From an uncultured delta proteobacterium (GTDB taxonomy: Bacteria; Desulfobacterota; Binatia; DP-6): DNA of 64,000 bases. The notes beneath the pieces are model-generated. The model was not told where the DNA came from, made no database searches, and saw nothing but the letters and a program-made list of their open reading frames with translations. The stretch covers positions 167,013 through 231,012 of the forward strand of contig CAWKPA010000001.1 of assembly GCA_963851365.1 (NCBI GenBank), given 5' to 3'. Shown here piece by piece: positions 1 to 64,000 of this stretch; within the stretch, counting starts at the first letter, position 1; each line of letters starts with the position of its first letter. The position numbers and the translations under genes are program-made.

Positions 1-75
1 CAGGTCGCATGGACACGCTTGACATGGTGCGGCATAAGCCCCGATCCTCTAGGCTCAGCGAGGGAGGTCACGACG

Positions 76-1936
<1,861 letters not shown>

Positions 1937-2033
1937 CGGCGCCGGGCGGTCGGGGCCCTCGTCGGCAGGGTGCACTCGCGAGGGGCGACAGCAGCGGTTG
2001 GTCTCCGGCCCGCGTCGTGCGATCTTCCAGGCG

Positions 2034-4800
2034 ATGACGACCCGGCCAACGGGGATCGTGACGTTTCTGTTGACCGACGTCGAAGGATCGACCGGCGCGT
2101 GGGAGGCGCATCCGGAGGCCATGGCGCGGGCGATGGCGCGCCACGATGCGATCGTCCGGGCGGTGGTCGAAGCCCACGGCGGCTACGTGTTCTCGACCGC
2201 CGGCGACGCGTTCGCGGCCGCGTTCACGAGCGCGACCGACGCCGCCCGCGCGGCGGTCGGCATACAGCGCGCCCTGCGCGACGAGCCATGGCCCCCACCC
2301 CTCGCAGTGCGCGTCCGCATCGGCCTCCACACCGGGGCCGCCGTCGAGCGTGACGGGGACTACTTCGGCCCGACCGTCAACCGCGCGGCTCGGATCATGG
2401 CAGCGGGCCACGGCGGACAAGTCTTGGCGAGTGTTGCGACCACGCGACTGCTCGACGCCGCCGCCTGCAGCCTCGGCGACCTCGGCGAACACCGCCTCCG
2501 CGACCTCGACGGCATCGAGCACCTCATGCAGATAGGCGCGGCGGATATCTGCCGGCGACGTTTCCACCGCTCCGGACGGTGGACCGCTACGAGAGCACCC
2601 TCCCCGCACAACGGTCGACGTTCATCGGTCGGGATGACGAATGCCGCCGGATCGGTCAGCTCGTGGCGACGCACCGGCTCGTCACCCTGACGGGTGTCGG
2701 CGGCACGGGGAAGACACGGCTCGCCATCGAAGTCGCGCATGCCGGCGCGGACGACGCCCCGGATGGGATGTTCTTCGTGGACCTCGCGCGGATCGCGGAC
2801 GAGGCGCTGGTCTGGGAGACCGTCGCCGCCGGCATCAACTTCACGCCCGACGCCGGGGCGCCCGTGGCCCCCCAGATCGTGCGGCGCCTACGATCGCGGC
2901 GCGCACTGCTGGTCGTCGACAACTGCGAACACGTCATCGACGAGGCGGCCGCCGCCATAGACGACCTCCTCGCGGCGTGTCCGACCCTGCGGGTGCTCGC
3001 GACCAGCCGCGAGGCGCTCGGCATCGACGGCGAGCAGGTGCACGCCGTCCGGCCGCTCTCGACCGCCACGGCGGACGGACGGGCGAGCCCCGCCGTGCGG
3101 CTCTTCCTCGAGCGCGCGACCGCGGCCGGCGCTACCACCCTCGGCGCCGCCGACCTCCCGGCGATTCACGAGATCTGCATCCGTCTCGACGGGCTCCCCC
3201 TCGCCATCGAACTCGCGGCCGGGCGCCTCGGACTGCTTTCACCGGGCGAGATCCTGGCCCGGCTCCAAGACCGCTTTCGGCTCCTGACCGGCGGGCGACG
3301 TGGCAAGCGCAACCGCCAGCGCACGCTCGAGGAGACCATCGCGTGGAGCTACGACTCGCTCGACGAGAGCGAGCAGAGCTTGCTGCGCCAGCTCTCGGTG
3401 TTCCCCAGTGCGTTCGACCTGGCGCGCGCGAGCACCGTCGCCGCACGCGACGAGCGAGAGACGCTCGATGCGCTCGATGGCTCGTCGCGCGGTCGTTGGT
3501 CCAGACAGAGCGCCGCGACCCGACGACAACGCGCTATCGGCTGCTCGAGACGATCCGTGAGTATGCGCAGGCCCGTCTGGTCGCGGCCGGCGACGGCGAC
3601 GATGTCCGGCGACGTCACCTCGTCGACACCATCGCGCGGATGGAAGCGGAGAGCGGCGCCTTCTGGATCATCACGCCGACCATGGACGACTTGCAGGACG
3701 ACGTGCTGACGGCCCTCGACCGCGCGGACGCGGCGGGCGAGCACGACCTGCTCGTCAGACTCGCCGCCGCAGCCCGCGCCCTCTTCCCATCGCGCGGGCT
3801 ACTGGGCCCTGGCAGGACGTGGCTGGACCGGGCGCTCGAGCTCGCATCCGAGGAACGCCGCGGCGCGGTCCTCGTCGGTCTCGCGGGCCTCGAAATGATC
3901 CGCAGCAGATTCGGCGCGATGGCCCGGTACGCCCGAGACGCGCGCCCTCTCGTCGCGGGCGACCCGCCCCTCGAAGCCGAAGCCCTTTTCTACGAGCTGC
4001 TCTTCACCACGTATGCCGACCCGGCGGGCGCCGCGCGGCACGTCGCGCGTGCCCGGGAGCTTCTGGACGGAGGACTGCCACGAGACCATGCCGCCCTGCT
4101 GCTCGTGGCCGTGGGCGCCCATCACCTCTGGCTCGAGGCGGACGACCAGGCGATCACGGCCTTCGCCGAGGCCCGCGGCTTCGCCCGCGGGCAGGGAACT
4201 GCCGGCTCGATCGCCGAGGCGGGATTCCTGCTCGGTCTCGTCCTGGCAAACCGGCCGGACGAGATCGACGGTTTCCTGCGCACGAACGAGGGGGCTCCGC
4301 ACCGCCGCGAGTGGCGAGAGCATGCTCGACGCGGCCAACAATGGAACATCGCGGCGGAGTTGGCCGTCGCGACCGCCATGTCCACACGAGGCGACCACGC
4401 GGGCGCACGCCGGCTGGTGGCGGACCTGCATCTGCTCGTCGGGCGCGACCGCGTCTCGGGCATCGATGCAGACCTCCTCGTCACCCTCGCGGCGATCCGC
4501 CTCGCCGAAGGCGACCAGGCCCGGGCGTGCGTGCTCCTCACCGACACCGTGTGGACCGGACGCACCCCGCCAACGACGTCCAACGCGTACCGAACCCTGG
4601 CAGCCGCCACGGGCGCTGGCACCCGTGACACCGTGGCCTGGCGTTCCACCGAACTGATGCGCCGCTTCGCAATGGATCACGCCGCCCTCGACGAGAACAC
4701 CCGGCGCATGCTCGACGACGAGCTCGCGGCGCTCGGGCTCGTCACGGCGGGCGTCGCGCCGGCGCGCAAGGATCGAGAGCGACTCGACGCCGTCGAGTAG
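2034..4800 (+). CDS. Adenylate/guanylate cyclase + P-loop ATPase (AfsR/STAND-like) + helical C-terminus (frameshifted)
   Basis: Cyclase motifs FLLTDVEGST, GDAF and VNRAARI; Walker A GVGGTGKT; LLVVDNCEH; LDGLPLAIELAA; YRLLETIREY. Shifts at about 2548 and 3480. Confidence 0.85.
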
Positions 4801-4925
4801 GAACGACCAAGCTCCGGCGGCGCGGCGGAGGATCATCGCGTCGCGATAGCGACACCGCATGCCGTGCGGGAGAGGGCCCCTCGGCCTTGACGTCGGGGCG
4901 CCCTGGGCGGCATGGCCTGGGAGCA

Positions 4926-5636
4926 ATGCGACCATCCGCCTTGCTACTCGCGTTCGTCCTGCACGTGCTGCTCTGCGACCCGGCTCGTGCCCTCGACGAG
5001 TGGCTCTCGCTGGGCAGTAAGCACTGGGCGCCCTCGGTCACCAAGAAGTCGGGCATCGGGACGGCGCGCGCCGTCGCCGAGGCGCGGGTGACGCGCGCGG
5101 AGATCGAAGGGTGGTGCGCGAACTGGAGTCCGAACGACGCGGGGTGCGTCGAGCGCGAGCTGGCCTCCGCCCCGGCCAGGAAGACGTATCGCGCCAGCGC
5201 AGACTGCACGCACGGGCGTATCACGGCCGTGGACGGCGAGACCTACACCTTGGATGGAACGTGGGACGACAGCGATGTCGGCGGCGGCCGCACGCGGTGG
5301 CGCGATGCGGCGGGCACGATTGTGGGGCGTGACAACGCCAGCGGCGGCCTCGGCATCTCGCAACAGTGGGAGGTGTTGTGTCCCGGTCCGGTACGAGCCT
5401 CACGGGGAGCGAGCGCCGGCGCCCGGCCGCCGGTCGCGGTTCCCCCGGTCGCGGAGTTCGCGGTCGGGCAGGTGGTCGAGGCCAAGTACGGCCGCGACTG
5501 GGTGCGCGGCCGGATCAGCCAGGTTCGGCAGGTGTCGAGCCCCCGAGGCCCGGCTGTGGAATACGACGTCCGCCTCGACAACGGCCAGCGTGGCATCCTG
5601 CCGCCGCGAATGGTGCGGAAGCCGTCGCAGCGCTAG
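4926..5636 (+). CDS. Secreted hypothetical protein with C-terminal Tudor/SH3-like domain
   Basis: Signal peptide MRPSALLLAFVLHVLL; Cys-containing core; C-terminal FAVGQVVEAKYGRDWVRGRI...YDVRLDNG. Confidence 0.65.
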   Translation: MRPSALLLAFVLHVLLCDPARALDEWLSLGSKHWAPSVTKKSGIGTARAVAEARVTRAEIEGWCANWSPNDAGCVERELASAPARKTYRASADCTHGRITAVDGETYTLDGTWDDSDVGGGRTRWRDAAGTIVGRDNASGGLGISQQWEVLCPGPVRASRGASAGARPPVAVPPVAEFAVGQVVEAKYGRDWVRGRISQVRQVSSPRGPAVEYDVRLDNGQRGILPPRMVRKPSQR

Positions 5637-5767
5637 CCGCGGAGTCCGCCGGATACTTACGCTCGGCTTTGCCGACGTGGATGGGAGAAACCGGTGCGCC
5701 ACCCTTCAACCGCGACTGCTGCCGAAGGGGAGGAAGGGAGCGGTGCGGGCGCCGTAGCGCCCCTTCG

Positions 5768-6343
5768 TCAGCGTCGGGGTCGTACCGTGCGGCCGATGAA
5801 GTAGCCGCCGCCGCGGTACCAGGGGCCGCCCACGCCCCAGCCGACGCCGCCGCCCCAACCCCAGCCGGGGTAGCCCCAGCCCCAGCCGTATGGATACGCC
5901 ATCGGGCGCACCAGTTCGCGCTTCGGCCAGAGGTAGACCGTCTCGGCGCGCACTTTCGCGAACGAGTAGTTGGCGTCGCCCACCTTGCCCGGTGCGACGG
6001 GCTCCACGGTGCCAACGACCGTGACGTCGCGGCCGGCGGCGTAGATCGCGGGGTCGTAGAAGCCCGGCGCGCAGGCCAGGAAGCGGCCGAAGCTGTCGTC
6101 GCCGACGCCGGGCCGGGCCTGGCGATCGAGCGTCTTGCTGACGATCTCGAAGCAGGTCTCCGACGCCTCCGGGGCGGCATGGACGATCTCGCCGCCCCAT
6201 CGCACCCGCTCTCCGACCCCGGTGTCCCGCTGGGCGTCCGCCACCGTGAGGGGCGGATAGGTGCCGCGCAAGGCCGCGGGCGGCCGGGCACACCCTGCCA
6301 GGGACGCCGCCGCCAACACCAGAACCGACAAGCTACGGATCAC
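5768..6343 (-). CDS. Slp family outer-membrane lipoprotein
   Basis: Lipobox LAGC; motifs VRWGGEI, GRFLA, GFYDPAIY and GRDVTVVG; G/W/Y-rich tail. The GTG start is inferred. Confidence 0.85.
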   Translation of the reverse strand: MIRSLSVLVLAAASLAGCARPPAALRGTYPPLTVADAQRDTGVGERVRWGGEIVHAAPEASETCFEIVSKTLDRQARPGVGDDSFGRFLACAPGFYDPAIYAAGRDVTVVGTVEPVAPGKVGDANYSFAKVRAETVYLWPKRELVRPMAYPYGWGWGYPGWGWGGGVGWGVGGPWYRGGGYFIGRTVRPRR

Positions 6344-6347
6344 GGGC

Positions 6348-6758
6348 TCACTCCTCCCGGCCTGGGGGCCGGCGCATCGCCTTCTTCGCCGTCTGGGCAT
6401 GCTTGGCGGCGAGCATCTTCTCCTGCGCGCGCCGCGACCGCCGCCGCTTCTGGCGGCGGACCTTCGCGATCTCGTGGGCGCGCGCGCTCGCCTCCCCGCG
6501 CAGGCGCGCCTCGAGTTCGTCCGCGAGACGCCGGCGAGCCAGGAAGCGGTTCATCGCCTGCGTCCGCGTCTCCTGGCACTTCACCACGATGCCGCTGGGC
6601 AGATGCCGCAGCACGACGCACGTGGCGACCTTGTTCACGTTCTGGCCCCCGCGGCCCGCGGATCGCACGAAGCGTTCGTCGACATCGTCGTCGCGGATGC
6701 CGAGCGCCGCGAGCCGCGCGAACAGCGCCCGCTCTTTGTCCACCGAAACGGGAAACAT
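6348..6758 (-). CDS. arfB: ArfB-like peptidyl-tRNA hydrolase (RF-1 GGQ domain)
   Basis: [26 protein letters not shown] and a basic C-terminal tail. Confidence 0.8.
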
Positions 6759-6818
6759 CTGAGCCGCGCCGACGTTACATCACGACGGCATCGGATGCAG
6801 CTCACCCGATCGCCCGGC

Positions 6819-8618
6819 TCAGCTCCCGGGAACGATCCGGTATACCTCGCCCTGACCGGCCACGCCGCTGCCGTAGTCGACGATGTACAGCTCGCCGCGG
6901 GCGTCCTCGCCGAACGAGCTGACGCCGCCGATCGTCAGGCCGCCGCCGGGCGCCAGGTCCGTCGTCCGATCCTGCTGGTTCTGCGCCAACCCGCCGGACA
7001 CGCCCCGGAAGGTGCGGATGAACGGCGTGCAGTAGTCGGAGTAGAAATACGTGCCGCGGAGATCGGGCATGCGGCACCCCCGATAGACGTAGCCGCCCGT
7101 CACGGAGCACCCCTGACCCCGGCCGTAGGCGAGCACCGGGAAGGTGAGACCGGCCTGGCCGGTACAGGGCCCCTCGTAGCACGCGTTGCCCTCGTAGAGG
7201 TCCCACCCGTAGTTTTCGCCTCCGGCGCTCGACCCCGGCCGGACGTTGACTTCCTCCCAGGCATTCTGCCCGACGTCGGCGATGTAGAGGTCGCCGGTGG
7301 CCCGGTCGAAGCTCCAGCGCCACGGATTCCGCAGGCCGTACGACCAGATCTCGTCGAGACCGGCGCGGCCCACGAACGGGTTCGACGGCGGGACGGTGTA
7401 CGTCGGGGCGTTCACGTCGATCCGGAGCATCTTGCCGAGGAGCGAATTCAGGTTCTCCGCGTAGTCCTCGGGATCGCCACCCGAGCCGCCGTCGCCGAGG
7501 CCGAAGTAGAGGTAGCCGTCGCGCCCGAACGCGATGTGGCCGCCGTTGTGGTTCGAGTACGGCTGGTTCACGCTCAGCACCAGCGTGCCGCCCGGATTGG
7601 CGACGTCGGGGTTGCCGCTCACCGTGTAACGACGGATCTCCGTGTTGCCGCTCCCGTTGGTGAAGCTCAGATAGAAGCGCCCGCTGGTCTCGTAGTCGGG
7701 GGCGAAGGCCATGCCGAGCAGTCCGCGCTCCCCGCAGCAGGAGACGCTGCCCGACACGTTGATGAACGGGGTCGGCAGAAGCACGTCGTTCTTGAGCACG
7801 CGAACCGCGCCGCCCTGCTCCACGATGAACTGCCGGCTGACGTCGCGCGGGGGCGCCGTCACCAGGAGCGGCCGGGTGAGGCCGCTCGCCACCCGCACCG
7901 AGTCGAGCGCGGTGCCGGAGACGGTGGGCACGCCGGCGCACACGTCGCCGGCGCTCTCGATACGGCACGTCGACGAGCACCCGTCGCCGCCCGTCGTGTT
8001 GCCGTCGTCGCACTCCTCGACGCCTTCGAGCTCGCCGTTGCCACAGACCGGCTGCGGCTCGCTGCAGCTCGCCAGCGCCGGCGCCAGCTTGGCCTTTACC
8101 TTGCCCGGCGCGTTGACGTCGAAGGTGTCGAAGCGGGCGCAGTAGGTGTCGCGGCCGAGCACCAGCCGCACGTCGACGGCGCCCTGCGGCTGGGTGACGG
8201 CGAAGGGCCAATCGCTGCCGCCGCCGGCGAGCGCGAGGAGTCCGCCCCGTGCCCCCGGGCGAAGGATCACGGTCTTGATGCCCTGGCTGCGGCTCCGGTC
8301 GTTGAAGCGGTAGCCCTTGCTCCCGGCAGGCTTTCCCAAGCCGGTCCACGACGCGGCGGGCAGCGTGATGGCTCCGGTGGCGCCGTCTCCCAGATTGCTC
8401 CCGAACACCTCCAGGGTCGCGCCGACCGCGCGCGGGTCGTCGCCACTGGTGGGGTCGATCGCCGGATCCTTGCTGGCTTTGAACCGGACGCTGCGGGCCG
8501 CCGCCTTGCCAGCCGGATCCTTCAGGACCAGCCGGTCACCGGCGACCGGACGGTCGGCGGCGAGGACCGCGGCGGTGAACGTGACAGCGAGCGAAACGAC
8601 GGCGGACCTGATACGCAT
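6819..8618 (-). CDS. Secreted PQQ-dependent sugar dehydrogenase (GSDH beta-propeller) with Cys-rich repeat and N-terminal accessory domain
   Basis: Signal peptide; CGNG..EECDDGN..GDGCS..C repeat; ERGLLGMAF, NHNGGHIAFG, GDGGS and YGLRNPWR. Confidence 0.88.
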   Translation of the reverse strand: MRIRSAVVSLAVTFTAAVLAADRPVAGDRLVLKDPAGKAAARSVRFKASKDPAIDPTSGDDPRAVGATLEVFGSNLGDGATGAITLPAASWTGLGKPAGSKGYRFNDRSRSQGIKTVILRPGARGGLLALAGGGSDWPFAVTQPQGAVDVRLVLGRDTYCARFDTFDVNAPGKVKAKLAPALASCSEPQPVCGNGELEGVEECDDGNTTGGDGCSSTCRIESAGDVCAGVPTVSGTALDSVRVASGLTRPLLVTAPPRDVSRQFIVEQGGAVRVLKNDVLLPTPFINVSGSVSCCGERGLLGMAFAPDYETSGRFYLSFTNGSGNTEIRRYTVSGNPDVANPGGTLVLSVNQPYSNHNGGHIAFGRDGYLYFGLGDGGSGGDPEDYAENLNSLLGKMLRIDVNAPTYTVPPSNPFVGRAGLDEIWSYGLRNPWRWSFDRATGDLYIADVGQNAWEEVNVRPGSSAGGENYGWDLYEGNACYEGPCTGQAGLTFPVLAYGRGQGCSVTGGYVYRGCRMPDLRGTYFYSDYCTPFIRTFRGVSGGLAQNQQDRTTDLAPGGGLTIGGVSSFGEDARGELYIVDYGSGVAGQGEVYRIVPGS

Positions 8619-8777
8619 TCAATGTCCTTTACCCGGCGGCGGGCGGCCGGACCAGGTAACCAACCCGCGCCGCCCGGGTCAATGGACCGTTGGGGCGGCC
8701 AATCGGGCACCGCTGCACGCCAGCCACCGGCCACGCCGCGGGTATCGAGCGGGCCCGCTTTCCGATAGAGCAGTCGC

Positions 8778-9617
8778 ATGCGATTCCGCCGGCGGCGCCT
8801 GGCCCTCGCCGCCGTACTCGTGGCGGCGTCCGCCGCCCGGGGGCCCGCCGCGGATCCGGCGACCCTGCGCTTCCTGCGGGACGGGGGTGAGGTGGCCCGC
8901 TTCGACCTCGCGACGCTGCGCCAGCGCTGCGGGTCACAGACGATCACGGTCGACGACCCCTACTACGAGCGCCGAGTCCGGTATCTGGCCTGTCCCCTCG
9001 ACGCCGTGCTGCGCCTCGGGTTCGGCACGGACCCCGCGGCGATCCCCGGCGGCGATGTCCTGTTTCGCGCCCGCGACGGCTACGTGCGGCCGGCCAGCGC
9101 GGCGCGTCTCGCCGAGGCGGGCGGTTTCATCGCCTTCGCGGAGGCGGATCGCGGCGCCGGTTTCGCGCCGCTCGGACGCAAGGGCGTCGATCCCGGCCCG
9201 TTCTACGTCGTGTGGACGGGCGCGGCGCAACGCGACCCGCACGCCTATCCGTGGCCTTACCAGCTCGACGCGATCGAGATCACCGATCTGAATCGACGCT
9301 ACCCGCACATGGTGCCGCGGGACGTCCCGCGCACCGCGCCGGCCTGGGCGGGGTTCGAAGTCTTCCGGTCGACGTGCCTCGCCTGCCACGCCATCAACGG
9401 CGAGGGCGGGACCGTCGGACCGGACCTGAACGTGCCCCTCAGCGTCGTCGAGTACCGTCCCGTCGACCAGCTGAAGCGCTACATCCGCAACCCAGCCGCG
9501 TTCCGCTACGGGAACATGCCGCCACAGGCTCACCTGACGGACCGCGACCTGGATGCCCTCATCGCCTACTTCGAGGTGATGAGGACGCAGAAGCACGATC
9601 CGGGACCACGGTCATGA
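8778..9617 (+). CDS. Exported c-type cytochrome with N-terminal degenerate SUOX/molybdopterin-oxidoreductase-like domain
   Basis: Signal peptide; heme motif CLACH with downstream MP ligand; N-domain motifs FRARDGY, GPFYVVW and WPYQLDAIEI. Confidence 0.75.
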   Translation: MRFRRRRLALAAVLVAASAARGPAADPATLRFLRDGGEVARFDLATLRQRCGSQTITVDDPYYERRVRYLACPLDAVLRLGFGTDPAAIPGGDVLFRARDGYVRPASAARLAEAGGFIAFAEADRGAGFAPLGRKGVDPGPFYVVWTGAAQRDPHAYPWPYQLDAIEITDLNRRYPHMVPRDVPRTAPAWAGFEVFRSTCLACHAINGEGGTVGPDLNVPLSVVEYRPVDQLKRYIRNPAAFRYGNMPPQAHLTDRDLDALIAYFEVMRTQKHDPGPRS

Positions 9618-10723
9618 TGCCGCGCATCCACGGGACGCTGCTCGCCGTCGAGGCCCGGCCGATCCACACCGTCCACGGCCGGTTCCGCGCCCATCGCTTC
9701 CACGATCTCGCCACCGGCCGGCCGGCGCTGGCGCTCGCCGCGGGCCGCCTCGGAGGTCGCGAACCGGTGATCGCCCGAGTCCATTCGTCGTGCGTCACCA
9801 GCGAGGTCTACGGCGCCTGCGACTGCGACTGCGCCGAGCAGCTGGACGCCGCGCTCGCCACCATCGCGCGCGTGGGGCGGGGCGTGCTGTTCTACCTCCT
9901 GCAAGAAGGGCGCGGGGCCGGGTTCACCGCCAAGGCGCTCGACCGCATGCTGGTGCAGGCCAGCGGGAACCGGCTCACCACCTTCGAGGCCTATGAGCGC
10001 CTCGGGCTCGGTCACGACCACCGGCGGTACGAGCAGGTCGCGTTCGCCTGTCGGCTCCTCGGGATCACCGCCCCCCTGCGACTGCTGAGCAACAACCCGG
10101 ACAAGCTCGCGGAGCTGCGGGTTGCGGGGGTGCGCATCAGTGGCCGGCGCCCGCTCGCGGTGGACGCTTCGCCGTTCAGCGCGCACTATCTCGACGCGAA
10201 ATCGCGCTCGGGGCACCTGTTGCCGGAGGGCGACGCCGAGGCCGCCTCCCTGCCCGAACCGGTCACCTTTCGCCGGCCGCGCCCGTTGCGCGGCGCACCG
10301 CGCTTCCTGGAACTGGCATCGTACCTGCTGCCGCTGCGCGCGCCGGCGCCGGCGTGGTTTCGGCTGCACCTCTATCTGGACGTCGAGACCCGTCAGGAGC
10401 GTGTCGTCCTGGCGCTCGCACGCGGGCGGCGCAGCGGTCGCCTCCCGCTGGTGCACGTGCAGCGTGACGCCCTGCTGGACCGGATTCCCGTGCGGCGGCG
10501 CGGCCCGGCCCGGGCGTGGGAGCAGGTACGCGCCGACATCGCGCGGCACGGCGCCGGCTGCGCGCTCTTCCTCCCCGAGGGCGACCCGGCCGACGCCGGG
10601 CTGGCGGCGCTGCTGGCGCGCCACGTGCGCGGCGGCCGGGCGCTCCCCACGGCAGGCCTCGAAGCCCCGATCGCCACCGGACTGGCACGCGCCGGCATCC
10701 GGCTCGAGCGGGTCGCCGCGTGA
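9614..10723 (+). CDS. Atypical GTP cyclohydrolase II (RibA-like) with degenerate second domain
   Basis: RVHSSC..CDC Zn site, QEGRG, DxR and LLSNNPDK. ATGA overlap with the upstream gene. Confidence 0.85.
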   Translation: MMPRIHGTLLAVEARPIHTVHGRFRAHRFHDLATGRPALALAAGRLGGREPVIARVHSSCVTSEVYGACDCDCAEQLDAALATIARVGRGVLFYLLQEGRGAGFTAKALDRMLVQASGNRLTTFEAYERLGLGHDHRRYEQVAFACRLLGITAPLRLLSNNPDKLAELRVAGVRISGRRPLAVDASPFSAHYLDAKSRSGHLLPEGDAEAASLPEPVTFRRPRPLRGAPRFLELASYLLPLRAPAPAWFRLHLYLDVETRQERVVLALARGRRSGRLPLVHVQRDALLDRIPVRRRGPARAWEQVRADIARHGAGCALFLPEGDPADAGLAALLARHVRGGRALPTAGLEAPIATGLARAGIRLERVAA

Positions 10724-12501
10724 GATCCGCCGACTGGCACGAAGGGCACGCGAGCCTGGCAGCGCGGATCGCCGCCCTGCCGGGGATCGCCGCCGCCAGC
10801 GCGCGCGCCGACGCCACGGCGCTCGTCCTGCCGGGCTCGGTCGACCGCGTGGTCACGACCGGTATTGGCACCTCGGAGGCGCACGCGCGCGTCCTCGCGC
10901 AGGTCGTGAGCGAGCGGACCGGACGCGGCATCCGCTTCGTGCCAAGCAGCGCGCTTCTGGAGCCGGGACCCGAGCGAGCGGCCGAGACGTTGGTCGTGTT
11001 CTCGCAAGGCTTGTCCCCGAACGCATCGCTCGTGCTCGCGCACGCCGCACGGTGGCGTCACGTCGTGGTCGCGACAGCCGCCGCGGACGACGCCCGGCTC
11101 GCGCCGCTCCGCGATCGCGGCGTGACCGTGGTGCCGTTCGCGGGCACCGACGAATACGAGACCCTGGTGAGGGTCACCGGCGCCGTCACCGGCCACCTGT
11201 GCGCGCTGCGGCTGGCGCGCGCGTTGGGCGCCGACCTGCCGATCGACCCCGACCGGCTCGAGGGGGCCCTCGCCGGCGCGCCCGCGACGGCGGCCGGCGT
11301 CACCACGGCGATGCTCGCGGCGCCGCTCGCCTTCATCGTCTCGGGAACCTACGGCGAGCTGATCCTGAACCTGCGGCTCAAGGTACTCGAAGGCATGCTG
11401 CGGCCCCTGCCCCCGGCGTGGGACATCCTGCACCTCGCCCATGGGCCGTTCCAGCAGGCCGTGTCGGCTCCGGCGACCTTCCTCGCGCTCACGCGACCCG
11501 ACGCGGTCGACGAGGCGCCGTTGCTCGCCCGGTTCGAGGCGATGCTCGACCCCCGCCGGCATGCGCTGGTGCGACTGGCGGCCACGCTGCCCGGACCGCT
11601 CGCCGTGCTGGAGCACGAGATGGCGCTGAACGCCCTCCTGCTGCGCGACCTCGCGGACCGCGGCCTCGACCAGGTGCGTTGGCCGGGCCGCGGCGCCGAC
11701 GGCCCGCTCTACCGGCTCGCCGAGCTACCGGTCGCGCGACGCCTCGCGGCCTGCACGTGGGAGGAGGTGGCGGCGCTCGTCGCACAGGGCTGCCACACGG
11801 CGGTGCTCCCACTCGGCTCCACCGAGCAACACGGCCCGCACCTGCCGCTCGACACCGACACGGTCATCGGGGACGCGCTGGCCGAACGACTGTGCGCCGC
11901 CGTCGGCGACGCGGTGGCCTGTCCGACACTCCCGATCGGCTGCGCAACCGAGCACCTCGGGTTTCCCGGCACGCTCTCGCTGGAGCCCGCCACGCTCGTG
12001 GCCGTGGTGCGCGACGTCGTCTGCAGCCTCGCGCGCCACGGGGTGGCCCGCGTCTTCGTGTTCTCGGCGCACGGCGGCAACGCGGCCATGCTGGACGCGC
12101 TGGGCCCCGCGCTGCGGGACTGCCCGGTGCCGGTCGACGCCTTCACGGATCTCGACGCGCTCACCGCGGCGCTGCACGCCGAGAGCATCGCCGCGGGCGG
12201 GTCGGCCGCCGACGCCGGTCATCATGCCGGCGAGATCGAGACGTCGATCATGTTCGCGCTCGAGCCGGCGCGGGTGCGCACCCGCGCTCTCGCGCCGGGC
12301 CTGCTGAGCGAGACGAGAGCGCCGCAAACCCTTTTCTACCCGAACCTGCGCGCCAACGCCCCGGCCGGCGTGGTCGGCGACCCTCGTTCCGCGGATGCCG
12401 CGCGCGGCCTGCGTTACCTGCGCGTCTGGACGGCGTTGCTGGAAGCCGCGTATCGCGGCGAGAAGAAGAGCCACCACACCACCGGCACCCAGAAGGAGTA
12501 G
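10720..12501 (+). CDS. SIS (sugar isomerase)-like domains fused to a creatininase-family amidohydrolase
   Basis: SIS-like TTGIGTS, VFSQG and LKVLEG..LAHGP; creatininase EQHGPHLPLDTD, HGGN and HAGEIETS. GTGA overlap. Confidence 0.8.
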   Translation: MRSADWHEGHASLAARIAALPGIAAASARADATALVLPGSVDRVVTTGIGTSEAHARVLAQVVSERTGRGIRFVPSSALLEPGPERAAETLVVFSQGLSPNASLVLAHAARWRHVVVATAAADDARLAPLRDRGVTVVPFAGTDEYETLVRVTGAVTGHLCALRLARALGADLPIDPDRLEGALAGAPATAAGVTTAMLAAPLAFIVSGTYGELILNLRLKVLEGMLRPLPPAWDILHLAHGPFQQAVSAPATFLALTRPDAVDEAPLLARFEAMLDPRRHALVRLAATLPGPLAVLEHEMALNALLLRDLADRGLDQVRWPGRGADGPLYRLAELPVARRLAACTWEEVAALVAQGCHTAVLPLGSTEQHGPHLPLDTDTVIGDALAERLCAAVGDAVACPTLPIGCATEHLGFPGTLSLEPATLVAVVRDVVCSLARHGVARVFVFSAHGGNAAMLDALGPALRDCPVPVDAFTDLDALTAALHAESIAAGGSAADAGHHAGEIETSIMFALEPARVRTRALAPGLLSETRAPQTLFYPNLRANAPAGVVGDPRSADAARGLRYLRVWTALLEAAYRGEKKSHHTTGTQKE

Positions 12502-13115
12502 TAGAGCAGGTTCGGCAGGACACGCAGCGCCCAGCCGGCGTCGACCCCGGCCAGGACCAGCACGTCGGCGGCGGCCCACAGCGCGTAGTATGCGGCGACG
12601 TAGAACGCCGTCGCGCGCAGGAAGCCCGTCGCGGGCGAGCGAGCCGGCGGGAGCTTGCGGAGCGCCCACCATAACGCGAGCGCGGTGAAGGCGACCTCGT
12701 AGACGAGCCACAGCACCTGCTCCGGCAGCGGACCCACCGTGGCGTCGAGCAGACGGAAGAGCGGCCACGCGATCGCCGGCACGACGAGTGTCCACGCCGC
12801 CGCTCGCGCCAGCGTCCGCAAGAGTGCCCGCTCGGGCGCCAGCACGCCGAGCCAGAGCGCAAAGACCCGGAAGTCGCCGAGCAGCACGAAGGGCAGCATC
12901 GGCGCGCCGGCCAGGCCGATGGCGATCGGGTCGAGCATGGTCTCGAGTGCGAACACCGTCGCCCACGCGCGCACGAAGCGCGCCGCCCGCGGATCTGCAC
13001 CAGCCGTGCGCTCGCGCAGCCAGGGGCGCACCGCGAGGAAGAGCGCGGGCACCACGAGCAGAGCCCACAGTCCTTGCAGGTTGCTCCGGTAGAAGATCTC
13101 GAACGGTCCGGGCAT
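12414..13115 (-). CDS. Integral membrane hypothetical protein
   Basis: About 6-7 hydrophobic segments; overlaps the convergent gene by 88 bp. Confidence 0.65.
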
Positions 13116-13224
13116 GCGCGCGCCGACAGATGCGCCCCACCTACCCGGGAAGCGGCGCGCGTCGCAAGCCGCGGCGCGTGCGCCGCGATCGCCACGAGAC
13201 CGGGTTTGCGATAGCATCAGCTAC

Positions 13225-15120
13225 GTGGATCCCAATTCGAGCCTGCTGACCGACCAGGATCTCCACCTCTTCAACGAAGGAACGCACGTCCGCCTGTGGG
13301 AAAAACTCGGCGCCCACGCGATCGAGGGCGGTGTCCACTTCGCCGTCTGGGCGCCCAACGCCGAGCAGGTGACCGTGATCGGCGATTGGAACCACTGGAA
13401 CCCGTCGTCGCATCCGCTGCGGCACCGTGGCAGCTCCGGCATCTGGGAGGGCGTCGTTCCCGGCATCGGTCGGGGCGAGCGGTACAAGTACCACATCGTC
13501 TCGCGCTACCAGGGCTATCGCATCGACAAGGCCGACCCGATGGGATTCCTCCACGAAGCGCCGCCCCTGACCGCGTCGCGTGTGTGGTCGCTGGACTACG
13601 CGTGGCGGGACGACGAGTGGATCGCGGCGCGGGGACGTCGCAACGCGCACGAGGCGCCGATGTCGGTCTATGAGGTGCATCTGGGCTCGTGGCGGCGCAG
13701 TCCCGAGACGCCGCACCTGCCGCTCGGGTACCGCGAGCTCGCCGTGCCCCTCGCCGAGTACGCCCGCGACCTCGGCTTTACGCACGTGGAGCTGCTGCCC
13801 GTGATGGAGCATCCGTTCTACGGCTCGTGGGGATACCAGCTCACCGGGTACTTCGCGCCGACGGCCCGCTACGGCACGCCACAGGACTTCATGTACCTGG
13901 TCGACACGCTCCACCAACACGGCGTCGGCGTCATCCTGGATTGGGTCCCGTCGCACTTCCCCACCGACGCCCACGGCCTCGGCTATTTCGACGGCACCCA
14001 CCTCTACGAGCACGGCGACCCGCGCCAGGGGTTCCATCCCGACTGGCAGAGCTTCATTTTCAACTACGGGCGCGACGAGGTGCGCAGCTTCCTCCTCTCG
14101 AACGCGCTCTTCTGGCTGGAGCGCTATCACGTCGATGGGCTCCGCGTGGACGCCGTCGCGTCCATGCTCTATCTCGACTACTCGCGCCAGGAGGGCGAGT
14201 GGATTCCGAATCGCTACGGCGGGCGCGAAAACCTGGAGGCCATCGACTTTCTCCGGCGCTTCAACGAGCGGGTCTACGAGTACCACCACGGGGTGCACAC
14301 CACCGCCGAGGAATCGACCGCCTGGCCGGCGGTGTCGCGCCCCACGTACCTGGGCGGCCTCGGGTTCGGCTTCAAGTGGGACATGGGATGGATGCACGAC
14401 ACGCTGGACTACATGGCGCGCGACGCGGTGCACCGGACCTATCATCACAACGCTCTCACGTTCCGCGGCCTCTACGCGAATGCCGAAAACTTCGTGCTGC
14501 CGCTGTCGCACGACGAGGTCGTCCACGGGAAGGGTTCGCTCATCCGCAAGATGTCGGGCGACCGCTGGCAGCAGTTCGCCAATCTGCGCCTGCTCTACGG
14601 CTACATGTGGACGTTGGCGGCGAAGAAGCTGCTGTTCATGGGCGGCGAGCTGGCCCAGGACCGCGAGTGGAACCACGACACGAGTCTCGACTGGCACCTG
14701 CTCGAGTACGCGCCGCACGCCGGGGTCCAGCACTGGGTGCGCGACCTGAACGCCGCCTACCGCGACACGCCGGCACTCCACGAGCTCGACTGCCATCCCG
14801 ACGGGTTCGCCTGGATCGACTGCAGCGACTTCCAGCAGAGCACGCTCGCCTATCTGCGGCGCGGCCACGCGCCCGCCCCGCTGGTGATCGCGGCGTGCAA
14901 CTTCACGCCGGTGCCGCGCCATGCCTTCCGCGTGGGAGCGCCGCTGCCCGGCCGGTGGCGGGAATTGCTCAACAGCGACGCGGAGGTCTACGGAGGCAGC
15001 GGACAGGGAAACTTCGGCGGCGTTGTGACGGAGCCGGTGTCCTGGCACGGGCAGGACCAGTCGTTGGTCATCACGCTCCCCCCGCTCGCCATCGTCGTGT
15101 TCGCCGGTCCGACCGCCTGA
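13225..15120 (+). CDS. glgB: 1,4-alpha-glucan branching enzyme
   Basis: [33 protein letters not shown] and [12 protein letters not shown]. Confidence 0.96.
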
Positions 15121-15144
15121 CGCCGTCCCGGCGCGGGCGGGGCC

Positions 15145-15450
15145 TCACGGGCAGGTCGCGCAGCAGGCCGGGACGCCGCCCAACCCCGCGCACACCTGGC
15201 CGGCCGGGCAGTCGGCGTCGGTGGCGCAGCCGGTCTGCACGCAGCGGCCCCCGTCGACGCACACCCGCGGGGGCGGGCTGCCGTCGAAGTGCTCGAGGCA
15301 CTGCCCTACCGGTCCGCAGGAGCCGCACGTACCGCCAAGGGTCGAACATGCCGGAGTCTTCGCCGCGGGGGTCCCGCCAGACTTGGCGGGCGCGTCGGCG
15401 TGCGCCGGACCAGCCAGCGCGAGGGCGACGAGCAGCAGGGCGATCCGCAC
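15145..15450 (-). CDS. Small secreted 12-Cys protein
   Basis: Signal peptide VRIALLLVALALAGPAHA; 12 Cys in the mature part, including CATDADCPAGQVC. Confidence 0.7.
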   Translation of the reverse strand: MRIALLLVALALAGPAHADAPAKSGGTPAAKTPACSTLGGTCGSCGPVGQCLEHFDGSPPPRVCVDGGRCVQTGCATDADCPAGQVCAGLGGVPACCATCP

Positions 15451-15559
15451 GGCCCCCCCTATACCGCCCGGGATCGCCAGTGGCGACCCCGCCTTGCCGG
15501 CGGGCCCGCCGGGCCCGGCACGGCGAAACCCGCCACCGCCATGCCGCATCTGACCCCGC

Positions 15560-17116
15560 GTGCAGGCACACGGCCACACGATCTTCTCGATCGTCGCGCT
15601 GGCGGCAGCGGCGACGGCGTGTCACTGGGCCGTGCGCCGAGCCGGACGGCGGCTGCCGTTGGCGCTCACCCGCCGCCGGATCGACCCGCGCGCGGCGCAT
15701 CCCGACCCGTCCCAACAGCACGTCGCCGACCTCCTCGTCCCACCGACGATCATCGTCATCTGGGGGGCGGCCCTCTGGGCCGCGACACGCGTGTCCCCGG
15801 CGCTGGACACCGCGGGGGGCGAGGCGGTGCACGCGGCCCAGGCCGCGGTCACGGCGCCGCTCTTCGCGGTCGACGGCCGGAGCTATGCTGCCCTGGACCT
15901 GGTCGCGATTCCGATCCTGCTGGGACTGCTCTGGTGGATCGTCGGCGTCGCGGCCCGCGCCGCGCAATCGCGGTTGCCGGGCTCCTTCGGGCTCGAACGG
16001 GGGGCGCAGCAGACCTTCGCCACGCTGGGACGGCTGGTCCTCACCGCCGTCGGCGCCTTGATCCTGCTCCAGGCATGGGGCTTCGACGTGCGCGGGCTCG
16101 CGATCGCGGCGAGCGTGCTCGGCGTCGGCATCGGGTTCGGGCTGCAACACCTCGCCAACAACCTGGTGAGTGGACTGGTGATCGGCCTCGAGCGTCCCGT
16201 GAAACCCGGGGACTACATCAGCGTGGGGGCGCTGCAGGGCACCGTCGAACGCATCGGTGCGCGGAGCGTCGAGCTCGTCACCCGCGACCGCGTGTCCATC
16301 CTCATCCCGAACGCGCGCCTGCTCGAGCAGGAGATCGTCAACTGGAGCCACGGGGACCCGACGTGTCGCGTCCACGTGCCCATTGGCGTCGCCTACGGGT
16401 CGGATGTCCAGGCCGTGCGCGCCGCCCTCCTCGACGCGGCGAGTCGGCATCCCAGGGTGCTCGCCGACCCGCGGCCCTCGGTGGAATTCCGCGCATTCGG
16501 CGACAGCGCGCTCTTGTTCGAGCTCGAGGTCTGGACCCGCGATCCCCGGACACAGCACGACCTCGTCAGCGACCTGAACTACCGCATCGACGGCGCGCTT
16601 CGCCGCCACGGCGTGTCGGTTCCGTTTCCCCAACGGGACATCCACCTCCGTACGCCCGACCTCGCGGCGGTCGCGCTCGCCTTCGCTCGCCACCACGTGG
16701 GCGACGACGCGCTGGCAGCGGCCCATGCCATGCTGGGCACCGGGCGGGCGCCGCGGTCCAACGGCGCGGACGACGAGGCGGTTCCGGAGCCACCGTGCCG
16801 GACGTGGGACGCCGCGGCCGTGGCCCGGCTGGTCGCGCGGCTCCGCAGCCGCGACGGACTCGCCATCGCCAACCGCCGCCATCGCCTCACGACGTACGAG
16901 CGCTGCTTCGTCGGCAGGGAGGCCGTCGACTGGCTCGTCCGGCAGGAGGCCCTCACGCGCGACGAAGCGGTCGCCGTGGGGCAACTCCTGGTCACCCGAG
17001 GCGTGATCCACCACGTGCTCGACGAACATCCGTTCCGCGACGCCGACCTGTTCTATCGGTTCGCCTGCGACGAACCCGCGCGATCAGATGCCGCCGGGGC
17101 CGCGCCCAGCCCCTGA
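15560..17116 (+). CDS. MscS mechanosensitive channel with C-terminal DEP domain
   Basis: GVGIGFGLQ..NLVSG, ERPVKPGD and FPQRDIH; C-terminal CFVGREAVDWL..EAVAVGQLL..IHHV..FYRF. Confidence 0.88.
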   Translation: MQAHGHTIFSIVALAAAATACHWAVRRAGRRLPLALTRRRIDPRAAHPDPSQQHVADLLVPPTIIVIWGAALWAATRVSPALDTAGGEAVHAAQAAVTAPLFAVDGRSYAALDLVAIPILLGLLWWIVGVAARAAQSRLPGSFGLERGAQQTFATLGRLVLTAVGALILLQAWGFDVRGLAIAASVLGVGIGFGLQHLANNLVSGLVIGLERPVKPGDYISVGALQGTVERIGARSVELVTRDRVSILIPNARLLEQEIVNWSHGDPTCRVHVPIGVAYGSDVQAVRAALLDAASRHPRVLADPRPSVEFRAFGDSALLFELEVWTRDPRTQHDLVSDLNYRIDGALRRHGVSVPFPQRDIHLRTPDLAAVALAFARHHVGDDALAAAHAMLGTGRAPRSNGADDEAVPEPPCRTWDAAAVARLVARLRSRDGLAIANRRHRLTTYERCFVGREAVDWLVRQEALTRDEAVAVGQLLVTRGVIHHVLDEHPFRDADLFYRFACDEPARSDAAGAAPSP

Positions 17117-17223
17117 TCGGGGGGCGGCGCCGCATCTTCGCAACGGAGCGGATTCCGCCAGTCCGGCTTGCCAACCGTGAGAGAAGGGCCGGGGCGCAGG
17201 CGGCACAGCGTCCCTTCGGGGCT

Positions 17224-17238
17224 TGGCTCGCCCCTTGC
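17224..17238 (+). promoter_or_regulatory. Sigma-54 (-24/-12) promoter
   Basis: TGGCTCG-CCCC-TTGC has GG-N10-GC spacing and lies 13 nt upstream of ATG 17252. Confidence 0.6.
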
Positions 17239-17251
17239 TCCGCCTGCGGAC

Positions 17252-17488
17252 ATGGACGAGCAACCCAGGAGAGCGCTGGAGGAGGCCGTCGCCAGGCTCG
17301 ACGAGGCGGCATATCGGATCGAGGAGGTGCGGACGCAATCGCCGACCGTCCCCACGCTCCACGAATGGATGTCGGCGCTCACCGAGTACTCGCTCGCCCT
17401 GTCAGACATCCAGCGCCTGCACGCGGAGTCGATCGGGGAGCAGCTACGCGCCATCGCCGAACGCCTGGGACTCGCCGGCGGGCAGTGA
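17252..17488 (+). CDS. Small helical hypothetical protein (78 aa)
   Basis: Protein-like amphipathic ORF downstream of the sigma-54 motif. Confidence 0.65.
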   Translation: MDEQPRRALEEAVARLDEAAYRIEEVRTQSPTVPTLHEWMSALTEYSLALSDIQRLHAESIGEQLRAIAERLGLAGGQ

Positions 17489-17491
17489 GCA

Positions 17492-17514
17492 CGCCCTCCG
17501 CGCGCCGGAGGGCG
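17492..17514. terminator. GC hairpin between convergent genes
   Basis: CGCCCTCCG-N5-CGGAGGGCG; no U tract. Confidence 0.4.
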
Positions 17515-17531
17515 CGCTCCCGCGCGCGGCT

Positions 17532-17801
17532 TCAGGCCTTCTCGGAGGCGGCTTCCTTGATCCGCTCGTAGCCCTTCTTGAGCGCTGCCACCAACGACTC
17601 CATGGCGGAGCCGAGTTCCTTGGCCGACTCGCCAGCAGCCTCCTTCACCGGATGCATCTGGCTGCCCAGCTCGTCCCACTTCTTCTCGAGGTCGTTCCAC
17701 TGGTCCTTCAGCTCGGACTTCAAGAGGTGGGCTTTCAGCTTGAGCTCGTCGCGCAACTGACCGAGGTCCTTGACGTCACTCATCCATCGCTGCTCGCTCA
17801 T
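17532..17801 (-). CDS. Small coiled-coil hypothetical protein
   Basis: LRDELKLKAHL..ELKDQWNDLEKKW; SD GGAGG upstream. Confidence 0.8.
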   Translation of the reverse strand: MSEQRWMSDVKDLGQLRDELKLKAHLLKSELKDQWNDLEKKWDELGSQMHPVKEAAGESAKELGSAMESLVAALKKGYERIKEAASEKA

Positions 17802-17910
17802 CGCAGTAGCCTCCCGACCGCCGACCTAACACCGTGCGTCGTGCAGTCAACCCCGCATCGCACCGCCGGCGCGGCCCGGCGCCCCCGCCGCCCCGGCGCC
17901 GGCGCCACGC

Positions 17911-17968
17911 TTGACGGCGCCCACGCCCCCGTTCATGGTCGCCCGCGATCACGGGACTTCTAAGGAGG
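17911..17968 (+). promoter_or_regulatory. Sigma-70-like promoter and RBS for hpnR
   Basis: TTGACG-N17-CATGGT followed by TAAGGAGG. Confidence 0.5.
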
Positions 17969-17978
17969 TTGCGCCGGC

Positions 17979-19523
17979 ATGAAGCTTCTTGCCGTTCACC
18001 CGAGTAGCCTGATGTATTCGCGGATCTACCTCCGCCTCGAGCCGCTCGGACTCGAGCTGGTGGCGGCCGCGGCGCGAAAGGCGGGCCACGACGTCCGTCT
18101 GATCGACCTGCAGAGCGAGACACAAGACGACTACGTCCGCCTGCTCGACGAGTGGCGGCCCGACGCGGTGTGCTTCTCCGGCAACTACCTGGCCAACGTC
18201 CCGGAGATCGTCGATCTGGCCAAGCTGACGCACGAGCGGTTGCCGGCCACCTTCGTGTTCGTCGGCGGCCACAGCGCGTCCTTCACCGCGCGCGAATTGC
18301 TCGAGCACGCCGAGGGAGCGCTCGGCTGCGTGCTGCGCGGCGAGGGCGAGCCGGCGATCGCCCCGCTGCTCGACGCCGTGAAGCACGATCGCGGCGCCAT
18401 CGGAAAGGTTCCCGGGGCCATCACCCTGGACGGCGAGGGCCCGCCGCCGCTGTTCGTGCATCACCTGGACGACCTCAGGCCGGCGCGGGACCTCCTGCGC
18501 CACCGCCGCCGCTACTACATCGGTCAGCTCGACCCCGCCGCCTCGATCGAGTTCAGCCGAGGGTGCCCGTGGGACTGCACGTTCTGCAGCGCGTGGACGT
18601 TCTACGGCCGGAGCTACCGCGTGAAGAGCCCCGAGTGCGCCGTCGAGGAGGTGGCGTCGATCCGCGAGCCCGGGCTGTTCATCCTGGACGACGTCGCGTT
18701 CATCCAGGCCGAGCACGGCATGGCCATCGGCGAGGCGATCGCCCGCCGCGGCATCCAGAAGCGGTACTGGCTCGAGACCCGCGCCGACGTGCTGCTGCGC
18801 AACAAGGAGGTCTTCCGGCTCTGGGCCCGGCTCGGGCTCAAGACCATGTTCATCGGCCTGGAGGCGCTCGACGAGGAGGGGCTCCTGAAGTTCCGCAAGC
18901 GCGTCACGGCGCCCAAGAACTTCGAGGCGCTCGAATTCGCGCGGACGCTCGGTGTGAATGTCGCCATCAACATCATCGCCGATCCCGACTGGGACCGCGA
19001 GCGGTTCCGCGTCATCCGCGAGTGGTGCGCAGAGATGCCCGAAGTGGTGAACGTGAGCGTCAACACGCCCTACCCCGGCACCGAAACCTGGTTCACCGAG
19101 TCACGCCGCATCACGTCGCGCGACTATCGGCTGTTCGACATCCAGCACGCCGTGCTCCCCACCAAGTTGCCGCTGCACGAGTTCTACGAGGAACTGGTGG
19201 CGACGCAGCAGGTGCTGGCCCGCAAGCATCTGGGCGCCCGACAGATCTGGGGCGCCGCCCGCAACGTGGCGCGGCTACTGGCCAAAGGGCAGACGAACTT
19301 CCTCCGCATGCTGTTCAAGTTCAACAGCGTGTACGATCCGAAGCTCCAGATGGCCGACCACGCCCAGCCGGTGCGCTACGAGATGCCGCTGCCGCCGGCG
19401 CCCAAGGAGAAGGTCGCCGCCGAAACGCTCTACATCCATCCGGGCCGCGGCCGCCGCGGCCGAGAGCTCGACACGGCGACCGAGCAGTTCGTCGAGGAGA
19501 CCCGGATGGGCGAGGCGATCTGA
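17979..19523 (+). CDS. hpnR: Hopanoid C-3 methylase (B12-dependent radical SAM)
   Basis: N-terminus MKLLAVHPSSLMYSRIYLRLEPLGLE; SRGCPWDCTFC; NTPYPGTETW; LFDIQHAVLPT; C-terminal FVEETR. Confidence 0.9.
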   Translation: MKLLAVHPSSLMYSRIYLRLEPLGLELVAAAARKAGHDVRLIDLQSETQDDYVRLLDEWRPDAVCFSGNYLANVPEIVDLAKLTHERLPATFVFVGGHSASFTARELLEHAEGALGCVLRGEGEPAIAPLLDAVKHDRGAIGKVPGAITLDGEGPPPLFVHHLDDLRPARDLLRHRRRYYIGQLDPAASIEFSRGCPWDCTFCSAWTFYGRSYRVKSPECAVEEVASIREPGLFILDDVAFIQAEHGMAIGEAIARRGIQKRYWLETRADVLLRNKEVFRLWARLGLKTMFIGLEALDEEGLLKFRKRVTAPKNFEALEFARTLGVNVAINIIADPDWDRERFRVIREWCAEMPEVVNVSVNTPYPGTETWFTESRRITSRDYRLFDIQHAVLPTKLPLHEFYEELVATQQVLARKHLGARQIWGAARNVARLLAKGQTNFLRMLFKFNSVYDPKLQMADHAQPVRYEMPLPPAPKEKVAAETLYIHPGRGRRGRELDTATEQFVEETRMGEAI

Positions 19524-19532
19524 GGGATCGCC

Positions 19533-19952
19533 TCAGGGCGTCATCGGCATGACGTCGCCCACGAACACCGCCTCGACGACGCTGCCGTCGTCGCGCTTGT
19601 AGTCCGTGTGGTCATTGCCGTTCAGCGTCACGCGGATCTCGTGCCGCCCCGGGGTCAGGCCGCCCACGTAATGCCAGGGGCCGTAGATGCGGGTGGTCTT
19701 CTTGCCGTCCACCCAGAGGTGCGCGTGCCCCTTGCCGGCCCGGTGCTTGGCGTCGGCCTGTTTCGGGGTGAAGCGGAACTTCCTGGTCTTCAGGTGCAGC
19801 GTGAAGCCCATCCCCGACGGCGTGGCGTCCAGCGTGACGCTCATGCCCTTGGGCGCTTCGTGGTGATCGCCGGTCTCCTCGTGGGCGAGCGCCGGAGCGC
19901 CGGTCAGCGCGACGGCGAGGGCGAGGGTGGTGAGGGAACGCATCCGCATCAT
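19533..19952 (-). CDS. Secreted His-rich hypothetical protein (possible metal binding)
   Basis: Signal peptide, then HEETGDHH, GHAHLWVDG and LNGNDH. Confidence 0.7.
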   Translation of the reverse strand: MMRMRSLTTLALAVALTGAPALAHEETGDHHEAPKGMSVTLDATPSGMGFTLHLKTRKFRFTPKQADAKHRAGKGHAHLWVDGKKTTRIYGPWHYVGGLTPGRHEIRVTLNGNDHTDYKRDDGSVVEAVFVGDVMPMTP

Positions 19953-20008
19953 GGGCGGAACACATACCCGCCCCACGCCCGGACCGACATGCGGCATGGT
20001 GTCGCAGC

Positions 20009-20761
20009 TCAGGGCCCCCCGGCGGGCGCGGCCGGCCGGCACGTACCGGGACCGGCTATCGCGATGCCGTCGGCGCGGAGCGACGCCTCGCAGGCGTCGA
20101 CCGTCCCGCGCGCCGCCGCCAGCTCGCGCATGGTCGCGCCCGCGACGTCGCCGAGGAGGCTCCAGGCGGCCGATGCGTTGCAGCACACCTCCACCCGGCG
20201 GCGGTCGACTTCCGCGGCGAGGCCCGCGGGAACCTCGGGACCGCCGAGCCCGCGGCGGATCGCCGTCAGCTCGGCGAACGGCGCGCGGTACCCCTGCGCC
20301 ACCGCCAGCAACTCGCCCCGATCCGCCGCCGGCAACGTGCCCCCGGCTGCGGCATCGCGCCGCTGGCGGATCGCCGCCTGGCGGCGCGTCAGCGCGTCCT
20401 GCGCCGCCATCGGTGCGGCGACGCGGATCAGCGCGCAGTCGCGCACCGGCCGCTTCGCAGGCGGCAGCGCAGCGCACGCCGCTTCGCCCTCGACGGCGAT
20501 CGGCCCGACCAGCGCGGCGCCGGCGTCGCCCGCCTGCCACGCCGCCACCGCGCCGACTCGATAGAACGAGGGTGCCAGGCCGGGGCAGTCGCCGGCGCCC
20601 CGCCGTGCCTCGGCCGCCACCGCCGCCAGCCGTCCGTCGGCGGACGGTCCCGCGGCAATGTAGGTGCGGAGCTGGCCGTCGAGCGCGCCAAGGCGGCGGG
20701 CACAGCACCCGCTGGCGACGAACGCGAGCGCCACGAGGAACGCGACAGTAGATCTCGTCAT
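20009..20761 (-). CDS. Hypothetical lipoprotein
   Basis: Lipobox-like VASGC; ATGA-coupled to the upstream gene. Confidence 0.6.
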   Translation of the reverse strand: MTRSTVAFLVALAFVASGCCARRLGALDGQLRTYIAAGPSADGRLAAVAAEARRGAGDCPGLAPSFYRVGAVAAWQAGDAGAALVGPIAVEGEAACAALPPAKRPVRDCALIRVAAPMAAQDALTRRQAAIRQRRDAAAGGTLPAADRGELLAVAQGYRAPFAELTAIRRGLGGPEVPAGLAAEVDRRRVEVCCNASAAWSLLGDVAGATMRELAAARGTVDACEASLRADGIAIAGPGTCRPAAPAGGP

Positions 20762-22551
20762 GCGAGCGGCCTCCCTGCGAGTAGTTCGTCGAGCGACGCC
20801 ACCGACAACGCACCGGGTGGCGCGCCCCGCAGCGCGCCGGGCAGCAGTGCGCGGAAGCCATGGAGCCACTCCCGGCTACCGTACCGTGCGGGGTCGCTGC
20901 CGACGATCTCGTTCAACCGTGCCGCCAGCCCGGCGACGGCCGCCGCCGGCGCGGCGCCGGGCGGGGTTCGGAGCGCGACCAGGACGGCTTCCCGCAGCGT
21001 GGTGCCGAACAGCACGCCCCCCGCATCGCGGCCGCGCGATGCGACACCGAGCAGCGCGACGACGATCGCAGCCGCGGGGCCCGTCTCGGTCGGCGAGGCC
21101 GACAACGGACACCACCGTCCCGGATTGGCCGCCGCCTCGTCCACGATCGCGCCCGCGACGGCCTGCCAGTCGTCCGGACCAAGGAGACCGTCCGCGTCCG
21201 CGGCGATGGCGGTGGCGATCGCCCGCATGATCGCATCCACCTCCGTGCGTCCGTCGGCGATCAGGCCAGGCGTGCTCGCGGCCCGGCGCAACACCACGTC
21301 GGCCAGCGGGATCAGCGCGTGCCGTACGACCGCGGGCGACGCGTCGAGCACCGGTCGCACGCCGTTCACGACCGAGGCGACCATCGTGCCGGCGGCACGC
21401 GGCCATGCCTCGGCGGCGGCGTCGGGGCGCGCCCCCGCCGCTCGCAGCGCGGCGACGGCGGCCGCCCCGAGCGCCGCGCCGCCATCGCCGGCGAAGGGCG
21501 GTGGCGCATCCACCAGCGCCTCCACGATGTCGCGGAACAACTCCGTCGCGACGCGCTCCGGCGGGTCACCCCGGGCAACGAACAACGCCGGGCGCGCCTC
21601 CGCAAGGTCGACGGCGGCGCGGTAGAGTGCGAGCAAGCCCGGCGTGTCGAGCGACGACCCGGGCGCCGGAGCGCCCGCCTGCTCGACCACCGCCCGCGCG
21701 AGCGCCCCCACGGCCGCCGCCATCCCCGCGCGGTCCGCCGCGACATCACCGACGTTTCGCGCCAGGGTCGCCACGGCCAGACGGGCCGCCGGACCCAGGA
21801 CCGCGTCGGTGGCCGATCGCCAGCGCGACTGCGCGACCAGGTCGCCCGCGACGTCGGGCGGCAGGCCCGCGACGAGCGGCACGAGCGTGCGCTCGACCAG
21901 CGCGCGCAGGTCGTCGGCGTCGACCAGCGCGTCGGTGCGTTCGCTCAGCGCATCCAGCCCGGCGCGCAAGAAGACGCCGGCCGCGCGCTCGGCCAACCGG
22001 CTGCGCGGACCGCCCGCGTCGGCGTCGTCGGGGATCAGGGCCGACAACCGCCCCGCCATCGCGCCGAGCAGCGCCTCGCCAGTGCCGCCGACCCCCAACA
22101 ACGAAGGCCGCGCACCGACGAACTCGAGCGCGACGTCGGCCAGGCTCGCGACGACACGGCCGACCGGCCCGACCGGCCCTCTGCCCTCCGCCCACTGCTG
22201 GATCATCGCCGCCCCGCCGACCTCGACCCGGCGGGTGGGTCCAAGCCCCACCGCGGCGTTGTCCTCCATGTCGAGCTGGACGGCACGCATCAGCAGCAAC
22301 TCGGCCGCGCCCGGCACGCCGGGGTCGGGCCCGGTGCCCTTCCAGAAGCGGGCGTAGGTGCCGCCGTCCTCGATCTCGGCCAGGTGCCGGCTGAAAATCT
22401 TGCGCAGGAACGCGACGTCCGTCGCGGGAGCGACCAGGCCCGACGGGAAGAGCGCCGGCTTGTCGCGCTGGTACTGCTCGTAGGCGTCCTGGCCCTCGCG
22501 CGCGATGCGCAAGAGGGCACGGATGCCGAGGACGACGATGGTGGGATCCAT
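20758..22551 (-). CDS. Large alpha-helical hypothetical protein
   Basis: Protein-like from MDPTIVVLGIRALL; SD GGAGG upstream. Confidence 0.65.
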   Translation of the reverse strand: MDPTIVVLGIRALLRIAREGQDAYEQYQRDKPALFPSGLVAPATDVAFLRKIFSRHLAEIEDGGTYARFWKGTGPDPGVPGAAELLLMRAVQLDMEDNAAVGLGPTRRVEVGGAAMIQQWAEGRGPVGPVGRVVASLADVALEFVGARPSLLGVGGTGEALLGAMAGRLSALIPDDADAGGPRSRLAERAAGVFLRAGLDALSERTDALVDADDLRALVERTLVPLVAGLPPDVAGDLVAQSRWRSATDAVLGPAARLAVATLARNVGDVAADRAGMAAAVGALARAVVEQAGAPAPGSSLDTPGLLALYRAAVDLAEARPALFVARGDPPERVATELFRDIVEALVDAPPPFAGDGGAALGAAAVAALRAAGARPDAAAEAWPRAAGTMVASVVNGVRPVLDASPAVVRHALIPLADVVLRRAASTPGLIADGRTEVDAIMRAIATAIAADADGLLGPDDWQAVAGAIVDEAAANPGRWCPLSASPTETGPAAAIVVALLGVASRGRDAGGVLFGTTLREAVLVALRTPPGAAPAAAVAGLAARLNEIVGSDPARYGSREWLHGFRALLPGALRGAPPGALSVASLDELLAGRPLA

Positions 22552-22683
22552 GCGGGCGACCTCCCGGCGGGCGAGCGGTGCTAACACTCTTCCGCGCCGA
22601 CCCGCAACACGCACGTCGGAAGCCCACATCCCGTCCCGTCGCCTTGTCGAGCCCGCAAGCGGCCGATATGGCTTGGGCCGCCC

Positions 22684-24900
22684 ATGTACCGCTGGCTCGC
22701 TCATCTCGCTCTGCGCAGGCACCGCGCCATCTTGACGGCGAGCGGAATCGTGCTCGCACTCGCCGCGCTGGTGCTCTGGCACGGGGGCACCCTCAGCTCG
22801 GGCACCACGCAGGGCATCGAGTCGGAAGTCGCGCAGCAGCTCGTGTCCCGGAAGCTCGCCTATCCGGGCGAGTCGTCGTTCCTCGTCCTGCTGCGCGGGA
22901 AGGACGGACTGACCTGGAACGACCCCCGCTACCGCGCCGCGGTGGGCGAGGCGCTCGCGGGATTGCGCGCGGATCCGCGCGTGCGCGCCGTGCTCGCCCC
23001 CGACGATGCGCCGCAGCCCGTCGCGGAGCGCCTGGTGTCGGTCGACCGCACGCTCGCCCTGGCGGTCGTCACGCTGCGCGACTCCTACTTCGGCGCGGCC
23101 GCCGCCTATCCCTCCCTGCGGGACACGGTGCATTCGGACCGGCTCACCGCCGGTTTCACCGGCCATCTCGCCTATCGCCACGATCTCGACCGGACACTCG
23201 AGCACGACGTGCTCTTCGCGGAGCTGGTGAGCCTGCCGCTCGCGATGCTCGTGTTGATCGCCGTCTTCCGCACCGTCGGGGCGGCCGCGGTGTCGGTCGG
23301 CGTCGGCGCCCTCGCCGTCGTCACCGGCATCGCCGCGATCACGGCGCTCTCCCGGGTGGTCGACATCGCGGTCTACGCGATCAACGTCGCGTCGCTGATC
23401 GGCCTCGGGGTGGCGATCGACTACTCGCTCTTCATCGTCAGCCGCTACCGCGACGAGCTCGAGGCGGGCGCCACCCCGGACGACGCGCTCGTCACCGCGC
23501 TCGACACGTCCGGGCACGCGGTCGTCTTCTCCGGGTTCGCGGTCGCCATCGGGCTCGGCAGTCTGCTCTTCTTCAAGGGATCGTTCCTCGCGACGATGGG
23601 GGTGGGCGGCACGATCGTCGTCGCGCTCGCCGTCGTCTTCGCCCTCACCTTCCTCCCCGCGCTCCTGGTCGCGCTCGGGCCCCGGATCGACGCGGGGCGC
23701 CTGCCACTCCCGCGGCTCGGCGCGTTCGACGGCATGTGGCACCGGATCGCCACCTGGGTGATGCGGCGGCCGGTGCTCGTCCTCCTCCCGACGCTCGGCC
23801 TGCTCCTCGCCCTCGGGTCGCCGTTCTTCCGCCTCGCGATCGCGGCCGCCGACATCGACACGCTGCCGCGCGGCATCGAGGCCCGAGACGTCTACGAGGA
23901 ACTCCGCCAGGCCTTTCCGGACCAGGCGCGGACGCGGCTCCTGGTGGTGGCGCGCTACCCCAGCGCGCCGGCCTATACGCCGGAGCGGGTCGGGCCGCTC
24001 TACGACCTCGCCCAACGGCTCGCCAAGCTGCCCGGCGTGGTGAAGGTCGAGGGCGCCGTGGACACCGATCCGCGCCTGTCGCGCGCCTACTTCGAGGCGG
24101 ACGCGGAAATGGCCGTCGACGAGCTGCCCGCTGCGGCGCGCCGGATGCGCGCCATGACGACGTCCGAGAACCTGGCGCTCCTCACCGTGCTCACCGACGC
24201 CCCGCCCACGAGCGAGGCGGCGCGCGCGCTGGTGCGCGCCATTCGCGCCGATCGCCGCGTCGGCGACGGCGAGATCGTCGTCGGCGGCGCGCCCGCCAAC
24301 GACGTCGACCTGAACGCCTTCATCCTGGCGCGCGCCCCGTACGCGATCGCCTTCGTGCTGCTCGTCACCTACGTGGTGTTGTTCGCCATGCTGCGATCGG
24401 TCCTGCTGCCGCTCAAGGCGGTGGTGATGAACCTCCTCTCGATCAGCGCGTCGTTCGGCGCCCTCGTCTGGATCTTCGAGGAAGGTCACCTCGCCGGCCT
24501 GCTCCGCTTCGAACCCGGCCCGCTCGACGCCGCGGTGCCGGTCCTGCTGTTCTGCGCCGTGTTCGGCCTGTCGATGGACTACGAGGTGCTGATGCTGTCG
24601 CGGATGCGGGAGGAGTATCTCCGGACCGGCGACAACACGTGGGCGGTCGCGGAGGGGCTCGAGCGCACCGGCCGGCTGATCACCAGCGCCGCCGCCATCA
24701 TGGTCACGGTCTTCGGGGCCTTCGGCCTGGCGCGGGTGATCCTCGTCAAGTCGATGGGCGTCGCCCTCGCGGTGGCCGTGGGACTCGACGCGACGCTGGT
24801 GCGCGTCCTGATCGTCCCCGCCACCATGCGCCTCTTCGGCGATCTCAACTGGTGGGCTCCCGCCTGGCTCGGCGGCGTGCGGCCCCGGTCGACTCCCTGA
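22684..24900 (+). CDS. MMPL family (RND) lipid transporter
   Basis: GLGVAIDYSLFIVSRYRDEL, FGLSMDYEVL, ITSAAAIM and DATLVR. Confidence 0.93.
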   Translation: MYRWLAHLALRRHRAILTASGIVLALAALVLWHGGTLSSGTTQGIESEVAQQLVSRKLAYPGESSFLVLLRGKDGLTWNDPRYRAAVGEALAGLRADPRVRAVLAPDDAPQPVAERLVSVDRTLALAVVTLRDSYFGAAAAYPSLRDTVHSDRLTAGFTGHLAYRHDLDRTLEHDVLFAELVSLPLAMLVLIAVFRTVGAAAVSVGVGALAVVTGIAAITALSRVVDIAVYAINVASLIGLGVAIDYSLFIVSRYRDELEAGATPDDALVTALDTSGHAVVFSGFAVAIGLGSLLFFKGSFLATMGVGGTIVVALAVVFALTFLPALLVALGPRIDAGRLPLPRLGAFDGMWHRIATWVMRRPVLVLLPTLGLLLALGSPFFRLAIAAADIDTLPRGIEARDVYEELRQAFPDQARTRLLVVARYPSAPAYTPERVGPLYDLAQRLAKLPGVVKVEGAVDTDPRLSRAYFEADAEMAVDELPAAARRMRAMTTSENLALLTVLTDAPPTSEAARALVRAIRADRRVGDGEIVVGGAPANDVDLNAFILARAPYAIAFVLLVTYVVLFAMLRSVLLPLKAVVMNLLSISASFGALVWIFEEGHLAGLLRFEPGPLDAAVPVLLFCAVFGLSMDYEVLMLSRMREEYLRTGDNTWAVAEGLERTGRLITSAAAIMVTVFGAFGLARVILVKSMGVALAVAVGLDATLVRVLIVPATMRLFGDLNWWAPAWLGGVRPRSTP

Positions 24901-24934
24901 TTCCCTTTTGCGCCGAAGAGCGTATGGTGCGCGC

Positions 24935-25246
24935 ATGACCAGACGTCTCCTGCTGGCGATGGGGGCCGTCGCCTCGGCACTCGCGGCGCTGCCGCGCGTC
25001 GGGACGGCCGAAGACCGGCAACGCCGCTACGTGATCGGCGTCGCCGGCATGACCTGACCCTCGGGCTGCGCACAGAGGGTCCGTGGGATCCTCCAGACAC
25101 TCCCGGCGATCGAGCAGGTCGAGGTCGATTTCGACGCCAAGACGGCCACCGTCACGTGCAAACCCGGCGAGTCGCTGGCGCGCGATGCGGTAGCCAAGGC
25201 GTTCGAAGGCACCCGGTACTCGGTGCGCAGCTTCGACGCCCCCTGA
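24935..25246 (+). CDS. Secreted HMA/MerP-like selenoprotein (Sec41; GMTUPSGC)
   Basis: Translates as [72 protein letters not shown]... The TGA at 25055-25057 sits at the first Cys of the HMA motif, and the HMA fold continues in frame. Confidence 0.85.
25075..25093 (+). promoter_or_regulatory. Candidate bacterial SECIS element
   Basis: GAGGGTCC-GTG-GGATCCTC forms an 8-bp stem (one G-U pair); the apical loop starts with GU, 25 nt after the UGA. Confidence 0.6.
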
Positions 25247-25286
25247 CCCCGCTGGCCGCATCGTCCGGTCCGCGTTAAGCAGCGGC

Positions 25287-26333
25287 ATGCTCTTCCGGCA
25301 ATTGTTCGACGCGCAGTCGTCGACCTACACATATCTGCTCGCCGACGAGACGACGCGCGAGGCGCTGCTCGTCGACCCGGTGTTCGAGCAGTTCGAGCGG
25401 GATCGGGCCCTGCTCCGCGAGCTGGGGCTCGTCCTGCGGTACACGCTGGAGACCCACGTCCACGCCGACCACGTGACGGGCGCGTGGTTGCTCCGCAACG
25501 CGGTGGGCTCGCGCATCGTCCTGTCGCGCCACGGCGGCGCCACCGGCGCCGATCTGTACGTGGACCACGGGGACACCGTCGCCGCGGGCGCGGTCGCGCT
25601 CGAGGTCCGAGCCACGCCCGGACACACCGACGGCTGCGTCACCTACGTCACCGCCGACCACCGCATGGCGTTCACCGGCGACGCGCTCCTCATTCGCAGC
25701 GCGGGCCGCACCGACTTCCAGCAAGGCGATCCGGGGCTGCTCTACCGGTCGATCCGCGAGCAGATCTTCACGCTGCCCGACGACTGCCTCCTCTACCCCG
25801 GTCACGACTACAGCGGCCGCACCGTCACCACCGTCGGCGAGGAGAAGCGCTGGAACCCGCGTGTCGGCGGCGAAGCGAGCGAGGAGGATTTCGTCGGCTA
25901 TATGCGCAACCTGGGCCTGCCGCATCCCAAGCAGATCGACGTCGCCGTACCGGCGAACCTGCGGTGCGGCGAGCCCGCGGGAGGCGCCGTTCCGGCCAGG
26001 CCGGCGTGGGGACCGGCCGTCCGCACGTTCGCCGGGACGCCGGAGATCGACCCGACCTGGGTGGCCGACCACCGCGATGCCGTCACCATCCTCGACGTCC
26101 GCGAGCTCGCCGAGCGCACCGGCGACCTGGGGCACGTCGACGGCAGCATCCACATCCCCTTGGGCGAGCTGCGGGCGCGACTGGCCGAGGTGCCGACGGG
26201 CAAGCCCGTCATCACCATCTGCCGGTCCGGCCGGCGCTCGGCGCAGGCCGCCGTCATCCTCGAGCAGGCGGGCCTGCCCGAGGTGGCGAACTCCGCGGGC
26301 GGCATGCTGCGCTGGCGCGCGCTCGGCCTGTGA
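25287..26333 (+). CDS. Persulfide dioxygenase (MBL fold) - rhodanese fusion
   Basis: [18 protein letters not shown] and YPGHDY; rhodanese CRSGRRS. Confidence 0.9.
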
Positions 26334-27160
26334 CGACAGGCCTCCTCTCACCGGCGCTCCTCCGCGGGCTGCTCGCCTCGCCGCTCGGGCTGCTGGTCGG
26401 GTTCTCGCTCGGCGCCCTCGGCAGCGGCGGGTCCATCCTGGCCGTGCCGTTCCTGGTGTACGCCGCCGGCCAGTCACCGCAGGAGGCCACCGCCGCCAGC
26501 CTGCTGCTGGTCGGCACCGCGGCAGTGTCGGGCTTGCCGAAGCACTGGCGGGCCGGCCGCGTGCGCACACTCACCGGCATCGTCTTCGGCCTCGCCGGCA
26601 TCGGCGGCTCGCTCGCCGGCACCGCGGTCAACCGTCGCATCGACCCGAACATGCTGCTGCTCGCGTTCAGCGGCCTCATCCTGGTGGCCGCGTGGCGCAT
26701 GGTGACCGCATGTCCCACCTGTACGCGCGTCGGCGAAGCGCGCGAGCTGGCGACCGGCGAGCACGCGGTCCATCGGGACCTCGACGCGGGGCGGGTGCTG
26801 CTGCTCCTCGCGGCCGGCACCGCCGTCGGCTTCTTGACCGGGCTCTTCGGCGTCGGCGGCGGCTTCGTGATCGTGCCCATGCTCACCTTGCTGCTGGGCT
26901 TCGCGATGCCCGAGGCCATCGGCACGTCGCTGCTGGTCGTCGCGATCAACAGCGTCGTCGCGCTCCTCGCCCGCCTCGGCTCCGCCCACCTCGATTGGCT
27001 GCTGGCGGGGGCGTTCACCGCCACGGCGGTCATCGGCGCACAGATCGGCGGACACGTCGCCGACCGGCTCGATCCCGAGCGCACCCTGCGGCTCTTCGCC
27101 GCCGCCCTGGTCCTGCTCGCGCTCTACACCGGCGGGCGTGCTCTCCTGGCGGGCGCCTGA
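26330..27160 (+). CDS. TauE/SafE family sulfite exporter
   Basis: Duplicated [10 protein letters not shown] / [10 protein letters not shown] motifs and AIGTSL; GTGA overlap. Confidence 0.9.
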
Positions 27161-27250
27161 CCTTCACAAAGGTCTGCGCAACCCGTAACCACCTCCTGTC
27201 GCCGGAGCCGCGCACGGCCCGGATCACATTCACGAAGGAGGACACACGAC

Positions 27251-27814
27251 ATGATTCCGAAACGTCTGCTCGGCGCACTCGCGCTCACGGCGGTCGCCAC
27301 CACCACCTTTGGGGCCCCCAAAGTGGTTCCCGGGAAGCCTGGCGACCAGGACATCGTCACCATCGCACAAGAGGCCGGGTTCACGTACCTGCTGGGCGCC
27401 GTCGGCTGCCTGACCGACGAGGCGGGAAACAACCCGGTCGTGGACCTGCTGACGGGTGACGACAAGTATACGGTGTTCGCCCCCACCAACGACGCGTTCA
27501 TCGCGCTCCAGCAGGCGCTCGGCATCACGGAGCCGTCGCCGGACGCCACCTGCGCCCTGCCGGACGACGTCGTCTTCGACGTGCTGGCCTACCACGTGAC
27601 GGAGGGTCGCCGATTCTCCAACAGTGTGTTCAACCGCCGGAACCCGAAGTCCATCCTCATGCTGAACGGCAAGACCATCAGGTCCAACCCGAACCTCACC
27701 CTGACCGACGTGCCGCAACAGGTGATCTCCGTCGTTCCGCCCCTGGTGAACGTGAACGCCAGCAACGGCGTGATTCACCAGATCGACACCGTGATGCTGC
27801 CCTTCGTTCCATAG
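27251..27814 (+). CDS. Secreted fasciclin (FAS1) domain protein
   Basis: YTVFAPTNDAF, LAYHV and NGVIHQIDTV. Confidence 0.9.
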   Translation: MIPKRLLGALALTAVATTTFGAPKVVPGKPGDQDIVTIAQEAGFTYLLGAVGCLTDEAGNNPVVDLLTGDDKYTVFAPTNDAFIALQQALGITEPSPDATCALPDDVVFDVLAYHVTEGRRFSNSVFNRRNPKSILMLNGKTIRSNPNLTLTDVPQQVISVVPPLVNVNASNGVIHQIDTVMLPFVP

Positions 27815-27842
27815 CCTCCCCCGGCCCGAGCCGAGTCCCCAC

Positions 27843-27883
27843 CGCAGGGGCCGCCGGCGCGCTGCGCGCGGGCGGCCCCTGCG
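27843..27883. repeat. 13-bp perfect inverted repeat (terminator or REP-like)
   Basis: CGCAGGGGCCGCC-N15-GGCGGCCCCTGCG downstream of the fasciclin gene. Confidence 0.6.
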
Positions 27884-27943
27884 CGGGTCGGTTGTGGTAC
27901 AGGGCGGAGTGTGGCACCGCAGGGGCTCGTCCACCGACACGCC

Positions 27944-28342
27944 ATGGAGCCCACGTCGTTCATCGCCAAGGTCATCGGCCCGGTACTGCTCCTGCGCGCG
28001 CTCTCGATCCTGATCGACCGGACGCATCTGACGGCGATGGTCCGCGGCCTCGACCGCGAAGTGGAGACGGTCGCCTTCTCGGCCTTCCCCATCGGCCTCC
28101 TGATGGCGTGCATCGCGCTCGCGCTGACACCCGTCGACACCGCCAGCCTGGCCGGCGTCCTGCTCCGCGTGATCGCCTGGGGCGGCATCCTGAAGGGGGC
28201 GGCGTTGATCCTCGTTCCCCGGGCGGTCGTGGCGAAGGCCGCACTCCTCGAGCGAGCTGGATTCCTGAACGTCGTCCTCGTGGTCACGCTGCTGGTCGGC
28301 GGGTACTTCACCTGGTTCGGCTACGTGGCGAGCGCCCGGTAG
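27944..28342 (+). CDS. Small 4-TM membrane protein
   Basis: Four hydrophobic segments. Confidence 0.75.
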   Translation: MEPTSFIAKVIGPVLLLRALSILIDRTHLTAMVRGLDREVETVAFSAFPIGLLMACIALALTPVDTASLAGVLLRVIAWGGILKGAALILVPRAVVAKAALLERAGFLNVVLVVTLLVGGYFTWFGYVASAR

Positions 28343-28348
28343 CGGGCC

Positions 28349-29665
28349 ATGGCCGACGACGATCTCGTCACTTCCGCGTTCCGGCGGTTCACCGCGCTCG
28401 GCGGCCTCGCCGGGCGCGTGGGCGCGTCGGTCCTGGCATCGCGCATCGGCGACCTCGCCCGCGGGGACGTCGCGCGCGCCGCGCACCATACCGAGATGCT
28501 CGTCCGCAACGCCACGCGCGTCGCCGAGACGCTGGGCCGCATGAAGGGCGGCGCGATGAAGGTCGGGCAGATGCTGAGCCTGCACGCCGACCTGCTTCCC
28601 CCCGAGGTGGCCGCGGTGCTGCGGACGCTGCAGGCGCAGGCGCCGCCGGTCCCGGCCGAGGTGATGGAATTCGAGGCACGCGGCCAGCTGCGGAACTTCG
28701 ACGCCTTGTTCGCGACGTTCGAGCCCGCCCCGTGCGCCGCGGCGTCGATCGGCCAGGTGCATCGCGCCACGCTGCGCGACGGCCGCGCGGTGGTGGTGAA
28801 GATCCAATACCCCGCCATCGACCAGATCATCCGCGCGGACTTGAGGAACCTGAAGGCGGTGTTCCAGTCGCTCTTCGCGCTCTTCACCGACGCCGAGTTC
28901 GATCCGATCTGGCAGGAGATTCGGGAGCGCCTGCTGGAAGAGCTCGATTACCTGCGTGAAGCCGCCACCATCGACCGCATGCGGCGCCTCCACGCCGACA
29001 CGCCGGAGATCACCATCCCGGCGGTCGTGCCGGAGGCGACCACCGCGCACGTGCTCACGCTGGAGCGCGTCGACGGCATCTCGCCCGATGCCGCGTGCTC
29101 CGACGCGTCCGACGCCACACTCCGCGATCACTGGGGCCGCACGCTCTTCGGGTTCGTCTTCCGCGGCCTCTTCGTGCACCGGCTGCTGCACGCCGATCCC
29201 AACCTGTCGAACTTCGCCTTCCGGCCCGACGGCGGCCTGGTGGTGTACGACTTCGGCTGCGCCAAGGAGGTGCCGGAGGCGCTCGCCGCCGGCTATGCGC
29301 GGGTGATGCGGGCGGCCATTGAAGGCCGTCGCGACGACATCCCGCTCGAGCTGCGCGATCTCGGCGTGCGCTTCGCCGACGGCACGCCGCTCCCGGCCGC
29401 GATGACCACGCCGTTCGTCGATTTGTTCAGCGAGCTCTTGCGCGCGGAACCGCCCTACACGTTCGGGTCCGACCCGACGATCTACCTCCGGCTGTTCGAT
29501 CTCGGGTTGTCGCACGCCCGCGAGGCGTCGCAGCTGCGCTACCCGCGTGACATCGTCTTCGTGAACCGGACCCTGGGGGGCCACTTCGGCAACCTGGCCC
29601 GGTTGCGCGCGACGGCCTGCTGGCGTGACCTGGCGTTGCGCCACCTGGCCGAGGCCGGGCGCTGA
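28349..29665 (+). CDS. ABC1/AarF/UbiB family atypical kinase
   Basis: MKVGQ, AAASIGQVHRA, VKIQYP, HADPN..N and YDFG. Confidence 0.92.
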   Translation: MADDDLVTSAFRRFTALGGLAGRVGASVLASRIGDLARGDVARAAHHTEMLVRNATRVAETLGRMKGGAMKVGQMLSLHADLLPPEVAAVLRTLQAQAPPVPAEVMEFEARGQLRNFDALFATFEPAPCAAASIGQVHRATLRDGRAVVVKIQYPAIDQIIRADLRNLKAVFQSLFALFTDAEFDPIWQEIRERLLEELDYLREAATIDRMRRLHADTPEITIPAVVPEATTAHVLTLERVDGISPDAACSDASDATLRDHWGRTLFGFVFRGLFVHRLLHADPNLSNFAFRPDGGLVVYDFGCAKEVPEALAAGYARVMRAAIEGRRDDIPLELRDLGVRFADGTPLPAAMTTPFVDLFSELLRAEPPYTFGSDPTIYLRLFDLGLSHAREASQLRYPRDIVFVNRTLGGHFGNLARLRATACWRDLALRHLAEAGR

Positions 29666-29672
29666 GCGCCCG

Positions 29673-30626
29673 TCAGCCGCCCAGGCGCAGCAGCCGCTCC
29701 AGCACATGCCGCCGGAATGCCGGGGCGTCGACGCCGGTGGCGCACCGCATGGGACGCGTACCGGGCACCGGCCGCGGATGCGCGATCGTGCGCAGCACGC
29801 CGGCGCGTACGCCGACCTCGACATGGAGGTCTTCGAACCGGCACACGTCCTCCCGGTACACGCTCGCCAGTGCCAGGGGATCGTGCAGGAAGGCGACGTT
29901 GTCGCCGTCCATGCGAGCGCCCCACCCGCCGAACAGCCGCCGCATGACCGGCGTCCAACGCCGGATCGCGCCGCCGAGCATCTCCAGCAACGGCCCGCCG
30001 GCGGCGTCGAGACGCGTGAGGTCGCCGGCCGTCATCCAGGTGCGCAACGTCACGTCGGCGGTGACCAGACGCACCGGGACAGCGAGCGCCAGCACCTCGC
30101 AGGTCGCTGCCGGATCCGCACAGAGATTGTAGTCGACGCCCGGCGGGAACGTGGCGCCCCCGTACGTCACGTCGCCGAGATGGCCGCCCATCACCGTGAG
30201 CCGGGCGATGCGGGCCGCCGCATCCGGGTGGCGGGCGACGAGCTCGGCCAGGTTGGTGAGCGGGCCGACGGCGCAGACCTCCAGGTCGTCGTGTGCGCGG
30301 AGCAGCCGGGCGAGCGCGTCGACGGCATGTTCGCCCGGATCGCCGGCCGGCGCGGCCGGGTCGACGATCCCGTCGCCCTCCAGACCGAACCAGACGAAGG
30401 CGTCCCCGCCGCCGCGCGGAGCGTCGCAGCCCGCGAACACCGGCACGTCGGAACGACCGCCCGCCGCGAGCAACCGCCGCGCGATGCGCGCGCGCAGCGG
30501 CGCCGCACGGCTCACCGTGGTGACCGCCGCCAGGTGGATCTCCGGCGACGCCAGCGCGAGCGCGAGGCAGATCGCGTCATCGACATCGCTGCCGATGTCG
30601 GTGTCGAGGATCACCCGTCGCGTCAC
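29673..30626 (-). CDS. Inosine-uridine-type nucleoside hydrolase
   Basis: LDTDIGSDVDD, GPLTN, MGG, YN..ADP and LHDPLA. Confidence 0.9.
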   Translation of the reverse strand: MTRRVILDTDIGSDVDDAICLALALASPEIHLAAVTTVSRAAPLRARIARRLLAAGGRSDVPVFAGCDAPRGGGDAFVWFGLEGDGIVDPAAPAGDPGEHAVDALARLLRAHDDLEVCAVGPLTNLAELVARHPDAAARIARLTVMGGHLGDVTYGGATFPPGVDYNLCADPAATCEVLALAVPVRLVTADVTLRTWMTAGDLTRLDAAGGPLLEMLGGAIRRWTPVMRRLFGGWGARMDGDNVAFLHDPLALASVYREDVCRFEDLHVEVGVRAGVLRTIAHPRPVPGTRPMRCATGVDAPAFRRHVLERLLRLGG

Positions 30627-31684
30627 GCGCGGCTCCGCAGCGCCGCGCCGAGCGCGTTCATGTCGGCGGGCGGCTCCCGGATCAACCGCGCCGCCAGGGC
30701 GACGGCGGCGCGCCCGGCGTCATCCCTCGCCACCGCGGCCACGCGCGCCGCGCCGATGGTCCGGCGCATCACTTCGAAGCCGGCGTAGCGCGCCACGTCC
30801 GGGAACGCGGCCCGGACGGGCAGCGGGCAGGCGCCCCCGTAGGCGCGCCACACGGCGGCCGCCCGGGGCGCCGCGCTCGCCGGATCGTCTCGGCCGAGCG
30901 CCGCGAGCAGGACGTGCCCGATCAGCGTACCGACATCGAAGGCCGGATCGCCCACGTGGGCGATCTCGGCATCGAGGAGTTTGGGCCCCCCTGGCGCCAA
31001 GAGCACGTTCCCCGCCTGGACGTCGCCGTGCAGGAGCGCGCCCCGTGGCTCGAGATACCGCGCGTGGGCGGCACGGGCGATCCCCCGGAGCGCGGCATCG
31101 CGCCACACCGCCTCGGCCGCCTCTCGCAGCGGCGGCGACAGCGGGAACTCGTTGGGCGCGAACGGCAGCGCGAAGATGTGCGCGCCATGGAGCTGCCGCA
31201 TCTCGTCATTCGGGAACTTCGCGGCGGGCACCGCGGCGGCGGTCGCCGCATGCAGCGCGCCCAGCAGCCGTCCGAGCGCCGCCAGCGCATCGTCGACCGG
31301 GGCGCCGCGCAGCAGCGCCTGGTCGAGCCGCTCCGCCGCACCCAGATCCTCCAGCACCAGGACGCACCGCACCTCGTCGAAATCGACGATCGCCGGGCAC
31401 ACCCCGTCGCGGTCGAGCGGGCGGGCGACAGCGAACCACCGGTGCTCGAAGACGATCCGCATCGGATCGGCGGAGTACTCGGGGAAGCGCTCGAGCGTCC
31501 CGCGCGCCTGCTTGACGATCCAGCTCCGCCCATCGGCCGCCCGCACGCGCCGCACCCAGTTGATGTTGCCGTCGCCCGCGGCCTCGACGTGCAGCGCCGC
31601 ATCCGGGACCACCAGCCCTCGGCCGCGCAGGTAGTCGGGCAGTGACGCCTCCGACAGCGGGGCAGGCTGGTGGATCGACGACAT
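30623..31684 (-). CDS. Methylthioribose kinase-like phosphotransferase (MtnK-like)
   Basis: GDGNINWV, VKQA, LLHGD, DAEIA..GD..FDVG and GFEVMRRTIG. Confidence 0.75.
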   Translation of the reverse strand: MSSIHQPAPLSEASLPDYLRGRGLVVPDAALHVEAAGDGNINWVRRVRAADGRSWIVKQARGTLERFPEYSADPMRIVFEHRWFAVARPLDRDGVCPAIVDFDEVRCVLVLEDLGAAERLDQALLRGAPVDDALAALGRLLGALHAATAAAVPAAKFPNDEMRQLHGAHIFALPFAPNEFPLSPPLREAAEAVWRDAALRGIARAAHARYLEPRGALLHGDVQAGNVLLAPGGPKLLDAEIAHVGDPAFDVGTLIGHVLLAALGRDDPASAAPRAAAVWRAYGGACPLPVRAAFPDVARYAGFEVMRRTIGAARVAAVARDDAGRAAVALAARLIREPPADMNALGAALRSRA

Positions 31685-31736
31685 GCCGGGGTCGGTTGTT
31701 CCGCGCGCCGGCGCACTGATGCAAGCCGCGGGCGCG

Positions 31737-32771
31737 TCAGTCGGGGGCCGATCCACCATGCCCGGCGCCGCGGCGCGTGCGGATCCGCTCGCGGGTGTTG
31801 CGCTCGCGGAGCACCCGCAGGAATTCCGGCAATCCGAAGAGGAACGGATGCCGCCGCAGCTCGGGCGTGACCCGGATGTGGACGCCGGCCTTCCGCTCCG
31901 CCTCGCTGACGGCCAGGTCCACGAGGTTCGGCTCCGTCATCACGATCCGCGGCCAGCGGAAGAAGCCTCGGCGCCGACTGCGGCGCACCAGCGCCCACGC
32001 CGTCGTGGCGAGCTGACGCCAGGCGTCCGGATCGCCCGTGCGGACGGTGCCGTGGCCCGCGGGCGCGATCAACCCCGTGGATTCCCCGAAGGCGTCGAGC
32101 AGGACGTCGTGCAGGGCCCGGTAGTGTGCCGCATCGGCGTCGTACAGGGCGCGCACGCGCTCCCATCCCTCGAGACGCGGCTCGCCGCGAAAGCTGATCC
32201 CGAGCAGCTCGAGCGAGAAGTCCTCACGAGTGCAGCGCTCGGGAAGCAACGCCAGCGCCACGGGTGCGAGCGTGCAGTGGGCGGCGAGCAGCTGCTCGAC
32301 CAGCCACGCGCGGTCGGCGTCGTCCCGGGTCCAGGCGAGCCAGACCCGCTTGGTGAGTCGCCCCGCATTGTAGACGTCGCGCAGCGCCGGGCCGCACTCG
32401 CGCTCGAGATCGGCCGCGCTGATCACGTTGTACTTGCCGCGCACCTCACGGTGGCCTTCGCCGTCGCTCCAGAGGAAGTAGACGTTCGGCGGGATCGTCC
32501 GGTTCCACCAGACATGGAACGCGTTCTGGTGGAAGCCCTCGTAGTCGTCGACCACCAGGTAGACGTCGGGAAAGCTCTTCGGCTTACGGAGCCCTGCCAC
32601 GTACCACGAGCCGTATCCGATCACCGCGCGGACGCCGGTGGGATGGCGCGCGCGCACCGCGTCCGGCAGATCGTGCCAGTCGGCCTCCGCCGGACGCTCG
32701 ACGGCCTGCCGCAGCAGGTCGCGTAGGCGCGCGGCGGCGGCCGCCGCCGGTTCCCAGACCAGGCCCCCCAT
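31737..32771 (-). CDS. Tam41/Mmp37-like phosphatidate cytidylyltransferase (NTase fold)
   Basis: IGYGS, DVYLVVDD, KYNVIS and Y.AGRLTKRV resemble Tam41 motifs (YGSG, DFI, KYGVIS, AGRLQKPV). Confidence 0.7.
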   Translation of the reverse strand: MGGLVWEPAAAAAARLRDLLRQAVERPAEADWHDLPDAVRARHPTGVRAVIGYGSWYVAGLRKPKSFPDVYLVVDDYEGFHQNAFHVWWNRTIPPNVYFLWSDGEGHREVRGKYNVISAADLERECGPALRDVYNAGRLTKRVWLAWTRDDADRAWLVEQLLAAHCTLAPVALALLPERCTREDFSLELLGISFRGEPRLEGWERVRALYDADAAHYRALHDVLLDAFGESTGLIAPAGHGTVRTGDPDAWRQLATTAWALVRRSRRRGFFRWPRIVMTEPNLVDLAVSEAERKAGVHIRVTPELRRHPFLFGLPEFLRVLRERNTRERIRTRRGAGHGGSAPD

Positions 32772-33322
32772 TGGCTCGTCGTCCTCCGCGAGGCAGCATA
32801 CCGCGAATCGTCCCCCATCTGATATCGCTGTCGCGCATCGTGTTGGCCGCGGCCTTCGTCCACTGGGTCCGCACGCCCCCGGTCGCGGTCGGGCTCCTCT
32901 GCGCCGCCGGCATCTCGGACTGGCTCGACGGCTGGGCGGCGCGACGCCTCGGGCAGGAGAGCGAGCTCGGCCGGCTCCTCGATCCGATCTGCGACCGCGT
33001 CTTCGCCGTCACCGTGCTAGCGACGCTGGTGGTGATCGACGCCTTGCCGCTCTGGCAGCTCGGCGTGCTGATCGCGCGCGACGTGGCCAACACGCTCGGC
33101 GCGCTGGTGGTCTGGCTGGCACGCCCCGAGCGGGTGGTGGGCCTGCGCCCCCGGCTCTCCGGCAAGCTCGTCACGTCGCTGCAGTTCTGGGCCGCGGTGC
33201 ACCTGGTCCTCGGGCTGCCGGGCTTCCCGATCACGCTGGCGGGGGTCGCGGCGGCGACGGCGTGGGCGTTCGTCGATTACTGGGGCCAGTTCCGGACGCT
33301 GCTGGCCGCCGACGGGCGGTAG
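32771..33322 (+). CDS. CDP-alcohol phosphatidyltransferase (PgsA/Cls-like)
   Basis: SDWLDGWAARR..GRLLDPICD. The start codon is uncertain. Confidence 0.88.
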   Translation: MARRPPRGSIPRIVPHLISLSRIVLAAAFVHWVRTPPVAVGLLCAAGISDWLDGWAARRLGQESELGRLLDPICDRVFAVTVLATLVVIDALPLWQLGVLIARDVANTLGALVVWLARPERVVGLRPRLSGKLVTSLQFWAAVHLVLGLPGFPITLAGVAAATAWAFVDYWGQFRTLLAADGR

Positions 33323-33335
33323 CCCCCGGCGCGGG

Positions 33336-34142
33336 TCACCCGCCCGCCAGGAGGCGCTGCGCGAAAAAGTCGATCACCCGCCTCTCGGCCCGCTTCGTCG
33401 GCCCCTCCGGGTCGTCGTCGCGCAGGTTCACCGTCAGGACCGAGTGCGCGCCGAAGCCGGGACCGGGCTGGGCGTCCTTCGGGTCGATCTCGATGGCCTC
33501 GAAGCGGTCGCCGAAGGTCCGGCGATAGGTGGCGAACCGTTCGTCGGGCACGAACGGGTCCCCGAAGAAGCGGAGCCCGATCATCGACAGGTCTTCGGTC
33601 TCGAAGCGGTACTTGGCGCAGGCGACCTCTTCCGGCGAGGCGTCGAAGGCGCGCTTGCGCGCCGCACCCATGGGAAACGGCATCGACGGCTGCGACAGCA
33701 CCGGGGCGACGACGGCGGGCTCGGTCATCATGGCCAGGGCGAAACCGCCGGTGAAACACATGCCCACCGCCCCCACGCCGGGGCCGCCGCACTCCGCGTG
33801 CGCCTTCCGGGCGAGCGCGCGCAGCCAGTCCACGATCGGGCTCGAGCGACCCGTCGCCCAGGCGTCGAACTCGCGGCGGACGCAGAGCGCCTTCGCGATC
33901 TCGCCGAGCGCGTAGGGCAGCGACACCGGCCGGCCGTCTTGGCCGAAGAGGCTCGGCAGAAACACGGTCATCCCGGCGGCGGCGACGCGGTCGGCGAACC
34001 GGATCACCAGCGGGTGGAGTCCCGGCATCTCGTGGATGACGATCACCGCGGGACCGGTCCCGCGCCGGTAGACCCGCCGGGTCCATGGTCCGTCCTGGAA
34101 CTCGAATCGCTGGTAGCTCGCCAGTGCCGCGTCGTACCCCAT
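33336..34142 (-). CDS. Dienelactone hydrolase family protein
   Basis: IHEMPG, GMCFTGG (Cys nucleophile) and HSVLT. Confidence 0.88.
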   Translation of the reverse strand: MGYDAALASYQRFEFQDGPWTRRVYRRGTGPAVIVIHEMPGLHPLVIRFADRVAAAGMTVFLPSLFGQDGRPVSLPYALGEIAKALCVRREFDAWATGRSSPIVDWLRALARKAHAECGGPGVGAVGMCFTGGFALAMMTEPAVVAPVLSQPSMPFPMGAARKRAFDASPEEVACAKYRFETEDLSMIGLRFFGDPFVPDERFATYRRTFGDRFEAIEIDPKDAQPGPGFGAHSVLTVNLRDDDPEGPTKRAERRVIDFFAQRLLAGG

Positions 34143-34214
34143 CTCGGCAGGAATCGTACCACGGACCGGCCACGGGGAGCACCCCGGGCGCCTCCGGGCG
34201 GGCGGCGGCGACGT

Positions 34215-35645
34215 GTGGACGCCGTGCGCACGGAGCCCGGAGCGGGTATCCTCGACGCCGTGCCGCCTCCGCAGCCGTTCGAGGGAACCGATGCATCGCT
34301 CGCGTTGCGCGAGCGGCCCGCGTGGTTCGACGACGCCAAGTTCGGGATCATGATCCACTGGGGCATGTTCGCGGTGCCGGCCTGGGCCGAAACGATCCTC
34401 GATCCGGGCGACTGGCTCGCGGACTTCAGCAAGCTGCTCGAACCGCCCGAGTTCGGTCGGGAGTGGTTCACGCACATCCCGTACACGGAGTGGTACGCGA
34501 ACACGATCCGCATCGCGGGCAGTCCCGCGCAGCGGCACCACCACGCGACCTACGGGCCGGACTTTCCGTACGAGGCGTTTCGCAGCGAATTCGACGACGC
34601 CGCCGCCACCTGGTCGGCGGAACCGTGGGCCGACCTGTTCGCCGACGCGAACGCCCGCTACGTCGTCCTGGTGACCAAGCACCACGACGGCTTTGCGCTC
34701 TGGCCCACCGCGGTGCCGCACCCGCGTCGCGCGGGCTGGCACGCCGCGCGCGACTACGTCGGGGAACTCACGACCGCCGTGCGCCGGCGCCGCATGCGGA
34801 TGGGGCTCTATTACTCAGGCGGCCTCGACTGGTCGGTCCGACCCGGCGCCATCGCGACCACGCTCGACATGATCGGCGCCACGCCGCAAGACGCCGACTA
34901 CGTCGCCTACGCCGATGGGCAGTGGCGCGAGCTGATCGAGCGTTACCGGCCCTCCGTCATGTGGAACGACCTCGGCTACCCGACGAACGGCAACGTGCTC
35001 GGGCTGATGGCCGATTACTACAACGCCGTGCCCGACGGCGTCGTGAACGACCGCTTCGCGCTTCTCCCCGGCCAGGTCCACGCCGACTACGTCACTCCCG
35101 AGTTCCACTGCGCCCCGGGGATATCGGAGAAGAAGTTCGAAACCGTGCGCGGCATGGGGCGGGGCTTCGGCTACAATCGCAACGAGCGCGACGACGATCT
35201 CGCGAGCGCCCCCGATCTGATCCGTCTCCTGGTCGACGTCGTGTCGAAGAACGGGAACCTGCTGCTGAACGTCGGCCCGCTGGCGAACGGCACCATCCCC
35301 GGGGCGCAAGTCGAGCGCTTGCGTGCGATCGGCACGTGGCTGCGGAAGAACGGGGACGCGATCTTCGGGACGCGCCCCTGGGAGCGCGCCGAGGGGACGA
35401 CGGCCGCCGGCCAGGCGGTGCGGTTCACCCAGCGCGGCGACGGCGCCGTGGTGTACGCCATCGTCCTCGGAGCGCTGCCCGCGGACATCGTGGTCCTCGA
35501 CGACCTCGCGCTGACGCCGAGCGCGGTCCGCCTGTTGGGTCATGACGGGACGGTGCCATGGTCGCGCAGCGGGCAAGCGCTGCGGCTGGAGATACCCGTG
35601 CCGCCTGCACCCGACGCGGCCCACGTCTTCGCCATCGCGCGCTGA
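34215..35645 (+). CDS. Alpha-L-fucosidase (GH29)
   Basis: WFDDAKFGIMIHWG, TKHHDGF, MWND, VNDR and GNLLLNVGP. Confidence 0.92.
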   Translation: MDAVRTEPGAGILDAVPPPQPFEGTDASLALRERPAWFDDAKFGIMIHWGMFAVPAWAETILDPGDWLADFSKLLEPPEFGREWFTHIPYTEWYANTIRIAGSPAQRHHHATYGPDFPYEAFRSEFDDAAATWSAEPWADLFADANARYVVLVTKHHDGFALWPTAVPHPRRAGWHAARDYVGELTTAVRRRRMRMGLYYSGGLDWSVRPGAIATTLDMIGATPQDADYVAYADGQWRELIERYRPSVMWNDLGYPTNGNVLGLMADYYNAVPDGVVNDRFALLPGQVHADYVTPEFHCAPGISEKKFETVRGMGRGFGYNRNERDDDLASAPDLIRLLVDVVSKNGNLLLNVGPLANGTIPGAQVERLRAIGTWLRKNGDAIFGTRPWERAEGTTAAGQAVRFTQRGDGAVVYAIVLGALPADIVVLDDLALTPSAVRLLGHDGTVPWSRSGQALRLEIPVPPAPDAAHVFAIAR

Positions 35646-35682
35646 CCCGCGCCACCCTCGGGCACTGGGCGGCTCGACGGGA

Positions 35683-36147
35683 TCAGGACGGCGGCCGGGG
35701 GGGGCCGTCGTCAGGGGTGACGTCGTAGATCGGCCCGGGCGGATGCACGCGAAAGTCGCCGTCGACGGCGACGTGGATGCGCCCCTGCTCCCTGGCGCGC
35801 TCGATCCGGCGTCGCACCTCGGTCTTCAGGCGCCCCCGCACCGCCGGGATCAGGGCGAGGAAGCCCGCGGCGTCGGTCAGCACTCCCGGCGTGACGAGCA
35901 GTGCGCTGGCGACGAGGATGATCGCAGCGTCGAGCAGAGACGACGCGGGCAGCCGGCCACGGGCGAGCTCGGCCTGCATCTCCCGGATGACGCCCAGCCC
36001 CTGATGCCGGGCGAGCGACGCGCCCAGCACGCCGGTGCCGATCACGAGCGCGATGGTGGCGACGGTGCCGATGGCGGAGCCGATGCGGATCAGCAACGCG
36101 AGCTCGACCGCCGGGACGACGACGAACAACAAGAGCAGGCGGGACAC
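35683..36147 (-). CDS. fxsA: FxsA family membrane protein
   Basis: VPAVEL..I, LARHQG and LLVTPGVLTD..G. Confidence 0.88.
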   Translation of the reverse strand: MSRLLLLFVVVPAVELALLIRIGSAIGTVATIALVIGTGVLGASLARHQGLGVIREMQAELARGRLPASSLLDAAIILVASALLVTPGVLTDAAGFLALIPAVRGRLKTEVRRRIERAREQGRIHVAVDGDFRVHPPGPIYDVTPDDGPPRPPS

Positions 36148-36189
36148 CGCCGGCAGCCTAGCACGCGCGGGGCCGCGCCGGGACGGGAG

Positions 36190-36873
36190 TCACGTCGCCA
36201 GCACGCGTTCGGGGTTGCGCCGGCGCACGAACTCCGCGAAGTGTCCCAGCCAGCCGGACGCGGCGACGCTCGGCCGCGCCTTGCACCGCTCGACGTAGCT
36301 CGCCAGCGACGGGGTGTGCCGCGCCCAGTCGTAGCCGAGCGCCTCGAAATGCATCAGGAGGGGGAACACGGCGATGTCCGCGAGCGTGAACTGCTCCCCC
36401 GCGAGAAAGCTCCGGCCCTCGACGTACGCGTCCCAGCGGGGCAGCTCGGCCCGGAGCGCCTCGATCCGCGGTGCGAGCTGCTCGCGGGTCTGAGAGCCGA
36501 AGACCACCGAGCCCATGATGTTCTTCGGATCGAGCTTGGCCTGGAATTCCTCGATCCGCATCAACGCCTCCGCGTACCGCCGGCGGTCGGTCACGGGGGG
36601 CATCAGCGCCGGTTCCGGCACGACGGCGTCGATGAAACGGATGATGGCGACGCTCTCCCACACGACCACCACGTCGCCACCGTCGTCGCAGACGAGCGTC
36701 GGCACCTGGCCGCGCGGCGTGAGGTCCGCGAGCGGCGGCCGCCGGTGCTCGCCCGCGAGGAGATCGACGCTCACGGTGTCGAAGGCGAGGCCCTTCTCGC
36801 GCAATGCAAGCTCAGGCCGGACGCCGTTGTGCGAGAACGGAGCGGTATAGATCGTGAACCGCGGCTGCGCCAT
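36190..36873 (-). CDS. Glutathione S-transferase family protein
   Basis: GQVPTL, ESVAI and FTLADI. Confidence 0.9.
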   Translation of the reverse strand: MAQPRFTIYTAPFSHNGVRPELALREKGLAFDTVSVDLLAGEHRRPPLADLTPRGQVPTLVCDDGGDVVVVWESVAIIRFIDAVVPEPALMPPVTDRRRYAEALMRIEEFQAKLDPKNIMGSVVFGSQTREQLAPRIEALRAELPRWDAYVEGRSFLAGEQFTLADIAVFPLLMHFEALGYDWARHTPSLASYVERCKARPSVAASGWLGHFAEFVRRRNPERVLAT

Positions 36874-36969
36874 GCCGGCAGGCTAGCGGACGGCGGAGGA
36901 CGACGGTAGCCCGCGACGACGGGGCAGGCCCGACGTCATGCGCGAAGAGCGAGGTCGCCCGACGGCGGG

Positions 36970-38798
36970 TCACTCCGACCATGGGAACGACGCCCAGGGG
37001 AACTCCCCACATCCGCGCGCGCCCGCCTGCGGGTACTCGGCTGGTGTCAGACCCCGACGGAGCTTCGCCAAGGTCCAGAACATGCGGCACTTGTCCCGCT
37101 GCGCCGGCAGGCGCGGGTCGGCGTCGATGGCGGCGATGACGCCGGCGCGGGTCATGCCCTCGGACGACAGGCGCGGGCCGCCGCCGGCCGGCGTATCGAG
37201 GACCAGGAACCGCGGCGCCTCGCCCCAGCGCGCCCACTCCGTCAGGGCGCCGTCGCGGCCGCGGCCCGGATCGCCGGTGCGGGCGAACTGCGCCCACCAC
37301 GCCATCATCTGCCCCGACAGGGTCTCGCGCCCCTGCAGGTTGGCCCCGGTGAACATGACGTTGCCTTCGCTGCCCAGGTCCCAATGGCCGAAGACGAAGG
37401 GATCTCGAAGGCGTGGGCCGCACCAAGCATGCGGGACAGGTCCGCGCCGAGCATCGTGGGCTCCTCGTCCCAATCGAAGCGATAGACGAACACGGGCTCG
37501 GACTGCGTCGCCGCCAGCGCGGCGGCGGGCTCGTCGGCGCCGATCGCCTTCCACATTCGCGACTGGTACTCGGCCGAGGCGTCGTATGCCGCGGGATCGC
37601 GCAGTCGCGGGAGCAGTCCGAACCAGCGCCGCACCAGCGCGGGGTCACCGAACATGAAGAGCTTCGCTTCGTCGCGCGTGGTGCCGAGCATCACCGGCAC
37701 GTGGTGCTGTGCGCCGCGGCGGATCGCGTCGAGCGCGTCGCCCGGCGGCAGCACCACGCCGTCGCCGAAGACCTGCGGCATGTCGATGAGCTCGGAGTTC
37801 GGGTTCGGGGGATAGGCGCGCAGCACGTCGTACGCCGGCCGCTCGCGCAGCAGGCGCGCCAGGGCGTCGAGCGCGGTCGCGAGCACCGCCTCCTGCGCAG
37901 CGGACGCGTCGCGGGCCAGCCCGCCCGCGACCAGCAGGCGGACCAGAACATCGCCGGATGCGTTCGATGCCCCCGGGTCCCAATCGTTGGCGAAGCCTTC
38001 AGCGCTACCGGGCGGGTCGAATCGCGTGCCGCCGCTCTGGACCACGGCGCGGTGGAAGAGCCCGCGCGCCGGTGCGGCGACCAGCAGCGCCATCACGTCG
38101 CGGCCGCCGGCCGACTCGCCGAAAATGGTGACGTTGGACGGATCGCCGCCGAATGCCGCCGCGTTGTCGCGCACCCACGCGAGCGCCTGGATGTGATCCA
38201 GCGTGCCGAAGTTCCCGGAGCGTTCGGCGGGGCTGGTATCGTCGCCGCGCAAGGCGGGATGGCGGAACCATCCGAAGGGGCCGAGGCGGTAGTTGACGGT
38301 CACCACGACCAGGTTCTCGCGCGCGGCCAGATTGCCGCCATCGTAGAAGCCCGCGTGCCCCACCGTGTTGCCGCCGCCGTGGATCCACACCATCACCGGC
38401 AACCCGGCGCCGGGCGCCGCGCCCCGCGGGGCGTAGACGTTCAGGTAGAGGCAGTCCTCGGAGCCCGCGGGCGCTCCCCGGTCGACGTCCGCGATACCGC
38501 CGAACGGCCCGGCGTACTGCACACACGGCGCGCCGTTCCGCGTCGCCTCCCGCACCCCCGTCCAGCGGGCCGGGGGCGCCGGGGCGCGCCAGCGCCCCGG
38601 ACCCACCGGGGGCGCCGCGTAGGGGATGCCGAGCCAAACGGCGCTGCCATATCGGCCGGTAAATCCGACGACGTCGCCAGCGGTCGTGGTTCGCCGCAGC
38701 GCCGGGTCGGGGCGGGCTGGAGGCGGCGCGGCGGGACGCCCGCCACAGGCGAGGAGCAGCGCGAGCACTATGGGAGCCCGTCGGCGCACGGACGACAT
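36970..38798 (-). CDS. Carboxylesterase type B lipoprotein (frameshifted at about 37400)
   Basis: LGIPYAAPP, SEDCLYLNVY, IHGGG and FGESAGG; HAFEIP/FVFG is split across two frames; lipobox LLAC. Confidence 0.88.
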
Positions 38799-38843
38799 GC
38801 GCCGGGTCATCGAGCACCAGACGCCCGCTCGTCAAGCGGGCCA

Positions 38844-39623
38844 TCAGAACACGCCGGGGAAGGTCCCCCCGTCGACCGACAAGTTCTGCCCGGAGACGAA
38901 GCTCGCCGGCGCGCTGCACAGAAACACGCACGCCGCCGCGAACTCCTCCGGCGTCCCGAGGCGCTTCGCCGCGATCGACGCCGCGATCTCCGCGTACGCC
39001 TCCTCCACCGTCATGCCCGCCATCTGCGCCCGCAACTGGGCCATGAAGCGCTGGCGGTCGGTGTCGATGCGCTCCGGCAGCAGGTTGTTGATCGTGACGT
39101 TGTCCGGCGCGACCTCCCGCGACAGGCTCTTGCACACCGCCGTGAGCGCGGACCGGGCGGCGGTCGAGAGGCCCATCGCCGGATGCGGCGCCTTCACCAT
39201 GGCCGACGTGATGTTGACGATGCGGCCGAACCGGCGCGCCCGCATGCCGGCGATCACCGCGCGGATGAGCAGCACGGGCGCCAGCAGGTTCGATTCGAGC
39301 GCCGCCAGCCACGCCGCATGGTCGCAGTCCTCGAACGGGCGAGGCAGCGGCCCCCCGTTGTTGGTGACGAGGATGTCCGGCTCCGGACAGGCGGCGAGCA
39401 GCGCGGCGCGGCCCGCCTCGGTGTCGAGGTCGGCGACCACCGGCGTGACGCGGGCGCCCGTGCCGGCGCGGATCTCCTCCGCGGCGGCCGCGAGCCGCTC
39501 CGCGTCGCGCCCGTTCACCACCACCGCCACGCCTTCGGCCGCGAGCCCCCGGGCACACGCCTTGCCGAGGCCACGGCTCGACGCGCACACGATGGCCGTC
39601 CGACCCGCGATTCCGGTGTTCAT
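38844..39623 (-). CDS. SDR family oxidoreductase
   Basis: ASSRGLG, ILVTNNGGP, GRIVNITS and NLSVDGG. Confidence 0.9.
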   Translation of the reverse strand: MNTGIAGRTAIVCASSRGLGKACARGLAAEGVAVVVNGRDAERLAAAAEEIRAGTGARVTPVVADLDTEAGRAALLAACPEPDILVTNNGGPLPRPFEDCDHAAWLAALESNLLAPVLLIRAVIAGMRARRFGRIVNITSAMVKAPHPAMGLSTAARSALTAVCKSLSREVAPDNVTINNLLPERIDTDRQRFMAQLRAQMAGMTVEEAYAEIAASIAAKRLGTPEEFAAACVFLCSAPASFVSGQNLSVDGGTFPGVF

Positions 39624-41311
39624 GGGACCTCCCGGCACGTGACCGCGGCGATGGCGCCCGCGAGCGCCACCGTGGGATCGGCGACGGCGTCGCGCGCGCG
39701 CCAGGCCACGTGCTGATCCGGGCGGACCAGCACCGCGCCCGCCGGCGAGATGCCGAGGCGCTTGGCCCACCCGCCGTCGGCATCGGCGACGTCTCCCCCA
39801 ATGACGAGGCTCGCCAGCGGCACGCCGGCCAACCGGGCGGCGCCGGCACGCCAGGCGCCGCCGGCCGCTGCCGTGACGAGTGTGCAGCGATCGAGCGGCA
39901 GGCAGTCGAGCGCCGAGCACGTCCTCCCGTTGCGCCGCACCCAGGCGTGCGGCACGCGCGCCCCTGGTCGCGCGCTGGGCACGTACTCCCGCACCGGATC
40001 GGCTGTCGGCTCGGCCGCGGACGCCTCGGGAACGAGCGCACCCTCGGCATAGGTGAACCCGAGTTGCAGGCCGAGCATGTCGAAGTGCTCGGCCTGGTTC
40101 GCGATGGCCCCGCCGACCGCCGCGCGACCGGCCGGGTCGGCGAGCGTGGCGTCGTAGGCGGCGCGCGCGGCGGCGCCGGCGAGGCCCGCCGTTCCGAGCG
40201 CCTGGTTGACCTCGATCAAGCGCATCGCGTTGCGCAGGCTGACATCCGCGTTCGCCTGTGCCACCGGCCGGCGCTCGCACTCATAGGTGTCGCACAACGC
40301 CGCATCGCCCCAGCCTCGTTCCACTGCCGCCAGTTTCCAGGCGAGATTGTGCGCGTCCTGGATGCCGGTGTTGAGGCCGAGGCCTCCGGTCGGCGGAAAT
40401 CGATGCGCGCTGTCGCCGACGAGAAACACGCGTCCCTCCCGGTACCGCGCCGCCACCTGCGCGGTCATCGTCCACGGACTCACCGTGCGCACCGCGAACG
40501 GCAACGCGTCGGTGCCGAGGGCGCGGCGCACGATCGCCGCGCAGCGCTCGGCGGTGTAGTCCTCCGCGCGCTCCCGCTCGGGATCCCACGGGTGCATGTA
40601 GACCCACTCCGCGTCGATGTCGTGCGCCACGAACGCGCCGGTCGCGTCCGGGTCCGTGGTCCAGAACAGCACCCCTGGCCGGTGCGCGACGAGCGGCCGG
40701 AAGTTCGCGGCGAGGTGCATCATCACCATGTGCTGGAGCGCATCCGGCCCGATGGGCGCGATGTCGAGCGCGGCGCGCACCCGGCTGCCGGCGCCATCGG
40801 CTGCGAGGAGCCAGCGGCTGCGGACACCATAGGTGCGGGCGCCGTCCCGGATCACCGACGTGACGCCGTCGGGGTCCTGCGTCGCGTGCTCCCAGGCATG
40901 ACCGCGATGAATCTCGCCGCCCGCCGCCCGCAGCGCCTCCGACAGAATCGGCTCGAAGCGGTGTTGCGACAGATTACGCAGCGGCGTCGGCGTCAAGTCG
41001 AGTACGTCGTCGCCCTGTCGCTCGAAGGGCAAGGCGCCCAGTTCCTCGCCGGCCAGCGTCGTGACCCAGCGCACGTAGCCGCCGTCGGCGGGTGGCAGCG
41101 TGGCTGCAGCGACCGCGCCCATGTCGACGCCTGCGGCCCGGCAGATCTCGAACGTGCGCGCGTTGACCACGTGCGCCGCCGGCGCGCGATGGGGCGCCGG
41201 CCGGCGCTCGACCACCCGGCAGTCGACGCCCAACCGCCGCAGCAGGAGGGCCGCCATGAGGCCCGCCGGTCCGGCGCCGACGATCAGGACGGGCACGTCG
41301 ATGTCCGTCAT
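39620..41311 (-). CDS. FAD-dependent phenolic monooxygenase (PheA/TfdB/DntB family)
   Basis: GAGPAG, AADGAGS, GDSAHRFPPTGGLGLNTGIQDAHNL and VRPDQHV. Confidence 0.9.
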   Translation of the reverse strand: MTDIDVPVLIVGAGPAGLMAALLLRRLGVDCRVVERRPAPHRAPAAHVVNARTFEICRAAGVDMGAVAAATLPPADGGYVRWVTTLAGEELGALPFERQGDDVLDLTPTPLRNLSQHRFEPILSEALRAAGGEIHRGHAWEHATQDPDGVTSVIRDGARTYGVRSRWLLAADGAGSRVRAALDIAPIGPDALQHMVMMHLAANFRPLVAHRPGVLFWTTDPDATGAFVAHDIDAEWVYMHPWDPERERAEDYTAERCAAIVRRALGTDALPFAVRTVSPWTMTAQVAARYREGRVFLVGDSAHRFPPTGGLGLNTGIQDAHNLAWKLAAVERGWGDAALCDTYECERRPVAQANADVSLRNAMRLIEVNQALGTAGLAGAAARAAYDATLADPAGRAAVGGAIANQAEHFDMLGLQLGFTYAEGALVPEASAAEPTADPVREYVPSARPGARVPHAWVRRNGRTCSALDCLPLDRCTLVTAAAGGAWRAGAARLAGVPLASLVIGGDVADADGGWAKRLGISPAGAVLVRPDQHVAWRARDAVADPTVALAGAIAAVTCREVP

Positions 41312-41313
41312 GG

Positions 41314-42243
41314 TCAGGCTCCGAACGGCGACGGCGCCGGCGGTCCCCAGTGGGATACCGCGCCCGGACCAGCCACCGCGACCGCGCCGGTCGGCGTGTC
41401 GGCGTTGCAGAGGTCGCCGTCGGTCCAGTGCTCGAACACGCTGCCCCAGGGGTCGCGCCAGTAGTCGTAGAGCTGGCTGCCGAGCACGTGCCGCCCCACG
41501 CCCCAATGCGGCGTGTATCCGTTCGCCGCGAGGTGCGCATGGCCCACCATCAAGTCGTCGAGGTCCTGCACCTCGAACGCCACGTGGTTCAGCTGCACCT
41601 GCCCGGCGCCGACCGCGAGGAAGGTATGGTGATCGACGTACTCCGGGCCGCGGTCGCAGCGCATGAACGCCGCGATGACCATCTCGCGCTCGCCGAGGTA
41701 GATCTCGTCGGAAGCGAGGAAGCCGAAGCGCTCCCGGTAGAAGGCCGCCGTCTCCCGGAAATCGTTCACCAGAAGAACGAAGTGGCCGAGCCGCTTCACG
41801 TGCGCCGGCCCCGGTTCGACGAGTGCGGGTTCGCCGCGCCGGAGCCGCGCGGTGCCGGTGTTGGTCGGCCGGCGCGCCGGCGCCGGGAGGGGCGGCAGCG
41901 TCTCGATCCCGTGCACCACTTCCAATCGGATGCCGTTCGGATCGGTGAGCACGACGCGCCTGCCGCCGCCGGGCTCCGCGATGTCCTCGACCGCTCCGGC
42001 CCCGGGGGCCCGCGCGATCGCGTCGAGGTCCGCAGCCCGCTCGGCGCGCAATCCCACGGCGGCGAAGCCCGGCTCGCCCAGCTCCGTCACATGGACATGG
42101 TGCGCGTCGTCGGTACCGCGCATGTAGAGGGCCGTCTCGGTGCGCGCCGACCGGACGAGGCCGAAGTCGGCGAGGAAGGCCTCCGCCCGGTCGAGGTCGG
42201 GGGCGCGAAAGCGAACATAGGCGAGGTCCGGGACCTTGATCAT
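41314..42243 (-). CDS. Two-domain VOC extradiol dioxygenase (trihydroxytoluene oxygenase-like)
   Basis: LAYVRFRAPDL..FGL, LGHFVL, HHT, NHVAFEV and WGVGRHVLGSQLYDYWRDP..FEH. Confidence 0.85.
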   Translation of the reverse strand: MIKVPDLAYVRFRAPDLDRAEAFLADFGLVRSARTETALYMRGTDDAHHVHVTELGEPGFAAVGLRAERAADLDAIARAPGAGAVEDIAEPGGGRRVVLTDPNGIRLEVVHGIETLPPLPAPARRPTNTGTARLRRGEPALVEPGPAHVKRLGHFVLLVNDFRETAAFYRERFGFLASDEIYLGEREMVIAAFMRCDRGPEYVDHHTFLAVGAGQVQLNHVAFEVQDLDDLMVGHAHLAANGYTPHWGVGRHVLGSQLYDYWRDPWGSVFEHWTDGDLCNADTPTGAVAVAGPGAVSHWGPPAPSPFGA

Positions 42244-42293
42244 TGCGACTGCCTCCTCTCGGCGGGGCCGGCGCCCGTCGTTAGTCGTCTGTA

Positions 42294-42314
42294 TAAGTCC
42301 GCTTGCAAGACTTA
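42294..42314. promoter_or_regulatory. Candidate TetR operator
   Basis: TAAGTC-N9-GACTTA palindrome in the AT-rich divergent intergenic region; extra TTAGTC copies at 42281 and 42312. Confidence 0.55.
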
Positions 42315-42338
42315 GTCAAGAGAGTAAATTGCCGCGGC

Positions 42339-42965
42339 GTGCGGAGACGACGGGCGGCTCGGCAGACAGCCACGGAAGACGGCACCCAGGCGCGCATCCT
42401 CGATGCCGCCCTGGCCGTGTTCGCCGAGCGCGGCTTCGAGGGCGCGCGCACCCGCGACATCGCCGATCGGGCCGGCGCCAACCTCGGGCTGCTCACCTAC
42501 TACTTCGGCGACAAGGAGACGCTGTGGCGCGCCGCGGTCTCCCGCGCCTTCGAACGGCTCCGCGCCGAACTGGCCGACGTGCTGGCGCCGCAGCCGGACG
42601 ACGACGAGCGCGCCGCGCTCGCCGCGCTGGTCCGCCGCTTCGTCCACTTCGTGTCCCGCAACCCCGAGTTCATGCAGCTGATGAACGACGAGGGGAAGCG
42701 CGACGGTCCCCGCATGCGCTGGCTCGCGGACCGGTTCGTGGAGCCGGTCTACGCGGTCCTGCGCGCCCGCGTGGAGCGGGCCCAGTCCGAGGGGCTCCTC
42801 GCCGGCATGCCGCCGGCGAGCCTGCACTACCTGGTGCTGGGGGCCGCCGGGCTCGTCTTCAGCCAAGCGGCGGAGTGCAAGCGGGTGACGGGCGCCGACC
42901 CGCGCGATCCGGCCTTCGCCGACGCGCACGCCGACGCCATCCTGCGGCTCCTCGCGGTGTCCTGA
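42339..42965 (+). CDS. TetR family transcriptional regulator
   Basis: RILDAALAVFAERGF..IADRAG..YYFGDKETL. The start is inferred. Confidence 0.9.
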   Translation: MRRRRAARQTATEDGTQARILDAALAVFAERGFEGARTRDIADRAGANLGLLTYYFGDKETLWRAAVSRAFERLRAELADVLAPQPDDDERAALAALVRRFVHFVSRNPEFMQLMNDEGKRDGPRMRWLADRFVEPVYAVLRARVERAQSEGLLAGMPPASLHYLVLGAAGLVFSQAAECKRVTGADPRDPAFADAHADAILRLLAVS

Positions 42966-42968
42966 CCG

Positions 42969-43991
42969 CTACTTGTACGCCACCGCCGCGCTGGTCGCGC
43001 CGGCCAGGTGAATGACGGCGAAGCGCCGGAACCCCACCTGCTCGCACCAGCCGCGAAAATCCGCGCCGGTGAAGTCGAAGGCGTCGCCGAACTCGATCAA
43101 CATGTTGAGCGACATGAGCAGGCCGAAGAGGTTCTCGCGGCGGCGGTCGTCGATGAGGGCTTCGATCGCCACCAGCGCGCCATCCGGCGGCAGGGCGTCG
43201 TACGCTGCCCGGATGAGGCGCAGTTTCTTGTCCAGATTCCAATCGTGGAGGATCATCCCCATCGTGACGACATCCGCCTTGGGCAGCGGGTCCACGAAGA
43301 AATCCCCCGCGGCCGTGTCTATGCGGTCAGTCAGCCCGGCGGCGGCGATGGCGTTCTTCGCGACGGGCTCGACCGGCGGCAGGTCGAAGGACGTGCAGCG
43401 GAGATGTGGGTGGCGTTTGGCGACCTCGATCGACAGCAAGCCGGTGGCCCCGCCCACGTCGCACAGCGTCCGGTAGGGCGTGAAGTCGAACTTCTCGGCG
43501 AACGCCTCGAAGTTGATGCGCGAGAGCCCCGTCATCGCGCCGAGGAACTGCTCCAGCTTCGGCAGCTCGGCGTAGAGCTCTTCGAAGACGCCCTTGCGAC
43601 CGTGCTTGGTCTCGTTCTGGGGCTTTCCCGTGCGCAGCGCCTCCGGCAGATCCTGCCAGAACCGGTATAGCCGCGCGTTCAGCATCTCGAGAATGCCGCC
43701 CACATAGCGCGGGCTCGTCCGATCGAGGTACAGGGCGCCCGCGGCGGTGTTGCGGTACGACGCCCCGGTCCCGTCGCCGTCACGCTCGAGGAAACCCATC
43801 GCCACCAAAGCGTCGAAGAAGTCGTAGGTGCCACGCGGGTGGAGTCCCAGCTCGTCGCCGAGCGCCGCCGCGGTGAGCCTGCGCGAACCGAGCCGCGTGA
43901 AGAGGCCGAGCTCGACGGCCGTCAGCAGGACCTTGGCGGACCAGAACGAGAAGGCGGTCTGGAGGATCGGCGCAACGTCCGGGGGCGGCAT
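42969..43991 (-). CDS. SAM-dependent O-methyltransferase (Methyltransf_2 with dimerisation domain)
   Basis: AVELGLF, DVGGATG, GDFF and ILHDW. Confidence 0.9.
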   Translation of the reverse strand: MPPPDVAPILQTAFSFWSAKVLLTAVELGLFTRLGSRRLTAAALGDELGLHPRGTYDFFDALVAMGFLERDGDGTGASYRNTAAGALYLDRTSPRYVGGILEMLNARLYRFWQDLPEALRTGKPQNETKHGRKGVFEELYAELPKLEQFLGAMTGLSRINFEAFAEKFDFTPYRTLCDVGGATGLLSIEVAKRHPHLRCTSFDLPPVEPVAKNAIAAAGLTDRIDTAAGDFFVDPLPKADVVTMGMILHDWNLDKKLRLIRAAYDALPPDGALVAIEALIDDRRRENLFGLLMSLNMLIEFGDAFDFTGADFRGWCEQVGFRRFAVIHLAGATSAAVAYK

Positions 43992-44120
43992 GGCTCGGGT
44001 GTAGAAAGAGATCGCCCCGGGACGCAAGAGCCGGCGCACGCAGCCATCGGGGCACGGCTTGCCTGGCCCGGCCAACGAGGCGAGAATCAGTGGTCCGAGT
44101 CCACAGGAGGAGGTTCGCCC

Positions 44121-45557
44121 ATGGCCCAGACCGCACAGCTCCGGAAGATCGAGCATGCCGAGAACGAGGCGCAGCGCGTCTTCGCGCTCCAGCGCGCCGC
44201 ATATCTCGCCCACCCCTATCCGACGCTCGCGGAGCGCAAGGAGAATCTCAAGAAGCTGGACCGCCTGCTGGTGGACAACGCGCAGGCGATCGCCGAGGCG
44301 ATCAACGCCGACTTCGGGCACCGGGCGGTCGAAGAGACGCTCATGGCCGAGGTCTTCGGGACGGTCGACGGCATCCGCCACGCGGTGAAGCACGTCGCCA
44401 AATGGATGAAGCCCCAGAAACGCGCCGTGGCGATCACCTTCGCGGGCGGCTCGAACACGCTCATCCCGCAACCGAAGGGCGTGGTCGGCATCGTGTCGCC
44501 GTGGAACTACCCGCTCTTCCTGACGGCGGGACCGCTCACCAGCATCCTCGCAGCCGGCAACCGTGCCATGATCAAGATGGCGACCAACTCCCAGCACCTG
44601 GCCCGCCTGCTGGCGGAGAAGTTCGCCGCGGTCTTTCCGGAGGACACCGTCGCGATCCTGCCCGGTGTGCGCGCGCAGGACTTCTCCACCCTGCCCTTCG
44701 ACCACATCATCTTCACGGGCTCGGCCGACGCCGGCCGCACGGTGATGCGGTCCGCGGCCGAGAACCTGACGCCGGTGACGCTGGAGCTGGGCGGCAAGTC
44801 GCCCACCATCGTATGCGACGACTTCGACGTCGACGAGGCGGCGGCGCGCATCCTCTACGCCAAGTACCTGAACGCCGGTCAGACGTGCCTCGCGCCCGAC
44901 TACCTGCTGATCTCCGAGGCGAACCGCGATCGCTTCGTCGAGGCCGCGAAGCGCATCATGCCGGCGCGCTACCCCGACACGAACCAGCAGAGCTACACGT
45001 CGGTGATCGACGACAAGTCGTACCGGCGGCTGCGCGCCACGCTGGAGGACGCCCGCCAGAAGGGCGCCACGCTGGTGCCGCTGATTCCCGGCGCCGAGTT
45101 CAACGACCAGCTCCGCAAGATCCCGCCGCACCTGCTGCTCGACGTCACCGACGACATGACCATCATGCAGGAGGAGATCTTCGGGCCGCTCTTCCCGGTG
45201 AAGACCTACCGCAGCCTGGACGAGGCGATCGCCTATGTGAACGCCAAGGACCGGCCGCTCGGCTTCTACGTCTTCACCAACGACAAGGCGATTCAGGAAA
45301 CGGTGCTGTACGCCACCATTTCGGGCGGCGTCACCATCAACAACTGCGTGCTCCACGTGGCGCAGCACGACATGCCCTTCGGCGGGGTCGGCGCCAGCGG
45401 CATCGGCCACTACCACGGCTGGGAGGGCTTCCTCGAATTCACCAAGCTGCGCCCGGTGTTCCGGAACCCCCGCTTCTCCATGTTGAGCATGCTCTACCCA
45501 CCCTACACCGCGCGCACGCGTCAGCTGCTCGATCTGCTGATCAAGTACAAGCCGTAG
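44121..45557 (+). CDS. Aldehyde dehydrogenase (coniferyl-aldehyde dehydrogenase-like)
   Basis: SPWNYP, FTGS, LELGGKSP, NAGQTC, EEIFGP and PFGGVG; strong SD. Confidence 0.92.
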   Translation: MAQTAQLRKIEHAENEAQRVFALQRAAYLAHPYPTLAERKENLKKLDRLLVDNAQAIAEAINADFGHRAVEETLMAEVFGTVDGIRHAVKHVAKWMKPQKRAVAITFAGGSNTLIPQPKGVVGIVSPWNYPLFLTAGPLTSILAAGNRAMIKMATNSQHLARLLAEKFAAVFPEDTVAILPGVRAQDFSTLPFDHIIFTGSADAGRTVMRSAAENLTPVTLELGGKSPTIVCDDFDVDEAAARILYAKYLNAGQTCLAPDYLLISEANRDRFVEAAKRIMPARYPDTNQQSYTSVIDDKSYRRLRATLEDARQKGATLVPLIPGAEFNDQLRKIPPHLLLDVTDDMTIMQEEIFGPLFPVKTYRSLDEAIAYVNAKDRPLGFYVFTNDKAIQETVLYATISGGVTINNCVLHVAQHDMPFGGVGASGIGHYHGWEGFLEFTKLRPVFRNPRFSMLSMLYPPYTARTRQLLDLLIKYKP

Positions 45558-45634
45558 GGCGCAGGGGGAGTCGGGCGCGTTCCTCGCGTCAGGCGGCAGC
45601 CCCCGCCCGGGACCGTGCCGCGTGGCGGCGGGGA

Positions 45635-46810
45635 TCACGTACCGTGGGGGGGCGGCGACATCGCGCGGCGGCGGAACGTTCCGGCGACGAACCGGACCGG
45701 CCTGTAGAGGTAACAGACGGGGAGCAACCACGCGGTCTGGACCGGAAACGCACTGCGCAGGTACGTGGACGACGGCGCCACGACCCAGCGCGCAACCCGC
45801 GCCCGCCCGCGCCACGAAGCCGCCGACCGCCACAGGCTGGCGAGGTCTCCGCGCGGGCCGGCATGCGCGCCCCCGAGCGCCACTTCGTACGCGGCGCGGT
45901 GCGCGGCCGCCGCGCGGGCCTGCAGAGCCGCCAGCGCCGGCGGCGGAATGCGGGCGCCCAGATCGGCGAGATACGCCGCCAGCGTCGCGATCGGCAGCGC
46001 CAGCCGATACGCGTCGATACGGCCGACCACGTCGTCCCAGTCGAGATCGTGCCGCGCGACGAGGTGCCAGGCGTCCGCCACCCACCGGAGGTTCCGCCTG
46101 CTGGGACTGTACGAGGCGTGGCCGAGCACGTGCACCAGCGTGGCTTCGGGCGCCGGCGCCCGGGCGGAGGCCTCGTCGATGGCGATCCGGCAGGCATCGC
46201 GGCAGAACTCCTCGACCGTCGCGTCGTAGTAGCCGACCCCGAACGGCCTCACATGGAGCGCGATCTCGAGGCCGGAGCCGTGCCGGAGCACCGCGCCGAT
46301 GCGCGGCCCACGGAATCGCCCGATGGGGACGCACTCCGCGCGGGCGAGCGCCCGCACCGCGCGCGTCAGTTGGCGGGCCGGCACGAGCAGGTCCACGTCG
46401 TGACAGTGCCGCAGCTCCCAGGCGTCGTAGACCGTCGCCGCGAGCGCGGCCCCGCGCACCACGAGCGCCTCGACCCCGTCGCGGGCGAGGGCGGCGAGGA
46501 CTCCGGCGGCGATCTGGCGATACCGCGCCGCACGCAGTTCCTCGCGGAGCGCCGCGGCGCGCACGTACGACAGGACGTCGCCTCCCAGGTCGAGGTCGTT
46601 GCGAGTCACCGAGCGGGCGAGCAGTGGCAGGAGGGTGCGCGTCCCGGCCAGGTCGGCACACACGCCCGCGTCGGTGGACCCGCGGCGCGCGCGCCAGCGA
46701 CGCCAGCCGTCCCCGGCCGACGACCCGGTGTGCAGACATGCGGCGAGGAGCGCGCTCTCGTCGGGCGTCGGCAGCAGCACCGAGAAGGTGCCGCCGATGC
46801 CGCCGGTCAC
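45635..46810 (-). CDS. Nucleotidyltransferase family protein (NTP_transf_5-like)
   Basis: VVRGAALA..Y...R..HDVDLLV, EIALH and LRWVAD. Confidence 0.75.
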   Translation of the reverse strand: MTGGIGGTFSVLLPTPDESALLAACLHTGSSAGDGWRRWRARRGSTDAGVCADLAGTRTLLPLLARSVTRNDLDLGGDVLSYVRAAALREELRAARYRQIAAGVLAALARDGVEALVVRGAALAATVYDAWELRHCHDVDLLVPARQLTRAVRALARAECVPIGRFRGPRIGAVLRHGSGLEIALHVRPFGVGYYDATVEEFCRDACRIAIDEASARAPAPEATLVHVLGHASYSPSRRNLRWVADAWHLVARHDLDWDDVVGRIDAYRLALPIATLAAYLADLGARIPPPALAALQARAAAAHRAAYEVALGGAHAGPRGDLASLWRSAASWRGRARVARWVVAPSSTYLRSAFPVQTAWLLPVCYLYRPVRFVAGTFRRRAMSPPPHGT

Positions 46811-47502
46811 GTCGGCGTCCCCCGCCGTCGATCGAGCGCCGCCTTCACGACGTGCAGGAACTGGTCGCGGCTCGCTGACCGATGCCGGCGGCTGAAGTTG
46901 TCGTGGTGGAGCCGCCGGCGCGTGAGGACCTCCGGAACGAGGACGCCGGCCGCTCCGCGTTCCGAAGCCCGCAGGAACCAGTCCGCGGCGAACGCGAAGG
47001 GCAACGTCTCGTCGAAGTGGCCGATGTCCCCGAACGTGGCGCGCCGCACGAGCAGCGTCTGCACGACGTACCCCGGCACCGGTTGCATGACCGGTCGATC
47101 GGCATAGCGCTCGGCCTCCCGCTGCAGCTCCGGGATCCAGAAGTTCTGCACGAGACCCACGCAATGGCTCAGGGCGGGGTTCGCCGCGAACTCGGCAAGC
47201 TGGCGCCGCGTCTTGTCCGGCACCCACAGGTCGTCCTGCTCCAGGAATGCGACGAAGTCGCCGGTCGCGAGCGCCACACCCCGATTGCACGCCGCCGCCG
47301 GGCCGCGGTTCTCCTGCCGGTGGTATCGCACCGTCCCGTCGTACCGGCGAACGACCGCCGGCGAGTCGTCGGTGGAGCCGTCGTCGACGACGATCACCTC
47401 GAGCGGTCGATGCGTCTGCGCGAGGATGCTCCGGAGACTCTCGTCGAGGTACCGTGCGCCGTTGAAGCAGGGCACGATGCAGCTGACCAGTGCGCGCGAC
47501 AT
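46807..47502 (-). CDS. Glycosyltransferase family 2
   Basis: VSCIVPCFN, VVDDGSTD and N.G.A.ACN; atypical FLEQDD motif. Confidence 0.88.
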   Translation of the reverse strand: MSRALVSCIVPCFNGARYLDESLRSILAQTHRPLEVIVVDDGSTDDSPAVVRRYDGTVRYHRQENRGPAAACNRGVALATGDFVAFLEQDDLWVPDKTRRQLAEFAANPALSHCVGLVQNFWIPELQREAERYADRPVMQPVPGYVVQTLLVRRATFGDIGHFDETLPFAFAADWFLRASERGAAGVLVPEVLTRRRLHHDNFSRRHRSASRDQFLHVVKAALDRRRGTPT

Positions 47503-47504
47503 GA

Positions 47505-48749
47505 TCACAGCCCCAGGGCGTCGATCGCCTCCCGTACACGGGCGCCCACCGTGGACCAGGAGAATCGCTCGGTGACGATCGCTCTGGCATTCGCCATCAG
47601 CCGACTCGCCAGCACGGGGTCGCGGCGGATCGACAACACGGCATCGACGAACTCGCCCGGGGCGTGCGCCAGCAGCAGGTGGCGACCCCCCTCGACGCCC
47701 AGGCCCTCCGCCCCCTTGGCGGTGCTGACGACGGGCAGGCCGGCAGCGAACGCTTCCAGCACCTTGAGGTGCGTTCCGCCGCCGTGGAACAGCGGCACCA
47801 CCATCACGGTGGCCTCGGCGAAGTACGGCCGGACGTCCGGTACCGCTCCGGTCACGACGATGCGGACATCACGCGCCGCGGCGTCGAGCAGCGACCGGGG
47901 AGGCGTCGGACCGACGAGCACCAGGCGCGAGGTCTCCCGGGCGGCGACGAGGCGCGGAAACACCTCGTCGACGAGGAACTGCGCGGCGATCGCGTTCGGC
48001 AGATACGAGAAGATTCCGGGGAACAGCAGGGTGAGCGCGGCCTCGTCGGACGCGGGCGTGCGGCGCCCGGCGCACCCGTCGCCGTAGCTGTCCACCCGAA
48101 CGCCGTTCGGCACGACGAACGGCGGCGACCGCACGTCGTACAGCGCGCGCATGCGGTTCGCGTCATCCTCGCTGCAGACCCACACCTGGTCGGCCGCGCC
48201 GACCGCCCGCCGCTCGATCGCTTCGGTCCGCGCCGGCAGCACGTCACGGACGACGCGTCCCTCCAGGTCCTGGCGGGTGTTCGTTGCCGCGAGGGCCCGC
48301 ATCACGGCCGCTTCGACGTTGTGGCAGTCGAGGATCACCCGGCAGCCGGCCGCGCGCAGCACGTCCACGTAGCCGTGCAGCCAGAGCCCTTCGACGAGCG
48401 CCGCGTCCGGGCGGAACCGGTCGAGCAGATCCCCCAGCTCGCGCGCCGCCTGCTCGGAGAAGTGGAGATCCGACGGATGACCCGCGGGGTCCAACAGCCA
48501 CGCCCTGGCCGCCAGCGCGACGTCCCTCGGCGGGGGCGACGTCAGCGCCGGGTCCGTCGATGCCGTCCAGAACGCGAGCGGCAGATCCGGCGCCGCGTGC
48601 CGGCGGCCGTCGTTGGAGCACAGCCCGAACACGCCGACGCGCCCGCACGAGGTCAGCGCGTTGACGTGCTGCCAGGTGCGGAGGTCGCCCCCCTTCACCG
48701 TCGGGTACGGCAAGGACTCGGACAGCACGAGGATGCGCGGCCGGCTCAC
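47505..48749 (-). CDS. Glycosyltransferase family 4
   Basis: VVPNGV, YLPN and GGGTHLKVLEAFAAGLPVVST. Confidence 0.9.
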   Translation of the reverse strand: MSRPRILVLSESLPYPTVKGGDLRTWQHVNALTSCGRVGVFGLCSNDGRRHAAPDLPLAFWTASTDPALTSPPPRDVALAARAWLLDPAGHPSDLHFSEQAARELGDLLDRFRPDAALVEGLWLHGYVDVLRAAGCRVILDCHNVEAAVMRALAATNTRQDLEGRVVRDVLPARTEAIERRAVGAADQVWVCSEDDANRMRALYDVRSPPFVVPNGVRVDSYGDGCAGRRTPASDEAALTLLFPGIFSYLPNAIAAQFLVDEVFPRLVAARETSRLVLVGPTPPRSLLDAAARDVRIVVTGAVPDVRPYFAEATVMVVPLFHGGGTHLKVLEAFAAGLPVVSTAKGAEGLGVEGGRHLLLAHAPGEFVDAVLSIRRDPVLASRLMANARAIVTERFSWSTVGARVREAIDALGL

Positions 48750-49831
48750 GCAACGTTCCGGGACCCGGCGCTGGTCACGATGCGCTCGAGACTCGGGCGG
48801 ATGTCGCCGAGATCGGGACCGAGGAACAGCCAGTACGCCGGGACGCGCTCGACCAAGGCTGCGATCCGTTCCAGCGCCTCGCGCCCCGGCCGCGGCACCA
48901 CGGTGTGGAGCGTACTGGCGGCGAACTGCCGGAGCGCTTCGGAGGCGCGCGCCGGGCGGATCTCCGTCCGCTCGCTGCGGATGCGCAGCAGGACGACGGC
49001 GCGAATCGGCACCGTGGACCGGAGCAGGCCGGGGTGGATCTCGGAGAGGAACAGGATCGGCTTCTCCTCCTCGGGGAAGCTGTCCTCGACGGCGCGTGGT
49101 TGGATTTCGGGGAAGCGCTCCAGGTTCTTGCGGGCGATGCACGCGGTGTTGAAGATGCTGTGCCCGCGGAAGCTCCCATCGGGCCCCCGCTCGAGGCCGA
49201 CGAAATCGTCGCCGAGGTATTCCAGTCCCTGCGAGACGCTCGCCACGCACGTCGTCGACTTGCCGGTCCCGCTCTCGCCGGGGAGCAGGATTCCCGCGCC
49301 GCCGGCGGCGATCAGGCCGGCGTGCAGGATCTGCACGCCCCGGTCGTGGTACCAGACGGACAACAGGAGCACGAACGGCTTGCTGCATTCGCCGCGCGCG
49401 AGGTGCGACCCACTCCGCCGGCAGCCGATGATATGCTGCGCGTGGCGATCGAGCACCGTGACGGAGTCCTGGTAGTGGAAGCTCACATACCGGCCATCGG
49501 GCGATGCCGTGAGGGTGCCGTCGCACGCGACCCACTCCCGCCCGGCCCCGGTCGCCGTCGCTTCCGGCGGACACGGCACGCCGGTTTCGGTCTCGTCCCA
49601 GAGATCGATCGACAGGCCTTGCCCCGCGACACCCTCGATGCGCCGCGCGAGATGGGCGAACGCGCGATGCGTGCGCTCGCCCAGTCGGGCGCCGACCGCA
49701 CGCAGTCGCACGGGTCGCCCGGCGAACTCGTAGGTTTCCTCGCGCACCTCGCCGGGGCAGCGGCGCAGCGCTTCGCCGACCTCGCGTCGCATCCCCACGA
49801 CGTGAGCCGGCGTCTCGCACACGGGCGTCAC
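48746..49831 (-). CDS. HPr kinase-like kinase (lasso-peptide kinase-like)
   Basis: LHAG, Walker A GESGTGKSTT and YLGDDFV. Confidence 0.8.
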   Translation of the reverse strand: MTPVCETPAHVVGMRREVGEALRRCPGEVREETYEFAGRPVRLRAVGARLGERTHRAFAHLARRIEGVAGQGLSIDLWDETETGVPCPPEATATGAGREWVACDGTLTASPDGRYVSFHYQDSVTVLDRHAQHIIGCRRSGSHLARGECSKPFVLLLSVWYHDRGVQILHAGLIAAGGAGILLPGESGTGKSTTCVASVSQGLEYLGDDFVGLERGPDGSFRGHSIFNTACIARKNLERFPEIQPRAVEDSFPEEEKPILFLSEIHPGLLRSTVPIRAVVLLRIRSERTEIRPARASEALRQFAASTLHTVVPRPGREALERIAALVERVPAYWLFLGPDLGDIRPSLERIVTSAGSRNVA

Positions 49832-50271
49832 CGCGTCTTCCCCTCGTTGAACATCAGGTCGTCGATGCCCGGCGTCGGCGGATCGAGCGCGAGCAGATTC
49901 CCCATGTCGCGGTAGACGTTGAGCTTCGGCGTCTCGTACACCAGGGTCGCGCCCGCGGGCGCGGCGCCGGGCTGCCCTCCCGCGCCAGCGCCATCCGAGG
50001 CGACGACGAGGCCCTCCGCGAGCAGCTCCTGGACGAGCGCGCCGACGTCGTGCGCGACCTGGTCGGCGGATGCCCCATACCACCCGGCGATGGTGGCGGC
50101 GAGGGTGGGCAGGTCATGCTGCTGCTCGATCAGCTCCCACACCCGGGCGCCGACGTTGTCCATGGAATAGTACGTCCCGTCGGACAGGCGGATGATGATC
50201 AGCTCGCCGTCGATCACCTTGGCGGCGACGTCCGCCCCGTTCGGTGCGAAGCGCTCTCGCGGTTCAGACAT
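49828..50271 (-). CDS. PqqD/RRE domain protein with C-terminal YxxPxL leader-like tail
   Basis: RRE core DGELIII..GTYYSMDNVGARVWELI..DV..LV..L..EGLV, then a Gly/Ala linker and YETPKLNVYRDMGNLLALDPP. Confidence 0.85.
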   Translation of the reverse strand: MSEPRERFAPNGADVAAKVIDGELIIIRLSDGTYYSMDNVGARVWELIEQQHDLPTLAATIAGWYGASADQVAHDVGALVQELLAEGLVVASDGAGAGGQPGAAPAGATLVYETPKLNVYRDMGNLLALDPPTPGIDDLMFNEGKTR

Positions 50272-51388
50272 GAGGTTCCTCCATCAGACGATTGTGTTCG
50301 TAGAGCCGTTCGTACTCGTCCACGCAGCGATCCCAGGCGAACCGCTCGACGGCCCGGACGCGTGCCGCGCGTCCCATCCGATCGGCAGCCGCAGGATCCT
50401 CCAGAAGGCGTACGATGGCGTGCGCGAGCGCGGTGGGGTCTTCCCGGTCCACCAGTATGCCCGTCGTTCCATCCTCGACTACCTCGGCAAGGCCGCCGAC
50501 GCGCGCCGCGACGACCGGGCGCGCCATGAAGGCCGCTTCGAGCGCCACCAGGCCGAAGGGCTCGTCCCACCGCGACGGCACGACGACGAGAGCGGCCCGA
50601 TCGACGAGCGCCGGCACCGCATCGGGCGGGACGGCGCCCAGGAACTCGATCGCCCCGGACAGACCCAGGCTGCAGGCCAGGGCCTCCAGCTCGGCGCGGG
50701 CGGCGCCATCCCCGGCGAGCACGAGCCGGGCGTCCGGCACCCGGGGCAGCACCATGGCGAACGCCCGGACCGCGAGGTCGAATCCCTTGTCGGCCACCAG
50801 TCGCCCGAAGCCGAGGACCCGTGGCGCCGCGGTCGGCCGCTCGCTCGGGCGATGCGCCGGAACCGGCATACCGTAGTAGGTGACCGACGAGCGATCACGA
50901 AGCTCCGGCGCGACCCGTAGGAGGTCCGCATGGACGGCGTGCGAGTTGCAGTTCACCCAATCGGCGGAGCGGAGCGCGCGGCCGGCGAGGGTGTCGCCGC
51001 GCGCGGCATCGGCGGGCACGGGACTGTGCATCGTCAACAGGACCGACGCTGGGCGGCGGCCCAACGATGCCAGGTGGAAGAGCACGCTCGGTCCGAGTGT
51101 GTTGAGGTGGATCAGGTCCGGCGGGTGTTCGCGTTGGAGGCGCCAGACCGCCCGCAGCGCCTCCGCCATGCGATCGACGTCATTGGCGGCCAGGATGGCG
51201 TGGAACCAGTAGCGGCGCACGCGCACACCCTCATGGTCGAACTCGTCGGGCAGGCCCGGGCGATGGTGTCCGGCAACGACGGTGATCTCGTGCCCGCGGC
51301 GTGCGAGCGCCGGCAGCAGGCGTGCGGCGAAGACCTCGACGCCCCCAATGGAGGGGAGAAACCAATCCGTCCAGAAGAGGACGCGCAT
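50264..51388 (-). CDS. Glycosyltransferase family 4
   Basis: FLPSIGGVE, GRLVADKG, EPFGLVALEA and GGLAEVV. Confidence 0.92.
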   Translation of the reverse strand: MRVLFWTDWFLPSIGGVEVFAARLLPALARRGHEITVVAGHHRPGLPDEFDHEGVRVRRYWFHAILAANDVDRMAEALRAVWRLQREHPPDLIHLNTLGPSVLFHLASLGRRPASVLLTMHSPVPADAARGDTLAGRALRSADWVNCNSHAVHADLLRVAPELRDRSSVTYYGMPVPAHRPSERPTAAPRVLGFGRLVADKGFDLAVRAFAMVLPRVPDARLVLAGDGAARAELEALACSLGLSGAIEFLGAVPPDAVPALVDRAALVVVPSRWDEPFGLVALEAAFMARPVVAARVGGLAEVVEDGTTGILVDREDPTALAHAIVRLLEDPAAADRMGRAARVRAVERFAWDRCVDEYERLYEHNRLMEEPHV

Positions 51389-51542
51389 GGGGACCAGTAC
51401 CGCCTTTCTTCGGGGAAGACCAGAGATGCCGACGCGGCGCGTTGGGGCGATGGCCCGCGCCCGCGGCGGGACGCGAGGAGCCGCCCGCGTCCGGGGCTTG
51501 CGGGTCGGCATCGACATGGGGCAGCCTCGATCGCGCCGAGAT

Positions 51543-52886
51543 ATGCGGCATGTCTTGTTCATACACTATCATTTCCTGCCGGTGCACAACGTGGCCGTGA
51601 AGCGACTCGTGGGGTACGCCCGGGGGCTGCCTGCCTTCGGCTGGCGCACCTCGGTGCTCACCCGGGATTGGCGCGGAATCGAGGACGCGGACCCCCTGTG
51701 GGGTCTCAGCTGGGAGCCGGACATCGAGCGGGACCTCGGGTGCCCGATCTACCGGGTGCCGGCGCCGGCCCCCACCCGACCGCTGGCGCCCTCCTGGGAC
51801 CCGTCGCCGCCGCGGGGGGCCGGCCCGCGCGGCGTCCTGGCGCGGACAGGGCGTAAGCTGGCGGCGAAATCGCGCCGGCTTGCGCGCATGGCCGTTGGCG
51901 ACTACCCCGACGACCTGATCGGCTGGGCGCGCCCCGCGATCGACGCCGGCCTGGCGATCGCGCGCCGGGATCCGATCGACACGATCATGAGCTACTGCCC
52001 GCCCGAGACGAATCACGTCGTCGCCCGCCGGCTCGCCCGACGTCTCGACGTCCCCTGGGTGCCGTTCTTCGGTGATCTCTACGGGTTCCTCGAAGCGCCG
52101 CTGCCCGCGTATTCGATCGAGGGCGCCCTGCGACGGGCTTGGCACCGGTGGTGCCTGGCGCCGGCGGCCGCCTGCGTCGCCGTGTCGCCGTACATGGCCC
52201 GCTACCTCGCCCGAACCTATCGGAAGCCGACCACCGTCGTCCTCACTGGGTTCGACCCGGACCCGCCGCCCGTGGCGGCCGCCCCGGCGCCGGACCGCTT
52301 CGTGGTTTCCCACGTCGGCTCCGTGTACCCGGGGGATCAGCGGCCCGACATCCTCTTCGCCGGGCTCGACCGGCTCCTTGCGCAGCATCCCGAGATCGAG
52401 CCGCGACTCGAGGTCCGGCTGGTCGGCTCGAAATGCGACGCCCATCTCCGCGGCATGCTGGATGGCCGGCCCGCGGCGCGCGTGTGCACGATCCAGGCCA
52501 AGGTGCCGTCCGCGACCGCCGCCGTCATGGTGCATGCCAGCGACGCCCTGCTCGCGTTCACCTGCACGATGCACCGCGACCGGCACGGAACGCTCAGCTA
52601 CCCGACGAAGATCTTCGAGGCCTTCGGGGCGCGGCGCCCCATCCTGGCAATCCCCCCAGACGGCGACTGGGTCGACGAGCTGCTCGCGCGCACCGGCGGC
52701 GGCATCGGGGCGCGGGATCCGGACGAGGTCGCCGGCCGGCTCTGGGACTGGTTCTGCGAATGGCGACGCGACGGCCACCTGGCCTACCAGGGCAAGCCGG
52801 CGGAGATCGCCCGCTTCTCCCGCCGCGCGCAGGTCGAGCGCCTCGCGCGACTCTTCGAGACGGTCGCCGAGCGGCGGGCGCCATGA
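51543..52886 (+). CDS. Glycosyltransferase family 4-like
   Basis: YHFLP, SYCPP, GFD, HVGSVY and PTKIFEA..RPIL. Confidence 0.85.
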   Translation: MRHVLFIHYHFLPVHNVAVKRLVGYARGLPAFGWRTSVLTRDWRGIEDADPLWGLSWEPDIERDLGCPIYRVPAPAPTRPLAPSWDPSPPRGAGPRGVLARTGRKLAAKSRRLARMAVGDYPDDLIGWARPAIDAGLAIARRDPIDTIMSYCPPETNHVVARRLARRLDVPWVPFFGDLYGFLEAPLPAYSIEGALRRAWHRWCLAPAAACVAVSPYMARYLARTYRKPTTVVLTGFDPDPPPVAAAPAPDRFVVSHVGSVYPGDQRPDILFAGLDRLLAQHPEIEPRLEVRLVGSKCDAHLRGMLDGRPAARVCTIQAKVPSATAAVMVHASDALLAFTCTMHRDRHGTLSYPTKIFEAFGARRPILAIPPDGDWVDELLARTGGGIGARDPDEVAGRLWDWFCEWRRDGHLAYQGKPAEIARFSRRAQVERLARLFETVAERRAP

Positions 52887-53832
52887 CCGTCGAGACGCCG
52901 CTCGTCTGCATCATCGGCGCCCCGCGGAGCGGCACCACCTGGCTTCAGGCCATGCTCGGCGCCCATCCTCTGATCTGCACGGCGCAGGAGCTCAAGGTCT
53001 TCGACCTGTTCACCGGACCCTGGGAACGCTCCTGGCGCGCGCTGATCGACCTGCAGCGCGCGGCCGGCGGCGGGCGCCGTGGCCTGCGCGTCGTCTGGTC
53101 GGACGACGAGTTCTACGCGCTGCTCGCCGAGTTCCTCCAGCGGATCTACGCGCGCGTGCTGGCAAGCAAGCCGGGGGCGACGGTGGTGCTCGACAAATCG
53201 CCGGGCTACTCGAAGTATGCCGCGCACATTCAGCGCCTGGTGCCCTCGGTGAAATTCCTTCATGTGCTGCGCGACGGCCGGGACGTCGCGGTCTCCCTGC
53301 GAGCCGGCGCCCGGTCGTGGGCGCGGACCTGGGCCCCCAGTTCCATGGATGCCGCCGCCGCCCTGTGGCGATCGACCGTCCTCGACGCGCGCGAGGCGGG
53401 CCGCATCGCGCCCGGGCGCTATCGCGAGGTCCGCTACGACGAGCTGCTGCGGAACGGCCCGGCGGTGCTGCGCGATCTCTTCGGCTTCATCGGGGTGCCG
53501 GCAACGCCGGCGGAGGCGGCGGCCATCTGCGAGCGCCACACCATCGACCGGATGCGACGGGGCGCACACCCGTTCGACCTGCCCCAGGACTTCTTCCGGC
53601 GAGGACGAGAAGGTTCGTGGCGTCACGAGCTGACGCCGACGGAACGATACCTCGTCCACGACGCCGCCGGCGATCTCCTCGCCGAGCTCGGCTACGCGGA
53701 CGGGTCCTGGTGGGCCGAGCGGGGATACCAGCGCTGGCTGGTCCCCCTGCTCGCCGGCGCCCGGGCCCGCCGGCACGTCCGCGGACTCGTGCAGCGGGTC
53801 CGCGGCATCCCCCCCCCGGTCCCGGCACATGA
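52883..53832 (+). CDS. Sulfotransferase (the 3' end depends on a C9 tract; as written the frame runs to 54238)
   Basis: PAPS-binding GAPRSGTTW, DKSP, RDGRDVAVS, VRYDEL and FFRRG..GSW. Confidence 0.88.
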
Positions 53833-54965
53833 GCACCGATCCGGCACGCCACCTGCCCATGTTGCGCGCGCTCGTGCGAGGCGACGTGAGCGCGCTGCGG
53901 GAGACGCTGGCCGATCCGGCGACCGACGTCGCAGGCTTCCTGCGCTTCGCGCATCGACACCAGCTCGGCTCCTACGCCTATTGGTCGCTGCAGCGGCTCG
54001 GCCTCGCCCGCTCGCTCCCTCCGCCGCTGCTGGCCGCCACGAAGGCCTCGGCGTTCGTCGAGCGCGCCCGGAGCGAGCGTCTCGCGCTGCTGCTGGACGA
54101 GCTGGGCGAGTTGTTCGACGCCGCGGGGGCGCGCGCGCTGTTCATCAAAGGGCCCCTCTTCGCACAGCGCTTCTACGGCAGCCTCGAGGCCCGCGGCTTC
54201 TCGGACCTGGACGTGCTGATTCCCGCGCCCACCGATAGCGACCGGATCGAGCGGCTATTGCGCGGCGCGGGCTTCGAGCCGGCCTTTCGCGTTCTCGGGA
54301 CGCGACGGCTGACGCGATACTTCGCGCACCATTTCGAATACCGGCGCGACACCCTGCCCCTCGACGTGCATTGGGCGCTGCAGCGGCACTTCACGTTCGC
54401 GATCGACTATCCCCGCCTCTGGGCCACGTCGGTTCGGGTCGAGCTGGGAGGGCGCACGTTCGGGGCGGCGTCGGACGAGTACGAGCTGGTCCTGCAGATC
54501 CTGGGGGTCCTCACGGACCTGCAGGTGGGCAAGCTCTCGCTGCGCACCGTCGTCGACGTGTTTCGCGTGCTCGAGACGGTCGAAGGGGAGATGGACTGGC
54601 ACGATTTCCTCGCCTGGCGGGCACGCGAGCGCATCCTGCGTCCGGCGCTGTTCGTCCTCGCTCTCACCCTGGACGTGCTCGATTGCCGCGACGGCTTCCC
54701 GACCCTGTGCGAGGCGTTGGACGCGGGGCGCCATCGCATTCCGTCCACCCAGGCCGCCCGCCGCGCCGTGTTGGAAAGCCGCCCGCTGGATCTCGAGCAG
54801 AAACTGCTCGCGCTCCGCCTCTACGAGGCGCCGCTCCCGACGTCGCTGGCCTGGTGGCTCCTGTCGCTCCCGTTCCGGATCGCGGCCTACGGGATCACCC
54901 GCCCGCTGCGCGTGGCGCCCGCCGCCACCAGGACCCGCTCCATCCAGCCGGGGACGACGCGGTGA
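53829..54965 (+). CDS. Nucleotidyltransferase family protein (NTP_transf_5-like)
   Basis: FIKGP...Y....R..SDLDVL and LDVHW. Confidence 0.82.
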   Translation: MSTDPARHLPMLRALVRGDVSALRETLADPATDVAGFLRFAHRHQLGSYAYWSLQRLGLARSLPPPLLAATKASAFVERARSERLALLLDELGELFDAAGARALFIKGPLFAQRFYGSLEARGFSDLDVLIPAPTDSDRIERLLRGAGFEPAFRVLGTRRLTRYFAHHFEYRRDTLPLDVHWALQRHFTFAIDYPRLWATSVRVELGGRTFGAASDEYELVLQILGVLTDLQVGKLSLRTVVDVFRVLETVEGEMDWHDFLAWRARERILRPALFVLALTLDVLDCRDGFPTLCEALDAGRHRIPSTQAARRAVLESRPLDLEQKLLALRLYEAPLPTSLAWWLLSLPFRIAAYGITRPLRVAPAATRTRSIQPGTTR

Positions 54966-55025
54966 TGCGCCAGCGTGGGTTTCCCATCGCGGCGGCAACC
55001 TGCTACCGGGGCCGCGTCCGTCCAT

Positions 55026-55121
55026 GGAGAAGGAAGAGGCCCGGTGGCCTCACCGGTCTTCAAAACCGCGTTGTCCCGCCTGGCGCGGGATGGAAGGTTC
55101 GACTCCTTCCCTTCTCCGCCA
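55026..55121 (+). tRNA. selC: tRNA-Sec (anticodon TCA)
   Basis: 8-bp acceptor GGAGAAGG/CCTTCTCC; 6-bp D stem GAGGCC/GGCCTC with 4-nt loop; anticodon loop CT-TCA-AA; long variable arm; 5-bp T stem with TTCGACT; G discriminator and CCA. Confidence 0.95.
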
Positions 55122-55130
55122 TCTCCGCCA
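55113..55130 (+). repeat. Tandem duplication of the tRNA-Sec 3' end (TCTCCGCCA x2)
   Basis: Direct repeat at 55113-55121 and 55122-55130. Confidence 0.8.
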
Positions 55131-55143
55131 TGATGGCGGCCGC

Positions 55144-56439
55144 ATGGCCCGCACCCGCATCGTCGCCACCATCGGTCCCGCCACCGACGACGAGCCGCGC
55201 CTCGCCGCGCTCCTCGACGCGGGCGTCGACGTCGTCCGGCTGAACTTCTCCCACGGCAGCCACGAGGAGCACGGACGGCGCATCGCCGGCGTGCGGCGGC
55301 TCGCGGCGGGACGCCCGATCGCCATCCTGCAGGACCTGGGCGGCCCGAAGCTGCGGCTCGACGCCCCCGTGCGGGCGGCGCCGGGCGACATCGTCGCATT
55401 GCCGCTCCCCGCCACGGTCCTCCCCGGCGATCCCGTGCTGCTCGCCGACGGCCTCATGCAACTCGAGGTGCTCGACGCCCACCACAGCCGCGCCGTCACC
55501 GGCGGCGACATCCCCGCCGGCAAGGGCATCAACCTGCCGTCGTCGCGGCTCGACCTGCCGGCATTCACCGACAAGGACCGCCGCGACCTGGCGTTCGGCG
55601 TCGCCCAGGGCGTCGACCTGGTGGCGCTGTCGTTCGTCGAGCATCCGGCGGACCTCGCCGAGGCGAAGGCCAGCGGCGTTCCGGTGCTGGCGAAGATCGA
55701 ACGGGCCCGCGCCCTCGACCACCTCGACGCGCTGGTCGAGGCCGCCGACGGCATCCTGGTGGCGCGCGGCGACCTCGGCGTCGAGATCCCGATCGAGCGT
55801 GTGCCGACCGTCCAGAAGCGCTTGGTGCGGCTCGCCAACCACGCCGCCAAGCCGGTGATCGTGGCGACACAGATGCTCCGCTCGATGGTGACGAGCCCGC
55901 TCCCGACGCGCGCGGAAGCCACCGACGTCGCCAACGCGGTCCTCGACGGCGCCGACGCGGTGATGTTGAGCGAGGAGACCGCCATCGGCCAGTTCCCGGT
56001 GGAGGCGGTCGGGGTGATGCAGCGCATCCTGGGGGCGGCGGAGGCCGAGCTGCCGCCGTGGGGGCACGAGCCGGACACCGGCATCTCGGAGAACGTCGCG
56101 CGCGTCGCGTGCACCCTCGCCGAGCGGCTTGGCGCCGCGGCCCTCGTGGTGGCCACGCGCTCCGGGTTCTCGGCCCGCAACGTCGCACGCCACCGGCCGC
56201 GCATCCCCATCGTCGCGCTCACGCCCGACGAATCGACCCGGCGCCGCCTGTCGCTGGTGTGGGGCGTGACGGCGCTGGCGTCGCCGTGGTTCGACGACAC
56301 CGATGCGTTGCTGGCCCGCTTTCGCGATGCCGTCCGGCCGACGGGCATGGTGCCGGCCGGCGCGCCGGTGGTGGTCACCGCCGGTTGGCCCTTCGCCGAT
56401 GCGGGGACGACGAACCTGCTCCACGTGACGGCGATGTAG
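55144..56439 (+). CDS. pyk: Pyruvate kinase
   Basis: IVATIGPA, RLNFSHG, AKIE, ARGDLGVE, ATQML and DAVMLSEET. Confidence 0.95.
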   Translation: MARTRIVATIGPATDDEPRLAALLDAGVDVVRLNFSHGSHEEHGRRIAGVRRLAAGRPIAILQDLGGPKLRLDAPVRAAPGDIVALPLPATVLPGDPVLLADGLMQLEVLDAHHSRAVTGGDIPAGKGINLPSSRLDLPAFTDKDRRDLAFGVAQGVDLVALSFVEHPADLAEAKASGVPVLAKIERARALDHLDALVEAADGILVARGDLGVEIPIERVPTVQKRLVRLANHAAKPVIVATQMLRSMVTSPLPTRAEATDVANAVLDGADAVMLSEETAIGQFPVEAVGVMQRILGAAEAELPPWGHEPDTGISENVARVACTLAERLGAAALVVATRSGFSARNVARHRPRIPIVALTPDESTRRRLSLVWGVTALASPWFDDTDALLARFRDAVRPTGMVPAGAPVVVTAGWPFADAGTTNLLHVTAM

Positions 56440-56447
56440 GTCGCCGC

Positions 56448-57101
56448 TCAGCTCGTCGTCGCCACTCCCGTCGGGCAGCGCACGCCCGTCCCGCCGAGGC
56501 CGCAGTAGCCGCCCGGGTTCTTGTGCAGGTACTGCTGGTGGTACGGCTCCGCGTACCAGAACGCCGGCGCCGGCAGGATCTCCGTGGTGACGTCGCCGTA
56601 GCCGCGCTCGCGGAGCGCGCGCTGGAACGCGTCACGCGACGCCTCGGCGGCGACACGCTGGGCGTCGGTGGTCCAGTAGATGCCCGAGCGGTACTGCGTC
56701 CCGACGTCGTTGCCCTGCCGCATGCCCTGCGTCGGGTCGTGATTCTCCCAGAACACGCGGAGCAGCGTCTCGTAGGAGGTCACCCGCGGGTCGTACACCA
56801 CGAGCACGACCTCGGCGTGCCCGGTGAGCCCGGAACACACCTCCTCGTAGCTCGGGTTCGGCGTGTGGCCGGCGGCATACCCGACCGCCGTGGTGTGCAC
56901 GCCGTCGGCCTGCCAGAACTTCCGCTCGGCGCCCCAGAAGCACCCCATGCCGAAGATCGCCCGCTCGAGACCGTCGGGAAACGGCGGGACGAGCGGCGTT
57001 CCCTTGACCGCGTGCGCCGCGGGGACGGCCATGCGGGTGGATCGGCCCGGCAAGGCCTCGTCGGGCGATGGAATGCGGAGCGTGCCTCGAGATCGCGACA
57101 T
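56448..57101 (-). CDS. msrA: Peptide methionine sulfoxide reductase A
   Basis: [17 protein letters not shown] and [12 protein letters not shown]. Confidence 0.96.
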
Positions 57102-57155
57102 GCCTCCGGAGGTAGCATGCCCGGCCGGCCGACGGCAGTCCCGCGCAGCGACCGC

Positions 57156-58103
57156 TCAAACTGGACCCACCAGAATCGAGAAGCGTGCGACGAAGCACGT
57201 ACCGGGCGGCACCAGGCGCAACGCCGACCCGCCCTGAACCAGTGCGTTGCCGGGCGCGGTCATCGGCTCGAGACAGACGAACCCGCCGCCGGCCGGCGCG
57301 TAGACCTGCGCGAACGGATATCCCTCCTCGAACACCAGTTCGATCCGGCGGCCGCCACCTGCCAGCGCGGCGCGGGCGGGAGCGACGAAGAGGTCGTCGA
57401 AGGTGCGGCTGCCGAGCGGCCCGGCCGGGATCGCCACCGCCTCGCGCGTGCCGGTCGGCAGCAAGCGAGCGTCGAGGACGAGGCGCTCGCGCACCGGCAG
57501 GTCGAGGTGCCAGTCCGCACGCGGCACATCGGGCAGTCGGAGGTAGGGATGAAAGCCGAACGCGATCGGCACCGGCACGTCCCCGGTCGCGAGCAAGGCG
57601 GTGTCCACGGTGAGCGCGCCGTTCCCGAGCGTCACGGCGAGCTCGAGCCGGTGGGGGAAGGGGAAGGCCGCGAGCAGCGCCGGGTCGGGCGAGAAGTCGA
57701 GGCACGTCGCGAGACGCGCCCCGGCGCCGTCGGCGGTCGCCGCGAGGACCTCGAAACGCGAGCGCCCCAGGAGCAGACCGTGGATCGGCAGGCCGGCCGG
57801 ATCGAGATGCAGGACGCCCGACGCCGGGTCGAGGGTCACGGTGCGGCCGCCCGCCGTGTAGCCCAAGCCGGCGAGGCGATTCGCCCAGGGGTGCAGCAGG
57901 GGTATCCCCAGGGTGGAGCCGCGGCGCGCGTACGTCGCCACCCCGCCCCGCGCATCGAGCAGTTCGGCGCCCCGATGGCGCAGCGAGGCGCCGACCATGC
58001 CGGCGCCGACGACGAAGGTCGCGTCGAGCCCGCCGTCCGGCGACGTCAGCGTGTACGCGGGGAAGCCCTCGACTACGGTCTGGGCGATGCGCGCGCGCGT
58101 CAT
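57156..58103 (-). CDS. Aldose 1-epimerase family protein
   Basis: LHPWANR, IHG, GFHPY and VCLEP. Confidence 0.88.
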   Translation of the reverse strand: MTRARIAQTVVEGFPAYTLTSPDGGLDATFVVGAGMVGASLRHRGAELLDARGGVATYARRGSTLGIPLLHPWANRLAGLGYTAGGRTVTLDPASGVLHLDPAGLPIHGLLLGRSRFEVLAATADGAGARLATCLDFSPDPALLAAFPFPHRLELAVTLGNGALTVDTALLATGDVPVPIAFGFHPYLRLPDVPRADWHLDLPVRERLVLDARLLPTGTREAVAIPAGPLGSRTFDDLFVAPARAALAGGGRRIELVFEEGYPFAQVYAPAGGGFVCLEPMTAPGNALVQGGSALRLVPPGTCFVARFSILVGPV

Positions 58104-59392
58104 GCCGGACGCCGCCCTCGGCCGATCGCCGTCGCGACGGCGTCGAGCTCCGCGAGCCAGCGGTCGACGGCGCGCTCCGCAAAATCCCCCAGGAGGGCGG
58201 CGCGCGCCGGCCGCTCGTGCCGCGCCGCCTCGCGCTCCACGTCGGCGACGTCGCGCCAGAGCGCCGCCTCGAAGGCATCCCAGCGCGCCCGCACCGCCGG
58301 CCCGTGGACGGCGACGTCCCGCTCCACCAGGTCCAGGAGCGCGCGGGTGCGCCACCACGGGCTGCGGGCGTCCGGCTCGGCGCCCCCCAGCCCGAGCCGC
58401 GGCGGCACCGGCGCGTCGAGCCACAGGGGGAGAAAGGCCCCGACACACGGACTGCCGAGCCCCACGGCGACGGCGGCGACCGCATCGGACGCCGCGGGCA
58501 ACGGGGCCACGATCGACGCCGTCGTGTTGTCGAGCGGATCGGCGTGCATGCAGATCGAGAAGTAGTACGGATCGTCGAACGGGCGAGGCCGGTGCACCGT
58601 CCCCGCATCGTAATGGTCGCGCAACACGGTGCGCAGCACCGCCGGGGTGAGCTGCCCGCGCCCTTCGGCGAGGCAGACCGCCGCCCGGCGCCGGCGTTCC
58701 ACGCACTGGTTGGGCGGGACGCCGGTCTCGTCGGCATACGCGGCGGCGAAATCCACCCGGCCGGCGTCCGCGGGCCACCAGCCCTGCGCCACGGCGAACG
58801 CGGTCAGATCGGCGGACCCGCGCGTCCACGCCGTCCCGAGCGCCAACCCGTTCGAGACGTTCGCGACGTCGGCCACCGGCCACGCCGCCCAGTGGCGCGC
58901 CGAGGTCTCGAGCACCCAGGCCGCGTGCGGATCGGCGACGATGAACGCGTTGTGGTACGGCCAATCGAGGTGCACGTGACCGCTGCCGCCCTGCCCGTGC
59001 GCCTCGATCAGCGACGTCATCACCTCGAGCGCCTGGTCCGCCGTGCGGGCGCGCTCGAGCCCGAGCCGCACCAGGTCCATGCCGGTCAGTCCGACGGCGG
59101 GCAGCGATTCCCTGGCGAACACGGTCTCGTTGCCGATCGCCACGCGGTGCTCGTTGACACCGTGCTCGAACCCCCAGAGCCAGTACGGCTGCGACCCGAT
59201 CACCGCATGGGTCTGGCTGGGTTGCGGCAGATCGACGTACTGGCAGCGGACACGGGCGCCCGCCGCATGCCGCGCCGCCGGCCACTGCACGATGCGCTGG
59301 CACTCGCGCGGTGGCCGATCGCTGTTCTTCGCGAACAGCGTGACGCCGTCGCGCGTCGCGGGCGCGAGGGCGACCATCGTGTCGCAACCCAT
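58100..59392 (-). CDS. C69 family peptidase / secernin-like Ntn hydrolase
   Basis: MGCDTMVA (N-terminal Cys), FAKNSDR, WGFEHGVNE, GMDLVRLGLER and SICMH. Confidence 0.88.
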   Translation of the reverse strand: MGCDTMVALAPATRDGVTLFAKNSDRPPRECQRIVQWPAARHAAGARVRCQYVDLPQPSQTHAVIGSQPYWLWGFEHGVNEHRVAIGNETVFARESLPAVGLTGMDLVRLGLERARTADQALEVMTSLIEAHGQGGSGHVHLDWPYHNAFIVADPHAAWVLETSARHWAAWPVADVANVSNGLALGTAWTRGSADLTAFAVAQGWWPADAGRVDFAAAYADETGVPPNQCVERRRRAAVCLAEGRGQLTPAVLRTVLRDHYDAGTVHRPRPFDDPYYFSICMHADPLDNTTASIVAPLPAASDAVAAVAVGLGSPCVGAFLPLWLDAPVPPRLGLGGAEPDARSPWWRTRALLDLVERDVAVHGPAVRARWDAFEAALWRDVADVEREAARHERPARAALLGDFAERAVDRWLAELDAVATAIGRGRRPA

Positions 59393-59514
59393 GACCGCGA
59401 CCCTCGCGTGCATGCACGGTCTGGTCAAGCGGCGGCCGCGCGCAGACTCGTCATCCCGGGCGCTTCCGGGTATACCTCGCGGCCCATGCGCCAACGCTGC
59501 CGGAGGCCCGCCGC

Positions 59515-59598
59515 GTGAGCCTGCGTCTGATTCTCGCCGTCTGGGCTGCCGCGGTCTACGCCATCTACTGGTGGGGCTATCTCGGAGGCGGGTCGTGA
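59515..59598 (+). CDS. Unannotated 27-aa single-TM peptide
   Basis: MSLRLILAVWAAAVYAIYWWGYLGGGS; GGAGG 8 nt upstream; GTGA overlap with the next gene. Confidence 0.55.
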   Translation: MSLRLILAVWAAAVYAIYWWGYLGGGS

Positions 59599-61481
59599 TC
59601 GACCTCCTCGTCCTCGCGGCGCTCCTGGCCGCCGCTGCCGCGGGCGGCCTACTGTTCCTGCAGGGGGCCGGCGCGCTGCCGCGGGCGCCGCACGAGCGCC
59701 TGCTACCCGGCGTCGCGGTGGGGCTCGGGCTCGCCAGCATGACGGGGCTCGGACTCGCCGCCGCCGGACTGCTGCGCCCGTGGCCACTCGCCGCGATCGG
59801 CGCGGGCGCCCTGGTCGCCGGCGGTCCGGCGCTCCGGGACGCGCTCGGCGCGCTGCGGCCGCCGCGACGGCGCAGCACCTGGGCGCTGCTCGCCGTGTGC
59901 GCCGTCGTGCTGCTGGCGGAAGCGCCCACGTGGTTCGCGCCGCCGGTCGGCGGCGATCAGACCAAGTACCACCTGGCGTATCCGCGCCTCTACGCCCAGG
60001 CCGGCGGCCTCGTGCCCACGCCGTGGAGTTTCTGGGGACAGCAACAGTGGCTCCAGAACTTCCTCTACGCCGTCGCGTATGCGCTACGCGGCGAGAATCT
60101 TGCGCGCCTGCTGAACGCGACCAGCGGCGTGATCGCCGCGCTCGCGCTCGCCACGCTGGTCCGGCGGCACCTCGATCGCCGGCTCGGCGCGGCAGCCGGG
60201 GCGCTCTTCTTCACGTTGCCGATGTGCTGGTCGCAGATGGTGCGCGCCGGCGCCGACACCTGCCTCGTCGTGTTCGCCGCACTCGCGGTCACGGCCTGGC
60301 TCGACTGGGCCGCGCGGCAGCGGCGCGCCGACCTCCTGCGCACGGGCATCGTCGCCGGCTTCGCCGGGGGTTCGAAGATCATGGGGCTGCTGATTCCGGC
60401 CCTGGTCGGACTCGGGCTGCTCGCGGTGCTGTTCCGTCGCCGCGTGGCCTTCGGGCGCGCCGCGGGCGCGGCGCTGACCTATGGCGCGCTGGTGCTGACA
60501 CTGCTCTCGCCGTGGTACGTGCGCAACTGGGCGGAGACGGGCAACCCGCTCTTCCCCTTCGGCCAGAAGCTTTTCGCGGGCGCGCACTGGAGCGTCGACG
60601 CGGAAGACTACCTGAACCTCTACTACGAGCAGTATCGCGTGCGGGAAGCGGCGCAGCGGGGCGGCACGCCCTACAAGGGCGTCGAGACGGCGCGCTTCCC
60701 GTGGGACCTGACCATGCACCCCGAGTCGTTCGAGAAGGGGAAGCGGCAGGGGCACGACGTCAGCCCCTTCACCCTCGCCTTCCTGCCGGCCCTGGTCCTG
60801 CTGCGCCGGCGACGGCGCGCGGCGCTCGCCGTCGCCGCGATCGGCATCGCCTACGTGGTCATCATCGCCGGCGGGGCCTGGGCGCACCCGCGCTACGTCC
60901 TGCCTGGCGTCGGTCTGGCCCTCGCCGCAGCGACGCCCGCGGCGCGCGCCCTCTGCGGCGCCCGGTTGTTCTGGGGCGTGCTCGCGCTCACGATCGCCGG
61001 GAACCTCGCGCTCGTCACACGCATGCTGCAGCCGATGTGGCCCGATCAGGTCCGGGTGGCGCTCGGTCGCATGTCGCCGGACGCCTTCCTGGCGAAGCAC
61101 TCGGACCGGTACGAGTTCTGGCGCGACGCCAACCGCGCGATCCCGCCCGCCGGGACCGTCGCCGTCCTCGAGAAGATCCCCCACCCCTACTACATCGAGC
61201 GGCCCTTCGTGCTGCTCAGCTACCTGGAGCAGGGGCTGGTCGACTACCGGCGCGTCGTCACCGTCGGCGGGCTGCGCGACGCCATGGAGCGGCTCGGGGT
61301 GACCCACGTCGCCGTCGAGGAATCCGGCACGCGCGCCGCGGGCGACCAGTTCGAGAGCGAGGTGACCGCGCTGTGGCGGTCGTTCCTCGCCACCCTGGGC
61401 GAGCCGGTGCTGCGCGCCGGCGGCTACGCGCTCTATCCGCTGCACGGCGGGTCGGCGGTGGCGGGGGCGACGGGTGGCTGA
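59595..61481 (+). CDS. Multi-TM GT-C fold glycosyltransferase-like protein (ArnT/PMT-like)
   Basis: D...YHL.YP, many TM segments, PWYVRNW..TGNPLFPF and RYVLP. Confidence 0.75.
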   Translation: MIDLLVLAALLAAAAAGGLLFLQGAGALPRAPHERLLPGVAVGLGLASMTGLGLAAAGLLRPWPLAAIGAGALVAGGPALRDALGALRPPRRRSTWALLAVCAVVLLAEAPTWFAPPVGGDQTKYHLAYPRLYAQAGGLVPTPWSFWGQQQWLQNFLYAVAYALRGENLARLLNATSGVIAALALATLVRRHLDRRLGAAAGALFFTLPMCWSQMVRAGADTCLVVFAALAVTAWLDWAARQRRADLLRTGIVAGFAGGSKIMGLLIPALVGLGLLAVLFRRRVAFGRAAGAALTYGALVLTLLSPWYVRNWAETGNPLFPFGQKLFAGAHWSVDAEDYLNLYYEQYRVREAAQRGGTPYKGVETARFPWDLTMHPESFEKGKRQGHDVSPFTLAFLPALVLLRRRRRAALAVAAIGIAYVVIIAGGAWAHPRYVLPGVGLALAAATPAARALCGARLFWGVLALTIAGNLALVTRMLQPMWPDQVRVALGRMSPDAFLAKHSDRYEFWRDANRAIPPAGTVAVLEKIPHPYYIERPFVLLSYLEQGLVDYRRVVTVGGLRDAMERLGVTHVAVEESGTRAAGDQFESEVTALWRSFLATLGEPVLRAGGYALYPLHGGSAVAGATGG

Positions 61482-62811
61482 GCCCCGCAAGCGCCGGCAC
61501 TTCGCGCTCGACTCGCTGCAGGTCCTGAGCGGTCAGGGCGCCATGATGGCGCTCGGCTTCGTGAACGGCGTCATCACGGCGCGCTGGCTCGGTCCGACCG
61601 CGCGCGGGCAGTTCCAGCTCCTCACGCTCCTGCCGATCCTGCTCTCGAACTTCGTCAAGCTCGGCATCCCGCAGGCGAGCGTCTACTACATGCGCCGCCG
61701 GGGGGCCTCCGCGTCGGACGTCGCCTCCAACTCGATCTGGATCGGACTCGTGATGGGATGCGCCGCGATCGTGGCGAGCTGGTGGGGCCGCGAGTGGCTG
61801 CTGACCCGCTTCCTGAAAGCGACCCCTCCGGAGCTGCTGCTGCCGTCACTTGCGCTGATCCCCTTCGTGCTCCTGCAGTTCTACCTGCTCGGCATCGCGC
61901 AGGCGCAGGAGCGCTTCCGCGAGTACAACATCCGCCAGGTGGTGCCGAACCTGCTCAGCCTGGTCGGCCTCGCCATCACCCTGATCCTGCTGCGCATGGG
62001 CCTGGTCGGCGCCGTCCTCGTGCAGGTGGTCATTCAGGTGTTCATGACGCTCTGGATGATCTGGCGCGTCCACCGCGAGGCGCGGTTGCACCTGCGCTGG
62101 AACCGCGAACTCGCCCGCGGCATGCTCGGCTTCGGCAGCAAGTCCTACGTCCAGACGCTGGCGGCGACGCTGCACCTCCGGATCGACCAGTTCATCTGCG
62201 CGTGGTTCCTGGCCCCGGCCGACGTCGGGCTCTACGCCATCGCAGTCAACTTCGCCACGCTGCTGATGAAGATTCCCGAGGCCACGGGCACGGTGATGTT
62301 CCCGCGACTGGCCGGCTCAGAGGACCGGCAGGCGCACGCCGCGACCACCCGCGTCTGCCGGTCGACGCTCTTCATCCTGCTGCTCGGCGTGCTGACCTTC
62401 GCCGTCGCGGGCCCGATCCTGATCCCCCTGGTCTACGGCGACGCGTTCCGGGGTGCCGTGCGACCGCTCCTCATTCTGCTGCCCAGCGTCCTGTTGATGG
62501 CGCTCTATCAACTGCTGACGCGCAACTTCACCAGCCGCGGCAAGCAGCAGGTGAACATCCTCGCAGCCGGCGTCGCGCTCGTACTCAACGTCGGGCTGAA
62601 CGTGGTCCTGATCCCGCGCTTCGGCATCGCCGGCGCCGCGGCCGCCAATGGACTCTCCTACGGCACCGCGGCGCTCACGCTGCTGGTCGCGTTCGTCCGC
62701 GACTCCGGCCATTCCGTGACCGAAACGCTGATCGTCCGGCCGGCCGAGATCGCGGAGATGGCCGGCGCGGCCCGCAAGGTGGCGGATCGGCTCCAGCGCC
62801 GCGGCGCCTGA
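61474..62811 (+). CDS. Oligosaccharide flippase (Wzx/MOP family)
   Basis: TARWLGP..RG, RIDQF, VGLYAIA and NVGLNVVLIPRFGIAGAA. Confidence 0.88.
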   Translation: MAEPRKRRHFALDSLQVLSGQGAMMALGFVNGVITARWLGPTARGQFQLLTLLPILLSNFVKLGIPQASVYYMRRRGASASDVASNSIWIGLVMGCAAIVASWWGREWLLTRFLKATPPELLLPSLALIPFVLLQFYLLGIAQAQERFREYNIRQVVPNLLSLVGLAITLILLRMGLVGAVLVQVVIQVFMTLWMIWRVHREARLHLRWNRELARGMLGFGSKSYVQTLAATLHLRIDQFICAWFLAPADVGLYAIAVNFATLLMKIPEATGTVMFPRLAGSEDRQAHAATTRVCRSTLFILLLGVLTFAVAGPILIPLVYGDAFRGAVRPLLILLPSVLLMALYQLLTRNFTSRGKQQVNILAAGVALVLNVGLNVVLIPRFGIAGAAAANGLSYGTAALTLLVAFVRDSGHSVTETLIVRPAEIAEMAGAARKVADRLQRRGA

Positions 62812-62918
62812 ACGCCGTCATCCGCCGGAGGCTGGCCGACCGCGCGGCTCACCCGCGGCAATGCTCGATCGGTGCTGGCGCGCGCGCGCCGAGTTGCTAT
62901 AAGCAACGGGCACTCGCC

Positions 62919-63113
62919 ATGGACGACCGGGAACGCGCATCATCCTCGAACCAGGAACGCCGGGAAGCCGTCGAGCACCTGCGCACCATCGTCCAGGGCC
63001 TGCGGCGCCATGGCATGCCGCGGTTGCCAGGCGGGCGCCGTCTCGGCAGCAGCCGCTTCGGGGCCGGTTGGGGCGCCGCATCTGGCCACCTGTTGCGCCC
63101 CGTCAAGGCCTGA
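62919..63113 (+). CDS. Small hypothetical protein (64 aa)
   Basis: Fills the gap before pgm, downstream of a TGCTATAA -10-like element; no known motif. Confidence 0.4.
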   Translation: MDDRERASSSNQERREAVEHLRTIVQGLRRHGMPRLPGGRRLGSSRFGAGWGAASGHLLRPVKA

Positions 63114-63131
63114 ACCACGAGGGCGACGGCC

Positions 63132-64000
63132 ATGCGTGTGCACGCCCGCGCCGGCAAGCCGGCCGATCCCGCCGAGCTGGTCAACGTGCCGCGACTCGTG
63201 ACCGCCTACTACACCCGCCGTCCCGATCCGTCCGTGTCGACCCAGCGTGTCGCCTTCGGCACCTCGGGCCACCGCGGGTCGTCCTTCGACGCCGCCTTCA
63301 ACGACGCGCATATCCTCGCCACCACCGAGGCCATCTGCCGCCACCGGGCGAAGGAGGGGATCGACGGCCCGCTCTTCGTCGGCATCGACACCCACGCGTT
63401 GTCGGAGCCGGCCTTCGCGAGCGCGCTGGAAGTGCTCGCCGCGCATGGCGTCGACGTCATGATCGACGCCGGCGACGGCTACACGCCCACGCCGGTGGTG
63501 TCGCACGCCATCCTCACCTGGAACCGTGGCCGCACGCGGGGGCTGGCGGACGGCATCGTGATCACACCGTCGCACAACCCGCCCGCGGACGGGGGCTTCA
63601 AGTACGATCCCCCGCACGCCGGCCCGGCCGATGCCGCGGTCACGCAGTGGATCCAGGACGAGGCCAACGGGTTGCTCGCCAACAACCTCGAGGGCGTGCG
63701 CCAGATTCCCTTCGAGCGCGCCCGCCGCGCCGCCACCACGCACCGGCACGACTACCTGAACGCCTATGTCGCCGATCTCGCCGCGGTGCTGAACCTCGAC
63801 GCCGTCCGGGACGCCGGCATCCACATCGGCGTGGACCCGCTCGGGGGCGCCAGCGTTGCGTACTGGGATGCCATCGCGTCGCGCTACGGGCTTCGCCTCG
63901 AGGTCACGAACCGCGCCGTCGACCCCACGTTCCGCTTCATGACCTGCGACTGGGACGGCAAGATCCGCATGGACCCGTCGTCGCCGTGGGCCATGGCGAC
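63132..64000 (+). CDS. pgm: Phosphoglucomutase (alpha-D-glucose-1,6-bisphosphate-dependent), truncated by the window end
   Basis: VAFGTSGHRGSS, ITPSHNPP, GFKY and DWDGKIRMDPSSP. Confidence 0.95.
   Translation, partial: MRVHARAGKPADPAELVNVPRLVTAYYTRRPDPSVSTQRVAFGTSGHRGSSFDAAFNDAHILATTEAICRHRAKEGIDGPLFVGIDTHALSEPAFASALEVLAAHGVDVMIDAGDGYTPTPVVSHAILTWNRGRTRGLADGIVITPSHNPPADGGFKYDPPHAGPADAAVTQWIQDEANGLLANNLEGVRQIPFERARRAATTHRHDYLNAYVADLAAVLNLDAVRDAGIHIGVDPLGGASVAYWDAIASRYGLRLEVTNRAVDPTFRFMTCDWDGKIRMDPSSPWAMA

Follow-up and report, generated by a model that had tools for sequence, protein, structure and literature searches.

Selenoproteins of the HMA type are already known as a kind, and the closest described systems to the one reported here lie among them and among the cysteine-based proteins of the same fold. 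The HMA-related entries in the tables of two reviews, of 2022 and 2026, comprise a 'putative mercuric reductase' with a UxxU motif, which is of the type modelled as NF041115 (UxxU_metal_bind), a cation ATPase with UxxC, and MerT (PMC9312934; PMC13188914). As these tables present them, the HMA transporter selenoproteins, MerT_CopZ_Se (NF045683) included, have selenocysteine (Sec) in place of the first cysteine of the HMA metal motif. They belong to membrane transporters, either as cytoplasmic domains or as fusions, and two residues separate their ligands. Among the selenoproteins tabulated in a 2008 ocean-sampling study is a 'Mercuric transport protein MerP', for which 2 sequences are counted and no motif is stated (PMC2398784); this entry probably does not belong to the family described below, because the last column of the table, which we take as the count of Cys homologues, stands at 0. 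Haft's preprint, in the portion available to us, mentions selenoproteins of the MerT family and not a U-x3-C family. The tables and main-text passages of the two reviews yielded no entry under UxxxC, HMA or MerP, the accessible parts of the deep-Sep and BSepDB papers held none of the HMA-selenoprotein terms searched for, and the passages seen of the literature on HMA, MerP and CopZ selenoproteins and on selenocysteine in Binatota gave nothing closer. For HMA ligands spaced by three residues we found no study, the cysteine form included. Outside the fold, the available text of one paper describes Sco/SenC as an extracytoplasmic copper-binding protein with C-x3-C spacing (PMC11213822). Against this background the family of U-x3-C HMA proteins reported here is real and apparently uncatalogued.

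The gene lies in the window, that is, the whole stretch of 64,000 nucleotides that was analysed, at a place where a plain listing of open reading frames gives only two fragments, 24908-25057 (49 aa) and 25156-25278 (40 aa), on either side of an in-frame TGA; it is indeed hidden from the ORF track, as the preliminary description of this DNA had stated. The ATG at 24935, the in-frame TGA at 25055-25057 and the terminator TGA at 25244-25246 are all present, and translation through the first TGA reproduces the product quoted there, a protein of 103 aa with the loop GMT-U-PSG-C, in which U41 and C45 form the pair of interest. The start was picked by alignment with relatives; translation could also begin at the in-frame TTG at 24908. 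The features of what we call the Sec-HMA gene are as follows:

24935-25246, + strand: Sec-HMA gene, 103 codons and a TGA stop, with the UGA at 25055-25057 read as Sec
24935-25024, + strand: putative N-terminal export region, residues 1-30 (sequence; pLDDT 48-65; similar N-termini in 45 aligned relatives)
25025-25237, + strand: predicted HMA-fold domain, residues 31-101 (AlphaFold2, Foldseek, Pfam PF00403)
25055-25057, + strand: Sec codon UGA, U41, first ligand position of the loop (TGA in 30 loci, TGC/TGT in 16)
25067-25069, + strand: TGC codon of the partner Cys45
25075-25093, + strand: SECIS-like hairpin GAGGGUCC-GUG-GGAUCCUC, 8 bp, stem 25075-25082/25086-25093, loop GUG 25083-25085

Our explanation of the locus as a whole is that it encodes an exported HMA selenoprotein with a role in binding soft metals; we give it a probability of roughly 0.7, with the weight resting towards the selenoprotein part. 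That the gene is a genuine selenoprotein gene is very likely.

The fold had been recognized from the sequence as that of HMA domains, and both a Pfam match and a confident predicted structure agree. The match to PF00403 spans the TGA (residues 36-92, 41.8 bits against a gathering threshold of 24.8). The AlphaFold2 model, computed from a 46-sequence alignment, averages 83.6 in pLDDT, the block means for residues 31-100 being 93-97, and has a predicted order E-H-E-E-H-E (beta 31-37, helix 45-54, beta 59-65, beta 70-75, helix 83-89, beta 96-101), which together with Foldseek points to the beta-alpha-beta-beta-alpha-beta topology of HMA domains. The top solved structures in Foldseek are the ATP7B metal-binding domain (6a71), MerP (1osd), HMA7, Atx1 (1cc7) and ZntA, with E-values from 8e-5 and TM-scores of 0.63-0.83 on the target, and the family profile matches MerP 1afi at E 2.5e-16. 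In the model Sec41 falls in the beta1-alpha1 loop and Cys45 where helix alpha1 makes its first turn, which is where HMA domains have their two ligands. In the three alignments shown, solved HMA domains leave a gap of one residue against the loop of this protein, and the motif is GMT-U-PSG-C rather than the canonical GMxCxxC with its two-residue spacing. Residues 1-30 consist of an n-region with T-R-R, a hydrophobic core and a linker, and are probably a signal peptide, perhaps of a Tat-like kind. All family members displayed have hydrophobic, signal-peptide-like N-termini, with R-R in some and a lipobox-like Cys in others. The hydrophobic sequence, the low pLDDT of this region and the same type of N-terminus in the aligned relatives are in line with the export signal read from the gene at the outset.

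None of the NCBIfam models is passed by the Sec-HMA protein, which scores against the relevant ones as follows:

CopZ_AFE_1862 (NF047957), the best NCBIfam match: 34 bits, cut-off 85
UxxU_metal_bind (NF041115): 30.3 bits, cut-off 95
MerT_CopZ_Se (NF045683): 27.7 bits, cut-off 375
CopZ (NF033795): 26.6 bits, cut-off 91
MerP (TIGR02052): 26.1 bits, cut-off 92.55

Comparison with the described systems shows that: 1) like MerP (structural match to 1osd at E 9.9e-5, TM 0.74 on the target), the protein would be a small exported single HMA domain with two chalcogen ligands, one in the beta1-alpha1 loop and one at the start of the helix, but its first ligand is Sec, its spacer has three rather than two residues, and merT, merA and merR are not found nearby. 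2) With the NF041115 proteins it shares an HMA-type domain and a Sec in the metal loop, whereas it has one Sec and not two, U-x3-C and not UxxU, and an export-type N-terminus. 3) The HMA transporter selenoproteins resemble it in the replacement of the first ligand, and differ in that the Sec-HMA protein is free-standing, has an export-type N-terminus and contains no MerT part. 4) CopZ and Atx1 have the same fold and a MxCxxC-type loop, and Cys-form relatives of our protein are labelled 'copper chaperone CopZ' by their sources; CopZ, however, is cytoplasmic and has CxxC, unlike a protein with an export-type N-terminus. 5) To Sco/SenC the resemblance is one of motif only, as Sco has a thioredoxin fold and a His ligand.

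Relatives were sought first in a set of related genomes and then across the class. When 61 such genomes were searched in six frames for the read-through protein, 16 gave matches, of which six, the window's genome included, have one internal TGA. An 11-member profile was then applied to 401 genomes belonging to the class and reached 114 of them at E <= 1e-8, a figure that counts in ordinary HMA domains as well as four unpublished genomes, which were left out of further analysis. When the best loci were fetched and re-scanned, we obtained 30 distinct loci with GM[T/H]-U-x3-C and TGA at the same column, and at least 16 with C-x3-C at that column (15 TGC, 1 TGT). The number of Cys forms is a lower bound because six strong stop-free matches (in G199, G075, G097, G146, G200 and G185) were left out; several weaker TGA-bearing matches were likewise left out of the count of Sec forms. 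A search for homologues with Cys or TGA at the U41 codon, proposed when the gene was noticed, thus turns up both. The family profile aligns over positions 2-111, straight through the UGA. Three genomes (G104, G153 and G160) contain Sec and Cys paralogues together, at different loci (L057/L040, L058/L052 and L066/L055). In a weakly resolved tree of 64 columns, from which the Sec and SECIS columns had been removed, the Cys form of the genome G006 is nested among Sec forms, and the Sec/Cys label requires at least 3 changes, as against about 13 with shuffled labels. Two loci (L074 in G372:C9 and L075 in G394:C66) hold exported-looking HMA genes with GMT-U-GA-C, a TGA at the first ligand and two-residue spacing, which are candidates for a second type of HMA selenoprotein.

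In protein databases all 44 relatives found are Cys forms, under source names such as 'copper chaperone CopZ', 'cation transporter' and 'heavy-metal-associated domain-containing protein'. The names of close relatives point to Candidatus Binatia or 'Deltaproteobacteria' MAGs. C-x3-C Cys forms are common in the class, and lipoprotein-like C-x3-C forms also occur under names that point to Flavobacterium. The three-residue spacing and the export signal, at first set down as oddities of one gene, are therefore traits of a whole exported C-x3-C HMA family. A word search with the single protein found no relative, and a search for related loci with the single protein gave one locus, in a Planctomycetota MAG, at 35% identity. 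In the exhaustive profile search multi-HMA proteins prevailed (32379 matches at E <= 0.001), so that the family could not be singled out. Among public sequencing runs none contains the whole Sec-HMA gene. A contig from an RNA library (X2, 151 nt, depth 2) lies on 25044-25194; its listed differences are I59V at 25109 and a synonymous one at 25180, with none at the TGA. Since RNA libraries can contain DNA, the contig hints only weakly, if at all, at transcription of a close relative.

The part of the gene beyond the UGA evolves as coding sequence. Over the 45 codons after the UGA, dN/dS is 0.06-0.40 in the 25 closest pairs of Sec forms; the median is 0.47 across the 269 usable of 435 pairs, many of which are near saturation. 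Judged from these sequence comparisons the codons after the UGA are under purifying selection, and the outcome that the preliminary description named as fatal to its proposal, homologues that never have TGA at this codon together with an absence of such selection downstream, is not what the comparison shows.

A SECIS is modelled as a stem-loop shortly downstream of the UGA with G/U in its apical loop, and the usual sign of its imprint on coding sequence is a conserved encoded motif. Set against this model, the element at 25075-25093 agrees: the 8-bp hairpin with a GU-led loop noticed earlier is present, its GUG loop starting 25 nt past the last base of the UGA. By energy it does not stand out in this DNA of 72% G+C: for the fold of 76 nt z is 0.20, and 116 of 200 shuffled sequences equal or surpass it; the case therefore had to rest on comparison with relatives. 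A hairpin with dG <= -7.5 kcal/mol, whose loop starts at +21 to +29, has 3-7 nt and includes a G at its first or second base, is found in 28 of the 30 Sec forms versus 4 of the 16 Cys forms (Fisher p = 3e-6, a value that is only indicative and overstated, because the criteria were narrowed after the data had been seen and the genomes are kin). The two remaining Sec forms are L062, whose hairpin reaches -5.5 kcal/mol, and L067, which has no hairpin. Sec-form hairpins lie about 20 nt after the UGA in two registers, and because of these RNAalifold over all 30 gave only 4 pairs; the hairpins were then analysed sequence by sequence and by register subgroup, with these results:

Register 1, 17 sequences: 79.4% of cells paired, 12 cells changed on both sides; slid controls 20-65% paired
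Register 2, which holds the window, 13 sequences: 94.5% of cells paired, 7 cells changed on both sides; slid controls 27-56% paired

In each register none of 500 shuffles reached the observed paired share, number of double-change cells or covariation score, although the tested structures are favoured in this comparison because they were derived from the same sequences. The hairpin encodes R-V-R, which is kept in the Sec forms and missing from the Cys forms. Rfam gives no match at the gene, the only hit being dauA with 24.6 bits against a cut-off of 45, which is chance.

The machinery for Sec insertion is complete in the window's genome (13 contigs, 5.15 Mb, 94.6% complete). The tRNA previously reported at 55026 is recovered by both ARAGORN and Rfam:

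55026-55121, + strand: tRNA-Sec, anticodon TCA (ARAGORN; Rfam RF01852, 67.7 bits against 47)

The presence of selA, selB and selD, proposed as a check, is confirmed: the three genes adjoin one another on another contig of the genome, and all score over the curated cut-offs (selB 339.8 bits, selA 537.9 bits, selD 363.3 bits). The selD gene (G000 contig 10, 543147-544067, - strand, locus L006) itself encodes a selenoprotein, with a G-U-A-G-K active site and one in-frame TGA; its UGA is followed by GGUCC-GGC-GGACC, which resembles GGGUCC-GUG-GGAUCC in the Sec-HMA gene. In the other family-bearing genomes selB is over the cut-off in 38 of 42. Sec-form genomes without it number three of 29 others: G189 (84% complete), G214 (77%) and the fragmented G209, which has a partial selB match of 200 bits. 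G006, at 100% completeness, is also without selB over the cut-off, its best match being apparently an ordinary elongation factor; the member of the family that this genome carries is a Cys form. The pairing of Sec with Cys at one column, the conserved SECIS-like hairpin, and the occurrence of selA, selB, selD and tRNA-Sec together sustain the original proposal of a hidden selenoprotein.

On its own strand the gene is flanked closely by these genes:

22684-24900, + strand: MMPL-family membrane transporter, upstream with a 34-nt gap (Pfam PF03176, E 1.4e-71)
25287-26333, + strand: metallo-beta-lactamase (MBL) and rhodanese fusion, downstream with a 40-nt gap (Pfam PF00753, PF00581)
26312-27160, + strand: TauE/SafE-type membrane protein, putative start (GC3-plot frame, translation, Pfam PF01925, E 6.7e-47)

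A gene for a fasciclin-domain protein comes after the TauE gene, so that MMPL, Sec-HMA, MBL-rhodanese, TauE and fasciclin follow one another on one strand. These and ABC1 are the neighbours in the window; mer genes (merR, merT, merA) are not among them. The MBL-rhodanese fusion at 25287-26333 is a putative persulfide-dioxygenase/sulfurtransferase, and its pairing with TauE is familiar from sulfide-detoxification clusters. The TauE/SafE-type protein contains a C-P-T-C motif. Upstream of these genes the window holds a gene for an MscS-type mechanosensitive channel with a C-terminal DEP domain, unusual in bacteria (15560-17116, + strand), one for a B12-binding radical SAM enzyme (17979-19523, + strand), and two ORFs rich in Ala/Gly, which show a good G+C bias by codon position and have no Pfam match (P0155, 20009-20869, and P0153, 20758-22550, both on the - strand). 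A small, exported-looking protein without a Pfam family (P0154, 19533-19950, - strand) has a His-rich N-terminal stretch (HEETGDHHEAP...) and could, from this composition, be a metal-binding periplasmic protein.

The arrangement around the Sec-HMA gene is not shared by its relatives. With the window's neighbours as queries tblastn gave no match at the other 47 related loci, and in four same-genus genomes there is no synteny of the region. We clustered and annotated 46 neighbourhoods, namely the 12-kb surroundings of 42 related loci, the window and three short contigs, and no conserved operon emerged. A convergent MFS transporter gene abuts 12 of the 16 Cys forms and is co-directional in a 13th, followed by nitroreductase and LMF1/DCC1-like genes. 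Downstream of Sec forms a co-directional MFS gene comes next in 4 cases and bamD in 6, the remaining neighbours being unrelated enzymes; the association of the family with MFS transporters is a weak lead. Neither the gene nor the related loci scanned with Pfam have mer, cop, cus or P-type ATPase genes beside them. The link to Hg, Cu or another soft metal in the preliminary description accordingly gains nothing from context, there being no association with a metal system in the window or in 45 related loci. The chalcogen-binding role mentioned alongside it draws only on the window's own neighbours, the MBL-rhodanese fusion and TauE, which are not conserved beside the relatives.

Because the neighbourhoods are not conserved and contain no mercury, copper or P-type ATPase genes, any function has to be argued from the fold and the ligand pair. 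From these a periplasmic soft-metal binder or chaperone would be the most likely function, at about even odds. We propose that SelB and tRNA-Sec would decode the UGA at 25055-25057 as Sec, directed by the hairpin at 25075-25093 within the coding sequence, and that Sec41 and Cys45, with three residues between them, would be the ligand pair at the HMA positions. Once exported, the selenolate/thiolate pair would bind a soft metal ion, for which Cu(I), Hg(II), Ag(I) and Cd(II) are candidates, and the protein might buffer the metal in the periplasm or pass it to a membrane transporter; selenium may give tighter or faster binding than sulfur.

Against a metal role it can be held that the ligand spacing departs from that of the solved HMA domains aligned, and that U41 and C45 might stay joined as a selenenylsulfide if the periplasm is oxidising. 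An unlikely alternative is that the protein is a real selenoprotein with a redox function, in which U41/C45 would cycle through a selenenylsulfide and an HMA scaffold would serve as a periplasmic relay for thiol-disulfide exchange or the reduction of peroxides. It agrees with the review tables, where most catalogued bacterial selenoproteins have redox motifs of the UxxC/CxxU type (PMC13188914, PMC9312934), and with the MerP crystal structure 1osd, in which, by its title, both cysteines are oxidised. A DCC1-like thiol-disulfide oxidoreductase domain also occurs beside 10 of 16 Cys-form loci and a nitroreductase beside 7 of 16; these recurrent genes, however, lie on the opposite strand, Sec forms have no conserved reductase partner beside them, and the fold is ferredoxin-like and not thioredoxin-like.

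A broader form of this idea, which we regard as doubtful, sees in the U-x3-C HMA proteins generally carriers of chalcogen or redox relays, handling persulfide, sulfane sulfur or selenium, rather than metal chaperones; here they would act with the persulfide-dioxygenase/rhodanese, TauE and MMPL proteins, and the Sec/Cys paralogues of G104, G153 and G160 would have distinct or selenium-dependent roles. A little more doubtful still is the specific proposal that this selenoprotein carries a chalcogen (sulfane sulfur, persulfide, selenide or Se(0)) for the MBL-rhodanese and TauE proteins, or for MMPL. In its favour, selenolate readily makes Se-S or Se-Se adducts, and four genes of the window (MMPL, Sec-HMA, MBL-rhodanese, TauE) are co-directional with short gaps, of 34 and 40 nt around Sec-HMA. 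Yet these neighbours are unmatched at the other 47 related loci, the arrangement is missing even from the four same-genus genomes, and the annotated recurrent neighbour clusters contain no rhodanese or sulfur-oxidation gene.

That there is no selenoprotein at all, the gene being a pseudogene or sequencing error, the UGA a stop that yields a 40-residue peptide, or the read-through a matter of Trp or Cys insertion without SelB, is very improbable: gene callers do stop at the TGA, all 44 database relatives are Cys forms, the gene's own terminator is also TGA and the energy of the hairpin is not significant by itself, but 30 genomes, each assembled separately, share the TGA at this codon, dN/dS is low after it, the family profile and the fold continue through it, the hairpin covaries and is a feature specific to the Sec forms, and no part of the Sec machinery is missing, so that we reject pseudogene, sequencing error, UGA termination and Trp read-through.

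The preferred reading, an exported HMA selenoprotein that may bind soft metals, places in one poorly known, uncultured class a family whose Sec forms, though carried by at least 30 species-level genomes, are missing from protein databases because gene callers truncate them at the UGA. The few selenoprotein families of the HMA fold thereby gain one more, and with it a non-canonical ligand spacing of three residues. The conserved hairpins offer a SECIS training set for a lineage of high G+C content, and a metal-type site that occurs with Sec and with Cys, in some cases within the same genome, constitutes a natural experiment on what selenium contributes to the binding of soft metals or chalcogens outside the cytoplasm.

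Follow-up and report, generated by a model that had tools for sequence, protein, structure and literature searches.

Nine genes fill exactly positions 45635-54965 of the window, the 64,000-nucleotide stretch of DNA that we analysed, and form two divergent, translationally coupled operons. The gene calls are based on a GC3 frame plot and start mapping, and these, together with Pfam, agree with the operon structure and gene content given in a preliminary description of the locus. On the minus strand, where every junction is a start/stop overlap of 4-8 bp, the operon begins with a GT4 glycosyltransferase (GT4 a, about 374-389 aa; 50264-51433, with an alternative start at 51388; PF00534 2e-39, PF13439 5e-20). 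This is followed by a 147-aa PqqD/RRE protein with a built-in leader-type tail (49828-50271; PF05402 1.8e-13), an HPrK-like P-loop kinase of 361 aa (48746-49831; PF07475 1.7e-6), a second GT4 enzyme of 414 aa (GT4 b, 47505-48749; PF13692 3e-22), a GT2 enzyme of 233 aa (46807-47508; PF00535 4e-32) and, last, a 391-aa NTP_transf_5 protein (A, 45635-46810; PF14907 2e-29). The plus-strand operon encodes a GT4-like protein of 456 aa (c, 51516-52886; PF13579 4e-10, PF13439 8e-9), a PAPS-type sulfotransferase of about 315 aa (52883 to about 53828; PF13469 3e-30, PF00685 3e-17) and a second NTP_transf_5 protein of 378 aa (B, 53829-54965; PF14907 1e-38). As sequenced, the sulfotransferase frame continues to 54238, and a C9 run lies at 53809-53817. 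The divergent intergenic region, 51434-51515, belongs to neither strand and is the sole untranslated gap within the cluster; scans of it for sigma-70 and terminator consensus sequences returned nothing exceeding shuffled controls. At 4-8 kb downstream, the window also has genes for a GT-C enzyme, a Wzx-like flippase and a PGM/PMM.

The RRE domain spans residues 23-89 of its protein (50005-50205, minus strand), as defined by PF05402, AF2 and Foldseek, and is of the lasso-B1/LPP type. Its fold is nearest to that of the leader-bound lasso B1 protein TbiB1 (5v1v; Foldseek E 3e-5, TM 0.88 on the target), and its profile matches TbiB1 (8.9e-19), PbaB1 (3.2e-14) and LppB (9x8z; 2.4e-9) in the PDB. 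The NCBIfam matches of the protein are to lasso_PqqD models only, both below cut-off, and it is the one PqqD protein in the genome. The conserved tail, absent from the preliminary description, occupies residues 112-135 (49867-49938, minus strand) and consists of a near-invariant YxxPxL motif followed by DM[GA][DN]LLALDPPxPG; the Gly/Ala/Pro linker ahead of it (residues ~92-110) and the C-terminal end past it are variable. Among 53 related proteins, Y112 is conserved in 52, P115 and L117 each in 51, and M123, A128, D130 and P134 in all. The motif fits 255 of 270 proteins in a wider set, and conservation was also measured in 19 proteins. AF2 models residues 111-120 with a pLDDT of ~95, with a strand at 118-120, and residues 121-147 with low pLDDT.

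YxxPx[L/V/I/F/A] is the element bound by lasso and LPP RREs, and the residues past it extend the RRE sheet (PMC13381572, PMC10368454). In LppB and the actinobacterial B1 proteins an RRE Asp hydrogen-bonds the leader Tyr (PMC13381572). Asp75 is invariant across the present family and is probably the counterpart of this residue. Neither the 53-protein nor the 255-protein set contains a universally conserved hydroxyl residue in the tail. Thr133 of the window protein is replaced by Met, Leu, Val or Ala in many relatives, and residue 120 varies between Tyr, Phe and His across the family. Ser, Thr and Tyr are absent at positions 120/121 in 30 of 255 proteins and, among 245 single-module proteins, from residue 122 to the end in 21 and from residue 120 onward in 3. 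Unlike the LPP and lasso systems, the family as a whole therefore has no fixed Ser/Thr/Tyr phospho-acceptor.

The PF07475 match of the kinase covers the P-loop region alone and lies below the curated cut-off. The alignment retains the HPrK core (His170, the GxSGxGKST P-loop and LGDD), with H170, P-loop residues G185, G190 and K191, and D209 invariant in 26 orthologs, and the PDB matches of the kinase profile are to HPrK/P structures only. The NCBIfam families HprK-related kinase A and B (TIGR04352 and TIGR04355) are linked to a dedicated PqqD partner family. In those systems, as in the cassette, the kinase adjoins a PqqD protein in a non-lasso context; unlike their kinases, that of the window falls far below the family cut-offs (6e-8 and 32 bits against 200 for TIGR04352, 23 against 200 for TIGR04355). 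Our literature search found no paper naming these systems.

Structure prediction suggests that the RRE protein and the kinase form a complex, with a median score of 0.61 compared with 0.00 for the best of three controls. Of 80 solved complexes 58 attained this mark, as did 2 of 110 mismatched pairs, counts that hold only roughly because the alignments were our own. At least 78% of the contacts are common to the runs, and the partner pLDDT is at least 74. The predicted interface comprises RRE residues 16-38, an invariant beta-face, together with tail residues 120, 122 and 131-141; the kinase P-loop (residues 185-193) is not among the confident contacts. Two natural fusions (P0246 and P0270) each combine three RRE modules bearing leader-like tails with a full kinase, which shares 29% identity with that of the window over residues 27-340 (E 3e-34).

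Aligned over its full length, the GT2 enzyme has as its best solved relative the C-terminal GT2 domain of the chondroitin synthase K4CP (2z87, residues 374-599; E 4e-23). GT4 b matches TIGR03087, a glycosyltransferase family of PEP-CTERM/XrtA systems, at 2.7e-44, below cut-off. In GT4-like c the N-terminal GT4 domain alone is recognised and no NCBIfam match was found; its orthologs are limited to the closest relatives, L009-L012. NTP_transf_5 A gives an AF2 model with a pLDDT of 90.5, whose best matches by structure, MenT1, LnuA, ANT(2'')-Ia and FKRP, are weak and all have minimal Pol-beta NTase folds. NTP_transf_5 B has no sequence match in the PDB and has orthologs of 56-68% identity in L009-L011.

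The RRE family comprises 233 clusters at 50% identity, in metagenome-assembled genomes with about 13 phylum-level labels as counted from record titles. All 53 related loci are from such genomes, and 29 of them are well flanked, with at least 5 kb on each side. Synteny is conserved across these loci. The partner that accompanies the RRE protein most constantly is GT2, a point beyond the preliminary description; it is found at all 29 well-flanked loci and at 49 of the 53 overall, often in 2-4 copies. The kinase is present at 25 of the 29, an NTP_transf_5 A ortholog (by tblastn) at 24 and GT4 at 22; three of the genomes with the four kinase-less loci encode the kinase elsewhere, two of them just past the fetched locus. 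L009 and L010 each have the complete nine-gene set, at 60-77% identity. The sulfotransferase arm is accessory, a feature likewise new to the description, with a sulfotransferase match at 4 of the 53 loci. Neighbours at the 53 loci include NAD-epimerases (11), GlcNAc 2-epimerase (5), ABC exporters (8), Wzx-like flippases (4) and an AsnB-type amidotransferase with a GATase domain (6; PF13537 5.7e-44 in a representative).

The preliminary description rightly linked the cluster to the tailoring set of paeninodin/pseudomycoidin-type lasso clusters, in which an HPrK-homologous kinase (PadeK/PsmK) is found with an NTP_transf_5-type enzyme (PsmN) and sulfotransferase genes also occur (PMC8498205). The PadeK/PsmK-type kinase acts on a linear, leader-bearing peptide and targets its C-terminal Ser (PMC8498205), whereas in the cassette family the C-terminus varies and is often without a hydroxyl. 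The cassette also differs in having no cyclase, B2 peptidase, precursor or D transporter. That an RRE, HPrK-like kinase, NTP_transf_5 protein and sulfotransferase all occur in Firmicutes lasso clusters (PMC8498205) could mean that the cassette is the tailoring half of a lasso system with its cyclase, B2 peptidase and precursor elsewhere in the genome, and about 5% of that genome is unseen. We consider this very improbable. The absence of a cyclase and B2 peptidase noted for the window extends to the whole 5.15 Mb assembly (94.6% complete), in which PF13471 has no match and no lasso cyclase was found. The sole strong Asn_synthase match (C13:288653-289786, within a GT-rich locus) was rejected as a cyclase on the basis of its match to TIGR03108 (8.9e-95) versus a partial one to NF033535 (1e-17), and looks like an EPS-type amidotransferase. 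Six Asn synthases were found among the 53 related loci, each with a strong GATase domain, and transglutaminase-like peptidase clusters were not seen there.

The closest known system is the Linear Polyphosphorylated Peptide (LPP) family of Bacillota, whose lppA-K-B-S-D-N clusters were described in 2026 by Popov et al. in Nat Commun (PMC13381572). These clusters share with the cassette an RRE, an HPrK-like kinase and an NTP transferase (uncharacterised in LPP) without a lasso cyclase, are likewise embedded among glycosyltransferase and polysaccharide genes, and have an RRE ligand starting YxxPx[V/L], as does the tail here (PMC13381572). The leader motif is a C-terminal fusion to the RRE in the cassette but heads a separate precursor of 35-200 aa in LPP, and by our count Ser3, phosphorylated by LppK, lies 18 residues past the anchoring Tyr, in the register of the invariant Asp130, so that the acceptor register holds Asp in the one family and Ser in the other (PMC13381572). 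In contrast to LPP, we found no SpI-like, archaeal-type signal peptidase (TIGR02228) in the genome and no MsbA-like exporter in the window; GT2 is a constant partner, and the genomes belong to many non-Bacillota phyla.

In discrete lasso B1 proteins, including the best PqqD-domain matches (TbiB1-TbiA, 5v1v/5v1u; TfuB1, 6jx3; PbaB1, 9x90), which have the same YxxPxL ligand motif, a separate ligand peptide is passed to a B2 protease and cyclase; here the ligand is tethered and the predicted partner is the kinase. The leader-type motif fused to the RRE protein makes it most likely that the missing precursor is part of that protein itself. It is improbable that the RRE instead serves an unlinked, unrecognised precursor peptide or a secreted protein and that the fused tail is an autoinhibitory or competing pseudo-leader. 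A motif as short as YxxPxL leaves room, in a 5 Mb genome, for other carriers, and FusB1-type RREs are promiscuous (PMC13381572); however, the overlapping junctions leave no intergenic room for a separate precursor gene in the cluster, the complete tail motif has a single occurrence in the genome, where no LPP-type precursor motif was found, and AF2 places the cis leader motif confidently. Fusion is family-wide with essentially no split forms, only one stand-alone tail fragment being found among 5.8 billion proteins, a pattern that points to the cis ligand as the functional one.

We tentatively favour, with not quite half of our confidence, a self-leadered RRE whose tail is a built-in substrate acting as a protein primer. 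There is precedent in HPrK homologs, which phosphorylate a Ser of RRE-bound peptides, and in PsmN, which adds hexoses to the phosphate (PMC8498205, PMC13381572). Every chemical step in what follows is inferred, as is the identity of the acceptor atom. Past its floppy linker, the YxxPxL motif is predicted to dock in cis in the groove of its own RRE, and the DM[GA][DN]LLALDPPxP segment would then be presented to the kinase in complex with the RRE protein. The kinase would phosphorylate the tail, an NTP_transf_5 enzyme may, like PsmN, place a sugar or nucleotide-activated group on the phosphate, the GT2 and GT4 enzymes would extend the glycan and, in the nine-gene version, the sulfotransferase would sulfate it.

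The lack of a universal tail hydroxyl, the kinase P-loop lying outside the confident contacts, the polysaccharide-type neighbours at other loci and the inactivity of LppN in the one experimental LPP cluster test (PMC13381572) count against this primer reading. The first and third of these also speak for a possibility to which we give about a third of our confidence, namely that the RRE protein is an unmodified scaffold whose fused leader only serves to fill and stabilise the groove, while the invariant segment and beta-face dock the kinase, NTP_transf_5 and GT2 into a complex. The target would then be non-protein, such as a sugar, lipid-linked oligosaccharide or polysaccharide; for example, phosphodiester-linked or activated sugars could come from the kinase and nucleotidyltransferase, with the glycosyltransferases and sulfotransferase then completing an exopolysaccharide. 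Translational coupling of the RRE gene on both sides is enzyme-subunit-like and fits a stoichiometric subunit as well as a substrate, the invariant beta-face coincides with the predicted kinase interface, and the insolubility of LppB without its leader (PMC13381572) provides a reason for a fused leader. The neighbours elsewhere (epimerases, AsnB-type amidotransferase, flippases and ABC exporters), the GT-C, flippase and PGM/PMM genes downstream in the window and the likeness of GT2 to glycosaminoglycan synthase domains point the same way. Against a scaffold, every characterised relative of the kinase acts on peptides presented by an RRE (PMC8498205, PMC13381572). The invariant segment extends well past what groove filling needs and occupies the position at which the LPP leader is presumed to contact the modifying enzymes, exporters (8/53) and flippases (4/53) are inconsistent across loci, and profile searches found no initiating phosphoglycosyl transferase or polymerase among the nine genes.

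Taken together, the nine genes are one accessory cassette of a widespread family, kin to the kinase/nucleotidyltransferase tailoring module of paeninodin-type lasso and LPP clusters. The preliminary description had offered either a new RiPP-like class or a glycan-assembly system with the RRE protein as carrier or scaffold. The former is partly pre-empted, as cyclase-less clusters of an RRE, HPrK-like kinase and NTP transferase are described as LPPs (PMC13381572); the latter, an RRE carrier or scaffold of a glycan-building set, fits better. If the tail is a primer, the product would, barring unlinked processing genes, stay on the 15-kDa protein, because the cluster encodes neither peptidase nor exporter.

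Nine genes fully occupy 45635-54965, as established by a codon-position GC plot combined with start mapping; at the G+C content of this window, around 72%, plain open reading frame lists and GC3-threshold filters were swamped by spurious frames. The gene set named in the preliminary description is borne out at these coordinates by the frame plot, the mapped starts, and the Pfam and NCBIfam assignments. The minus-strand operon encodes a GT4 glycosyltransferase (GT4a, 50264-51433), the PqqD-family RRE protein (49828-50271), an HPrK-like kinase (48746-49831), a second GT4 (GT4b, 47505-48749), a GT2 (46807-47508), and an NTP_transf_5 protein (A, 45635-46810), and all of its junctions are start/stop overlaps of 4-8 bp. 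The divergent plus-strand operon comprises a GT4-like protein (51516-52886), a sulfotransferase (from 52883), and a second NTP_transf_5 protein (B, 53829-54965). The flanks are unrelated housekeeping genes, with TetR, an O-methyltransferase, and an aldehyde dehydrogenase on one side, and pyruvate kinase and MsrA on the other. A consensus scan of 45300-55300 found no sigma-70 promoter, and the three terminator-like sites in the same interval are not above shuffled sequence.

As sequenced, the sulfotransferase frame continues to 54238, an overlap of about 410 bases with the NTP_transf_5 B gene. A run of nine C residues (53809-53817) ends 12 bases upstream of the NTP_transf_5 B ATG, and an alternative frame stops at 53830-53832, giving an ATGA start/stop overlap like the other junctions; a one-base length change in the C run, through sequencing error or real slippage, would explain the read-through. 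A second glycan-related group is present 2-8 kb downstream of the cassette, beyond pyruvate kinase and MsrA, at 57156-63998. This group contains an aldose-epimerase-like protein, a PMT_2-type GT-C membrane glycosyltransferase (59043-61481), a Wzx/MurJ-like flippase whose gene overlaps that of the GT-C protein (61474-62811), and a phosphogluco/phosphomannomutase (from 63132).

The RRE domain, which matches PF05402 at 1.8e-13, was correctly recognized in the preliminary description, but the C-terminal tail fused to it, which is evident in family alignments, was overlooked. The PqqD domain stops near residue 89 of the 147-residue protein, and in alignments of 19 and of 53 sequences there follows a variable Gly/Ala/Pro linker, then a near-invariant tail, then a short variable end. 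The tail consensus, Y112-x-x-P115-x-L117-N-[IV]-[YFH]120-x-D122-M123-[GA]-[DN]-L-L-A128-L-D130-P-P-x-P134-G, fits 255 of the 270 family proteins in our wider set; the 339 homologs found at E ≤ 1e-3 are almost all 141-151 residues long and match from end to end. The first part of the tail is the [Y/W]xxPx[L/V/I/F/A] leader motif, which the discrete RREs of lasso peptide and Linear Polyphosphorylated Peptide (LPP) systems hold in a hydrophobic cleft, where the next residues extend the RRE sheet (PMC13381572; PMC10368454). In profile comparisons the RRE protein matches the lasso B1 proteins TbiB1 (8.9e-19) and PbaB1 (3.2e-14) and the LPP protein LppB (2.4e-9), and the best fold matches of its domain are TbiB1 with the TbiA leader and another lasso B1. 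An AlphaFold2 model based on the family alignment has an overall pLDDT of 82.6, with residues 111-120 at about 95, a strand at 118-120, and low values for 121-147. From these confidence values, rather than from a superposition, the YxxPxL motif is predicted to dock in cis into the RRE groove.

A profile search of 1.84 billion representatives returned 233 clusters of this RRE family (50% identity) at E ≤ 1e-30. The cassette has the features that define the family: a PqqD protein of about 140-150 residues ending in YxxPxL...DM[GA][DN]LLALDPPxP, with an HPrK-like kinase, a GT2, and an NTP_transf_5 protein adjoining. Longer fused forms of the RRE protein were absent from a word-index search and surfaced solely via the profile search, and tandems of two and three modules occur among them. 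Such metagenomic relatives include P0246, P0270, P0122, P0123, P0128, and P0207; distant multi-module tails read ...D[LM]xxL[LF]x[LIM]DPVH[DE], with Asp-Pro as the most persistent pair.

A synteny scan across genomes, as suggested in the preliminary description, showed that co-occurrence of the cassette genes is conserved. With one genome taken per species, we obtained 53 loci, all from MAGs, under about 13 phylum-level labels counted from record titles. Partners were tallied by tblastn with the nine window proteins, both in the 29 well-flanked loci, which have at least 5 kb on each side, and in all 53 loci, many of which are incomplete. A GT2 is present in 29/29 well-flanked loci (49/53 overall), the kinase in 25/29 (43/53), NTP_transf_5 in 24/29 (37/53), GT4 in 22/29 (34/53), and the sulfotransferase in 3/29 (4/53). 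For the four well-flanked loci that lack the kinase, three of the genomes carry one, two of them just past the fetched stretch, and one genome is without it. The full nine-gene arrangement recurs at two loci (L009 and L010, 60-77% protein identity) and is almost full at a third (L011). It is found in none of the other four genomes of the window's own genus and in 4 of the 24 genomes of its family, a distribution that fits an accessory, laterally moving island. Recurrent neighbours at the 53 loci are extra NTP_transf_5 genes (13), NAD-epimerases (11), ABC exporters (8), AsnB-type amidotransferases with a strong GATase domain (6), radical-SAM/SPASM proteins (5), GlcNAc 2-epimerases (5), and Wzx-like flippases (4); none of the neighbour clusters is a peptidase or a lasso cyclase. 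One relative, L014, holds three RRE genes of identical protein sequence (2595-3140, 8069-8581, and 10616-11167), each followed by a GT2, which is either a real RRE-GT2 amplification or an assembly artefact.

In Pfam and NCBIfam the HPrK homology of the kinase is confined to the region around its P-loop; the match to TIGR04352 (HprK-related kinase A) covers the P-loop stretch only and reaches 32.1 bits against an equivalog cut-off of 200. A search of the PDB with the kinase profile returned HPrK/P structures only, and His170, the GxSGxGKST loop, and the Asp of LGDD are invariant across 26 orthologs. Complex prediction for the kinase and the RRE protein gave a median score of 0.61, while the best of three controls scored 0.00; the 0.61 mark is reached by 58 of 80 solved complexes and by 2 of 110 mismatched pairs, counts that are roughly valid here, where our own 26-row alignments were used. 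The runs have at least 78% of contacts in common, with a partner pLDDT of at least 74. In the predicted interface the invariant beta-face of the RRE (residues 16-38) packs against the C-terminal helices of the kinase (295-328), and tail residues 120, 122, and 131-141 lie on kinase residues 98-116, 129-130, and 158-163; the confident contacts do not extend to the P-loop. Independently of this prediction, in two of the metagenomic proteins, P0246 and P0270 (about 785 residues), three RRE modules with leader-like tails are fused to a full-length kinase with 29% identity to the window kinase (E 3e-34). The predicted complex and these fusions suggest that the RRE protein and the kinase work together as a pair. 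At two relatives the in-frame stop in the tblastn match is the true end of the kinase gene (L018, 10507-11589; L038, 6642-7790); the in-frame stops and frameshifts in matches at L056 and L059 resemble long-read indel errors.

The NTP_transf_5 model has a minimal Pol-beta nucleotidyltransferase fold and weakly matches O-nucleotidyltransferases and the phosphotransferase FKRP, and the closest solved relative of the GT2 is the C-terminal domain of the chondroitin synthase K4CP. A third NTP_transf_5 paralog, with 30% identity to NTP_transf_5 B, is found outside the window (L002, contig C5:152034-152975 of the source genome); its neighbour is an MGT/MurG-like glycosyltransferase, and the surroundings contain neither an RRE nor a kinase.

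As described for paeninodin-type clusters, HPrK homologs phosphorylate a Ser of the linear precursor, PsmN, an NTP_transf_5-type enzyme, puts one or two hexoses on the precursor phosphate, and sulfotransferase genes are recorded in such clusters (PMC8498205). The LPP family, published in May 2026, has separate precursors with the motif YxxPxVLxHQxIxFETxxS inside polysaccharide loci, and its kinase polyphosphorylates Ser3 (PMC13381572). The cassette has in common with LPP clusters a core of RRE, HprK-like kinase, and NTP transferase, a glycan context, and the LppB profile match. In contrast to LPP clusters, it is without an SpI peptidase, exporter, or separate precursor, its distribution is non-Bacillota, and the register of the LPP precursor Ser is occupied in the tail by Asp130. 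The LPP guide gene LppS (archaeal-type signal peptidase I, TIGR02228) has no match in the genome; the control search was positive in 8 of 14 control genomes. The window contains no MsbA-like exporter LppD (PF00664), and the closest match on its contig is about 135 kb off. In the article text of the PMC open-access set and bioRxiv, no account of a leader-fused RRE in kinase/glycosyltransferase clusters was found. The cassette represents one version, nine genes long and with a sulfotransferase, of a widespread variant of the tailoring module known from LPP and lasso clusters; the RRE of this variant carries its own ligand. The preliminary reading, which offered either a new RiPP-like class or a glycan-assembly system with a repurposed RRE protein, is supported in part, and the observation behind it stands.

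We consider it extremely unlikely that the cassette tailors a lasso peptide in trans. No lasso cyclase of the Asn-synthetase-like type was found in the cluster or elsewhere in the genome (5.15 Mb in 13 contigs, 94.6% complete). Its single strong Asn_synthase scores 8.9e-95 with TIGR03108 and 1e-17, as a partial match, with the lasso model NF033535; it lies in a GT-rich locus and resembles an EPS amidotransferase of the XrtA/PEP-CTERM type rather than a lasso cyclase. At that locus (L005, contig C13:282000-294500 of the source genome, G000) the called ORF of 386 residues shows the synthase domain only. For the B2 leader peptidase (PF13471), 54 first-look candidates were scored and none matched. 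The lack of cyclase and B2 peptidase first noted in the window holds across the assembly. A B1-type RRE for a YxxPxL leader is present, as in lasso clusters, and is the sole PqqD copy in the genome, but the motif is fused in cis. At +15 from the Tyr the tail of this family has Leu127, in place of the Thr(-2) of lasso leaders; no lasso precursor combining Thr at -2 with a ring-forming Asp/Glu in its core was found, and the cluster leaves no intergenic room to hold it. A separate, unlinked precursor is also unlikely. The genome contains a single copy of the tail motif, the LPP-type precursor motif is absent from its six frames under strict and loose patterns, and stand-alone tail peptides among short proteins amount to one 47-residue fragment; most simply, therefore, the missing precursor is the RRE protein's own tail.

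We prefer, at a little under even probability, a protein-primed pathway in which the tail is a built-in substrate. Tethered in the RRE groove, the tail would be shown to the kinase and phosphorylated; the NTP_transf_5 proteins would decorate the tail phosphate, the GT2 and GT4s would lengthen the glycan, and the sulfotransferase would complete it in the nine-gene version. The chief objection to this model is the lack of any hydroxyl conserved across all tails: residue 120 varies among Tyr, Phe, and His, and 21 of 245 single-module proteins have no Ser, Thr, or Tyr from residue 122 to the end. This leaves either an unusual acceptor, for which the candidate is the invariant Asp130, or an unmodified scaffold, and makes the chemistry of the cassette a real puzzle. 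That the RRE protein goes unmodified and gathers the enzymes around a carbohydrate or lipid-linked substrate is a serious possibility, if a somewhat improbable one; it is favored by the polysaccharide-type neighbours and by the translational coupling of the RRE gene, as for a subunit. Among candidate acceptors for the protein-primed model, Thr133 is ruled out as a universal phospho- or glyco-acceptor, since many relatives have Met, Leu, Val, or Ala there. A compensating pair of Tyr120 and Ser/Thr121 accounted for 6 of 7 non-Tyr proteins in the 53-locus set but 7 of 37 in the wider set and was dropped; position 120 looks like a structural aromatic.

The acceptor might instead be the invariant Asp130-Pro131 rather than a hydroxyl, with the Asp covalently joining the RRE protein to a glycosaminoglycan-like glycan, a reading that we rate as very unlikely. 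Asp130 is at +18 from the anchoring Tyr, the register of the LPP phospho-Ser. HPrK-like RiPP kinases add phosphate to phosphate, an anionic oxygen, and an Asp carboxylate could therefore become an acyl phosphate. The carboxylate could be activated by the kinase in this way, or the intrinsically labile Asp-Pro bond could be cleaved; the glycan, sulfated here, would come from the chondroitin-synthase-like GT2 together with the GT4s and the sulfotransferase. In eukaryotes, Asp-Pro cleavage is coupled to esterification onto chondroitin, and the Asp130 reading, if true, would give bacteria an equivalent, derived from RiPP machinery, of the ester cross-links between proteins and glycosaminoglycans.

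RREs are regarded as adaptors for a separate precursor, and it is that precursor that RiPP genome mining seeks; here the ligand is fused to the adaptor, which is tied to a kinase and glycan-building enzymes across a large family. If the tail serves as a scaffold only, RiPP recognition hardware has been reused to organise carbohydrate enzymes. If it is the acceptor, the family would represent a protein-primed phospho-glycan pathway, sulfated in this version, that has grown from lasso/LPP machinery, and would hint at the final products of LPP clusters.

What the first reader, a model, noticed from the sequence alone, without database searches (positions are those of the whole stretch)
49828..50271. 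RRE fused to its own lasso-leader-like peptide
Seen: after a roughly 90-aa RRE and a GAGAGGQPGAAPAGA linker comes YETPKL (49921-49938), then NVYRDMGNLLALDPPTPGIDDLMFNEGKTR. Known: YxxPxL is the motif that lasso-peptide RREs bind. The Gly and the -2 Thr expected in a cleavable lasso leader are replaced (by R and L). Inference: the tail folds back into its own RRE, acting as a cis-presented substrate (its Thr/Asp residues are candidate acceptors) or as an autoinhibitory pseudo-leader.
Basis: partly seen in the sequence, partly recalled or inferred. Interest (0 to 1): 0.8.

Follow-up and report, generated by a model that had tools for sequence, protein, structure and literature searches.

The report
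Peptide-binding protein carrying its own leader
A small peptide-recognition protein carries, on a flexible tether, the very motif such proteins normally bind in a separate peptide, and probably acts as a permanently loaded partner of the neighbouring kinase in a widespread, unstudied sugar- and phosphate-adding gene cassette.

Summary
ORF 49828-50271(-) encodes a 147-aa protein with three parts: a PqqD/RRE domain, a 19-residue Ala/Pro/Gly linker, and a tail starting YETPKL.

The tail is the most conserved part of the protein. Mean top-residue frequency is 0.99 for R121-G135, against 0.69 for the RRE and 0.33 for the linker (119 homologues).

The RRE is closest to lasso B1 proteins (TbiB1). Its leader-contacting residues are conserved. 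Two AlphaFold models, of the window protein and of a 39%-identical relative, place only YxxPxL+3 confidently (pLDDT 95), with the same three-residue strand seen in RRE-leader crystal structures.

A controlled complex prediction supports binding to the adjacent HprK-like kinase (ipSAE 0.74, best control 0.00).

The genome has no lasso protease, and the window has no cyclase and no separate precursor gene. The cassette (RRE-tail, kinase, GT2/GT4, NTP_transf_5) recurs in 32 loci across many phyla.

No Ser or Thr is universally conserved in the tail, and T133 varies in distant members.

Best reading: a self-loaded RRE adaptor for the kinase. A self-substrate role stays open. The closest described system is the LPP clusters of Bacillota. 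I rate this a new variant of a known kind.

The parts
49828..50271 (-). Gene for the 147-aa RRE-plus-tail protein. Its stop codon TGA (49830-49828) overlaps the GTG at 49831-49829 of the next gene as GTGA.
49996..50238 (-). RRE (PqqD-type winged helix) domain, residues 12-92. Strands are 7-10, 15-20, 23-28, 34-38 and 89-92; helices are 40-49, 54-65 and 69-85.
   Evidence: Pfam PF05402 at 51.1 bits. AF2 pLDDT is at least 91 for residue blocks 11-90. Foldseek best hit is TbiB1 5v1v_A, rmsd 1.1 A over 83 columns. The A2 profile matches TbiB1 at E 3.5e-16.
49939..49995 (-). Tether, residues 93-111. Variable in sequence and rich in Ala, Pro and Gly.
   Evidence: Mean top-residue frequency 0.33. Length is 16-21 residues in 119/119 sequences. 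A+P+G make up 57%. pLDDT is 63-67.
49912..49938 (-). Leader-like recognition segment Y112-E-T-P115-K-L117-N-V-Y120.
   Evidence: pLDDT 95 and strand 118-120 in the window protein. The same pattern appears in the L035 homologue: block 101-110 at pLDDT 95, strand 107-109. The [Y/W]xxPx[L/V/I/F/A] motif and the three-residue strand after it are described in PMC13381572 sections 6 and 8.
49867..49911 (-). Invariant distal tail R121-D-M-G-N-L-L-A-L-D130-P-P-T-P-G135.
   Evidence: Mean top-residue frequency 0.99 in A2. pLDDT is 53-59 in the monomer. Residues 120, 122 and 132-141 touch the kinase in the complex model. Far relatives relax R121, G124 and T133.
49831..49866 (-). Variable C-terminal end, I136-R147, with a conserved hydrophobic or aromatic residue at position 141.
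   Evidence: Mean top-residue frequency 0.56. Position 141 is F 65, L 33, W 11, Y 7 of 119.
48746..49831 (-). HprK-like P-loop kinase, 361 aa if it starts at the overlapping GTG. P-loop is G185-T193; D208/D209 are present.
   Evidence: Hpr_kinase_C 28.1 bits, below the 33.3 cut-off. TIGR04352 32 bits, below 200. Invariant G185, G190, K191 and D209 in A3. Predicted complex with the RRE-tail protein.
50264..51400 (-). GT4 glycosyltransferase directly upstream; start codon uncertain.
   Evidence: Glycos_transf_1 at 2e-39. A relative is present in 27 of 32 loci.
47505..48701 (-). Second GT4 glycosyltransferase; start codon uncertain.
   Evidence: Glyco_trans_1_4 at 3e-22. TIGR03087 at 2e-40, below its cut-off. 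A relative is present in 9 of 32 loci.
46807..47508 (-). GT2 glycosyltransferase, 233 aa.
   Evidence: Glycos_transf_2 at 4e-32. A relative is present in 30 of 32 loci; the two without it have under 1 kb of downstream flank.
45635..46810 (-). NTP_transf_5 (PF14907) nucleotidyltransferase-like protein, copy a; start codon uncertain.
   Evidence: PF14907 at 2e-29. A relative is present in 19 of 32 loci.
51282..52886 (+). GT4-like protein, divergently transcribed; start codon uncertain.
   Evidence: Glyco_trans_4_4 at 7e-10. A relative is present in 4 of 32 loci.
52901..54238 (+). Sulfotransferase. The family match covers the first ~260 residues; the open frame runs on into the next gene.
   Evidence: Sulfotransfer_3 at 1.7e-29. 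A relative is present in 3 of 32 loci.
53829..54965 (+). NTP_transf_5 (PF14907), copy b.
   Evidence: PF14907 at 1e-38. A relative is present in 7 of 32 loci.

Best explanation
The protein is a lasso-B1-type RiPP recognition element (RRE) that has its own recognition sequence fused to it. A 16-21-residue flexible tether lets Y112-x-x-P115-x-L117 sit in the protein's own peptide-binding cleft, and N118-Y120 add a fourth strand next to strand 34-38. The RRE is therefore always 'leader-loaded'. The exposed face of this extended sheet binds the C-terminal helices of the adjacent, translationally coupled HprK-like kinase. The invariant distal tail (R121-G135 plus the hydrophobic residue at 141) lies on the kinase's N-terminal domain. 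So the protein works as a built-in adaptor or activator subunit of a kinase / NTP_transf_5 / GT2-GT4 cassette that sits in glycan-type loci. It would be a natural counterpart of engineered leader-fused RiPP enzymes, which act on leaderless substrates. What is shown: the anatomy, the conservation, the synteny, and the absence of lasso and LPP processing genes. What is modelled: the cis docking and the kinase binding. What is inferred: the activator role and the true substrate. Whether the tail is also an acceptor remains open.
For: (1) Conservation in A2 (119 sequences): linker 0.33, residues 112-120 0.76, residues 121-135 0.99, RRE 0.69. Linker length is 16-21 residues in 119/119.
(2) A query with the RRE alone (residues 1-95) found 104 relatives, and 101 of them are 142-163 aa. 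The only ones lacking the tail, P0270 and P0272, lose the reading frame on contigs of 577 and 731 nt. No tail-less close relative was found.
(3) A tail-only profile searched against 1.84 billion representatives gave 260 clusters at E<=0.001. In the 150 rows listed, the match always lies in the last ~55 residues.
(4) The RRE's nearest solved relatives are lasso B1 proteins crystallised with their leaders: Foldseek 5v1v_A E 4e-5, rmsd 1.1 A; profile versus TbiB1 E 3.5e-16, versus PbaB1 5.5e-11, versus LppB 2.1e-8.
(5) I mapped the PbaB1 contact residues listed in PMC13381572 section 8 through the gap-free alignment, where our residue n equals PbaB1 n-4. Y34, Y35, S36, M37, V40, Y65, D75, L79, L83 and L88 are 87-100% conserved. 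The 16 contact positions average 0.78, against 0.67 for the 65 other RRE positions.
(6) AF2 gives pLDDT 95 to block 111-120, between 63 and 59 on either side, with strand 118-120. Strands 7-10 and 89-92 match the beta1/beta5 lock described for LppB and PbaB1. The L035 protein, 39% identical, shows the same pattern.
(7) The complex prediction with the kinase scored ipSAE 0.74 (three runs: 0.75, 0.74, 0.73) against a best of three controls of 0.00. That mark was reached by 58 of 80 solved complexes and 2 of 110 mismatched pairs. The runs agree in at least 90% of contacts and the partner's pLDDT is at least 79. I recall no solved RRE-HprK-like complex that the model could have memorised; this was not searched.
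(8) The 14 RRE residues at that interface average 0.95 conservation, against 0.64 for the other 67.
(9) A kinase relative lies within +/-8 kb in 24 of 32 loci. In 3 of the 5 kinase-less loci I checked, it lies further along the same contig.
(10) Engineered precedent: fusing the leader to LynD or MicD gives constitutively active enzymes (passages of PMC9052802). LppB is insoluble without its leader (PMC13381572 section 8).
Against: No model coordinates were available, so cleft occupancy is inferred from pLDDT, secondary structure and the alternating contact pattern; it was not seen. Both AF2 models and the complex model draw on overlapping alignments and are not independent of one another.
The homologue sets were gathered by shared words or by tail patterns, which inflates the apparent invariance of the tail. 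Far members relax R121, G124 and T133.
The kinase-side interface is no more conserved than the rest of the kinase: 0.53 for 38 residues against 0.51 for 323.
8 of 32 loci have no kinase within 8 kb. One genome (G003) had only a weak hit at 6.9e-4, and in G005 the only strong hit is partial and on another contig. GT2 is the more constant neighbour (30/32), so the invariant tail may serve another partner.
Near-total invariance of 15 residues is more than a simple docking peptide usually needs, and would also suit a substrate or product.
The P-loop is not among the confident contacts, which leaves the kinase's substrate unknown.
There are no experimental data.
Confidence: 0.5

Rival explanations
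1. Self-substrate, meaning an RRE-precursor fusion. The tail is leader plus core in one chain. The cassette's kinase, NTP_transf_5 and glycosyltransferases modify a residue in or after the invariant segment. The 147-aa protein is then a self-presented acceptor, a carrier, or a primer of a phospho-glycan.
For: There is no separate precursor gene and no room for one in the window's cluster. In the LPP system the same enzyme families act on a peptide whose leader has YxxP, and the acceptor Ser lies 18 residues after that Tyr (PMC13381572 sections 6 and 7). Y112+18 is the invariant D130, and T133 lies three residues further on. The layout is leader-like: a conserved part followed by a variable end. 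Locus L010 carries three copies of the gene, as one would expect for a consumed precursor. Tail residues 132-141 touch the kinase in the model.
Against: No hydroxyl residue is universally conserved. T133 is V/M/Q/I/A/L in 21 of 33 tails. Y120 is H or F in some members and Y112 is F or W in some. 58 of 119 tails have no Ser at all, and 72 of 119 have no Ser or Thr after P134. LppK does not accept Thr or Tyr. The kinase P-loop (185-193) is not among the confident contacts. No peptidase or exporter to release a product was seen in the cluster's annotated genes, and the genome searches placed none there.
Confidence: 0.27
2. Autoinhibitory pseudo-leader. The tail occupies the cleft until a genuine precursor, encoded elsewhere, displaces it.
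For: The segment carries the binding motif but lacks the Gly and -2 Thr of cleavable lasso leaders. That leader motif is recalled, not taken from a call.
Against: No candidate precursor is present in this cluster, and none was noted in the 12 related loci whose unmatched ORFs of 90 aa or more were scanned; peptide-sized ORFs were not scanned for. The tail-only profile found the motif only at the C-termini of RRE proteins or of fragments of them. Autoinhibition alone would not explain an invariant 15-residue segment beyond the binding motif.
Confidence: 0.07
3. Binding in trans. The tail of one molecule fills the cleft of another, giving dimers or head-to-tail chains that scaffold the enzymes.
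For: The models cannot tell cis from trans. Variants exist with two RREs or two YxxPxL segments: P0267, P0198 and P0257.
Against: The tightly constrained tether length of 16-21 residues fits a fixed intramolecular span. The monomer models dock the segment with pLDDT 95.
Confidence: 0.08
4. The YxxPxL resemblance is coincidental. The whole tail is only a docking peptide for a partner enzyme (kinase or GT2), and the RRE cleft is empty or binds something else.
For: The relaxed motif occurs by chance in 4 other cluster proteins. GT2 is the most constant neighbour.
Against: Y112, P115 and L117 are conserved. The lone W at position 112 fits the [Y/W] rule. The pocket residues are conserved. The strand is predicted exactly three residues after the motif, as in the crystal structures.
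Confidence: 0.05

Closest known systems
Linear polyphosphorylated peptide (LPP) clusters of Bacillota: LppA/K/B/S/D/N (Popov et al., Nat Commun 2026, PMC13381572; I read sections 6, 7, 8, 11 and 12 and searched the main text for six terms)
   Same: Both have a discrete lasso-type RRE, an HprK-like kinase and a PF14907 NTP transferase. Both lack a macrolactam cyclase. Both have a YxxP recognition motif followed by a conserved enzyme-facing segment, and both are embedded in polysaccharide and glycosyltransferase loci.
   Different: In LPP the leader sits on a separate 35-200-aa precursor; here it is fused to the C-terminus of the RRE. Here there is no SipW-like peptidase in the genome and no ABC exporter in the window. 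There is no conserved Ser at the acceptor spacing; an invariant Asp sits there instead. GT2 and GT4 genes belong to the conserved core here. The cassette is found in many phyla, whereas the paper calls LPP restricted to Bacillota.
Lasso peptide B1 RREs with their leaders (TbiB1 5v1v/5v1u, TfuB1 6jx3, PbaB1 9x90)
   Same: These are the best structural and sequence matches. The cleft residues and the motif are the same, and the model shows the same three-residue strand.
   Different: Here there is no B2 protease (Transglut_core3) anywhere in the 94.6%-complete genome and no Asn-synthase-like cyclase in the window. The ligand is in the same chain. The NCBIfam lasso_PqqD models score below their cut-offs.
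Engineered leader-fused RiPP enzymes (LynD-F, MicD-F; passages of PMC9052802)
   Same: The leader is tethered to the protein that binds it, giving a permanently loaded, leader-independent state.
   Different: Those are laboratory constructs with the leader at the N-terminus of a catalytic enzyme. This is a natural, free-standing RRE with the motif at its C-terminus.
Phosphorylated and phospho-glycosylated lasso peptides (paeninodin, pseudomycoidin; passages of review PMC8498205)
   Same: The same tailoring families are present: an HPr-kinase homologue, a nucleotidyltransferase that adds hexose to the phosphate, and a sulfotransferase gene in some clusters.
   Different: Those enzymes act on the C-terminal Ser of a separate precursor. 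The C-termini here are not conserved and often lack Ser.

Membership tests
PqqD / RRE domain (Pfam PF05402) | Match to the family model above its gathering score | tested here: met
   51.1 bits against a cut-off of 23.4, residues 23-89, covering the full profile 1-67
PqqD / RRE domain (Pfam PF05402) | [quoted passage not shown] | tested here: met
   AF2 secondary structure: strands 15-20, 23-28, 34-38; helices 40-49, 54-65, 69-85; pLDDT at least 91. Foldseek TM 0.88 on TbiB1.
Lasso peptide system (B1 RRE) | NCBIfam lasso PqqD chaperone models above their cut-offs | tested here: not met
   NF033536 41.6 bits against 80; NF033530 28.1 bits against 70
Lasso peptide system (B1 RRE) | B2 leader peptidase (Transglut_core3, PF13471) present | tested here: not met
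   0 matches in the whole genome, which is 94.64% complete
Lasso peptide system (B1 RRE) | Lasso cyclase (Asn_synthase homologue) in the cluster | tested here: not met
   The three PF00733 matches lie on contigs C13 and C4; the window is on C1
Lasso peptide system (B1 RRE) | Separate precursor peptide with YxxPxL in its leader | tested here: not met
   The ORF list shows no intergenic room in 45635-54965. The motif is in the RRE's own tail.
LPP cluster (PMC13381572) | Discrete RRE plus HprK-like kinase plus PF14907 NTP transferase | tested here: met
   The kinase scores below the curated cut-offs (28.1 against 33.3), but its P-loop and DD residues are invariant.
LPP cluster (PMC13381572) | Archaeal-type signal peptidase I (LppS) | tested here: not met
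   TIGR02228: 0 matches in the genome
LPP cluster (PMC13381572) | MsbA-like exporter (LppD) in the cluster | tested here: not met
   10 PF00664 matches in the genome, none inside the window. The nearest is at C1:77861, and the window starts at C1:167013.
LPP cluster (PMC13381572) | Separate precursor with leader YxxPxVLxHQxIxFETxxS and an acceptor Ser | tested here: not met
   There is no separate precursor. The tail shares only YxxPx[LV]. Position Y+18 is Asp, and the window's tail has no Ser.
HPr-rel-A system (TIGR04352 kinase; TIGR04353 PqqD, recalled) | Kinase and PqqD proteins above the equivalog cut-offs | tested here: not met
   TIGR04352 32.1 bits against 200. No TIGR04353 hit at E<=0.01 for the RRE protein.

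The most novel reading that the evidence does not exclude
This is a natural fusion of an RRE with its own precursor. It would define a peptide- or protein-modification class outside Bacillota in which the protein's own invariant tail is the acceptor or primer. On that tail the kinase, the PF14907 transferase and the GT2/GT4 enzymes build a phosphate-linked glycan, with no leader peptidase or exporter encoded in the cluster. In effect it would be a protein-primed or protein-carried glycan pathway that borrows RiPP recognition logic.
Probability: 0.2. Interest if true: 0.85.

Novelty: new variant of a known kind. Interest (0 to 1): 0.66.

Why it matters
RREs are thought of as receptors for a separate leader peptide, and genome mining uses them to find precursor genes. 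Here the receptor and its ligand are one chain, which explains why 'orphan' PqqD / HprK-like / PF14907 cassettes show no precursor. It offers a natural example of the leader-in-cis trick that enzyme engineers invented. It also gives a concrete, testable handle on a cassette that spans many phyla and sits in glycan loci: the Y112/P115 motif, the invariant DMxxLLALDPP segment, and the predicted kinase interface. The biological role of the characterised relatives (LPP, paeninodins) is itself unknown (PMC13381572, Discussion). I found no description of the fused form in the held library (searches; term searches in PMC7470986 and PMC12710340; term search in PMC13381572). I did not open the supplements of those papers, and they might list such proteins.

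Tried and rejected
- Searches failed on a frame error in one reference. I corrected it and repeated them.
- The TbiB1 structure paper (PMC6883790) is not held. I took the contact residues from PMC13381572 instead.
- ESM Atlas returned only unnamed PqqD clusters of about 150 aa and added no functional lead.
- The short hits (44-101 aa) to the tail profile might have been free-standing precursor peptides. On reading 23 of them, most start inside RRE helix 3 or the linker, or carry unrelated, apparently out-of-frame N-termini. I treat them as fragments, but I did not inspect their contigs, so a free peptide form is not excluded.
- Sequencing runs held only small shares of the sampled words (0.06-0.09). 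After laying three runs, a few 151-nt contigs fit. An RNA-library contig (X1, record 2, 0 differences) spans 49748-49898 across the RRE stop and kinase start. The tool warns that DNA may be present in such a library, so this is not evidence of transcription or of habitat.
- T133 as a general acceptor was rejected because of its variability.
- The idea that the kinase is dispensable, because 8 of 32 loci lack it nearby, was weakened. Same-contig kinases appear in 3 of the 5 genomes checked, by matching contig numbers. One genome has a strong partial hit on another contig, and one has only a weak hit.
- I could not test binding to GT2 or NTP_transf_5 because only one complex job is allowed.
Full report
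**1. Observation**

ORF 49828..50271 on the minus strand encodes 147 aa. Pfam PqqD covers residues 23-89 at 51.1 bits against a cut-off of 23.4. The linker DGAGAGGQPGAAPAGATLV follows.

The stop codon overlaps a GTG of the next gene as GTGA, in the frame of an HprK-like P-loop protein (48746..49831).

The bare motif is not significant on its own. A relaxed [YF]xxPx[LIVM] pattern occurs once in 5 of the 10 cluster proteins I scanned. The case rests on conservation and structure.

**2. Conservation of the tail**

A word-indexed search gave 339 relatives at E<=0.001 among 677 candidates. The 120 listed are 141-155 aa long, apart from one truncated entry, P0085. I aligned 35 of them (A1) and then 119 (A2; P0085 left out).

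Mean top-residue frequency by region in A2:

| Region | Mean frequency |
|---|---|
| N-terminus 1-11 | 0.55 |
| RRE 12-92 | 0.69 |
| Linker 93-111 | 0.33 |
| Y112-Y120 | 0.76 |
| R121-G135 | 0.99 |
| C-terminal end 136-147 | 0.56 |

The linker varies in sequence but is 16-21 residues long in all 119 sequences, and Ala, Pro and Gly make up 57% of it.

These sets are biased. depends on shared 5-residue words, and the loci were found with patterns taken from the tail itself. I ran two less biased searches:
- A query restricted to the RRE (residues 1-95) returned 104 hits, of which 101 are 142-163 aa. The two that lack the tail (P0270, P0272) lose the reading frame on contigs of 577 and 731 nt. 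P0167 is frameshifted within the RRE but regains the tail. P0277 (128 aa) also has the tail.
- A tail-only profile (A4) read against 1.84 billion representatives found 260 clusters at E<=0.001 and 92 at E<=1e-10. In the 150 rows listed, the match always lies in the last ~55 residues.

Far members relax the motif to YxxPxLxxY-x-DM-xx-LLALDPP-x-P-x-L. R121, G124 and T133 are not universal.

**3. What kind of RRE it is**

The AF2 model (mean pLDDT 81.2) matches lasso B1 proteins crystallised with their leaders best. TbiB1 5v1v_A scores E 4.2e-5 with rmsd 1.1 A over 83 columns and 26% identity; TfuB1 6jx3_B follows. The A2 profile matches TbiB1 at 3.5e-16, PbaB1 (9x90) at 5.5e-11 and LppB (9x8z) at 2.1e-8.

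The NCBIfam lasso PqqD models score below their cut-offs. I therefore do not file the protein as a lasso B1.

**4. Does the tail sit in its own cleft?**

No coordinates are returned by the tools, so the argument is indirect. Five lines of evidence bear on it.

(a) AF2 gives pLDDT 95 to block 111-120, flanked by 63 and 59, and calls a strand at residues 118-120.

(b) Popov et al. (PMC13381572, section 8) describe two features of the LppB and PbaB1 crystal complexes. [quoted passage not shown] The three residues after the motif's Leu pair with the RRE strand Y38-N40. Our strands 7-10 and 89-92 fit the lock, and strand 118-120 is exactly the three residues after L117.

(c) The alignment has no gaps, so our residue n equals PbaB1 n-4. 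The paper's contact residues map to Y34, Y35, S36, M37, V40, V44, I61, W64, Y65, G66, A67, Q71, D75, L79, L83 and L88. Ten of these 16 are 87-100% conserved. Among them is D75, at the position whose counterparts hydrogen-bond the motif's aromatic residue (Q79 in PbaB1, D70 in LppB). Contact positions average 0.78, against 0.67 for the other 65 RRE positions, which is a modest enrichment.

(d) A second model, of the most distant locus protein (L035, 39% identical; alignment A5, 64 rows), repeats the pattern. Block 101-110 has pLDDT 95, the strand 107-109 falls three residues after the Leu, and pLDDT then drops to 57, 55 and 50.

(e) The constrained tether length fits a fixed intramolecular span.

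Cis and trans binding cannot be distinguished from these data.

**5. Context**

The nine-gene cluster at 45635-54965 holds:
- two NTP_transf_5 (PF14907) genes
- one GT2
- three GT4 or GT4-like genes
- a sulfotransferase
- the HprK-like kinase
- the RRE-tail gene

The genome is 5.15 Mb and 94.64% complete. It has no Transglut_core3 (lasso B2) and no archaeal-type signal peptidase I. Its Asn-synthase and ABC_membrane matches all lie outside the window. The RRE-tail gene is single-copy.

Pattern scanning of one genome per species gave 32 loci, all from metagenome-assembled genomes. By their record titles they come from Chloroflexota, Gemmatimonadota, Methylomirabilota, Actinomycetota (Thermoleophilia), Acidobacteriota, Nitrospirota, Bacteroidota/Rhodothermales, Binatia, Vulcanimicrobiota and delta-, beta- and gamma-proteobacteria.

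I ran tblastn with the window's proteins against these loci (HSP at least 80 aa, E<=1e-5):

| Window protein | Loci with a relative (of 32) |
|---|---|
| GT2 | 30 |
| Upstream GT4 | 27 |
| Kinase | 24 |
| NTP_transf_5 copy a | 19 |
| Second GT4 | 9 |
| NTP_transf_5 copy b | 7 |
| GT4-like | 4 |
| Sulfotransferase | 3 |

I searched the genomes behind five of the loci that lacked a kinase. Three have strong kinase genes further along what is, by contig number, the same contig. One has a strong partial hit on another contig. One has only a weak hit (6.9e-4).

In the 12 related loci I scanned for further genes, I also found AsnB-type amidotransferases, radical SAM/SPASM proteins, a Wzx-type flippase, PMT_2, an epimerase, a deacetylase and a heparinase-like protein. 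The setting is therefore glycan-type.

**6. Binding to the kinase**

I ran one controlled complex prediction with the kinase alignment A3 (19 rows) and the RRE-tail alignment A2 (119 rows).
- The score was ipSAE 0.74 (runs 0.75, 0.74, 0.73), with a best of three controls of 0.00.
- The tool's mark was reached by 58 of 80 solved complexes and 2 of 110 mismatched pairs. The tool notes these counts hold only roughly here, because my own alignments were used.
- The runs agree in at least 90% of contacts, and the partner's pLDDT is at least 79.
- I recall no solved RRE-HprK-like complex; this was not searched.

The confident contacts on the RRE-tail side are residues 16-18, 20-23, 25, 27, 29, 32, 34, 36 and 38, plus tail residues 120, 122 and 132-141. 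The alternating residues form one face of the sheet. On the kinase side the contacts are residues 295-328 and 98-116, 129-130 and 158-163. The P-loop (185-193) is not among them.

The 14 RRE interface residues average 0.95 conservation, against 0.64 for the other 67. On the kinase side the figures are 0.53 for 38 interface residues and 0.51 for 323 others, so there is no enrichment there.

The arrangement resembles the way the LppB-leader sheet is modelled against a helix of LppS (PMC13381572 section 11).

**7. Substrate or adaptor?**

In LPP the kinase polyphosphorylates Ser3 of the core, 18 residues after the motif Tyr. The S3T and S3Y variants are not phosphorylated (PMC13381572, section 7).

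Here Y112+18 is the invariant D130. T133 is kept in all 119 A2 sequences but is V/M/Q/I/A/L in 21 of the 33 A4 tails. 58 of 119 tails contain no Ser, and 72 of 119 have no Ser or Thr after P134. The window's tail has no Ser at all.

I therefore favour a permanently loaded adaptor or activator over a self-substrate. Two published observations give this a rationale. Engineered leader-enzyme fusions are constitutively active (passages of PMC9052802). LppB is insoluble without its leader. The self-substrate reading stays a serious rival at about 0.27. The near-total invariance of R121-G135, the leader-then-variable-end layout, and the three gene copies in L010 all fit it.

**8. Comparison and novelty**

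The closest described system is the LPP cluster, followed by phosphorylated and phospho-glycosylated lasso peptides (passages of PMC8498205). Defining features of both are not met: a separate precursor, a leader peptidase, an exporter, and a cyclase.

I found no description of a natural RRE with its own leader. This rests on four full-text searches and on term searches within three papers:
- PMC7470986
- PMC12710340
- PMC13381572

I did not open their supplements.

Earlier notes of this same scan describe the same family in other genomes and pointed me to the Popov paper. They are not independent evidence. I re-tested their central claim here.

**Verdict**

The fold-back is supported by models and conservation but has not been seen directly. 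The feature is a new variant of a known kind and of real interest to the RiPP field.

Noticed in passing
window 52901-54238 (+) and 53829-54965 (+): The sulfotransferase open frame runs about 410 nt into the following NTP_transf_5 gene. Its family match ends near residue 260. In locus L005 the two homologous genes do not overlap. This could be a lost stop codon, a sequencing error or a real extension.
   Followed up: no
L010:715-1104, 6156-6545, 8742-9104: Three copies of the RRE-tail gene lie within 9.1 kb. Two of them have identical tails, and each is near a GT2 gene. Two kinase genes lie 17-32 kb further along the same contig.
   Followed up: partly
proteins P0267, P0257, P0198: Three variant architectures were seen. 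P0267 has two RRE domains in tandem, the first followed by a degenerate YxxP...YR segment and the second by the full tail. P0257 has an extra YxxPxLxxYR at its N-terminus. P0198 has two YxxPxL segments in its tail.
   Followed up: no
window 49748-49898: A 151-nt contig from a metatranscriptomic library (run X1) matches with no differences and bridges the RRE-tail stop and the kinase start. The tool warns that DNA may be present in such libraries.
   Followed up: partly
G000:C5:152253-152975 (L037): A third PF14907 (NTP_transf_5) gene lies elsewhere in the genome, outside the cassette.
   Followed up: no
L009:11048-12943, L014:11977-13842, L020:10407-12275; L010:1259-2299, L013:4991-5923, L033:1879-2745: Several related loci carry AsnB-type asparagine synthases with full glutamine-amidotransferase domains, and radical SAM/SPASM genes, inside the same clusters. 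The window's cluster has neither.
   Followed up: no
window 42969-44051 (-) and 43839-45557 (+): An O-methyltransferase and an aldehyde dehydrogenase flank the cluster on one side. A pyruvate kinase (55024-56439) flanks the other side. A relative of the methyltransferase appears in only 1 of 32 loci, so it is probably not part of the cassette.
   Followed up: partly
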